From the NCBI GenBank assembly GCA_944332465.1, contig CALVJZ010000003.1, forward strand, positions 1-33,187: a stretch of 33,187 nucleotides of DNA, in the 5' to 3' direction. A model generated the notes under the pieces. That model was not told the DNA's origin. It did no database searches and worked only from the letters and a program-made list of their open reading frames with translations. This DNA is from an uncultured Bacilli bacterium. Its GTDB lineage: Bacteria > Bacillota_I > Bacilli_A > RF39 > UBA660. The translations under genes were made by a program, and so were the position numbers. Below, in pieces: positions 1 through 33,187 of the stretch (positions are counted from its first letter, which is position 1; each line of letters begins with the position of its first letter).

Positions 1-2
1 TA

Positions 3-2066
3 TTTATTGGTCTTGGTATTTTAGCTTTTATATTGATTGTTGTTGCGGTTATTGCTACTTTTTCTTTTGCTGCTCCTTTAGATAATGATGTTAAGGTTGA
101 AGAGAATAGTGAGTTAACTTATTATATTGATATTATTTATGATGGTAAGGATGGTAGTGCTGTTACTTCTAGTGATAATGCTACTGCTCAGGTATATAGT
201 GATTATATTTATGTTGAAGATAAGATACCTGATGGTTTAACTTTTAAAGGGTTTGTAGAAACAGAAGATGGTACTATTGGTGCTGTTAAGCGTAGTGATA
301 ATAGTTTTTGTGCAGGTTATGTTGTTGATGGTGTAGATGGACTTAAATATGATGCAGATACACGTATGGTTACTTTTAAAGTTAAGAATTTACAAGCTGG
401 TTGTAAGATAACAGTTGGTATTATTACACAGACTCCTACTTTACCTAGTGGTGTTAATAGAATGGATTTTTATAATACAGCATTTGGACGTGAGGGTAAT
501 CAATCAGCTACTTCAAATACTGTTCATGCTTTTATTGGCCGTGATAGTGTAACTACTTATAATGTTACTTATCAATATACAGGTGATGTTCCTGATAATG
601 CACCAAGTCTTCCACCTGTTTCAAGTTATGCTGCTGGAACAACAGTTGGTATTGCCCAAGATATTAATTTAGATGGTTATCAATTTAGTGGTTGGAAATT
701 AGAGGGCGTAACATCTGTTGATGGTAAATCATTTGTGATGCCAGCTAAGAATGTTGTTTTAACTGGTAGTTTTACGAAGAAAGAACAAAAAGTAGAAGAG
801 GTTAAATATACTATTTCTGGTGTTGCACCTGATGGCTATCTTCCTCCGCTTGATAAGAGTTATCCTGTAGGTAGTGATGTTAAACTTGATTCTTTAAAAC
901 CAGGTGATGTAATTAATGGTTATCGTTTCTTAGGATGGAAAACTGATGATGTAGAACTTCCTCCACTTACAACAGAAGAGTCAACTATATTTACGATGCC
1001 AGATAATCCCGTTACTTTAGTTGGTCAATTTGAAAGAATTAGTTATAAAGTTACTTATAAATTTCAAGGTTCAGTTATTCCACCAAATGCAGATAGTTTG
1101 TTACCAAGTGAAGAAAGTTATTATCCAGGTGATAAAGTAATAACAGCACCTTTCCCTGAGACTTCAGGATATCGTTTCTTAGGGTGGTATCAAGCAGATG
1201 AATTTATAATGCCTGAAGAAGATGTTGTTATTTATGGGGAATGGATGGTTGAAACTGGGGTTTTTGCTCCAAGTATAAGTAAAGATATTGTTGATAAACA
1301 GACTTCTTATCAGTCTGGTGATATAGTTAAGTTTAATATCGTCGTTACAAATAATGAAAATTATGAAATAACTGATGTTATGTTAGAAGAACAATTAGAT
1401 GGTGCTAAGTTTGTAAGTGGTACTGGTTATGAAGTTAAAAATGATTCTTATGTTTTTATACCTAGTATAGGACCTAAAGGAAGTATTAGTGTTTCTGCAC
1501 AATATGTTGCTGGTGATGATGTTGTTAAGACATATAAAAACGTTGTTTCATTAACTGGTGCTCTTGCAGAGGGTAATTATATTTTAGATACTAGTAAAAC
1601 TTATAAAGCTGAAATAGAGTTTTTAGTTAGTAATATATCTTTAGATATTAATAAAGTTAATGAAGATGGAGAAAAATTAAGTAATTCAGAGTTTACTTTA
1701 TATCGTAATTCTAGTTTAACTAGTGTTGTTTCTAAAGGACTTAGTTTTAAAGGTTTATCTCCTGGTACAACATATTATTTAAAAGAAACTAAAGCACCAA
1801 GTGGTTACCAATTATTAGGTAAGACTTTAGAAGTTAAAGTAGATAGTAGTGGTAAAATAACTATTCCAAATTATGAAGTTACTTCTCAAAGTGGAAAACA
1901 TCAAGTTACAATTGTTAATCAAGAAATTAATGTATTACCAAATACTGGTGGAGTAGGAATTGTTCCATTTATAGTAGTTGGATTAGTTCTTATTATATTT
2001 GGTATAGGTTTTGTTATAGCGATGTTTAGAAAGAGAGGTGATAAACATGAAAAGAGTCGTAAGTAG
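3..2066 (+). CDS. Sortase-anchored pilus tip/adhesin protein (5'-truncated); isopeptide/DUF11-like domains, three GY.F.GW repeats, SpaA/CnaB domain, LPNTG anchor
   Basis: Frame is open from the window edge (FIGLGILAFILIVVAV..., signal-peptide-like). E-box YYLKETKAPSGYQL; LPNTG followed by a TM segment and basic tail (RKRGDKHEKSRK); adjacent to pilins and sortases. Confidence 0.85.
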   Translation, partial: FIGLGILAFILIVVAVIATFSFAAPLDNDVKVEENSELTYYIDIIYDGKDGSAVTSSDNATAQVYSDYIYVEDKIPDGLTFKGFVETEDGTIGAVKRSDNSFCAGYVVDGVDGLKYDADTRMVTFKVKNLQAGCKITVGIITQTPTLPSGVNRMDFYNTAFGREGNQSATSNTVHAFIGRDSVTTYNVTYQYTGDVPDNAPSLPPVSSYAAGTTVGIAQDINLDGYQFSGWKLEGVTSVDGKSFVMPAKNVVLTGSFTKKEQKVEEVKYTISGVAPDGYLPPLDKSYPVGSDVKLDSLKPGDVINGYRFLGWKTDDVELPPLTTEESTIFTMPDNPVTLVGQFERISYKVTYKFQGSVIPPNADSLLPSEESYYPGDKVITAPFPETSGYRFLGWYQADEFIMPEEDVVIYGEWMVETGVFAPSISKDIVDKQTSYQSGDIVKFNIVVTNNENYEITDVMLEEQLDGAKFVSGTGYEVKNDSYVFIPSIGPKGSISVSAQYVAGDDVVKTYKNVVSLTGALAEGNYILDTSKTYKAEIEFLVSNISLDINKVNEDGEKLSNSEFTLYRNSSLTSVVSKGLSFKGLSPGTTYYLKETKAPSGYQLLGKTLEVKVDSSGKITIPNYEVTSQSGKHQVTIVNQEINVLPNTGGVGIVPFIVVGLVLIIFGIGFVIAMFRKRGDKHEKSRK
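555..1245 (+). repeat. Three internal ~75-aa repeats (Listeria-Bacteroides/InlB B-repeat or SHIRT-like)
   Basis: Y.V.Y...G..P.....Y..G..V......GY(Q/R)F(S/L)GW....F.MP...V...G.(F/W) occurs three times in the translation; boundaries approximate. Confidence 0.7.
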
Positions 2067-2730
2067 TTTATTTGTTCTATTTTGTATTTTATGTTTAGTA
2101 CCTTTCTCAGTTTCTGCTGATGTGATAGATAATACACATACATCTAGTATGAATATTAGTTATAAGTATGGTGATATTTCTATTAGTAATACGCAAGTAT
2201 CATTATATTATTTAGGTGGATATGATGAGAGTGGTAATTTACAATTTACAGAAGAATATGCACCTGTTAGTTTTAATCCTTTAGAATTAGATACTATGGG
2301 ATTAGAAGTTCAAGCTAAAAAAGTAGAAGATTTTATTACTACTTCTAAGTGTATTCCTAGTTATGATGAAAATACTAATGAATCTGGTGAGATTAATTTT
2401 AGTAATTTAGTACCAGGAATTTACTTTGTTAGTTATGATGTTAAAGAGATAGATGGTTATTCTTATTATGCAGCTCCTGTTTTAGTAAGCATTCCTGTTT
2501 TACAAGATGATTTATATCAATATGATATTAATATGAATGTAAAGACAGAGCGTGAACAAATTATTTTGGATAATACTCCTAATGGAGAAGATATAAATGT
2601 GCCTAATACAATTGATAATGTTTTATATTATGGGGTATTATTAGTAATTTCTGTATTAGTCATTTTTGGAATAATGACTTATTTGATAAAAATTAAAGAA
2701 GTGAAAGGTGAGAAAAATGATAAAAAGTAA
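2047..2730 (+). CDS. Minor/basal pilin subunit with non-canonical VPNT sorting signal
   Basis: RBS AGAGGTG before ATG 2047; signal peptide ending VSA; CnaB-like motif TNESGEINFSNLVPGIYFV; INVPNTID followed by TM and basic tail. Confidence 0.7.
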   Translation: MKRVVSSLFVLFCILCLVPFSVSADVIDNTHTSSMNISYKYGDISISNTQVSLYYLGGYDESGNLQFTEEYAPVSFNPLELDTMGLEVQAKKVEDFITTSKCIPSYDENTNESGEINFSNLVPGIYFVSYDVKEIDGYSYYAAPVLVSIPVLQDDLYQYDINMNVKTEREQIILDNTPNGEDINVPNTIDNVLYYGVLLVISVLVIFGIMTYLIKIKEVKGEKNDKK

Positions 2731-4240
2731 AAAGATTTTAATTTTTGTTGTCTCTGTATTTATGTTCTTTGGTCTTTTAAATGTTAGTGCTATTACAACT
2801 GGTAGTACTACAGGAACTATTGATACAGGAAGTAAAATTGTTACAGACCAAGCGTCTCTTATTGTAAGAGGTGTTGAAAATGGTGATCGTTTTAATGCTT
2901 ATAAAGTATTAGATACATATTATAATGCTACTACAAATACTATTAGTTATCAGTTTACAAATGATTTTCAAAAGTTTTTAAGTAGTAGTGATACTTATAG
3001 AGATTTAACTGTTGATAATTTATATAAGTATACAAGTGGTAATATTTCTAGTGGAAGTACTTTATCAACTTCAGATATTGATAAATTAGCTAGTGCTTAT
3101 GCTGGATATGTTCGTAAGAATAGTGTAAATGGTACAGCAATGAATGTAAGTGCTAATACAGCTAGTGCTCAACTTCAAGCTGGTTCTTATTTAGTATTAC
3201 CTACACAAACAATGAAAGTTTATGCTGTTATGTTTGGTAACTTAGATTTTACAGCAAATGGTGATAGTTGGACAATTAATAATGAAACAATTACAGCTAA
3301 AGTAAGTAATGCTGGTGTTAGTAAATCAGTTGGTGAAGAGAATATGGATAATGGTTCATATTCAATTGGAGATGATATTCCATTTATTGTTAAAGCAACT
3401 GTTCCACAATATCCAACAAATGCAACTAATAAGACTTATGTAATTAAAGATACTGTTACAGCTGGTCTTACATTTAATGGGGTACAATCTGTTATTATTC
3501 ATGATGGTGATGAAACTTTAGTAACTGCTAGTAATGGTAATGTTACAAATAGTTCAGATGAACAAGTAGCAACTATTAAGATTAGTGGACAAACATTAAC
3601 TATTACATTTAATGTAGATTATGTTAATAGTACAGCTTTAACTATTAATTATTCTGCTAAGTTAAATAATAATGCTGGTCTTGGAGCAACAGGTGGAAAT
3701 AAAAATAGTGTTAGTTTAACTTATTCAAATGATCCATATGGTACAGGTAGTTATACAACTATACCAGCTGATGGAGATAGTGAAGTAGATATTTATGTTT
3801 ATGGATTAGAAATCTATAAATATGGTGAAAGTGATGATAGTGTTAATGTTGCGTTACAAAATGCAGAATTTACTATTTATAAAGATAGTAGTTTAAATAA
3901 TAAAATTGCAACAGTAACTACTAATGCTAAAGGTATTGCTCAATACAAAGGTTTAGGTGCAGGAACTTATTATGTAAAAGAAACTAAAGCTCCTACTGGT
4001 TATGTATTAGATAGTAGTATTCATGAAATTGAAATTGGTCCTAGTGGTACATTAGAGGCTGCTGATACTGAAGGTTATTATCGTTTAGAAGTTAGTAACC
4101 AAAAAGCGGGACTTTTACCTGTTACAGGTAGTGTTGGAACTATTTTATTTGTAGTTTTAGGTCTTGCAATTATTGGTATAGCTGTATATTTCTTTGGATT
4201 TTACAAAAAGAATAAAAAACAAGGTGAACAAGCTATATAA
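2717..4240 (+). CDS. Major (backbone) pilin, SpaH/EbpC/RrgB-like with isopeptide D2 domain
   Basis: Signal peptide; D2-like segment (YVIKDTVTAGLTF...INYSAKLN...NSVSLTYSNDP); E-box YYVKETKAPTGYVL; LPVTG, TM and KKNKK; directly upstream of a class C sortase. Confidence 0.88.
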   Translation: MIKSKKILIFVVSVFMFFGLLNVSAITTGSTTGTIDTGSKIVTDQASLIVRGVENGDRFNAYKVLDTYYNATTNTISYQFTNDFQKFLSSSDTYRDLTVDNLYKYTSGNISSGSTLSTSDIDKLASAYAGYVRKNSVNGTAMNVSANTASAQLQAGSYLVLPTQTMKVYAVMFGNLDFTANGDSWTINNETITAKVSNAGVSKSVGEENMDNGSYSIGDDIPFIVKATVPQYPTNATNKTYVIKDTVTAGLTFNGVQSVIIHDGDETLVTASNGNVTNSSDEQVATIKISGQTLTITFNVDYVNSTALTINYSAKLNNNAGLGATGGNKNSVSLTYSNDPYGTGSYTTIPADGDSEVDIYVYGLEIYKYGESDDSVNVALQNAEFTIYKDSSLNNKIATVTTNAKGIAQYKGLGAGTYYVKETKAPTGYVLDSSIHEIEIGPSGTLEAADTEGYYRLEVSNQKAGLLPVTGSVGTILFVVLGLAIIGIAVYFFGFYKKNKKQGEQAI

Positions 4241-4243
4241 TTT

Positions 4244-5137
4244 ATGAAGAATGCGATAAAAGAAAATAAGTTAGTTATTTTTCTATTTATCCCTATGATT
4301 TTATTAGGATTAGGATTACTCCTATATCCTTTTATAAGTAATCGAATTAGTGTTGGACATTATCAGAAGGTTATTCAAACTTATGATAAAAAAGTAAGTG
4401 AAGAAACAAGGGATGCTAATAATAAACTGCTTATGGATGCCAGAGAATATAATAGAAGTTTATCGTTTGGTGAAGTAGTTGATGTTTTTCAAAATCCTGA
4501 AGTTAAAAATTCTGATAGATATTTGTCTATTTTAAATATTAATGATAATGGAATGATGGGATACATCTCAATACCTAAGATAGATGTAAGAATACCAATT
4601 TATCATGGTACAACGTCAGATGTATTGCAAAAAGGGGTTGGACATTTAGAAGGTAGTTCTTTTCCAGTAGGTGGAGAAAGTACGCATGCGATTTTATCTG
4701 CTCATAGAGGACTACCTTCATCTAAATTATTTACTGATTTAGATCAATTGAAAAAAGGGGATATTTTCTATATATATATTCTCAATCAGGTCCTTGCCTA
4801 TCAAGTAGATCAAGTATTAGTTACAGAGCCATCAGAAACAGATGCTTTAAGAATTGTTGATGGTAAAGACTATATTACTTTAGTTACTTGTACACCATAT
4901 GCTATTAATACTCATAGATTACTAGTTCGTGGGGAAAGAATAGAATATAATGAACAAGTCGAAAAGGATATAGAAGTAGATTATGCTTTATCTACAGCAG
5001 ATATCATTTTATATATCAGTTTAGTTATAGCATTATTACTTATTGTTGTTGCTATAATATGTTTTATTAAATCTAGAAAAAATAGACAAAATCCAAAAGA
5101 TGTAGAAACTAATTCTTCAGATATTGAAGTTATATAG
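4244..5137 (+). CDS. srtC: Class C (pilin-polymerising) sortase
   Basis: Catalytic SAHRG and TLVTCTPYAINTHRLLVRG; N- and C-terminal TM segments; lid-like DVF. Confidence 0.95.
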   Translation: MKNAIKENKLVIFLFIPMILLGLGLLLYPFISNRISVGHYQKVIQTYDKKVSEETRDANNKLLMDAREYNRSLSFGEVVDVFQNPEVKNSDRYLSILNINDNGMMGYISIPKIDVRIPIYHGTTSDVLQKGVGHLEGSSFPVGGESTHAILSAHRGLPSSKLFTDLDQLKKGDIFYIYILNQVLAYQVDQVLVTEPSETDALRIVDGKDYITLVTCTPYAINTHRLLVRGERIEYNEQVEKDIEVDYALSTADIILYISLVIALLLIVVAIICFIKSRKNRQNPKDVETNSSDIEVI

Positions 5138-5146
5138 GAGGACGTT

Positions 5147-5929
5147 ATGAGAAAGATTAAAAGAATTATTTTATATATTATTTTAGTCTTTTTTATAGGC
5201 GTTTTCTTTTTTTCTTTATGTCATATTATTATGTGGTATTTTGATAATAAAAAAACAGATAAAATTATTAATGAATTACAAGATATGGTGGAAGTTATTC
5301 CTCCTAAAGAGAATATTACAACAGAGATGTTAGATAGTAGTAAATATTATGATGTTTCATTATTAAGTGTTGATTTTACTAATTTATTACAAAAGAATAA
5401 TGATGTTGTTGGATGGATTCAAATACCTAATACTAATGTTGATTATCCATTTGTACAAACTAAAAATAATAGTTATTATTTAACACATTCTTTTGATAAG
5501 AAATATAATGATGCAGGATGGTTGTTTTTAGATTATAGAAATCATTTAAATCCCATAGATATGAATACTATTATTTATGCACATGGTAGAGTAGATGGTA
5601 CTATGTTTGGTAGTTTAAAAAATATACTTAGTGATGAGTTTCTAGATAAAGATGAGTGTTATATTAAAATGTCTACATTAAGTTATAATTATTTATTTGA
5701 AATATTTAGTGCATATCATATAAAAACAACAGATGATTATTTAGATACTAATTATAAAGATTTAAGTAAGTATCGTGATTATTTAGATAAAATTAAAAAG
5801 CGTAGTATGATAGATTTTGATAATAGTGTTTCAACTCAGAATAAAATAATTACACTATCTACTTGTTATAACAACTGGGAGAAGATGGTAGTTCATGCAA
5901 AGCTTGTTAAACAGGAAAAAAGATATTAA
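5147..5929 (+). CDS. srtB: Class B sortase
   Basis: N-terminal TM; GWIQIPNTNVDYP, YYLTHSF, NTIIYAH, GTMFGSL, TLSTC typical of SrtB. Confidence 0.9.
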   Translation: MRKIKRIILYIILVFFIGVFFFSLCHIIMWYFDNKKTDKIINELQDMVEVIPPKENITTEMLDSSKYYDVSLLSVDFTNLLQKNNDVVGWIQIPNTNVDYPFVQTKNNSYYLTHSFDKKYNDAGWLFLDYRNHLNPIDMNTIIYAHGRVDGTMFGSLKNILSDEFLDKDECYIKMSTLSYNYLFEIFSAYHIKTTDDYLDTNYKDLSKYRDYLDKIKKRSMIDFDNSVSTQNKIITLSTCYNNWEKMVVHAKLVKQEKRY

Positions 5930-5982
5930 AGTCTTTTTTCTTTTTTTGTTTTTTGATATACTTTTTTTGTGGTGAAGTACTT

Positions 5983-6837
5983 ATGAAATTAATAGTTAAT
6001 AAAAATAGTGAGTTATTAGAATATCTATATGAACATTTAGATATGCCTAAAAAACGTGTTAAACAGTATTTAGTACATGGTGCTGTTTATGTAGAAGATG
6101 ATAGAGTTACACAGTATAATTATCCTTTAATTGCAGGGATGAGAATTACTATTGATACAAATAGTCGTAATTTAGCGAAATTACCTTTTGAGGTATTGTT
6201 TGAAGATGAACATTTACTTGTTGTTAATAAACCTAGTGGACTACTTACAATTGCAACTGAGAAAGAAAAAGAAAGAACTTTATATCATATTGTTAGAGAT
6301 TATGTTATTTCTAAAAATCCACATGGAAGAATATTTATTGTGCATAGATTAGATAAAGATACAAGTGGTATTGTTTTATTTGCAAAAGATGAAAGAACTA
6401 AAAATCAATTACAAGAAAATTGGAATGAGTATGTTAGTTTAAGAGAATATACAGCTGTTTGTCATGGTACTCCTAGAGAAGATAGTGGACAAATTGTTCA
6501 GTATTTAAAAGAGACTAAAACTAATTTAGTTTATGTAGCACGTGGAGAAGATGGTAAAAGAGCTATTACTAATTATAAACTATTACAAAAGAGTAATAAT
6601 TATTCTATGTTAAAGATTACGATTGAAACTGGTCGTAAAAATCAAATTAGGGTTGCTTTAGCAAGTAAAAAGATGCCTATTGTAGGTGATAAAAAGTATG
6701 GAATTAGGGATAAAGCAAATCGTTTGTTTTTACATGCTAATCGTTTAAAGATTTATTATCCTGTAATTAAGAAAGATATTTTATTTGAAACAAGTATTCC
6801 TAATGAGTTTAAAAAGTTAATTAGTAATGATAAGTAG
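5983..6837 (+). CDS. RluA-family RNA pseudouridine synthase
   Basis: VVNKPSGLL, HRLDKDTSG (catalytic Asp), ETGRKNQIR, IVGDKKYG, LFLHA; ATG 5983 after GGTG. Confidence 0.93.
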   Translation: MKLIVNKNSELLEYLYEHLDMPKKRVKQYLVHGAVYVEDDRVTQYNYPLIAGMRITIDTNSRNLAKLPFEVLFEDEHLLVVNKPSGLLTIATEKEKERTLYHIVRDYVISKNPHGRIFIVHRLDKDTSGIVLFAKDERTKNQLQENWNEYVSLREYTAVCHGTPREDSGQIVQYLKETKTNLVYVARGEDGKRAITNYKLLQKSNNYSMLKITIETGRKNQIRVALASKKMPIVGDKKYGIRDKANRLFLHANRLKIYYPVIKKDILFETSIPNEFKKLISNDK

Positions 6838-6845
6838 GTGATATT

Positions 6846-7145
6846 ATGGATTATAGTAAAAGAGTTGAAATAGAAAGATTAAGAGCACTTCGTAGCGCTT
6901 TAACTACTTTTAGTGGAGGTAGTTTTATTTTAGCTTGTGCTTCTTGTATTTTTCCTGATTCTCTTTCTGTTAGTCCTGAATTATCTACTTTTTTATTTGG
7001 AATTGTAGGACTTGCAAGTTATTGTAAAAGTATAGAATGTAGTGATAGAATTTCACTTTTAGAAAGTGAAAGTTCTAAAACTATGAAAAAAGTTTTTAAA
7101 CCTGGTGTTTCATTAGACAGGAATAAAAATTTGACAAATTCATAA
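6846..7145 (+). CDS. Small hypothetical membrane protein (two hydrophobic segments)
   Basis: RBS AGGTGA, 8 nt gap after the upstream stop; two hydrophobic stretches; no recognisable family. Confidence 0.65.
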   Translation: MDYSKRVEIERLRALRSALTTFSGGSFILACASCIFPDSLSVSPELSTFLFGIVGLASYCKSIECSDRISLLESESSKTMKKVFKPGVSLDRNKNLTNS

Positions 7146-7159
7146 TTATATAGTAGAAT
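7131..7159 (+). promoter_or_regulatory. SigA promoter for the Asn T-box leader
   Basis: TTGACA-17 nt-TAGAAT. Confidence 0.75.
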
Positions 7160-7179
7160 CAATTTATCGTTTTTAAAAC

Positions 7180-7452
7180 GTTGAGGAAAAGAAGTAACTA
7201 TTTATTTATTCTTAAAGAGAGCTTGTGGTTGGTGGAAACAGGTAGAAGATAGTAGTGAATAACATTTCTGAGTGCTTAAAGAATTAAGTAGACTAAGCCG
7301 GTAGCAGACCGTTATATTTGCTAGATTTGATTGAATCGAAAAAGTGATTATGAAGAATTAATAACCTTTATAATAAATTGGGTGGCACCGCGGAAGACTA
7401 GTTTCGTCCCATAGTACTATTTAAGTATTATGGTACAGACTAGTCTTTTTAA
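7180..7452 (+). ncRNA. T-box riboswitch, Asn-specific
   Basis: AGAGA and GGTGGAA stem I motifs (7216-7243); specifier AAC at 7261-7263; T-box AATTGGGTGGCACCGCGG...CGTCCC at ~7376-7410, where UGGC pairs with GCCA (tRNA-Asn discriminator G); GACTAG...CTAGTC-TTTTT terminator; precedes asnB-asnS. Confidence 0.9.
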
Positions 7453-7476
7453 TTTATTATTTAAGGAGTGATATTT

Positions 7477-9060
7477 ATGTGTGGATTTAGTGTTTATACT
7501 AAAAGAGATATTAGTAAGGAAGAGTTTAGTAAAAGTTTTAAGAAGATAGAGTATCGTGGACCAGATATGAGTCGTATAGAAGAGTATGATTATGGTATAT
7601 TTGGTTTTCATCGTTTGTCTATTATGGGACCTAGTGAAAGTGGTATGCAACCTATGCATTATCATGATAATGTTTTAGTTTGTAATGGTGAAATTTATGG
7701 TTTTCATAAAATTAAAGAAGAATTAATAGCAGATGGTGTAGAGTTTAAGAGTGAAAGTGATTGTGAAGTTTTACTTCCTATGTATGAAAAGTATGGTTTA
7801 GATATGTTTCGTATGTTAGATAGTGAGTTTGCTTGTTGTTTCTATGATGCAAAGAAAAAAGATTTTATTGCAGCAAGAGATCCAATTGGAATAAGAGCAA
7901 TGTTTTATGGGTATTCTAAAGTAAGTCATTCTATTATGTTTGCTAGTGAAGCTAAAGCCTTAGTTGATCTTTGTGATGAGGTATTTCCTTTTCCTCCAGG
8001 ATATTATTATGCTGATGGTAAGTTTACACAGTATTGTGATATGACTAAGGTTGATAAGTTTGTAAGTGGTGATTTAGAAAAGATTTATCCGGAGATTAAT
8101 AAAAGATTAGTAGAAGGAATTAAGAAAAGATTAGATTCTGATATGCCAGTAGGATTTTTACTTAGTGGGGGACTTGATTCAAGTTTAGTTTGTAGTGTAG
8201 CTGCAAAAATTTCTGATAAACCAATTCGTACTTTTGCAATTGGTATGGATATTGATGCAATTGATTTAAAATATGCAAAACAAGTAGCAGATTATATTGG
8301 TAGCAATCATACAGAAGTTATTATTAGCCGTGATGATGTAATTGAAGCATTACGTGATGTTATTTATCGTTTAGAAACCTGGGATATAACAACAATTCGT
8401 GCTAGTATTGGAATGTATTTACTTTCTAAATGGATAAGAGAAAATACAGATATACGTGTTCTTTTAACAGGGGAAGTTAGTGATGAGTTATTTGGATATA
8501 AATATACAGATTTTGCACCTAGTGCTGAAGAGTTTCAAAAAGAAAGTGAAAAAAGAATTCGTGAACTTTATATGTATGATGTTTTACGTGCTGATAGATG
8601 TATTTCAAGTTGTAGTTTAGAAGCTCGTGTACCATTTGCAGATTTAGATTTTGTGTCTTATGTTATGAGTATTGATCCTAAGTTAAAGATGAATAGTTAT
8701 GGACAAGGTAAATATTTACTTCGTAAGTCTTTTGAAGGTGGTTATTTACCGGATAGTATTTTGTATAGAGAAAAAGCTGCTTTTAGTGATGCAGTTGGAC
8801 ATTCTTTAGTGGATGATTTAAAAGAATATGCTGAGAGTTTATATAGTGATGAAGACTATAAAGAAAGAATAAAAAAATATACAACACATACACCATTTAC
8901 AAAAGAATCATTATTATATCGTGAGATATTTGAAGAATTTTATCCAGGACATAGTGACTTTATTGTTGATTACTGGATGCCAAATAAAAATTGGGAAGGT
9001 TGTCAAGTAGATGATCCAAGTGCGAGAGTGTTATCTAACTATGGTGCTAGTGGAGAATAG
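7477..9060 (+). CDS. asnB: Asparagine synthetase B (glutamine-hydrolysing)
   Basis: N-terminal MCG (Ntn Cys), HRLSIM, NGEIY, LLSGGLDSS, GEVSDELFG, LEARVPF, REKAAFSD; RBS AAGGAG. Confidence 0.95.
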   Translation: MCGFSVYTKRDISKEEFSKSFKKIEYRGPDMSRIEEYDYGIFGFHRLSIMGPSESGMQPMHYHDNVLVCNGEIYGFHKIKEELIADGVEFKSESDCEVLLPMYEKYGLDMFRMLDSEFACCFYDAKKKDFIAARDPIGIRAMFYGYSKVSHSIMFASEAKALVDLCDEVFPFPPGYYYADGKFTQYCDMTKVDKFVSGDLEKIYPEINKRLVEGIKKRLDSDMPVGFLLSGGLDSSLVCSVAAKISDKPIRTFAIGMDIDAIDLKYAKQVADYIGSNHTEVIISRDDVIEALRDVIYRLETWDITTIRASIGMYLLSKWIRENTDIRVLLTGEVSDELFGYKYTDFAPSAEEFQKESEKRIRELYMYDVLRADRCISSCSLEARVPFADLDFVSYVMSIDPKLKMNSYGQGKYLLRKSFEGGYLPDSILYREKAAFSDAVGHSLVDDLKEYAESLYSDEDYKERIKKYTTHTPFTKESLLYREIFEEFYPGHSDFIVDYWMPNKNWEGCQVDDPSARVLSNYGASGE

Positions 9061-9088
9061 GTGTTATACTAAGTGAGGAGGAATAATT

Positions 9089-10471
9089 ATGGTAATTGAT
9101 GCGAAAGAGTTATATGAAAAAATAGAAGAATTTATGGATAAAGATGTTACAATTCAAGGATGGATTCGTAATCATCGTAAACAAAAAGAATTTGGGTTTA
9201 TTGATTTTTCTGATGGAACTTGTTTTAATCATATTCAAGTTGTCTATGATGATAAGTTAGAGGACTTTGATGATATTCAAAAATATCATGTTGGTAGTGC
9301 AATTGAAGTTTTAGGTAAAGTAGTAGAATCACCTAAAGAGGGACAAGCTTTTGAAATTCAAGCTAAGAAAGTTATATTACTTGGTGACTGTCCAGAAGAT
9401 TATCCAATTCAACCTAAAAAACATTCACGTGAGTTTTTAAGAGAACAAGCATATCTTAGACCTAGAACAAACTTATTCCAAGCTGTATTTCGTGTTAGAA
9501 GTGTAGCAGCTTATGCAATTCATAGATATTTTCAAGAACATGGTTATGTATATTTTCATGCTCCACTTATTACAGCAAGTGACTGTGAAGGAGCAGGGGA
9601 GATGTTTCATGTTACTTGTATGGATTTAGAGAGTGTTCCTAAAGTAGATGGTAAAGTTGATTATAGTAAAGATATGTTTCAAAAGCCTGCTTCATTAACT
9701 GTTTCTGGACAACTTGAAGCAGAAACTTTTGCTTTAGCATATAAGAAGACTTATACATTTGGACCTACTTTTAGAGCAGAAAATTCAAATACTAAAGTTC
9801 ATGCTAATGAGTTTTGGATGATTGAACCAGAGATTGCTTTTTGTGATTTAAAACAAGATATGGATATTATGGAAGAGATGTTAAAGTATGTAGTTGGTTA
9901 TGTACTTGATCATTGTAAAGATGAAATGAGTTTCTTAGATAAATTTGTGGAAAAAGGATTAATTGAAAAACTTACAAAGTTAGTTAATTCTAAATTTACA
10001 CGTGTTACACATAGAGAAGTTATTGATATTTTACAAAAAGCAGATGTTAAATGGGAATTTGAACCTAAACAGGGTGAAGATATTGCGAAAGAACATGAAA
10101 AATATATTACAGAATATTTTAATGGACCAGTATTTATTACAAATTGGCCAAAAGATATTAAAGCATTCTATATGAAATTAAATGAAGATGGTGAAACTGT
10201 TGCGGCAGTTGATCTTGAAGTACCAGGTGCTGGAGAAATCATGGGAGGAAGCCAAAGAGAAGAAGATTATGATAAACTTGTGTCTCGTATGAGGGAGTTA
10301 GATATGGATATGAGTGAGTTAGATTGGTATATTAATCTTCGTAGGTTTGGTGGATGTGTTCATTCAGGATTTGGTATGGGATTTGAACGTTTACTAATCT
10401 ATTTAACAGGTGTTGAAAACATTCGTGATGTTATTCCATATCCTAGAACACCAGGTAATTGTGACTTTTAA
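9089..10471 (+). CDS. asnS: Asparagine--tRNA ligase
   Basis: LTVSGQL, GPTFRAENSNT, EFWMIEPE, GEIMGGSQRE, GFGMGFERL, NIRDVIPYPR. Confidence 0.97.
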   Translation: MVIDAKELYEKIEEFMDKDVTIQGWIRNHRKQKEFGFIDFSDGTCFNHIQVVYDDKLEDFDDIQKYHVGSAIEVLGKVVESPKEGQAFEIQAKKVILLGDCPEDYPIQPKKHSREFLREQAYLRPRTNLFQAVFRVRSVAAYAIHRYFQEHGYVYFHAPLITASDCEGAGEMFHVTCMDLESVPKVDGKVDYSKDMFQKPASLTVSGQLEAETFALAYKKTYTFGPTFRAENSNTKVHANEFWMIEPEIAFCDLKQDMDIMEEMLKYVVGYVLDHCKDEMSFLDKFVEKGLIEKLTKLVNSKFTRVTHREVIDILQKADVKWEFEPKQGEDIAKEHEKYITEYFNGPVFITNWPKDIKAFYMKLNEDGETVAAVDLEVPGAGEIMGGSQREEDYDKLVSRMRELDMDMSELDWYINLRRFGGCVHSGFGMGFERLLIYLTGVENIRDVIPYPRTPGNCDF

Positions 10472-10500
10472 GTTTACAGTGGTTTACTGTAAACTTTTTT
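10470..10500 (+). terminator. Intrinsic terminator after asnS
   Basis: AAGTTTACAGT-ggttt-ACTGTAAACTT followed by a T tract. Confidence 0.85.
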
Positions 10501-10558
10501 TGTTTTTGTCTTCTTTTTTATTTGGTGTGGTATACTACTTGTGCAAAAGAGGTATTAT

Positions 10559-11371
10559 ATGGAGAAGTTATATAATTATATTTTACAAAAAGAAAGTGAT
10601 ATTGGATTACTTAGAGAAAGTAATGAGGACTCTGTTTTAGCTTTAGTTCATCCCGAAGATGATTCTCTTAAGATATTAGCCGTTGCGGATGGAATGGGTG
10701 GAAAAGAGTATGGTGATGTTTGTAGTAATTATGTTACTAGAAAGTTTGGGGAATGGTTTTTGGGAAAAAATAAAGGTTTTTTTTCAAATCCTTTAAAAAT
10801 ACGTGATGAATTATTAAAATTAACTTATGAATGTAATGATTATTTTATTTCTTTCTTTGGTAAAAATATAGTTGGTACAACTCTTACTTTAGCAATTATT
10901 TTAAATAAAGAAACAATTATTTTACACTTAGGTGATTCTAGATGTTATTTTTATAAAGATAATATTTTAACACAAGTAACAGAAGATGATAGTGATGTTT
11001 GGTTATATCATAAGTTTCAAGGTATAAAAAAAGAATGGTTAAGATATTTTTCATCTAGTAATATTATTAATAATTGTATTGGAATATCAAAAGATAGTTG
11101 TAAACCACATATTTATATTTATTCTAACGATGAATATAATACTCTTTTATTAACAACTGATGGTGTTACAGATTTAGTAATGGATAATAAAATTCGTAGT
11201 ATTTTAGGACAAGATATAAAAAGAGCTTCTAAAGTGTTAATAAATGAAGCTGTTAATGTTGATCAACATTTATTTATTCCAAGTGAATTAAAAAATTATT
11301 CATATGATTATTATTTAGTGCCTGTACGTGGTAGAGATAATGCTAGTGTTGTGCTTTTTTCAAAATTTTAG
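10559..11371 (+). CDS. PP2C/PPM-family Ser/Thr protein phosphatase
   Basis: SDIGLLRESNED, VADGMGG, GTTLT, HLGDSRCY, TDGVTD, GRDNAS; ATG 10559 after AGAGGT. Confidence 0.9.
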   Translation: MEKLYNYILQKESDIGLLRESNEDSVLALVHPEDDSLKILAVADGMGGKEYGDVCSNYVTRKFGEWFLGKNKGFFSNPLKIRDELLKLTYECNDYFISFFGKNIVGTTLTLAIILNKETIILHLGDSRCYFYKDNILTQVTEDDSDVWLYHKFQGIKKEWLRYFSSSNIINNCIGISKDSCKPHIYIYSNDEYNTLLLTTDGVTDLVMDNKIRSILGQDIKRASKVLINEAVNVDQHLFIPSELKNYSYDYYLVPVRGRDNASVVLFSKF

Positions 11372-11416
11372 TATAAAACTTTTTTCTTTGTTCATTCTAT
11401 TAGTGGAGGGATAAAA

Positions 11417-12016
11417 ATGAAAAAAGTTATGAAGATATTTCTTGTAGTTATATTTTCTTTATTTATTGTAGGGTGTGGTAATACAATGTCAACACCAACA
11501 AATAAAGTAGAAGAGTTTTTAGGTAAATATCAAAATATGGATGATGATGTTACTATACAACTTGATGAAGTATTAGATTCTGAAGATATGAGTAGTGAGC
11601 AGAAAGAAAAGTATCGTTCTATTTTAGAAAAACAATATCAAAACTTATCTTATAAAATTAAAAATGAAGAAATTAATGGAGATAATGCAACTGTCGATGT
11701 AGAAATTAAAGTATTGGATTATGCAACTACAATAAATGATGCGAAAAAGTATTATGAAGAACATAAAGAAGAAATTGATAAAAAATATAATGAAGAACAT
11801 AAAGATAATGTAGTGGAAGATGCAGTAGAAGGAGTAGAAGAAGCGTTAGAGAAAAGTGCTGCATATATTGATTATAAGTTGAAAGAGTTAGAGAATGTTA
11901 CTGATACAATTAGTTATGATATTACTTTTTATTTAAGTAAAGAAAATGGTAAGTGGAAAATACAAGATTTATCTGATGTTGATTTAAAAAAAATTCATGG
12001 TTTATATGAAGGATAG
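11417..12016 (+). CDS. Lipoprotein, NTF2-like (DUF5105/DUF4878-like)
   Basis: Lipobox IVGC; EEINGDNATVDVEI and LSKENGKWKI segments; RBS GGAGG. Confidence 0.7.
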   Translation: MKKVMKIFLVVIFSLFIVGCGNTMSTPTNKVEEFLGKYQNMDDDVTIQLDEVLDSEDMSSEQKEKYRSILEKQYQNLSYKIKNEEINGDNATVDVEIKVLDYATTINDAKKYYEEHKEEIDKKYNEEHKDNVVEDAVEGVEEALEKSAAYIDYKLKELENVTDTISYDITFYLSKENGKWKIQDLSDVDLKKIHGLYEG

Positions 12017-12106
12017 AGCAATCTATCTTTTTTGTTTTTCTTGCTTTTTTATCTTTTATTTTGTTTTTAATTTTGTTATACTTATAAAAGAATAGAGGGT
12101 GTTTCT

Positions 12107-14095
12107 GTGATAGGAAGAATTGTAGAAATTGTTGATAATAGCGTTACTATAAAATTAGAGATTAATATTAGTGAGCAACCCAATTTAGTTAATTTACATG
12201 TTGTTTTTGATGACGGTAGTGGTAGAAGTGTTGTTGCAGAAGTAGCGAATGTTAATCAAGAGAAGATGCTTGCTAATATAGTTGGTGAAATTGAAAATGG
12301 TGTTTTTACACCTGGATCTAGTGTAAAGCCTTCTTTTAAGTCACAAGTAAGATTAATAAAAGCAGAGGAGTTAGCACTTCTTTTTGGGAATTCTGAAACA
12401 GAGTTTGGTTATACTAATTTTGGTACTAGTAATGTTTATCGTGGATATAAAATTAATGTGCCAGTTAATGAGTTTTTTAATTCACATTTTGCAATACTTG
12501 GTAACTCTGGTGCTGGTAAAAGTTGTACGGTTGCGTCTATTGTGCAAAAATTATTTTTAAGTAGTCCTAAAGCACCAATTAATTCAGCAATATTTTTCTT
12601 TGATGCATATGGTGAGTATACTAATGCCTTTGGAGCTATTCACGAGAAAAATCCAATGTTACATTATAAATCATATACAACTAATGTTATTGATCCTGAT
12701 ACAGAAATATTACGTATTCCAGCATGGCTACTTGATGTTGATGATTTAGCTTTATTACTTGATGCGACAACACCAGCTCAACTTCCTATTTTGGAAAAGA
12801 CATTAAAGCTAGTACCAATTTTAACAGGTAATTCAGGAGTCGTAATTAAGCGTAAAAATGATATTATTGCAAGAGCATTACAAGATATTTTACTTAGTGG
12901 TAATGAATCAACAAAGATTCGTGACCAAGTTGTAGCTGTTTTAACGAAGTTTAATACACCAGAGTTAAACTTGGAAAGTCAAATAGCACAACCTGGATAT
13001 GTTCGTACTTTAAAACAATGTTTATATGTAGATAAAACTGGTAAAATGCAAGAGATGGAACTTGTTGTTGAGTTTATTAGAGGATATATTAGTGATGTTC
13101 AAGAAGAGATTAATGAAGCAGATTTAAATTATTTTTATTCACTTACTGATTTGGAAGAAGCTATGGAATTTGCAATGATTAGTGAAGGTATTTTAAAAAG
13201 TGATAAAGTTTTTGATGTAGCAAATATTATGAATGTTAGACTTCATTCTTTAGCAACAGGTGATCATAAAGCTTATTTTGAATATCCTAGATATGTTAAT
13301 AAAGATCAGTATATTGATAGTTTGATGTTAGATCCAACATCTAATACAAGAGCTCAAATTATTAATTTTAATATTAATTATATTGATGATAGATTAGCAA
13401 AAGTATTTACAAAGATTTTATCGCGTATGTTATTTAATAAAGCTAGTAATTTTAAACCACGTGGGTCAATGGCTTTTAATATAATTATTGAGGAAGCACA
13501 TCGTTATGTTCAACATGATAGTGATGTTAGTCTACTTGGATATAATATATTTGAACGTATTGCGAAAGAAGGTCGTAAGTATGGACTTTTCTTAGGACTT
13601 ATTACACAACGTCCTAGTGAGTTATCTGATACTTGTGTATCACAGTGTATGAATTTTGTAATATTAAGAACACTTCATCCAACGGATTTACAATATATTC
13701 GTGAAATGGTACCTAATGTTTCTTCAGAGTTAGTATTACAGCTTAAAAACTTAAAACCAGGTAATTGTATTGCCTTTGGTAGTGCTTTTCAAGTACCAAC
13801 TTCTATGTATGTGGATTTACCTAATCCAAGACCGCTTTCTAATAATGTTGATTTAAATGATGTTTGGTATAGACAAAGTAATCCTGATACTTTAATTAAT
13901 GCTAGTTCTAGTAATTATACACAAATGCCTGAAGTTAGAACTGTTGATTTTAATCCTAATAATAATGGTATGGTTGTTCCACAACAAGTTGTTAGTGTAG
14001 CAGCAAATCCTACTGTTAGTGCAGGTGGAAGTCTAGCAATGGGACAAAGTGTTCCAACTCAGAATAGATTTATACAAAATATTCCTAATCAATAA
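12107..14095 (+). CDS. HerA/DUF87 (FtsK-HerA superfamily) ATPase
   Basis: HAS-barrel-like N-terminus; HFAILGNSGAGKS (Walker A), FDAYGEY, IIIEEAHRY (Walker B), RIAKEGRKYG, ITQRPSEL; low-complexity C-terminal tail. Confidence 0.9.
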   Translation: MIGRIVEIVDNSVTIKLEINISEQPNLVNLHVVFDDGSGRSVVAEVANVNQEKMLANIVGEIENGVFTPGSSVKPSFKSQVRLIKAEELALLFGNSETEFGYTNFGTSNVYRGYKINVPVNEFFNSHFAILGNSGAGKSCTVASIVQKLFLSSPKAPINSAIFFFDAYGEYTNAFGAIHEKNPMLHYKSYTTNVIDPDTEILRIPAWLLDVDDLALLLDATTPAQLPILEKTLKLVPILTGNSGVVIKRKNDIIARALQDILLSGNESTKIRDQVVAVLTKFNTPELNLESQIAQPGYVRTLKQCLYVDKTGKMQEMELVVEFIRGYISDVQEEINEADLNYFYSLTDLEEAMEFAMISEGILKSDKVFDVANIMNVRLHSLATGDHKAYFEYPRYVNKDQYIDSLMLDPTSNTRAQIINFNINYIDDRLAKVFTKILSRMLFNKASNFKPRGSMAFNIIIEEAHRYVQHDSDVSLLGYNIFERIAKEGRKYGLFLGLITQRPSELSDTCVSQCMNFVILRTLHPTDLQYIREMVPNVSSELVLQLKNLKPGNCIAFGSAFQVPTSMYVDLPNPRPLSNNVDLNDVWYRQSNPDTLINASSSNYTQMPEVRTVDFNPNNNGMVVPQQVVSVAANPTVSAGGSLAMGQSVPTQNRFIQNIPNQ

Positions 14096-14169
14096 GATTT
14101 AGGACTTTTCCTTTTATGAAAACTGTGTTAAAATATTATTTAGTTAAGATAGAAAATGGAGGATGACAT

Positions 14170-14601
14170 ATGGCTTTTGATAAATTAAAAGAATTAATCG
14201 GTGGCGGAGAAGTAGAAGAAGAAGGAACAGATGAAGAGTTTTATACAACTTCTCGTGAAGAATATCATGAAGAAAATGGTGTTGCGGGTAGTAAGATGAT
14301 GTTATTAGAACCTCGTGCTTATTCAGAAAGTCAACAAATTGCAGATTATTTAAAAAGTCGTTCAGCTGTTGTTGTTAATTTAAAAAGAGTTACACCAGAT
14401 CAAGCAAAAAGAATTGTAGATTTTTTAAGTGGTACTATTTATGCAATTGGTGGGGATTTACAAAAACTAGGCGGAGGAATATTCTTATGTACACCTAATA
14501 ATGTAAATGTTGAAGGTAAGATTAGCGAGGATAATGCTAATACTACTAAGAGAGAAAAAAGTACAAGTAAAAAAGATAAAGATGATGATTTCGATTTTTA
14601 G
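14170..14601 (+). CDS. sepF: Cell division protein SepF
   Basis: [47 protein letters not shown]. Confidence 0.95.
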
Positions 14602-14622
14602 TTAATTTTATGAGGTGATTAT

Positions 14623-15060
14623 ATGGAAAAATTTAGTTATGAAGCTAATGGATATAATCGCCAGGAAGTGAATCAGTTTGTTAGTGATGTTATTCGTCAG
14701 ACAGAGGGTATTATTAAAAAGTGTCAAGCACAGGGTGATGCTTTAGAAAAGTTAAAAGCAGAACTTGAACATTATAAGGGATTAGAAAATACATTACAGA
14801 CGGCAATTCTTAAAGCTGAGGAAACGGGCGATAATATTAAGAGAATGGCAAGAGAAGAACGTGAATTAATCGTTCGTGATGCTAAGAATAATGCTAGTCG
14901 TATTGTTAATGAGGCATTACTAAAAGCTGAAAGAATTGAAAATCAAAGAGAAACTTTAGAAAAGAATATGAAAATATTTAAACGTAAATTAAAAGTCATT
15001 ATGGAGCAACAAATGGCTGTAGTTGATGAGATAGAACTTTTAGAATTAGATCCTAAATAG
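14623..15060 (+). CDS. divIVA: DivIVA-domain cell division protein
   Basis: FSYEANGYNRQEVNQFV N-terminal motif followed by a coiled coil; sepF-divIVA-ileS synteny. Confidence 0.88.
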   Translation: MEKFSYEANGYNRQEVNQFVSDVIRQTEGIIKKCQAQGDALEKLKAELEHYKGLENTLQTAILKAEETGDNIKRMAREERELIVRDAKNNASRIVNEALLKAERIENQRETLEKNMKIFKRKLKVIMEQQMAVVDEIELLELDPK

Positions 15061-15070
15061 GATCTTTTTT
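15049..15070 (+). terminator. Intrinsic terminator after divIVA
   Basis: AGATCCTA-aa-TAGGATCT followed by TTTTT. Confidence 0.7.
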
Positions 15071-15071
15071 A

Positions 15072-15100
15072 TTGCAATTTTTTAAGTTTTGTAGTATAAT
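15072..15100 (+). promoter_or_regulatory. SigA promoter for the kinase triplet
   Basis: TTGCAA-17 nt-TATAAT. Confidence 0.75.
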
Positions 15101-15125
15101 ATGTTTTACTTTTTAGGGGGATATT

Positions 15126-15848
15126 ATGAGTTGTGATACATATTATTTAGAGGATGGTAGTAGTTTTAAGAAAAGTGACTTGGTATATCTTGGAGAAGGA
15201 GCTAATGCACGTGTATGGAAATGTGGAAATAGTGCTTTTAAGGAATTTATACCTAGTCATATAGGTTCTGGTATTGATAAAAGACTAGGTGATATTTTTT
15301 CGGAGATTAATTTTTCTAATTTACCAAATTTTTATTCTTTTGTAAGATGGAGTAAAAGCGGAGATGTTCCATATATTGGTTATATGATGGAATATTTTGA
15401 AGAAGATAAAAAAGCAAGTATTTTAGATTTACCTATTTCTACCATTGTTTCTTCTTTTAGAGATTTAGAAAGAGATATTGAAGCTATTTCTGACTTTAAT
15501 ATTTTAATGAATGATGTAACGATTTATAATACAATGATTACAAGTGATGGTAAAATTCATACTTTTGATTATGATATGTTTTATATTGATGAGCATCATA
15601 GAGATGTTTTAAGAAAAAATAAACTTATGGAGTTAAGACTTTTGAAAGGGTTATTTGAATATTATACTTTTCACGATGCTGATTTAGATATAGAAGAAAA
15701 ACTTAATTGTGGAGCTCTTTATAGAAATATATTTTCTTTAAGAAATACTTATGGTTTTGATGTTAGTGGTGTTGTTTTAGATTTATTTGATAAAGATAGA
15801 ACACCGCGTGAAGGTGTAAAGAGGTTGGTGTATGAAAGATTTAGTTGA
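15126..15848 (+). CDS. Minimal protein-kinase-like fold protein, paralog 1
   Basis: Gly loop LGEGANARV, AFK, hinge GYMMEYF, catalytic loop MNDVTIYN, metal-binding FDYDMF. Confidence 0.75.
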   Translation: MSCDTYYLEDGSSFKKSDLVYLGEGANARVWKCGNSAFKEFIPSHIGSGIDKRLGDIFSEINFSNLPNFYSFVRWSKSGDVPYIGYMMEYFEEDKKASILDLPISTIVSSFRDLERDIEAISDFNILMNDVTIYNTMITSDGKIHTFDYDMFYIDEHHRDVLRKNKLMELRLLKGLFEYYTFHDADLDIEEKLNCGALYRNIFSLRNTYGFDVSGVVLDLFDKDRTPREGVKRLVYERFS

Positions 15849-16533
15849 TAAAGATGGTAAGGTTTATGAAAGGGATAATTTAATTTTATTAGGGGGAGGA
15901 AGTAATTCTTATACCTTTTCCTATGATGATGGGGATATGAAAAAAGTAATTAAACTTTTTAAGAAGGAATGTTTAGATTTTGCTTTAAATCCCTATGTTG
16001 CGGGAATTATTAAATTATTACCACTAAAAAGTTATCCTAATTTTTATTCTATTTTAGAACAAGATGGAGAGTATTTAGGATATGTTATGGAATATTTTGA
16101 AAGATGTGATAATCTTTTACTAGATATGACAAAAGATAGTCTTATTACTTCATTTCAAGCAATGGAAGAAGATGTTAGTAGTTTTTCTAGAGGTCATTTA
16201 TTAATGAGTGATGTAAGAAGTTATAATTTATTATTTAGTAGTGATGGTTTAGCTCATTTAGTTGATTATGATATGTTTCAACTACATTTAAGAGCAAATC
16301 CAGATTCTTTGAAATTATATAATAGTGATACACTTAGTTCTTTTGTAAGAAGTGCCTTTGGAAAAGAAGTTTCAGATGAAATAACGTTTACGGATGATGA
16401 AAGGACTCAAATATATGGTATTTTAGATGAAATTTTTCCAGTATATATTCCTTTTTTACCTAGTGAAAGTATTGCTGATATGTTAGAAGATGGTGAAACT
16501 CCTAGACAATTTTTTAAGAAAAGGGTGAAATAA
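15832..16533 (+). CDS. Minimal protein-kinase-like fold protein, paralog 2
   Basis: LGGGSNSYT, VIK, GYVMEYF, MSDVRSYN, VDYDMF; overlaps paralog 1 by 17 nt. Confidence 0.75.
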   Translation: MKDLVDKDGKVYERDNLILLGGGSNSYTFSYDDGDMKKVIKLFKKECLDFALNPYVAGIIKLLPLKSYPNFYSILEQDGEYLGYVMEYFERCDNLLLDMTKDSLITSFQAMEEDVSSFSRGHLLMSDVRSYNLLFSSDGLAHLVDYDMFQLHLRANPDSLKLYNSDTLSSFVRSAFGKEVSDEITFTDDERTQIYGILDEIFPVYIPFLPSESIADMLEDGETPRQFFKKRVK

Positions 16534-16536
16534 TTT

Positions 16537-17253
16537 ATGGATCGTTATGTAGATAGTAATGGTCAAATTTATGGAGAAGATAATTTAAGTTATCTTGGAC
16601 AAGGATATAATAGTAAAGTTTATAAAAATAGTAGTTATGATAGAGATGTTGCGGTAAAAATATTTAGAGATTCTTCTAGTATATTTTCTTTATCTGAAGA
16701 GACAGCTAGTATTATTTCTGATTTAAGACTTTATAGTTTTCCTACATTTTATTCAACTTTAAAAAAATGTAGTGATGGTAAACATTCAGGATATGTAATG
16801 CAATTTTTTTCTGTAGATGAGGATAGTAGGGTTATTGATATGGATTCTCATCAATTACTTGCATCAATAGAAGATATAGAACATGATATAAAAGAGTTTT
16901 CTAGTCATGATATTTTTATGGAAGATGTTAAAAAAGATAATTTTGTTTTGACAAGGGATGGAAGACTACATTTAATTGATTATGATATGTTTAGTCATTA
17001 TCCTGGTTTTTCTGTTGAAGAGGTAGAAGATAGAAATAGAAGAAGAATACAGGCTTTATTTTTAGATTATTTTCATGGTGAAGTATTTAATGATAGGTCT
17101 TTTACGAGTGATGAAAAAAGAGGAATTGATCAAATACTTAAATTTTATTTAGCAACAGATAGTCTTTATGAGGGATTAGAAAGTATGTTTTCTAGATATG
17201 AAAGTCCACGAGATTATTTTGAAAAAATTGGAAAAGAATTTGTCAAGAAGTAA
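16537..17253 (+). CDS. Minimal protein-kinase-like fold protein, paralog 3
   Basis: LGQGYNSKVYK, VAVKIF, GYVMQFF, MEDVKKDN, IDYDMF. Confidence 0.8.
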   Translation: MDRYVDSNGQIYGEDNLSYLGQGYNSKVYKNSSYDRDVAVKIFRDSSSIFSLSEETASIISDLRLYSFPTFYSTLKKCSDGKHSGYVMQFFSVDEDSRVIDMDSHQLLASIEDIEHDIKEFSSHDIFMEDVKKDNFVLTRDGRLHLIDYDMFSHYPGFSVEEVEDRNRRRIQALFLDYFHGEVFNDRSFTSDEKRGIDQILKFYLATDSLYEGLESMFSRYESPRDYFEKIGKEFVKK

Positions 17254-17268
17254 AATATGTGTTATATT
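17240..17268 (+). promoter_or_regulatory. SigA promoter for the Ile T-box leader
   Basis: TTGTCA-17 nt-TATATT with extended TG. Confidence 0.65.
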
Positions 17269-17284
17269 AATTGGGAAAGCATGT

Positions 17285-17485
17285 GCGAAAGACGGAATGT
17301 TTTGGAGTAGGTAGAGAGCTTGTGGTTGGTGAAAACAAGTTATGAAAAAACATTTGGATCACTTTCAAGTTGCGATTTATGGATAAGATAAATACGGTGA
17401 CGCGTTATAGTATTAGAGATAGATTTTCTATAAATTAAGGTGGTACCACGAGCAATTCGTCCTTTGGATGTTGCTCGTTTTTTAT
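17285..17485 (+). ncRNA. T-box riboswitch, Ile-specific
   Basis: AGAGA and GGTGAAA motifs (17313-17340); specifier ATC at 17358-17360; AATTAAGGTGGTACCACG...TCGTCCTT, where UGGU pairs with ACCA (tRNA-Ile discriminator A); CGAGCAA...TTGCTCG-TTTTTT terminator. Confidence 0.9.
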
Positions 17486-17506
17486 TTATCTGGGAAAGGA
17501 GTTTAT

Positions 17507-17686
17507 ATGAATAAGTTAGAGTTTTATTTAAGATCTTTTATCAATACTGTTGGTCATGGATTAAACTTAGTTGCTAATCGTGGAAGAAGTGAAGTTATTG
17601 AAAGAGTTAGTGCTAGTAGTTTAACGCCACAACAAAAGACATTTGTAAAAAGACCAGTTAATCGTGGTAGAAAGGGGAGAAAATAA
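17507..17686 (+). CDS. 59-aa basic hypothetical protein between the T-box and ileS
   Basis: RBS AAAGGAG before ATG 17507; its stop TAA directly abuts the ileS ATG. Confidence 0.6.
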   Translation: MNKLEFYLRSFINTVGHGLNLVANRGRSEVIERVSASSLTPQQKTFVKRPVNRGRKGRK

Positions 17687-20600
17687 ATGAAATTTCAAAA
17701 ATTAGAAAAGGGAACAATTAATGAAGTTGAATCTAAATATGTAGAAGAGTGGAAAGAAAAAGATATTTTAGAAAAAACTATTAAACATCGTGAAGGTTGT
17801 CCTGATTTTGTTTTTTATGATGGACCAATTTATGCTAATGCTAAACCTGGAATTCATCATGTTTTTGCGAAAACTATTAAGGATGCTTTTTGTAAATATA
17901 AGACAATGTCAGGGTATCGGGTTTTAAGAAAGATTGGGCTTGATACTCACGGACTTCCTATTGAAGTAAATGTTGAGAAAAAACTTGGTTTTAAAAATAA
18001 AGGTGATATTGAAAAGCTTGGAATTGAGAAGTTTTGTGAAGAGTGTAAAATAGAGACTGATAGTAATATTGATGAAGTAAAAAAAGTAACAGATATGATG
18101 GGGCAATTTATTGATTGTGATAATCCTTATGTTACTTGTAGTAATGATTATATTGAGTCTGAATGGTGGATTGTTAATGAGTTAAATAAAAAAGGCTTAA
18201 TTTATCATGGTAATAAAGTTTTACCTTATTGTCCTAGATGTGGTACAGAACTTGCATCTCATGAAGTTTCTCAAGGATATAAAGAAGTTAGTGTTAATAC
18301 TGTTATCGTTCCATTTAAAGTAAAAGATAAAGATGAATATTTCTTAGTATGGACAACTACTCCTTGGACTTTGATGGCAAATGTGGCTTTATGTGTTAAT
18401 CCTGATTTAGAGTATGTAAAAGTAAATTCTCGTGGTTATACATTTATTGTAGGTAAAAGTTTAGCTGATAAAGTTTTAGGTGAAGACTACGAAGTACTTG
18501 AAGTTTATAAAGGTACTGATTTAGTAGGTATAGAATATGAACAATTAATGCCTTTTGTTGAAGTAGAAGGAAAAGCATTTGTTGTTTTAGCTGATAACTA
18601 TGTTACTGATAGTGATGGTACAGGTATTGTCCATATCGCTCCTGCTTATGGTGAAGATGATAATCGTGTTTGTCGTCTTAATGGTATTGGTTTTGTTAAT
18701 CCAGTAGGGAAAGATGGTTGCTACACAACTGGTCCATGGAAAGGTACTTTAGTTACAGATAGTGAACTTGAAATTACTATTATTAAATGGTTAAAAGAAA
18801 ATGATAAGTTGTTTAAGAAACAAAAAATGACACATGATTATCCACATTGTTGGAGATGTAAACAACCATTAATTTATTATGCAAAACCTGCTTGGTATGT
18901 TAAAAATACAGCTTATAAAAAAGAAATTATTGAAGCTAATAAAACAGTTAATTGGTATCCAAGTTATGTTGGTGAAAAGAGATTCCATAATTGGCTTGAA
19001 AATATGATTGATTGGGGAATTTCTAGAAATCGTTACTGGGGTTGTCCACTTCCTATTTGGACTTGTGATTGTGGTCATTTTGAAACAATTGGTTCTAAGG
19101 CAGAATTAAAAGAAAAAGCAATTGAAGATGTCGATATTGATAATTTAGAACTTCATCGTCCTTATGTTGACCGTATTCATATTAAATGTCCTAAATGTGG
19201 TAAAGAAATGAGTCGTGTTAGTGATGTTATGGATGTATGGTTTGATTCAGGGGCAATGCCTTATGCACAATTTCATTATCCATTTGAAAATAAAGAATTA
19301 TTTGCTTCCCAATTTCCAGCAGACTTTATTGCTGAAGGAGTAGATCAAACTCGTGGATGGTTCTATGTCTTAATCGTTTTATCAACATTGATTAGTGGAA
19401 AAAGTAGTTTCAAAAATGTTGTTGTTAATGATATGATGCTAGATGCTTATGGTAAAAAGATGAGTAAATCTACTGGTAATATCATTGATCCAATTGAGAT
19501 TATGAAACAATATGGTGCAGATACAATTCGTTTTTATATGTTATATGCATCTCCTGTATGGACACCTTTAAAGTTTGATGAAGAGGGTGTTAAAGAAGTT
19601 TATTCTAAATATATTTCTACATTTAGAAATGCTTATTCATTCTTTGAAATGTATGCTAATGCTGATCATATTGATCCAAGAGAATATAATATTCCAGTAG
19701 AAAAACGGGAACTTATTGATCGTTGGATTTTATCTAAACTTAATAAATTAATTCGTGATGTACAAAGTGCTTATCAAGAATATGATTTAAATAAAGTTAC
19801 AAAACTTGTAGTTCCATTCTTAAATGATGATTTGTCTAATTGGTATATCCGTAGTAATCGTAGAAGATTCTGGGATAGTGAACTTACAGAATCTAAAAAG
19901 TGTGTTTATTTAACAACCTATGAAATTTTAGTTACTTTATGTAAATTATGTGCACCTATTACACCATTTATTACAGAAGAAATTTATCAAAGATTAACAG
20001 GAGAAGATTCTGTACATCTTGCTGATATGCCTAATTTTGATGCTTCATTAATTAGTGATGCCGTAGAAGAGAGAATGGATTTAGTAAGAGATGTTTGTTC
20101 TTTAGGACGTTTTGCTCGTGAAGAAGCTGGTATTAAAGTACGTCAACCTATATCTGATTTAATATTACCTAAGAGTGATGAAGTTATTATTGGAGATTTA
20201 CTTCCAATAATTGAAGAAGAATTAAATGTTAAAGAAGTTGAATTTAAAGAAGATATGACTGAATACTTAGAGTATATTGTTAAACCTAATTTTAAAGTTG
20301 TAGGTAAGACACTTGGACCTAAAGTAAAATTACTTAGTGAAGTATTAAATAACTTAACTAGTGATAAAATTCAAAAGATTCAAGATGAAGGACTTGTTGT
20401 TAATCTTGAAGGAGAAGATGTTACTATTACAGATGATATGGTGTTAATTTCTTTAAAACAAAAAGAAGGTTATGCATCAAGTAGTAATAATCGTACTTGT
20501 GTAGTTTTAAATACAGAACTTAGTCATGATTTAATATTAGAAGGTCTTGCACGTGAATTTGTTAGAAAAGTACAAAGTCTTAGAAAAGATGCAGATTTTG

Positions 20601-20782
20601 TAATTACTGATCATATTAATGTAACATATCATGGAAGTAGTATGATAAATGAAATGCTTGATAAATATTATGATTATGTAATGGGAGAGATACTTGGTGA
20701 TAAGTTAGTAGAAGATAAAAGTCTTTCCTTCGATGATAAATTAAATGATGAAGATGTAGTAATTAAAGTAGAAAGAGTTTAA
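17687..20782 (+). CDS. ileS: Isoleucine--tRNA ligase, type 2 (IleRS2) with GIHH signature
   Basis: DTHGLPIE, WTTTPWTL, GTGIVHIAPAYGEDD, DWGISRNRYWG, GVDQTRGWFY, KMSKS; 1031 aa; no C-terminal Zn finger; EGLAREFVRKVQSLRK C-terminal domain of type 2. Confidence 0.97.
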   Translation: MKFQKLEKGTINEVESKYVEEWKEKDILEKTIKHREGCPDFVFYDGPIYANAKPGIHHVFAKTIKDAFCKYKTMSGYRVLRKIGLDTHGLPIEVNVEKKLGFKNKGDIEKLGIEKFCEECKIETDSNIDEVKKVTDMMGQFIDCDNPYVTCSNDYIESEWWIVNELNKKGLIYHGNKVLPYCPRCGTELASHEVSQGYKEVSVNTVIVPFKVKDKDEYFLVWTTTPWTLMANVALCVNPDLEYVKVNSRGYTFIVGKSLADKVLGEDYEVLEVYKGTDLVGIEYEQLMPFVEVEGKAFVVLADNYVTDSDGTGIVHIAPAYGEDDNRVCRLNGIGFVNPVGKDGCYTTGPWKGTLVTDSELEITIIKWLKENDKLFKKQKMTHDYPHCWRCKQPLIYYAKPAWYVKNTAYKKEIIEANKTVNWYPSYVGEKRFHNWLENMIDWGISRNRYWGCPLPIWTCDCGHFETIGSKAELKEKAIEDVDIDNLELHRPYVDRIHIKCPKCGKEMSRVSDVMDVWFDSGAMPYAQFHYPFENKELFASQFPADFIAEGVDQTRGWFYVLIVLSTLISGKSSFKNVVVNDMMLDAYGKKMSKSTGNIIDPIEIMKQYGADTIRFYMLYASPVWTPLKFDEEGVKEVYSKYISTFRNAYSFFEMYANADHIDPREYNIPVEKRELIDRWILSKLNKLIRDVQSAYQEYDLNKVTKLVVPFLNDDLSNWYIRSNRRRFWDSELTESKKCVYLTTYEILVTLCKLCAPITPFITEEIYQRLTGEDSVHLADMPNFDASLISDAVEERMDLVRDVCSLGRFAREEAGIKVRQPISDLILPKSDEVIIGDLLPIIEEELNVKEVEFKEDMTEYLEYIVKPNFKVVGKTLGPKVKLLSEVLNNLTSDKIQKIQDEGLVVNLEGEDVTITDDMVLISLKQKEGYASSSNNRTCVVLNTELSHDLILEGLAREFVRKVQSLRKDADFVITDHINVTYHGSSMINEMLDKYYDYVMGEILGDKLVEDKSLSFDDKLNDEDVVIKVERV

Positions 20783-20798
20783 TCTCTTTCTTTTTTTT
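20770..20798 (+). terminator. Intrinsic terminator after ileS
   Basis: AGAAAGAG...CTCTTTCT followed by a T tract. Confidence 0.7.
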
Positions 20799-20828
20799 GT
20801 TATAATAAAAAAAAGAATAGGTGATTAT

Positions 20829-21266
20829 ATGTATCGTAATGAAGAAGTTGAATCTTTAAAAAAACAAATGGTTATTTGTGTTGTTGTATTTATTTTTGTT
20901 TTATTAATTGGTCTTTTAGTTGTTTTTAATCGTTTTAGTTATGATGAAGCAAGTGTTTTAAAAGAAATACAAAAGAAAGAAAGTTTTGTTGTTTTAATAC
21001 ATGATGGGGATTATGATTTATGTAGTAGTGTCTTAGATGAAGAGAAAATTAGTTATTATTTATTTGATATTAATTCGTCTTCTTATGATGAAGTACTTAA
21101 TAAGTTACATATTAATTATGAAGTTAGAGTACCAGCTATTTATGTTATAGAAGATGGTGAAGTTAGTTATAATATTACAAATATTAAAGACAAAAAAACA
21201 GTAAGAGATTTTATAGAAAATAATAATATAGCTTCTATTTTAGAAGGAGTTGAAGAAGATGAGTAA
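20829..21266 (+). CDS. Membrane-anchored hypothetical protein, possibly a degenerate thioredoxin-like fold
   Basis: N-terminal TM; KKESFVVLI...DLC and RVPAIYVIEDGEV resemble the thioredoxin cis-Pro strand; no CxxC. Confidence 0.5.
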   Translation: MYRNEEVESLKKQMVICVVVFIFVLLIGLLVVFNRFSYDEASVLKEIQKKESFVVLIHDGDYDLCSSVLDEEKISYYLFDINSSSYDEVLNKLHINYEVRVPAIYVIEDGEVSYNITNIKDKKTVRDFIENNNIASILEGVEEDE

Positions 21267-22002
21267 TGTTGTTGCACTTGTGACAGGGGGAAGTAGAGGA
21301 ATTGGTAAAGCTACTATTTTAGAGTTTGCGAAAGCAGGAGTAAATGTCGTTATTAATTATAATAAGCATGCGATGTTAGCAGAAGCTGTTAAAGATGAAA
21401 TATTAAATAAATATGATGTTGAAGTTATGTGTATTAAAGCAGATATATCTAGAGAAGAAGAAGTTGAAGAGATGGTTAATCAAATAATTGATCGTTTTGG
21501 GAAGATAGATATTTTAGTGAATAATGCTGGTATTTGTCATGATAGTTTATTTATGGATAAGTCAGTTAATAATTTTAAAAAAATCTTAGATGTTAATTTA
21601 ATTGGTACTTATTTATGTAGTAAGTATGTAGGTAGGGTTATGTTAGATCGTGGTAGTGGAAAAATTATAAATATAGCTTCTACTAATGCAATAGATACAT
21701 ATTATCCAGAGTCTTGTGATTATGATGCTTCTAAAGCAGGTGTTATTTCTCTTACTCATAATATGGCTAGAGAGTTTGCTCCTCATATTTTAGTAAATTG
21801 TATTTGTCCTGGTTGGGTAAAAACAGAGATGAGTGAGGGTTTATCTTATGAACAAATTGAAGAAGAAAAAGAAAAAATATTAGTAAAACGTTTTGCTGAT
21901 CCTTCTGAAATAGCAAAAGTAGTTGTCTTTTTAGCTAGTTCTAAAGCAAGTTATATAAATGATGCAATTATTAGGGTTGATGGTGGTAGATTTTATGGCT
22001 AG
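21259..22002 (+). CDS. Short-chain dehydrogenase/reductase (FabG-like)
   Basis: TGGSRGIG, DILVNNAG, YDASK, VNCICPGWVKT, VDGG. Confidence 0.92.
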   Translation: MSNVVALVTGGSRGIGKATILEFAKAGVNVVINYNKHAMLAEAVKDEILNKYDVEVMCIKADISREEEVEEMVNQIIDRFGKIDILVNNAGICHDSLFMDKSVNNFKKILDVNLIGTYLCSKYVGRVMLDRGSGKIINIASTNAIDTYYPESCDYDASKAGVISLTHNMAREFAPHILVNCICPGWVKTEMSEGLSYEQIEEEKEKILVKRFADPSEIAKVVVFLASSKASYINDAIIRVDGGRFYG

Positions 22003-22045
22003 TTTTGTAGTATAATAGTCATGCATTTAGTTAGGAGTGGTGATT

Positions 22046-23296
22046 ATGTATCAAGAATTAGGTATTAGTAATGAAGTTATTCAATTAATAAAGGAAGCAG
22101 AAGTTGATTGTCGTGAGGAGTTTTTAAAGATTGATAAACAAGCTTATCTTAATAGTTTAAAAGTTTTATCTAGTTTTCATAAAAATGAAATTACAGAGTC
22201 TCATTTTAATTCAACAACAGGATATGGTTATAATGATGTAGGAAGAGATGGAATAGAAGCAGTTTTTCGTGATGTTTTAGGAGCAGAGAGTGCTCTTGTA
22301 CGTAGTCAATTTATTTCAGGTTCTCATGCTTTAAATGTATGTTTTTTTGCTTTACTTCGTCCAGGTGATTTACTTTTAAGTGTTAGTGGTAAACCATATG
22401 ATACATTAGATGAAGTAATTGGTATTGTTGATAATCCAAGCTCTTTAAAAAGCTTTGGAGTTAAATATGACCAAATAGAGTTAGTTAATGATGATTTTGA
22501 TTATGCTGCTATAGAAAAATATTTAGCAGAGCATAAAGTTAAAGTAATTGAAATACAACGTAGTAAAGGTTATTCTACTAGAAAAAGTATTTCTATTGAT
22601 AAGATGGAGAAAGTTATTTCTTTAATTAAAAAAGTAGATTCTAATGTTATTGTGATGGTTGATAATTGTTATTGTGAAATGGTAAGTAATAAGGAACCAG
22701 TTGAAGTTGGTGCTGATATTATGGTTGGTTCTTTAATTAAAAATCTAGGTGGTGGTATTGCTCCAAATGGTGCTTATATTGCAGGTAGAAAAGATTTAAT
22801 TGATTTGTGTGCTGATAGATTAACTTTACCTGGAGAAGGAGCAGAAGTTGGACCAACACTTGGTATTAATAAACAATTATTACAAGGTATATTTATGGCA
22901 CCTAGTGTAGTTTCTTCAGCTTTAAAAACAGCTGTTTTGACAAGTAGAGTTATGGAAAAGTTGGGATATTTAGTGGAACCTAAATATAATGAAGAAAGAG
23001 TTGATATTGTTGAAAATATAATTTTTAATGATAAAGAAAAATTAATACGATTTACAAGAGGTATTCAACATGGTTCACCTATTGATTCTAATGCTTTAGT
23101 AGAAGCCTGGGATATGCCAGGATATACTGATCAAGTAGTAATGGCAAGTGGTTCTTTTACACAGGGTTCTTCCATTGAACTTTCTTGTGATGGACCAATT
23201 AGACCTCCATATATAGCTTATATGCAAGGAGCTTTAACATATGATTATGGAAAACTAGGTCTTATGAAGGCAGTAGAAGAGTTACTTCATTCTTAG
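22046..23296 (+). CDS. ynbB: YnbB / methionine gamma-lyase family PLP enzyme
   Basis: TTGYGYNDVGRD, GKPYDTL, IQRSKGY, VDNCY, GSLIKNLGGG, QGSSIELSCDGP. Confidence 0.88.
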   Translation: MYQELGISNEVIQLIKEAEVDCREEFLKIDKQAYLNSLKVLSSFHKNEITESHFNSTTGYGYNDVGRDGIEAVFRDVLGAESALVRSQFISGSHALNVCFFALLRPGDLLLSVSGKPYDTLDEVIGIVDNPSSLKSFGVKYDQIELVNDDFDYAAIEKYLAEHKVKVIEIQRSKGYSTRKSISIDKMEKVISLIKKVDSNVIVMVDNCYCEMVSNKEPVEVGADIMVGSLIKNLGGGIAPNGAYIAGRKDLIDLCADRLTLPGEGAEVGPTLGINKQLLQGIFMAPSVVSSALKTAVLTSRVMEKLGYLVEPKYNEERVDIVENIIFNDKEKLIRFTRGIQHGSPIDSNALVEAWDMPGYTDQVVMASGSFTQGSSIELSCDGPIRPPYIAYMQGALTYDYGKLGLMKAVEELLHS

Positions 23297-23306
23297 AATA
23301 TGTTTT

Positions 23307-23335
23307 GTCATATTCTTTTTTTTTATTCATAAGAT
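23307..23335 (+). promoter_or_regulatory. Possible SigE (mother cell) promoter for spoIIIAH, overlapping the ynbB terminator
   Basis: GTCATA-15 nt-CATAAGAT; spacer slightly short. The hairpin GAATATG/CATATTC plus T tract overlaps it. Confidence 0.45.
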
Positions 23336-23358
23336 GTAATAAAACAAGGAGGAGTTAG

Positions 23359-23859
23359 ATGATTAATAAACAAAATTTGTGGTTTTTAACATTATTTAGT
23401 TTGATTTTAGTACTTAGTGTTTATTACATTACCATGCCTAATGATTTACTTACGAAGGCTCAAGAAGAGAATGTAGAAGAAAAAGATAAAAAGGTAAAAG
23501 AAACAGTTGAAGAAGTATCCTCTTTGACAGCGATGAGAGTTAGTTTAGAAGAAGAAAGACAAGATAAGATGGATGATTTACAAGAACAGTTAACGAGTGA
23601 TACTATTGGGAGTGAAGAAAAGAATAATTTATATGAACAGTTAAAATATTTAAACACGTTACAAAGTCGTGAAGAAGAATTAGAAAAAGCAATAAAAAAA
23701 GAATTTAAATTAGATTCTTTTGTAAAAATCGATAATAATACTGTTTCAGTAGTTTGTGTTTCTAAAGAACATAATAATCCTTTAGCAAATAATATTATGA
23801 GACTTATACAATCTTCTTATGAAGATAAAATGTATATTACGGTTAAATTTCAAAAATAG
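23359..23859 (+). CDS. spoIIIAH: SpoIIIAH-like protein
   Basis: N-terminus KQNLWFLTLFSLILVLSVYYI matches Bacillus SpoIIIAH; helical region followed by a ring-building-motif-like C-terminus. Confidence 0.82.
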   Translation: MINKQNLWFLTLFSLILVLSVYYITMPNDLLTKAQEENVEEKDKKVKETVEEVSSLTAMRVSLEEERQDKMDDLQEQLTSDTIGSEEKNNLYEQLKYLNTLQSREEELEKAIKKEFKLDSFVKIDNNTVSVVCVSKEHNNPLANNIMRLIQSSYEDKMYITVKFQK

Positions 23860-23870
23860 TTAAAAACATA

Positions 23871-23898
23871 CACAGAAAGTATTGTTTTTCATAGAATA
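23871..23898 (+). promoter_or_regulatory. SigK-type promoter for gerE
   Basis: AC (23872-73)-16 nt-CATAgaaTA; gerE is SigK-transcribed in Bacillus subtilis. Confidence 0.6.
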
Positions 23899-23914
23899 CT
23901 TTAGGTGGTGTGAT

Positions 23915-24121
23915 ATGGCAAGTGGTATTTTAACAAGTAGAGAACGTGAGATATTTCTTTTGTTAATAAAGAATAAAACAACAAAGGAAATCGCAAAACA
24001 ATTACATATTAGTGAAAAGACTGTTAGAAATCATATTTCTAATACTATGCAAAAGCTAGGAGTTAATGGTAGAGCAGCGGCAGTAGTAGAACTTTTGAAA
24101 TTACATGAATTGACTATATAA
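23915..24121 (+). CDS. gerE: Spore coat transcriptional regulator GerE
   Basis: LTSREREIF...KTTKEIA..L.ISEKTVRNHISN.MQKLGV.GR..AVVELL closely matches B. subtilis GerE; stand-alone 68-aa LuxR HTH. Confidence 0.92.
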   Translation: MASGILTSREREIFLLLIKNKTTKEIAKQLHISEKTVRNHISNTMQKLGVNGRAAAVVELLKLHELTI

Positions 24122-24146
24122 ATCGTACTAACTTAGTACGATTTTT
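24120..24146 (+). terminator. Hairpin after gerE, adjacent to a SigE-like -10 (CATATACT) for gerM
   Basis: AAATCGTACTA-act-TAGTACGATTT followed by T residues. Confidence 0.6.
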
Positions 24147-24166
24147 CATATACTTTTTTAGGTGAT

Positions 24167-25126
24167 GTGATGATTAAGACAAGAGCAATTAGAAAAATAT
24201 TTGTTACAAGTTTATCGTTGTTTATATTTTTGTTTATAACTACTTTTTTTCATTTTAATACTGATAATACGTTGCGTACTAATTTAGAAATTGCTAGTCC
24301 TTCAGGTCTTTATACTGATACTATTTATTTACTTAATGAACGTAATTTACTTGTAAAAAGTAAAGTTTTATTAGATGAAGTTGATTTAAAAGATAAAATT
24401 ATAGATTTATTAGATAAGTTAACTGTTAAAAAGAATGATTATTTACCTAATGGACTTTTTACTTATATTCCTAAAAATACAGAAGTATTAAATGTAGTAT
24501 TAGGTGATGGATTAGTTACGGTTGATTTTTCAAAAGAGTTTTTAAAGATGAAATTACATTTAGAAAAACAAATAATATCAGGAATTGTTTATAGTATTTT
24601 AGAGTTGGATAATAAGTTAGAAGGGGTAGTTATTTTGGTTGAGGGTGAAGTTTTTTTAGAATATCCTAATACACATGAAAAGTTAGATAGTCCACTTACT
24701 AAAAAGATAGGGATTAATGAAGAGTATAATTTAACTTCACGTAAAGATATTAATAGAGTAGTTATATATTATTTATCGAGGATTAATAATGATATTTATT
24801 ATGTTCCTGTTACAAAGTATGTTAATGATAGTCGTGATAAAATTAAAATTATTATTGATGAGTTAGCTAGTAGTGTTATTTATGAAGATAATTTAATGAG
24901 TTTTTTACATAGTAATGTTAAATTATTGGATTATTATGAAGAAGGTGGTGTTTTCTTTTTAAACTTTAATGATTATTTGTTTGATAGTGATGATAAAGTT
25001 TTGGAAGAAGTTTTATATAGTATTTCTTATTCAGTTTTTGATAATTATGATGTTAACCAAGTAATGTTTGAAGTTAATGATAATTTTATTGGACAAGTAT
25101 TTAGTGATGGAACTATAAAAAAATAA
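24167..25126 (+). CDS. gerM: GerM spore protein (two GerMN domains)
   Basis: N-terminal TM; LPNGLFTYIPKNTEVL...VDFSKEF; IGINEE; YYVPVTK; second GerMN domain; adjacent to gerE. Confidence 0.8.
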   Translation: MMIKTRAIRKIFVTSLSLFIFLFITTFFHFNTDNTLRTNLEIASPSGLYTDTIYLLNERNLLVKSKVLLDEVDLKDKIIDLLDKLTVKKNDYLPNGLFTYIPKNTEVLNVVLGDGLVTVDFSKEFLKMKLHLEKQIISGIVYSILELDNKLEGVVILVEGEVFLEYPNTHEKLDSPLTKKIGINEEYNLTSRKDINRVVIYYLSRINNDIYYVPVTKYVNDSRDKIKIIIDELASSVIYEDNLMSFLHSNVKLLDYYEEGGVFFLNFNDYLFDSDDKVLEEVLYSISYSVFDNYDVNQVMFEVNDNFIGQVFSDGTIKK

Positions 25127-25190
25127 TAATTTTCTTTTTAGATTTAGAAAGTTTATGATAAAATGAATATAGTTAAGGTTGGTGAGTTAT

Positions 25191-26342
25191 ATGAAAAAAT
25201 TTATGTTAGATTGTGATCCAGTATCTTCTGTAGGGAGCTCTATTTCAAGTTTGGCAAGCGAAGTTACTCAAATTAGTTCAAATGTAAGTGGTTATGATAC
25301 AAGTAATTCAGAGGGATTTGATTTTGCTTCTGCTAAAAGTAGTATTGTAAATAATATTGAGGCTTGCAGTACTAAAATACAAAATACAGCAACTATTTTA
25401 GAGAAGGTAGTAACAAATCATACAGAGACACAAAATAGATTATCTGGTAAAGATAAAGAAGAAGAGAAAAAAGCAAATTCATCACAAAGCACTACATCTG
25501 GTGGATATTCATCTAATGGTGGTGGAGGTTATCATACATATTCTTCTAATAGTAGTAGTGGAGGCTATTATGCTGGGGCTACTTCAGCTGCTGTTAGTGG
25601 GGCAATTGAGACAGCATCAAGTAGTAATTGGAGAGATGCGAAAGTCGACGGAGGAATATATGGTACATCTACAGCTAGTAAGCATGCAGGACCTGCTGAT
25701 ACAACTGGCTGGGGTGAAGATAAGTATACTTGGAAAGGTTATGGTGAAGTTGTTGCTTTAGAAAATGATGGTGGCATGAAAGTTGACTTTGTAGATGAAG
25801 ATGGTAATCTTTTAATTACATCTAAATTAGAAGATGGTAAAGATGTTTTCTATGATGCAGAAACTGGTGAAGTTATTGAAGATTTAGGAGCAAGTGGAGC
25901 TGAATTTTCTGACGATATTGAATATCTTGCTGAGATGCGTGAAAAAGCAACTACTAATGGAAGTGATACAGATTGGTATATTACTGTAGATAGAGATAAC
26001 TTCAGAACAACTGTTTTAACGAAATTAGATGGCGAATGGAAAGTTGTTAAAACATATGACTGTGGTACTGGTATCTGGGGACTTGAAGGTAAGGATGAAT
26101 CTCATACATTTACGGGTATGTGGAAAGTTGATCACAAATCAGCATATGATGGACCATGTGATTGGTGGACTTGTTATATTCCTTGTTGGAATGAAGATGG
26201 TTCTGAAAATGGTCAAGGATTCCATGCTGGATATACTGGTACTCCAGAATATCAATCAATGGGCTGTACTAGATTAGATACATATAATGCTAAATGGATA
26301 TTTGACAATATTCCAATGGGAACAACTGTTGAAGTATTTTAA
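25191..26342 (+). CDS. L,D-transpeptidase (YkuD) domain protein with a helical WXG100-like N-terminus and Ser/Gly linker
   Basis: C-terminal YITVDR...CGTG...TFTGMWKV...GFH...SMGCTRL...AKWIFDNIPMGTTVEV; no hydrophobic signal peptide. Confidence 0.8.
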   Translation: MKKFMLDCDPVSSVGSSISSLASEVTQISSNVSGYDTSNSEGFDFASAKSSIVNNIEACSTKIQNTATILEKVVTNHTETQNRLSGKDKEEEKKANSSQSTTSGGYSSNGGGGYHTYSSNSSSGGYYAGATSAAVSGAIETASSSNWRDAKVDGGIYGTSTASKHAGPADTTGWGEDKYTWKGYGEVVALENDGGMKVDFVDEDGNLLITSKLEDGKDVFYDAETGEVIEDLGASGAEFSDDIEYLAEMREKATTNGSDTDWYITVDRDNFRTTVLTKLDGEWKVVKTYDCGTGIWGLEGKDESHTFTGMWKVDHKSAYDGPCDWWTCYIPCWNEDGSENGQGFHAGYTGTPEYQSMGCTRLDTYNAKWIFDNIPMGTTVEVF

Positions 26343-26370
26343 AAGTATATGAAAATTGATGGAAAAACAC

Positions 26371-26399
26371 TTGCAACAAGTGTTTTTTTGTTGTATAAT
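26371..26399 (+). promoter_or_regulatory. SigA promoter for tRNA-Arg; the -35 lies within the upstream terminator hairpin
   Basis: TTGCAA-17 nt-TATAAT; hairpin AAAACACTTG/CAAGTGTTTT. Confidence 0.8.
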
Positions 26400-26419
26400 T
26401 TTAGTTGTCAGTTGATTAT

Positions 26420-26496
26420 GTCTGCGTAGCTCAGCTGGATAGAGCAATCGCCTTCTAAGCGATCGGTCAGGCGTTCGAGTCGCCTCGCGGACACCA
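26420..26496 (+). tRNA. tRNA-Arg (anticodon TCT)
   Basis: 77 nt cloverleaf: GTCTGCG/CGCGGAC acceptor stem, AGCTCAGCTGGATAGAGC D arm, ATCGC-CT TCT AA-GCGAT anticodon arm, GTTCGAG T loop, encoded ACCA. Confidence 0.97.
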
Positions 26497-26502
26497 TTAG
26501 AA

Positions 26503-26532
26503 AATAAACCCTTGATTTTCAAGGGTTTTATT
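26503..26532 (+). terminator. Hairpin/terminator after tRNA-Arg
   Basis: AAACCCTTGA-ttt-TCAAGGGTTT. Confidence 0.75.
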
Positions 26533-26639
26533 GTTTTTATTTGATTTTACCTCTTATTTACCTCTTGTTTTAGAATTTGTAAATAGTGGTATTTTGTTGT
26601 TTAAGATATTTTTGATATAATTTATATAGAGGTGATTAG

Positions 26640-26978
26640 ATGAAAGAAAAAATAGATTATGAAGATTTTAGTAAAGTTGAATTTAAGATAGGAGTTATTA
26701 AGGAATGTGTAAAACATCCTAATGCAGACCGTTTACTTGTTTTTCAAATTGATGTAGGAGAAGAAGTTCCACGACAAATAATTTCTAGTATTGCAGAGTT
26801 TTATAATCCTGAAGATGTTATTGGAAAAAGAGTAGTTGTTGTGACAAATTTAAAGAAAGCAAAGTTCCGTGGTATGGAATCTGATGGAATGTTAGTTTGT
26901 GCTTCATTACCAAATGATGAAGATGTAGAACTTTTAACTATTACAAAAGATTTTCCAGGTGGTACAACTGTAGACTAA
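26640..26978 (+). CDS. Stand-alone tRNA-binding OB-fold protein (Trbp111/CsaA/MetRS C-terminal domain)
   Basis: IDYEDFSKVEFKIG, HPNADRLL, RQIISSI, VTNLKKAKFRGMESDGML. Confidence 0.9.
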   Translation: MKEKIDYEDFSKVEFKIGVIKECVKHPNADRLLVFQIDVGEEVPRQIISSIAEFYNPEDVIGKRVVVVTNLKKAKFRGMESDGMLVCASLPNDEDVELLTITKDFPGGTTVD

Positions 26979-26998
26979 AAAAGAGACTAAAATCTCTT

Positions 26999-27709
26999 TT
27001 ATTTTTTTATTAAATTTTTATTATGTCCTGTTATACAGGCGGTAATACCATTAATATTTGTTAAGTCTTTACCAAATGATACTATTTTATCGGCTTTACT
27101 CATTATTCTTCCTTCGGGATATCTACTCCTACAAATAGACACAGGTCCAATTTTAAAACGTGTGGAAGAAGTAATAATTTGACCTTTTATATGAGATGGT
27201 AGTGTTTCATATTTTTCTTCGTTATTTAATTCAAGGTCACTTCCGTCAATAGCTCTTACTGGAAATGGAAACATATGATGAACAATACCGTCGATAATTC
27301 TTTCTTCTTCATATTGGTCTTCAAAGTATGATGGATACCAGGTTGCTGCGTTAATAGCACCCTCAAGAGGATGCGTGAAACCATGTTTGTTTGTTAATCT
27401 AGATTTTTTTATCCCTGAATTTTGCCAAGGTAATTCATATAAATCATGAAACATAGCAATAGTTGTGGCACGTCTTGTAGATTCTATATCCCAATCTTTT
27501 TTCTTAGCTATTAAATAAGTTACAATAGCATCACTTACTATGTGTTCTCCTAAACTTACGGTATCATGATGTGGAAACTCTTCACTATTAAGACGTTTTA
27601 TAAACTCTTCATGGCTATATATTTTTTCAATCATTGACCAAATTTTTTTACTATCTTCTTGTGGTATTTTATAATGTTCTACTAATTTATCAAAAACTTG
27701 TTTTTCCAT
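26999..27709 (-). CDS. HD-domain phosphohydrolase
   Basis: HHDTVSLGEH, AMFHDLY, HGFTHPLEGA, IVHHMFP, ADKIVS; RBS AAGGAG. Confidence 0.8.
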   Translation of the reverse strand: MEKQVFDKLVEHYKIPQEDSKKIWSMIEKIYSHEEFIKRLNSEEFPHHDTVSLGEHIVSDAIVTYLIAKKKDWDIESTRRATTIAMFHDLYELPWQNSGIKKSRLTNKHGFTHPLEGAINAATWYPSYFEDQYEEERIIDGIVHHMFPFPVRAIDGSDLELNNEEKYETLPSHIKGQIITSSTRFKIGPVSICRSRYPEGRIMSKADKIVSFGKDLTNINGITACITGHNKNLIKK

Positions 27710-27777
27710 ACCCTTATTCTCCTTAAATTGCTATATATTATAGCATATTTATATATTTTTGTATATAAAAAAGTGAT

Positions 27778-28602
27778 TTAATTATCACTTTTATTTGTTT
27801 CGTTAGGTTGTTTTCTTAAAGTTTTTGGTTTACTTATTTCTGGTTCTGCAAGCATTAATTCAGGAATTTTACTTAAATCGATATTATTTAGAAACTCTTT
27901 TTCTTCTGGTGTTAGGGCTCTTGGAGGTGTTTTTTTTTCTATTTGAATTGTCTTTTCTGCTGTTAAATTTTTTTCTAATTCATTTTCTTTTTGTTCTTTT
28001 TCCTCGTCTTCTTGTGTTGTAAATTGAGAAGTTGTTGTAGCTTGTTCTTTTTTTGCAGTTTCGTAATAGTCTTTGGCAACAGCGGTTTGAACACCTAATG
28101 TTCCAAGACTTGCGATGGCTGTTAAAGCAGCAAGTTCAGGAGTTCCTAGGGCTGTTGCGAGATAGGCAAGGCCAATAGTAGGGAATAAGCACCATGTTTT
28201 TATTTTTCCTAAACGTGAACTCTGAGGATTTCCTTGCTCCGAAAAAGATTTAGCATTAATAAGTCCTATAGCAGCTTCCATAGCAACATTTAGGGCAAGG
28301 ATAGGCATACTTGGTACAATGGCTAAAGCTGGTACAGCAGCAAAGACTTTATCAACAATAGGATCTAGAAGTCGACCAAATTCACTATATCCATCTAATT
28401 TTCTAGCAGCAAGTCCATCAAAGAAGTCGGTAGCACTAAAGGCTGCTGTGGCAATAAGCGCACCAGGTATATTTCCAGTTAAAAATAAAGTGGGAATTAC
28501 AAAAGCACCTACTAATCTAGAAGCTGTTAATAAATTGGGAATGTATGTATTTTTATTTTTTAGACTTTCTTTAAATAATTTTAGTAAATCTTTGTCTGGC
28601 AT
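27778..28602 (-). CDS. CDP-alcohol phosphatidyltransferase (PgsA family) with a long hydrophilic C-terminal extension
   Basis: IPNLLTASRL, TDFFDGLAARK...SEFGRLLDPIVDK, GKIKT; start re-placed at ATG 28602 after AAGGGGG. Confidence 0.85.
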   Translation of the reverse strand: MPDKDLLKLFKESLKNKNTYIPNLLTASRLVGAFVIPTLFLTGNIPGALIATAAFSATDFFDGLAARKLDGYSEFGRLLDPIVDKVFAAVPALAIVPSMPILALNVAMEAAIGLINAKSFSEQGNPQSSRLGKIKTWCLFPTIGLAYLATALGTPELAALTAIASLGTLGVQTAVAKDYYETAKKEQATTTSQFTTQEDEEKEQKENELEKNLTAEKTIQIEKKTPPRALTPEEKEFLNNIDLSKIPELMLAEPEISKPKTLRKQPNETNKSDN

Positions 28603-28719
28603 TATAAGGCCCCCTTTGTCCATTTATTATAACAGATACATTTTTTTTCGTAAATAGTTGTTTTTTTCAAGGAAAAGTAATTGTTTTTACTAATAATAAA
28701 GGTGGAGGTGGAAGAAAGT

Positions 28720-30792
28720 TTGAAAGTTGTCTTGCAGGATGGAAATAAAGACTGTGGAATTAGTGCACTTCTATCTATTATTAGATATTTTGGGGGGAAT
28801 ATATCAAAAGAATATTTAAGAAGTCTTACAGGCACTAATAAAAATGGAGTCTCCATCTATCAGTTAATGGAAGCAGCAACAACACTTGGTTTTTCTTGTG
28901 AGGGTGTGAAGGGTGAGGTTTCATTTTTAGATTTATCTAAATTACCTTGTATTGCTCATATTGTATATCAAAAGAAATACCAACATTTTGTAGTTATATA
29001 CAAGATTGATTTTGATAAAAATGAAGTTGTTTTGATGGATCCAGCTAAAGGAAAAGTTGTATTATCTGTTAGTGCTTTTCAAATGTTATCTAGTGGTTAT
29101 TTTCTTTACTTGGTTCCTAATAAAAGTCTTCCTTGTTATTATGAAAAGAAAACTTTATTCAAATTATTAAGTCAGTTTTTAAAGCAGTATAAAATTATAT
29201 TTTTAATAATCATTATAGCATCTTTTCTTTTAATATTTATTGAAATTCTTTTAACCTTTCATTTTCAATATTTATATGATTTTGCTGTATCTTATAAAAT
29301 TATTGATAATATTTTTGTGATTAGTTATTTTCTTCTCGCTTTTTGTTTATTTCTAATATGTTTTAAAACCTTAAAAAACTACTTAATTTTAAGACTTAAT
29401 CTTTTCTTTGATCATAATATGAGTCTTTATTTTTATAAACAAATTCTTCTACTTCCATATTTATTTTTTAAGAATAGACCACTTGGAGAAATTTTAGAAA
29501 GACTACGTGATGTTAGTGAAGTTAAAAATTTTGTACTGGGACTATTTACTTCTATTGTTAGTAATTTATTATTTTTTATATTATTTTTTATACTACTATA
29601 TCGTATTCATTATATCTTTTTGTTACTGTTGTTAGGATATTTTGTTGTATTAGTTTTACTTTCTTTTTTCTTTTTTCGAAAAAAAGAAAGAAGACTTAAG
29701 AAGTTATTTACTAAGAAAGATTTTGTTCAGTCTTTTTTAGTAGAAACGTTTCAAAATGTAGATACTATTAAAGGTTTACATTTAGAATATGATTTTTTGG
29801 AACAAATAGAAAAATATTATCAAATTTATTTGGAGAAAAACTATGAGTTTCAAAAAATTGTTTTTTTAGAAAATTTTTTAAAACAGAGCTTTTATTATGT
29901 ATTAAATTTATTGTTTTTTGGATTTGGTAGTTACCTTTTAATAGATAGTAATATTTCTATCGCCTCCTTTATTATTTGTCAACAGATATTTAATTATTTA
30001 ATGCAGTATGGGGAAGATATTATGAGTTTTTTCTTTAATAGTTATAAAATTCCATTATCTATTTCAAGAATTGAAGAATTGTTTTCTATTTTTAGAGAGA
30101 ACTTTGAAGGTGGTAGTTATTATCAGTTATTAAAATTAGATGGTGATATTGTGTTTAGACATTTATCTTTCTCTTATGGCTTAAAGACAATTTTTTCTGA
30201 TTTTTCGTTTACAATTTTTTCACATAGTAAAGTTTTAATTACTGGTAAAAGTGGATGTGGAAAAAGTAGTTTGGTAAAAATAATTATGCGCTATTTAGAA
30301 GTTAATTATGGAGTGGTACGAATTGGTGGTATTGATATTAATCATATTCATTTAGATGTTATTAGAAATAATATTTCTTATGTGACGGGGAATGAACTTT
30401 TATTTTCTAATACATTACTTTATAACATTACGCTTGGTCGAGAAATAGAAGAAGAAAGGGTAAAAAAAGTTATTTCTTTAGTTAAGTTAGATGAGGTTGT
30501 GGAAAGACTCCCATTAAAATTAATGACTATAGTAGAAGAAAATGGTTTTAATTTTAGTGGTGGTGAAAGAGGGAAAATATTATTAGCAAGAGCTTTACTT
30601 AAAGTTAGTGATATTTATATTTTTGATGAGGCGTTTCACCAAATAGATATAGAACAAGAACATATTATTTTAGGTAATATTTTTAATTATTTGCGTGAAA
30701 AAACTATTATTGTGATTAGTCATAGATTAAATAATTTGGATTATTATGATAAAAGATATCGTTTGGAGGATGGTGAAATGCATGAATTTTAA
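28720..30792 (+). CDS. Peptidase-containing ABC transporter (C39 peptidase, TMD and NBD)
   Basis: QDGNKDCG (catalytic Cys), HFVV, LMDPA; TM region; GKSGCGKS, FSGGE, IFDEA, ISHR; TTG start after GGAGG. Confidence 0.92.
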   Translation: MKVVLQDGNKDCGISALLSIIRYFGGNISKEYLRSLTGTNKNGVSIYQLMEAATTLGFSCEGVKGEVSFLDLSKLPCIAHIVYQKKYQHFVVIYKIDFDKNEVVLMDPAKGKVVLSVSAFQMLSSGYFLYLVPNKSLPCYYEKKTLFKLLSQFLKQYKIIFLIIIIASFLLIFIEILLTFHFQYLYDFAVSYKIIDNIFVISYFLLAFCLFLICFKTLKNYLILRLNLFFDHNMSLYFYKQILLLPYLFFKNRPLGEILERLRDVSEVKNFVLGLFTSIVSNLLFFILFFILLYRIHYIFLLLLLGYFVVLVLLSFFFFRKKERRLKKLFTKKDFVQSFLVETFQNVDTIKGLHLEYDFLEQIEKYYQIYLEKNYEFQKIVFLENFLKQSFYYVLNLLFFGFGSYLLIDSNISIASFIICQQIFNYLMQYGEDIMSFFFNSYKIPLSISRIEELFSIFRENFEGGSYYQLLKLDGDIVFRHLSFSYGLKTIFSDFSFTIFSHSKVLITGKSGCGKSSLVKIIMRYLEVNYGVVRIGGIDINHIHLDVIRNNISYVTGNELLFSNTLLYNITLGREIEEERVKKVISLVKLDEVVERLPLKLMTIVEENGFNFSGGERGKILLARALLKVSDIYIFDEAFHQIDIEQEHIILGNIFNYLREKTIIVISHRLNNLDYYDKRYRLEDGEMHEF

Positions 30793-31195
30793 ATTTCAAA
30801 AACCTTTTTCTTGTTTTTATTTTTTGTTTATATTTTTTGGTATTCTTTTTTTCATTTTTTTGTTTGTTTTGTTTCATAAAAAAATTATTAATACTTATCA
30901 AATGATTCCTTTTGTGGCAATAGGAGAAGATACTATAGAAGGAGTTGTTTCAACCTCAGAACTTTCGTGGTTAGAAAAAAATAAATATTTACTTATTGAT
31001 GGAGAAAAAATTTTATTTAATATTACTTCCGTACAAAGAAAAGTTATGAAAAAAAAGAGACTTTGGTATCATCAAGTGGAGTTAAAACTTACGGTTTCTA
31101 AATATCATTTTAATGATTCTTTATTAGTTGGAGTTTTACAGAAGAAAAAAACATTTAGTTATTTGTTTTTTGAAATATGGAAAGGAGAGTCATGA
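30782..31195 (+). CDS. Single-TM accessory protein of the peptide export operon
   Basis: Overlaps the transporter stop; one N-terminal TM plus a small beta-rich domain; its TGA overlaps the ATG of peptide 1. Confidence 0.6.
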   Translation: MNFKFQKPFSCFYFLFIFFGILFFIFLFVLFHKKIINTYQMIPFVAIGEDTIEGVVSTSELSWLEKNKYLLIDGEKILFNITSVQRKVMKKKRLWYHQVELKLTVSKYHFNDSLLVGVLQKKKTFSYLFFEIWKGES

Positions 31196-31332
31196 AAAGA
31201 GTTAGTGATTTAGAATTAGAAGAAATAAGAGGAGGTGTATCTGGATGGGTAATGGTTGGTATTGCGGCAATAGTAGTCTTTTTAGCAGGCGTTTTTGAAG
31301 GTATCACCAATCCCACTCCATGTCAAAGATGA
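31192..31332 (+). CDS. Double-glycine leader peptide 1 (46 aa), bacteriocin class IIb-like
   Basis: Hand translation: MKRVSDLELEEIRGG|VSGWVMVGIAAIVVFLAGVFEGITNPTPCQR; RBS AAGGAG; ATGA overlap; absent from the ORF track. Confidence 0.85.
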   Translation: MKRVSDLELEEIRGGVSGWVMVGIAAIVVFLAGVFEGITNPTPCQR

Positions 31333-31499
31333 AAATAGTTGATAATAATGAGTTAGATTGTGTTTTAGGAGGAGAAACTATATCTGGTACAGTAATTAAT
31401 GCCTTTGGAAATATTATAGAGTTATTACTTGATGCAGGTAGAAGAGTAGGAAGTGCTATTAGACGATTTTCAGAGGGGAATTTATGTTCTTTAGACTGA
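31329..31499 (+). CDS. Double-glycine leader peptide 2 (56 aa), bacteriocin class IIb-like
   Basis: Hand translation: MKIVDNNELDCVLGG|ETISGTVINAFGNIIELLLDAGRRVGSAIRRFSEGNLCSLD; ATGA overlap with peptide 1; absent from the ORF track. Confidence 0.82.
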   Translation: MKIVDNNELDCVLGGETISGTVINAFGNIIELLLDAGRRVGSAIRRFSEGNLCSLD

Positions 31500-31557
31500 T
31501 TTTGTCTAAAAATGTGGTAAAACTTGCTTTTTTTAATAAAAAAATGGGCAAAAATTG

Positions 31558-31586
31558 TTGAAATATAAGGAAAGGTTTGATATAAT
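31558..31586 (+). promoter_or_regulatory. SigA promoter for rpsU
   Basis: TTGAAA-17 nt-TATAAT with extended TG. Confidence 0.75.
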
Positions 31587-31619
31587 TCATTGTAGTTAAA
31601 GCGAAGGGAGGGATAATTG

Positions 31620-31820
31620 ATGGCAACACAAGTAACAGTTAAAAACGGAAATTTGGATTTAGCTCTTAGAAAATTCAAACAAAAAGTGGCTAGAGACGGT
31701 GTCCCTTCTGAATGCAAAAAACGTGAATCTTATATCAAACCTGGAGTAGCTAGAAGAGCAGCTAAAAAAGAAGGAATTAAAAATTCTAAAAAAAGAAATC
31801 GTAAAGATAACAGAGACTAA
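31620..31820 (+). CDS. rpsU: 30S ribosomal protein S21
   Basis: VTVKNGNLDLALRKFK...KKRESYIKPGVARR; RBS GGAGG. Confidence 0.93.
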   Translation: MATQVTVKNGNLDLALRKFKQKVARDGVPSECKKRESYIKPGVARRAAKKEGIKNSKKRNRKDNRD

Positions 31821-31855
31821 GAGGTCTCTTTTTTTTACATATTTAAGGAGGATTT

Positions 31856-32935
31856 ATGTTAAAGGTTTCAAAGAAATTTAAAAGTCTTGCTTTAGCAGGA
31901 TTATTGTCTCTTTGTATTATTCCTGTTAATGGATGTAGCAGTAAAAATAGTAATGAAGGTTATGAACCAACTGAATATGCAGAGGGAGAACATCAAATTG
32001 TTTCTGTAGAAAAAAGTTTTGATCCATTCTTTGGTAAAAATGGTACTTATGGATTAAAAGCACCAGAAGGATATAAAATTACTGATTATGATTATGATAA
32101 AACTGATTATTTCGGTTTTGATGATTATACTTATGAAAATGTAGCTCCTGTAGAAGTCTTAAATCCTAATAATATTGGTACACCATTAGAAGAGACTGAA
32201 GAAGTTAGTGAAGTTTATGAAAGTGGAGAACATGTTATTGTAGATATAAAGCGTGGTTTTAATCCTTTCTTTGGTAAAGGAGATCAAGTTTTTCATTTAA
32301 CAGCACCAGAAGGATACGATGTTTTAGATTATGATTATGATAAAACTGATTCATTTGAATTTGTAAATATTACATATGTTAATAATCAACAGGTAAAGGT
32401 TAATGATATTAATCAGTTTGGTGAAGTTGTAGATAAAGTAGAGAGTAAAGAACAAGGTAATACATATGATGTTGGTACTGATTTTATGGTGGTATTAAAT
32501 CGTAGCTTTAATCCATTGTTTGGTAAAGATGAGATGAAAGAAGTACCTAGTATTCCTGGTTATGTAGTTGTTGATTATGATTATGATAAAACCGATTCAT
32601 TTGAATTTGAAACAATAGTTTATAAAAACATCGTACCTGTTGTTGTGGAAAATGAAAATGAAATTGGAGTTCCTGTTTCACCTGTAGAAGAAGATACACA
32701 TAGTGATGGTATTTATGATGAAGGGGAACACGTATTAGTAGATATTGATAGAAATTTAAATTTTTTAACTGGTTATAGTGGAACAAAAGAAGTAACATCA
32801 CCTGATGGATATGAGGTTTTAGACTATGATTACGATAAAAATGATGATTTTGAGTTTGATACTATAGTTTATAGTAATGACGAAAGTGTTTCTGTAAGCG
32901 ATAGTAATGATTTTGGTAAAGTCTTAAAAAAATAG
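31856..32935 (+). CDS. Acidic putative lipoprotein built of four tandem ~80-aa repeats
   Basis: Basic N-terminus, hydrophobic core and VNGC lipobox-like site; RBS AAGGAGG; four repeats. Confidence 0.75.
   Translation: MLKVSKKFKSLALAGLLSLCIIPVNGCSSKNSNEGYEPTEYAEGEHQIVSVEKSFDPFFGKNGTYGLKAPEGYKITDYDYDKTDYFGFDDYTYENVAPVEVLNPNNIGTPLEETEEVSEVYESGEHVIVDIKRGFNPFFGKGDQVFHLTAPEGYDVLDYDYDKTDSFEFVNITYVNNQQVKVNDINQFGEVVDKVESKEQGNTYDVGTDFMVVLNRSFNPLFGKDEMKEVPSIPGYVVVDYDYDKTDSFEFETIVYKNIVPVVVENENEIGVPVSPVEEDTHSDGIYDEGEHVLVDIDRNLNFLTGYSGTKEVTSPDGYEVLDYDYDKNDDFEFDTIVYSNDESVSVSDSNDFGKVLKK
31976..32926 (+). repeat. Four intragenic repeats Y..GEH...FNPFFGK...PEGY.V.DYDYDKTD.FEF...Y.N...V.V...N..G
   Basis: Directly visible in the translation; GA(T/C)TATGATTA(T/C)GATAAAA recurs four times in the DNA. 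Confidence 0.9.
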
Positions 32936-32947
32936 AAAATATAAAAT

Positions 32948-32976
32948 TTGACGAATTTTTTATTTTTTGATATAAT
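32948..32976 (+). promoter_or_regulatory. SigA promoter
   Basis: TTGACG-17 nt-TATAAT with extended TG. Confidence 0.75.
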
Positions 32977-33002
32977 TTGTTGGATTTTGAGGGGGAGTAT
33001 TT

Positions 33003-33187
33003 GTGTTTTATTCAGATGAATCAGTAAATGATTTACTTCAATATTCTAAAAGTATGGTTGATGATATAGCTAGTAAAAAAACTAAGCAAAACGATTTTTT
33101 AGTAGAACAGTATTTAATATTTGCAGGTATGATAGCATACTATGGTTTTGAACATATTAATGCAATATATAAAGCATTTCAAAATAC
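33003..33187 (+). CDS. Hypothetical protein, 3'-truncated by the window end
   Basis: RBS GGGGAG, GTG start, open to the end: MFYSDESVNDLLQYSKSMVDDIASKKTKQNDFLVEQYLIFAGMIAYYGFEHINAIYKAFQN... Confidence 0.65.
   Translation, partial: MFYSDESVNDLLQYSKSMVDDIASKKTKQNDFLVEQYLIFAGMIAYYGFEHINAIYKAFQN

Follow-up and report, generated by a model that had tools for sequence, protein, structure and literature searches.

We identified a peptide export operon whose parts (a PCAT exporter, a small membrane protein that resembles an accessory factor and two peptide precursors with double-glycine leaders) are all conserved across an uncultured small-genome order of Bacilli, in which the system is a near-universal, single-copy, vertically kept core trait. 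Judged from its sequence, it is best read as a class IIb-type, probably disulfide-stapled, membrane-active two-peptide system. Our preferred explanation, to which we give an even chance in its full form, is that this vertically inherited trait is a disulfide-locked pair aimed at other cells, with a third gene product, P3, protecting relatives that encode it.

An export operon upstream of rpsU

Within the window (the whole stretch of DNA analyzed, 33,187 nucleotides), positions 28720 to 31499 encode the PCAT, a 137-aa single-pass membrane protein and the two peptides, just 5′ of rpsU (Table 1). The four ORFs lie where the initial annotation had placed them, and the overlapping stop and start codons that it described were also found, between the PCAT 3′ end and the small gene and as ATGA at the small gene/peptide 1 and peptide 1/peptide 2 junctions. 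As an observation that annotation was confirmed; its interpretation, discussed below, was supported in part. It had also named rpsU as the next gene, which is correct, and neither a modifying enzyme nor a two-component system was found in the locus. The rpsU product matched Ribosomal_S21 (Pfam, 2.5e-16), and the promoter-like site preceding the gene matched at 11 of 12 positions in a promoter scan. For comparison we used a set of 60 related loci from 59 genera in which both peptides are present; rpsU lies on the same strand at most 1.4 kb downstream in 40 of them and is a conserved downstream neighbor, outside the system. The copy in the window comes from a chicken-gut member of the order.

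Table 1. Features of the export locus and its downstream neighbor (window coordinates)
Feature	Position	Strand	Basis and details
PCAT, 690 aa, C39/ABC-membrane/ABC-ATPase	28720..30792	+	Pfam; C39 domain 28720-29124
Small membrane protein, 137 aa	30782..31195	+	ORF; start could also be the ATG at 30746 or 30770
Peptide 1 precursor, 46 aa	31192..31332	+	Leader 31192-31236; 31-aa core 31237-31329
Peptide 2 precursor, 56 aa	31329..31499	+	Leader 31329-31373; 41-aa core 31374-31496
25-aa ORF, probable P3 stub	31484..31561	+	Overlaps peptide 2 end; same place as P3 in relatives
rpsU with its own promoter-like site	31558..31820	+	Site TTGAAA-17-TATAAT at 31558-31586; gene 31617-31820

The PCAT gene starts with TTG, preceded by GGAGGTGGA. 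Its product has the defining architecture of the class, with a C39 domain that carries a Cys/His/Asp triad at the N-terminus and, fused to it, ABC permease and ATPase domains, and the Pfam matches to Peptidase_C39 (2.2e-32), ABC_membrane (4.2e-28) and ABC_tran (1.5e-21) all lay above cut-offs, while the curated cut-off of NCBIfam TIGR01193 was not reached (334.6 versus 523.85 bits). The closest solved structures were PCAT1 of Clostridium thermocellum (4ry2, E 9e-85) and ComA of Streptococcus (8hf4, E 1.7e-77), with which the window protein has its full-length architecture and catalytic residues in common. The Cys, His and Asp align with the PCAT1 triad and are kept in 34/35, 35/35 and 35/35 orthologues, respectively; by this alignment the triad of the window copy is intact. 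Walker A, Walker B and the H-loop are kept across the 35 orthologues. Unlike PCAT1 and ComA, the window copy has FSGGE for LSGGQ and Gly for the Q-loop Gln, a position that is Gln in 30 of the 35 orthologues. The C39 domain is the only one in the 1.23-Mb genome; the only start-proximal double-glycine leaders there belong to the two peptide ORFs, and no other candidate PCAT substrate was found among the genome's ORFs.

The small membrane protein has a short basic N-terminus and a single TM helix, followed by a beta-barrel of ~95 aa outside the cell. No Pfam (E ≤ 0.1) or NCBIfam family matched it, none was common to its 48 homologues, and no column of the 48-sequence alignment is invariant or nearly so. 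An AF2 model built with these homologues reached a pLDDT of 92.7 and gave no Foldseek match at E ≤ 0.001. A wider fold search gave matches to the beta-barrel domain of membrane-fusion proteins, namely BesA (Z 7.3), ZneB (7.0), Spr0693 (6.7), MexA (6.6), MacA (6.5) and EmrA (6.5); membrane-fusion proteins made up 11 of the best 31 matches (Z 5.4 to 7.3), with unrelated barrels scoring alike and every Z below 8. The nearest named atlas clusters were short HlyD/LcnD_C/ComB_N/Beta-barrel_AprE proteins (0.84 to 0.86, taken as a lead only). Like LcnD, ComB and HlyD, the protein is predicted to combine an N-terminal TM helix with an outside beta-barrel, and its gene adjoins that of the PCAT; unlike them, it has no lipoyl domain, alpha-hairpin or Pfam sequence match, and it is far shorter than LcnD and ComB, which are ~450 aa long. 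The modeled fold suggests that it probably serves in secretion as a minimal accessory protein of the LcnD/ComB/HlyD kind, and it looks like a cut-down accessory rather than an immunity protein. It was found in 127 of 200 genera and 43 of 60 loci and is dispensable, since about a third of the genera have lost it.

In pediocin-like loci, the gene beside the exporter of Cys-containing peptides encodes PedC, a small, membrane-anchored thiol-disulfide helper. The protein studied here is likewise small, membrane-anchored and encoded beside an exporter of Cys-containing peptides. A PedC-type CxxC oxidoreductase was nevertheless ruled out, because no Cys is conserved in the 48-sequence alignment.

Two conserved peptides with one invariant Cys each

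Both precursors carry the 15-aa double-glycine leaders that had been proposed, with hydrophobic residues at −4, −7 and −12 and Glu at −8, and the core lengths also stood (Table 1). Peptide 1 starts at an ATGA overlap with the upstream stop, behind the Shine-Dalgarno sequence AGGAGAG. Its hydrophobic core has ~19 hydrophobic residues flanked by Trp on one side and Arg/Lys-Pro-x-Lys-Cys on the other, with a GxxxG motif (GVFEG in the window), the Pro and the Cys conserved. All 60 loci encode it; G37, P41 and C44 occur in every one of them and G33 in 59. Several small-xxx-small motifs had been noted in this core, among which GVFEG proved to be the conserved GxxxG and the others did not. The peptide 2 start overlaps the peptide 1 stop, again as ATGA, and its core is amphipathic, with an invariant GxxxG (GRRVG in the window), an RR pair and a Cys (G37, G41 and C53 in 60/60; RR in 57 to 58 of 60).

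Peptide 1 scored above the curated cut-off of the class IIb family TIGR03949 (21.5 bits) both as a 51-aa ORF (21.7 bits) and in its 46-aa form (22.1 bits). Matches to this family were obtained for 27 of 40 peptide-1 homologues at E ≤ 0.01, and 4 of 14 homologues scanned singly exceeded the cut-off (24.2 to 30.5 bits). Nineteen of the 40 also matched NF038034 (lactococcin G-beta/enterocin 1071B) at E ≤ 0.01, the matches spanning all 38 positions of the model, with a best score of 27.7 bits against a cut-off of 37; window peptide 1 gave no match to this model. Peptide 2 reached no curated family in Pfam or NCBIfam, with weak TIGR03949 matches in 4 of 46 sequences. The description of both peptides as unannotated was correct for peptide 2, whose homologues (1917 public clusters; 476 representatives at 50% identity) are called as genes and named ‘hypothetical protein’, once ‘bacteriocin-like protein’, but not for peptide 1, whose homologues (1677 clusters) carry the public name ‘class IIb bacteriocin, lactobin A/cerein 7B family’. 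The class IIb-like, two-peptide reading of the initial annotation was borne out by the TIGR03949 match of peptide 1, the invariant GxxxG in both peptides (59/60 peptide-1 and 60/60 peptide-2 cores) and the adjoining PCAT, whose catalytic residues are intact.

The possibility that the small ORFs are chance frames with leader-like starts, the exporter having a different substrate, is negligible. The ORFs are short, and contigs from RNA libraries cover the transporter and the small gene and not the peptides, an observation that carries no weight either way. Against it, both ORFs were intact in 60/60 loci at 27 to 72% identity, frame, gene order and invariant residues being the same throughout, public homologues are counted in the cluster numbers given above, and the genome offers no other candidate substrate. 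The conservation data refute this explanation for practical purposes. The initial annotation had made its reading depend on conservation of the ORFs and of the Cys residues; the ORFs are kept across more than 125 genera and the Cys in 60/60 of each peptide, and the reading stands on both counts.

Each core has one Cys, as had been stated; its distance from the end is two residues in peptide 1 and three in peptide 2, and not three to four. It is the sole Cys in 53/60 peptide-1 and 57/60 peptide-2 cores. That each peptide invariably keeps one Cys near its C-terminus points to an interchain disulfide. We know of no such bond in class IIb two-peptide bacteriocins, and no intermolecular disulfide in two-peptide bacteriocins is described in the titles and abstract openings of the literature consulted. 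A search for a DsbA, BdbD or VKOR-type oxidase found none in the 80%-complete window genome. The gut is a reducing habitat, which counts against a disulfide. The two peptides were always found together and adjacent (60/60 loci), and six different natural in-frame fusions of them retain the second leader, which fits 1:1 use and a common processing enzyme; the predicted fold of these fusions was of low confidence. The net charge of the window cores is 0 (peptide 1) and −1 (peptide 2), and across the family the median is only +1 for peptide 1 (range −2 to +4) and +2 for peptide 2 (range −1 to +6).

P3 and the question of immunity

In 24 of the 60 related loci, peptide 2 is followed by a third gene, P3, which the initial annotation had missed. 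P3 lacks a leader, is anchored in the membrane and is paralogous to mature peptide 2 (hhalign probability 94.4%, E 8.5e-8, 33 columns). Immunity genes usually follow the structural genes in class IIb operons, and P3 sits at that place; on this sequence evidence, it is a candidate immunity or anchor protein. At the same place in the window there is a 25-aa ORF without TM helix or GxxxG, probably a remnant of P3. The P3 profile matched neither the window genome nor the same-genus genome G053 at E ≤ 0.001, and close relatives have short, decayed frames at the P3 site, that of G053 encoding 34 aa with a TM helix and GxxxG. The claim that the operon has no immunity gene thus held for the window, where a full ORF is absent, but not for the relatives with P3. 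The window genome and over half of the relatives have no immunity candidate, and 15 of the 60 loci consist of the PCAT and the two peptides only.

UppP is the receptor of lactococcin G-type peptides, and a producer without the receptor would need no immunity. For UppP this idea fails, since the producer genome carries it.

Distribution, alternative roles and comparison with known systems

Within the family, 184 of 200 genera yielded peptide 2, as did 290 of 301 genomes of the order (~96%), whose genome sizes range from 0.5 to 1.6 Mb; among 265 genomes belonging to 27 other families of the class, none yielded it at full length. The system is present, as a single copy, in 126 of 127 genera of the order. 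Mean pairwise identity was 0.40 to 0.42 for the peptide cores versus 0.34 for the transporter, the cores being slightly more conserved. Among five genomes lacking peptide 2, three have no C39 domain, one has a C39 domain truncated where its contig stops and the fifth has a weak C39-like match at the cut-off (22.5 bits, E 6.2e-5) in a 1073-aa non-PCAT protein. In one genome a Rep/ParA/ParB insertion interrupts the locus. As a rule, bacteriocin loci are patchily distributed, mobile and quick to change. An order-wide, vertically inherited core trait therefore weakens the case for an ordinary bacteriocin, and a non-toxic role gains weight.

One such role, possible if doubtful, is that the pair, together with P3 where it occurs, has a housekeeping function and is not a weapon, being exported by the PCAT independently of Sec and kept in or on the producer membrane as a small disulfide-linked complex, which might for example form a channel or act in the envelope, in division or in connection with sporulation; this would explain retention across the order. 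In a form that we advance equally tentatively, a bacteriocin-type export system would have been domesticated for a core function, with P3 as a non-exported, membrane-resident subunit derived from peptide 2. The near-universal, single-copy distribution in small genomes, mostly at one chromosomal place by rpsU, speaks for such a role, as do peptides that evolve no faster than the transporter, the dispensability of the immunity-like and accessory genes, the membrane residence of the peptide 2 paralogue P3, which could be a third subunit, and the resemblance of peptide 1 to a membrane anchor, with its Trp, hydrophobic stretch and basic, Pro-containing end. There is also a precedent, the MAM of Faecalibacterium prausnitzii, a single protein of ~15 kDa. 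It is reported to carry a GG processing site, to be encoded near a PCAT and to be retained throughout a gut lineage without being regarded as a bacteriocin (PMC8836110), making it a conserved non-bacteriocin PCAT cargo. It differs from the peptide pair in being single, much larger, confined to one genus and unrelated in sequence. On the other hand, class IIb bacteriocins are the sole family match, the locus is not essential, as the insertion and the lack of any C39 domain in three of the five peptide-less genomes (93% completeness) indicate, and no partner protein or pathway was linked to the system in the 60 loci.

Signaling is improbable. One or both peptides would be pheromones like ComC, BlpC or PlnA, with the kinase encoded elsewhere, and the double-glycine leaders and ComA-like exporter agree with this, as does the presence in the genome of nine HATPase_c proteins and of a single LytTR-type response regulator, encoded where contig C12 ends, so that its partner was not seen; BlpC is also the nearest named atlas cluster to peptide 2 (0.83, a lead only). 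However, the kinase and regulator that accompany ComC/BlpC-type peptide and exporter genes were not found beside the locus in the window. Such pheromones are short and amphipathic, unlike mature peptides of 31 and 41 aa that both have GxxxG and of which one is a membrane-spanning hydrophobic helix. Moreover, six to eight peptide positions are invariant order-wide, whereas pheromones usually diversify into specificity groups.

The class IIb-type, membrane-active pair remains our preferred explanation. By analogy with PCAT1, ComA and LagD-type exporters, the C39 domain would bind each leader and cut after Gly-Gly, the core then passing through the ABC channel, probably with help from the small beta-barrel protein, as with LcnD and ComB. 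Once outside, peptide 1 with its hydrophobic helix and peptide 2 with its amphipathic helices would pack via GxxxG, lactococcin G-like, and the C-terminal Cys residues, 7 (peptide 1) and 12 (peptide 2) residues past GxxxG, could then form a disulfide, giving a parallel 1:1 heterodimer that would insert into and permeabilize a membrane. The target would most likely be other cells, either competitors or cells whose nutrients are released for the use of this very small-genome lineage. Where relatives encode P3, it may bind peptide 1 within the membrane of the producer and thereby shield the cell; the window genome has probably lost P3 and would therefore have to tolerate its own peptides in some other way. 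This explanation is favored by the architecture, the PCAT motifs, the TIGR03949 match, the invariant GxxxG and Cys, the linkage of the peptides, the co-absence of the transporter, the position and paralogy of P3 and the fold leads for the small protein. It is opposed by the single-copy, syntenic distribution, unlike that of known bacteriocins, by cores no less conserved than the transporter, by the frequent absence of the immunity candidate, by the weak charge of the cores and by the failure to find a thiol oxidase.

A class IIb-like pair is here single-copy and syntenic in ~96% of sampled genomes, each of ~1 Mb DNA; that such small genomes keep a 2.8-kb operon implies that it pays. For these mostly uncultured and little-known gut bacteria, the pair would be either a conserved tool to exploit or compete with neighbors or a bacteriocin system turned to cellular use. 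With a Cys and a GxxxG that are both invariant and a constant spacing between them, the peptides are predicted to form a parallel heterodimer locked by a disulfide; to our knowledge, and within the literature searched, none has been described for two-peptide bacteriocins. P3, being anchored in the membrane and paralogous to peptide 2, hints at immunity through imitation of one partner, possibly a new principle. The ~1,900 natural sequence pairs can be used for co-variation analysis and peptide design.

Class IIb systems are characterized by adjacent genes for two peptides, double-glycine leaders with a C39-ABC exporter, GxxxG motifs, an immunity gene, cationic peptides and an antimicrobial activity that depends on both of them. 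Like lactococcin G/enterocin 1071, plantaricin EF and JK and the TIGR03949 family, the locus has adjacent, co-translated genes for two different 30- to 40-aa peptides, 15-aa double-glycine leaders, a dedicated C39-ABC exporter and a GxxxG in each peptide; an immunity gene in the same operon was not found in the window, and relatives have a small membrane protein gene, P3, after the structural genes. Unlike class IIb loci, which are strain-variable and accessory, it is a core, single-copy, syntenic trait of an order, its weakly charged cores each carry an invariant C-terminal Cys, and its immunity candidate, often absent, is a paralogue of one of the peptides.

Organization of the export locus

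As the initial annotation had placed them, four co-oriented genes occupy the stretch at 28720-31499, encoding a C39-peptidase ABC exporter (PCAT), a small membrane protein of 137 aa, peptide 1 and peptide 2. The start of the small-membrane-protein gene falls within the final codons of the PCAT gene, and the ATG of each peptide gene overlaps the TGA of the gene before it (ATGA). The rpsU gene lies 117 bases downstream and has a near-consensus promoter of its own. In a scan of the host genome (1.23 Mb, 28% G+C, 80%-complete, 124 contigs, with the window forming the entire contig C3), a single C39 domain was found, and peptides 1 and 2 were the only open reading frames with a start-proximal double-glycine leader. 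Near-identical DNA was present in chicken-gut runs of two studies. Chicken-gut metatranscriptome contigs (runs X4 and X8) covered the PCAT and small-protein genes in part and did not extend over 31221-31474; such contigs from RNA libraries prove neither transcription nor lack of it.

Coordinates of features in the window
Feature	Position	Strand
Sortase-dependent pilus locus	33-5929	
HerA-like (DUF87) ATPase	12107-14095	
SpoIIIAH-like and GerM (Germane) genes	23359-25126	
tRNA (sole Rfam match in the window)	26420-26493	
PCAT	28720-30792	+
PCAT Q-loop (residues 553-559)	30376-30396	
Small membrane protein	30782-31195	+
Peptide 1	31192-31332	+
Peptide 2	31329-31499	+
rpsU	31617-31820	
Lipoprotein-like protein	31856-32935	

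Several other genes in the window were also noted. The SpoIIIAH-like and GerM genes, 3.5 kb upstream of the peptide locus, hint that this small-genome lineage sporulates or retains parts of the sporulation feeding-tube apparatus. Beyond rpsU, in a position where only the closest relative also has it, a gene encodes a 359-aa lipoprotein-like protein, with a Cys-containing signal peptide followed by four repeats of ~80 aa that end in DYDYDKTD-x-FEF, and this protein reached no Pfam or NCBIfam family. The pilus locus, which encodes a 677-aa protein with InlB B-repeat, SpaA and SHIRT domains, a Cna-B/SpaA pilin with an LPXTG anchor and two sortases, represents a large outlay on surface adhesion for a 1.2-Mb genome. 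Finally, the HerA-like ATPase (662 aa) is preceded by two small family-less open reading frames, and this region is a possible defence or DNA-translocation module.

The exporter (690 aa) matched Peptidase_C39, ABC_membrane and ABC_tran, all well over the Pfam cut-offs, and its nearest solved relatives were PCAT1 (4ry2, E 9e-85) and ComA (8hf4, E 1.7e-77). Upon alignment, Cys12, His89 and Asp107 fell on the catalytic residues of PCAT1. The signature motif of the ATPase reads FSGGE, and its Q-loop carries Gly for Gln (SYVTGNE), the Gln being present in 30 of 35 PCAT orthologues. Either the exporter is impaired, or the substitution is tolerated.

The small membrane protein could not be placed in any family by sequence search. 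An AF2 model built with 48 homologues (pLDDT 92.7) consisted of one transmembrane helix followed by a six-stranded barrel with two short helices, for which Foldseek returned no match in the PDB at E <= 0.001. The best rows of a Foldseek-independent search included the beta-barrel domain of membrane-fusion proteins (BesA, ZneB, a Bacteroides efflux adaptor, Spr0693, MexA, MacA, EmrA, CusB and AcrA) at Z 5.4-7.3, a range in which unrelated barrels score alike, and none reached Z 8. Independently, the nearest named clusters in a protein-language atlas were short 'HlyD family / LcnD_C / ComB_N' proteins (0.84-0.86), which we took as leads only. Given that its gene adjoins that of PCAT, the protein is probably a reduced LcnD/ComB-type accessory protein. 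A role as a PedC-like oxidoreductase or disulfide helper was rejected, since the protein has no conserved Cys. The idea that weak A3 matches to proteins of 330-426 aa represent full-length HlyD relatives was also dropped, these proteins being HTH or NAGPA membrane proteins. The small protein was found in at least 127 of 200 genera, a floor because 20 candidates were scored per genome.

Anatomy, conservation and kinship of the two peptides

The precursors are 46 aa (peptide 1) and 56 aa (peptide 2) long. Each has a 15-aa leader of the double-glycine pattern (hydrophobic residues at -4, -7 and -12, Glu at -8, Gly-Gly at -2/-1), leaving a mature hydrophobic helix of 31 aa and an amphipathic mature part of 41 aa, respectively. 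The single Cys per core that had been reported from the sequence was there, while its distance from the end, given as 3-4 residues, has to be corrected: two residues follow it in peptide 1 and three in peptide 2.

Conservation of the Cys residues and of the locus among relatives had been named beforehand as a test. We fetched 60 related loci, from 60 genomes and 59 genera, picked by their peptide 2 match, and counted residues in the best match per locus aligned to profiles. Both reading frames were recovered in 60/60 loci by profile searches, a figure that is independent for peptide 1 alone because the loci were chosen through peptide 2. The Cys was likewise invariant in each peptide. In peptide 1, G37, P41 and C44 were found in 60/60, G33 in 59/60 and F30 in 57/60; in peptide 2, G37, G41 and C53 were found in 60/60 and an Arg-Arg pair in 57-58/60. 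The first alignments had been built with regular expressions demanding the Cys, and the rows recovered later by profiles alone (20 for peptide 1, 14 for peptide 2) all contained it. The conserved glycines, G33/G37 in peptide 1 and G37/G41 in peptide 2, thus define a single invariant GxxxG per mature peptide, with the consensus G-V/I-I-D/E-G and G-R-S-L-G, respectively. From this motif to the Cys there are 7 residues in peptide 1 and 12 in peptide 2. A second Cys was absent from 53/60 peptide-1 cores and 57/60 peptide-2 cores. Net charge of the cores was low (medians +1 and +2; 0 and -1 for the window's own peptides 1 and 2).

Natural in-frame fusions of the two peptides were found in six different public proteins (P0130, P0262, P0272, P0354, P0365 and P0022), in which a short linker joins peptide 1 to another complete leader, GG included, and then to peptide 2. 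Some lineages may make the pair as a single precursor with two cleavage sites. We are confident that the peptides are real, co-translated PCAT substrates acting as a pair.

An invariant Cys at a fixed distance past GxxxG would most simply be explained by a parallel helix pair with an interchain disulfide, as in the heterodimer proposed by the initial annotation. When the two cores were modelled as a complex from alignments, the score was 0.03 against a mark of 0.32, which weighs neither for nor against binding. AF2 models of the six natural fusions (pLDDT 55.6, pTM 0.33) showed two helices only, so that no Cys-Cys distance could be read from them. A search for DsbA/BdbD/VKOR-type oxidases (Thioredoxin_4, DSBA, VKOR) found none in the 80%-complete genome. 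No two-peptide bacteriocin with an intermolecular disulfide appeared in the literature found, as judged by titles and abstract openings.

With regard to known families, the window's peptide 1 scored 21.7-22.1 bits on NCBIfam TIGR03949 (class IIb bacteriocin, lactobin A/cerein 7B family; cut-off 21.5). This model was matched by 27 of 40 peptide-1 homologues at E <= 0.01, and 4 of 14 homologues scanned singly scored 24.2-30.5 bits. The lactococcin G-beta/enterocin 1071B model was matched over its whole length by 19 of the 40, below the cut-off (best 27.7 vs 37 bits). Some public records of peptide-1 homologues already carry the class IIb (lactobin A/cerein 7B) name. Peptide 2 reached no curated family in Pfam and NCBIfam scans; its homologues in public data (1917 clusters at 90% identity, 476 representatives at 50% identity) are named 'hypothetical protein' and once 'bacteriocin-like protein'. 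The two peptides were not retained as paralogues of each other, as profile comparison aligned their leaders only.

Distribution and loss across the order

All distribution counts come from samples of the respective groups. With the window's peptide 2 as query, 184 of 200 genomes, one per genus of the family, were positive, nearly always with a single copy. A profile of 46 peptide-2 sequences (A1) found it in 290/301 genomes and 126/127 genera of the order. Across the class, the same profile gave full-length matches in 34/34 genomes of the own family and in the one genome of a further family (f7), and in 0/265 genomes of 27 other families, which yielded 7 leader-only matches. Database names on homologues of both peptides were 'Bacilli bacterium' or 'Mollicutes bacterium', and we suspect that the lineage is the one commonly known as RF39. 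The leader-only matches in family f12 were 108-141-aa proteins akin to a 130-aa protein of a mycoplasma-like genome using genetic code 4 (G390, 0.85 Mb; L095 3539-3931, minus strand), which has a like leader and first mature residues resembling peptide 2, and directly adjoins rplU and rpmA.

Among the 60 loci, a same-strand upstream PCAT gene was present in 57, contig ends cutting two of the three exceptions, the small-membrane-protein gene in 43, and rpsU within 1.4 kb downstream in 40. The PCAT gene directly abutted peptide 1 in 15/60. Mean pairwise identity in the 35 genomes with a full-length PCAT was 0.42 for the peptide 1 core and 0.40 for the peptide 2 core versus 0.34 for PCAT; the peptides therefore evolve no faster than their transporter.

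Among five genomes lacking peptide 2, three had no C39 domain at all, one had just a weak C39-like match inside a 1073-aa protein, and in one the C39 domain was interrupted by the contig end. Furthermore, in the genome G018 (L091, 679-6073) PCAT and accessory genes were intact and peptide 2 was gone, while peptide 1 stopped short of its Pro-x-x-Cys end and was followed by an inserted block with Rep, ParA and ParB genes, a case of locus loss through a mobile element. The absences and the broken G018 locus indicate that the system is not strictly essential, although its loss is very rare.

Three observations favor a role for the producer itself: the system is single-copy and syntenic throughout an order with genomes of 0.5-1.6 Mb, its peptides change slowly, and 15/60 loci hold nothing but PCAT and the two peptides. 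Such a domesticated housekeeping complex is possible, though less likely in our view than a bacteriocin-like pair.

A candidate immunity gene and comparison with known systems

Through weak secondary matches of the peptide 2 profile, we located a third gene (P3), whose reading frame begins at or over the peptide 2 stop codon in many relatives. P3 is a leaderless protein of 42-62 aa with a basic N-terminus and one transmembrane helix, often with a Pro, followed by an invariant GxxxG and then T/I-x-I/L-R; a Cys stands at the very end in 14 of 26 sequences and within 3 residues of it in 3 further. Profile comparison by hhalign aligned it with mature peptide 2 over nearly the whole length (probability 94.4%, E 8.5e-8, 33 columns) and gave no match to peptide 1. 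No Pfam or NCBIfam family was found for P3. It was present in at least 24/60 loci, 22 of which also had the accessory gene, and its profile matched 89/200 genera, a few of them cross-matches on peptide 2; these counts are floors, so short a protein being easily missed. The P3 profile had no match in the window's genome or in its genus mate. At the P3 position, a 34-aa version with transmembrane helix and GxxxG is found in the genus mate, and the window has a 25-aa reading frame that is probably the stub of a lost P3. The absence of a visible immunity gene, reported earlier, thus applies to the window, with its stub, and not to the relatives carrying this candidate. One CPBP/Rce1-like gene lies on contig C1, unlinked to the locus, and is at most a possible immunity factor.

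The class IIb-like two-peptide reading is borne out by the GG leaders, the two unlike helical peptides with GxxxG, and the dedicated exporter with its probable accessory protein. The class IIb family match, together with the immunity position occupied by the P3 gene, favors a bacteriocin-like, membrane-attacking pair, to which we give about an even chance. Lactococcin G-type peptides use UppP/BacA as receptor, and since the producer encodes this protein, the idea that it lacks the receptor was rejected. A signalling pair seems very improbable; the genome has one LytTR regulator, at a contig end. What probability remains belongs to some explanation that we have not thought of.

Among the matches listed, the literature on RF39, double-glycine/PCAT systems or class IIb bacteriocins gave no description of this system, and that on cerein 7B/lactobin concerned streptococci, enterococci and lactobacilli. 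The text of a bacteriocin-mining paper (PMC12648112) does not contain 'RF39', and its supplements could list these peptides. The known part of the system is a class IIb-like peptide pair. It is set apart by the invariant Cys pair, the probable minimal accessory protein, the peptide-derived membrane paralogue and the core-genome distribution. MAM of Faecalibacterium (PMC8836110) is the closest precedent for PCAT cargo of a non-bacteriocin kind kept by a lineage.
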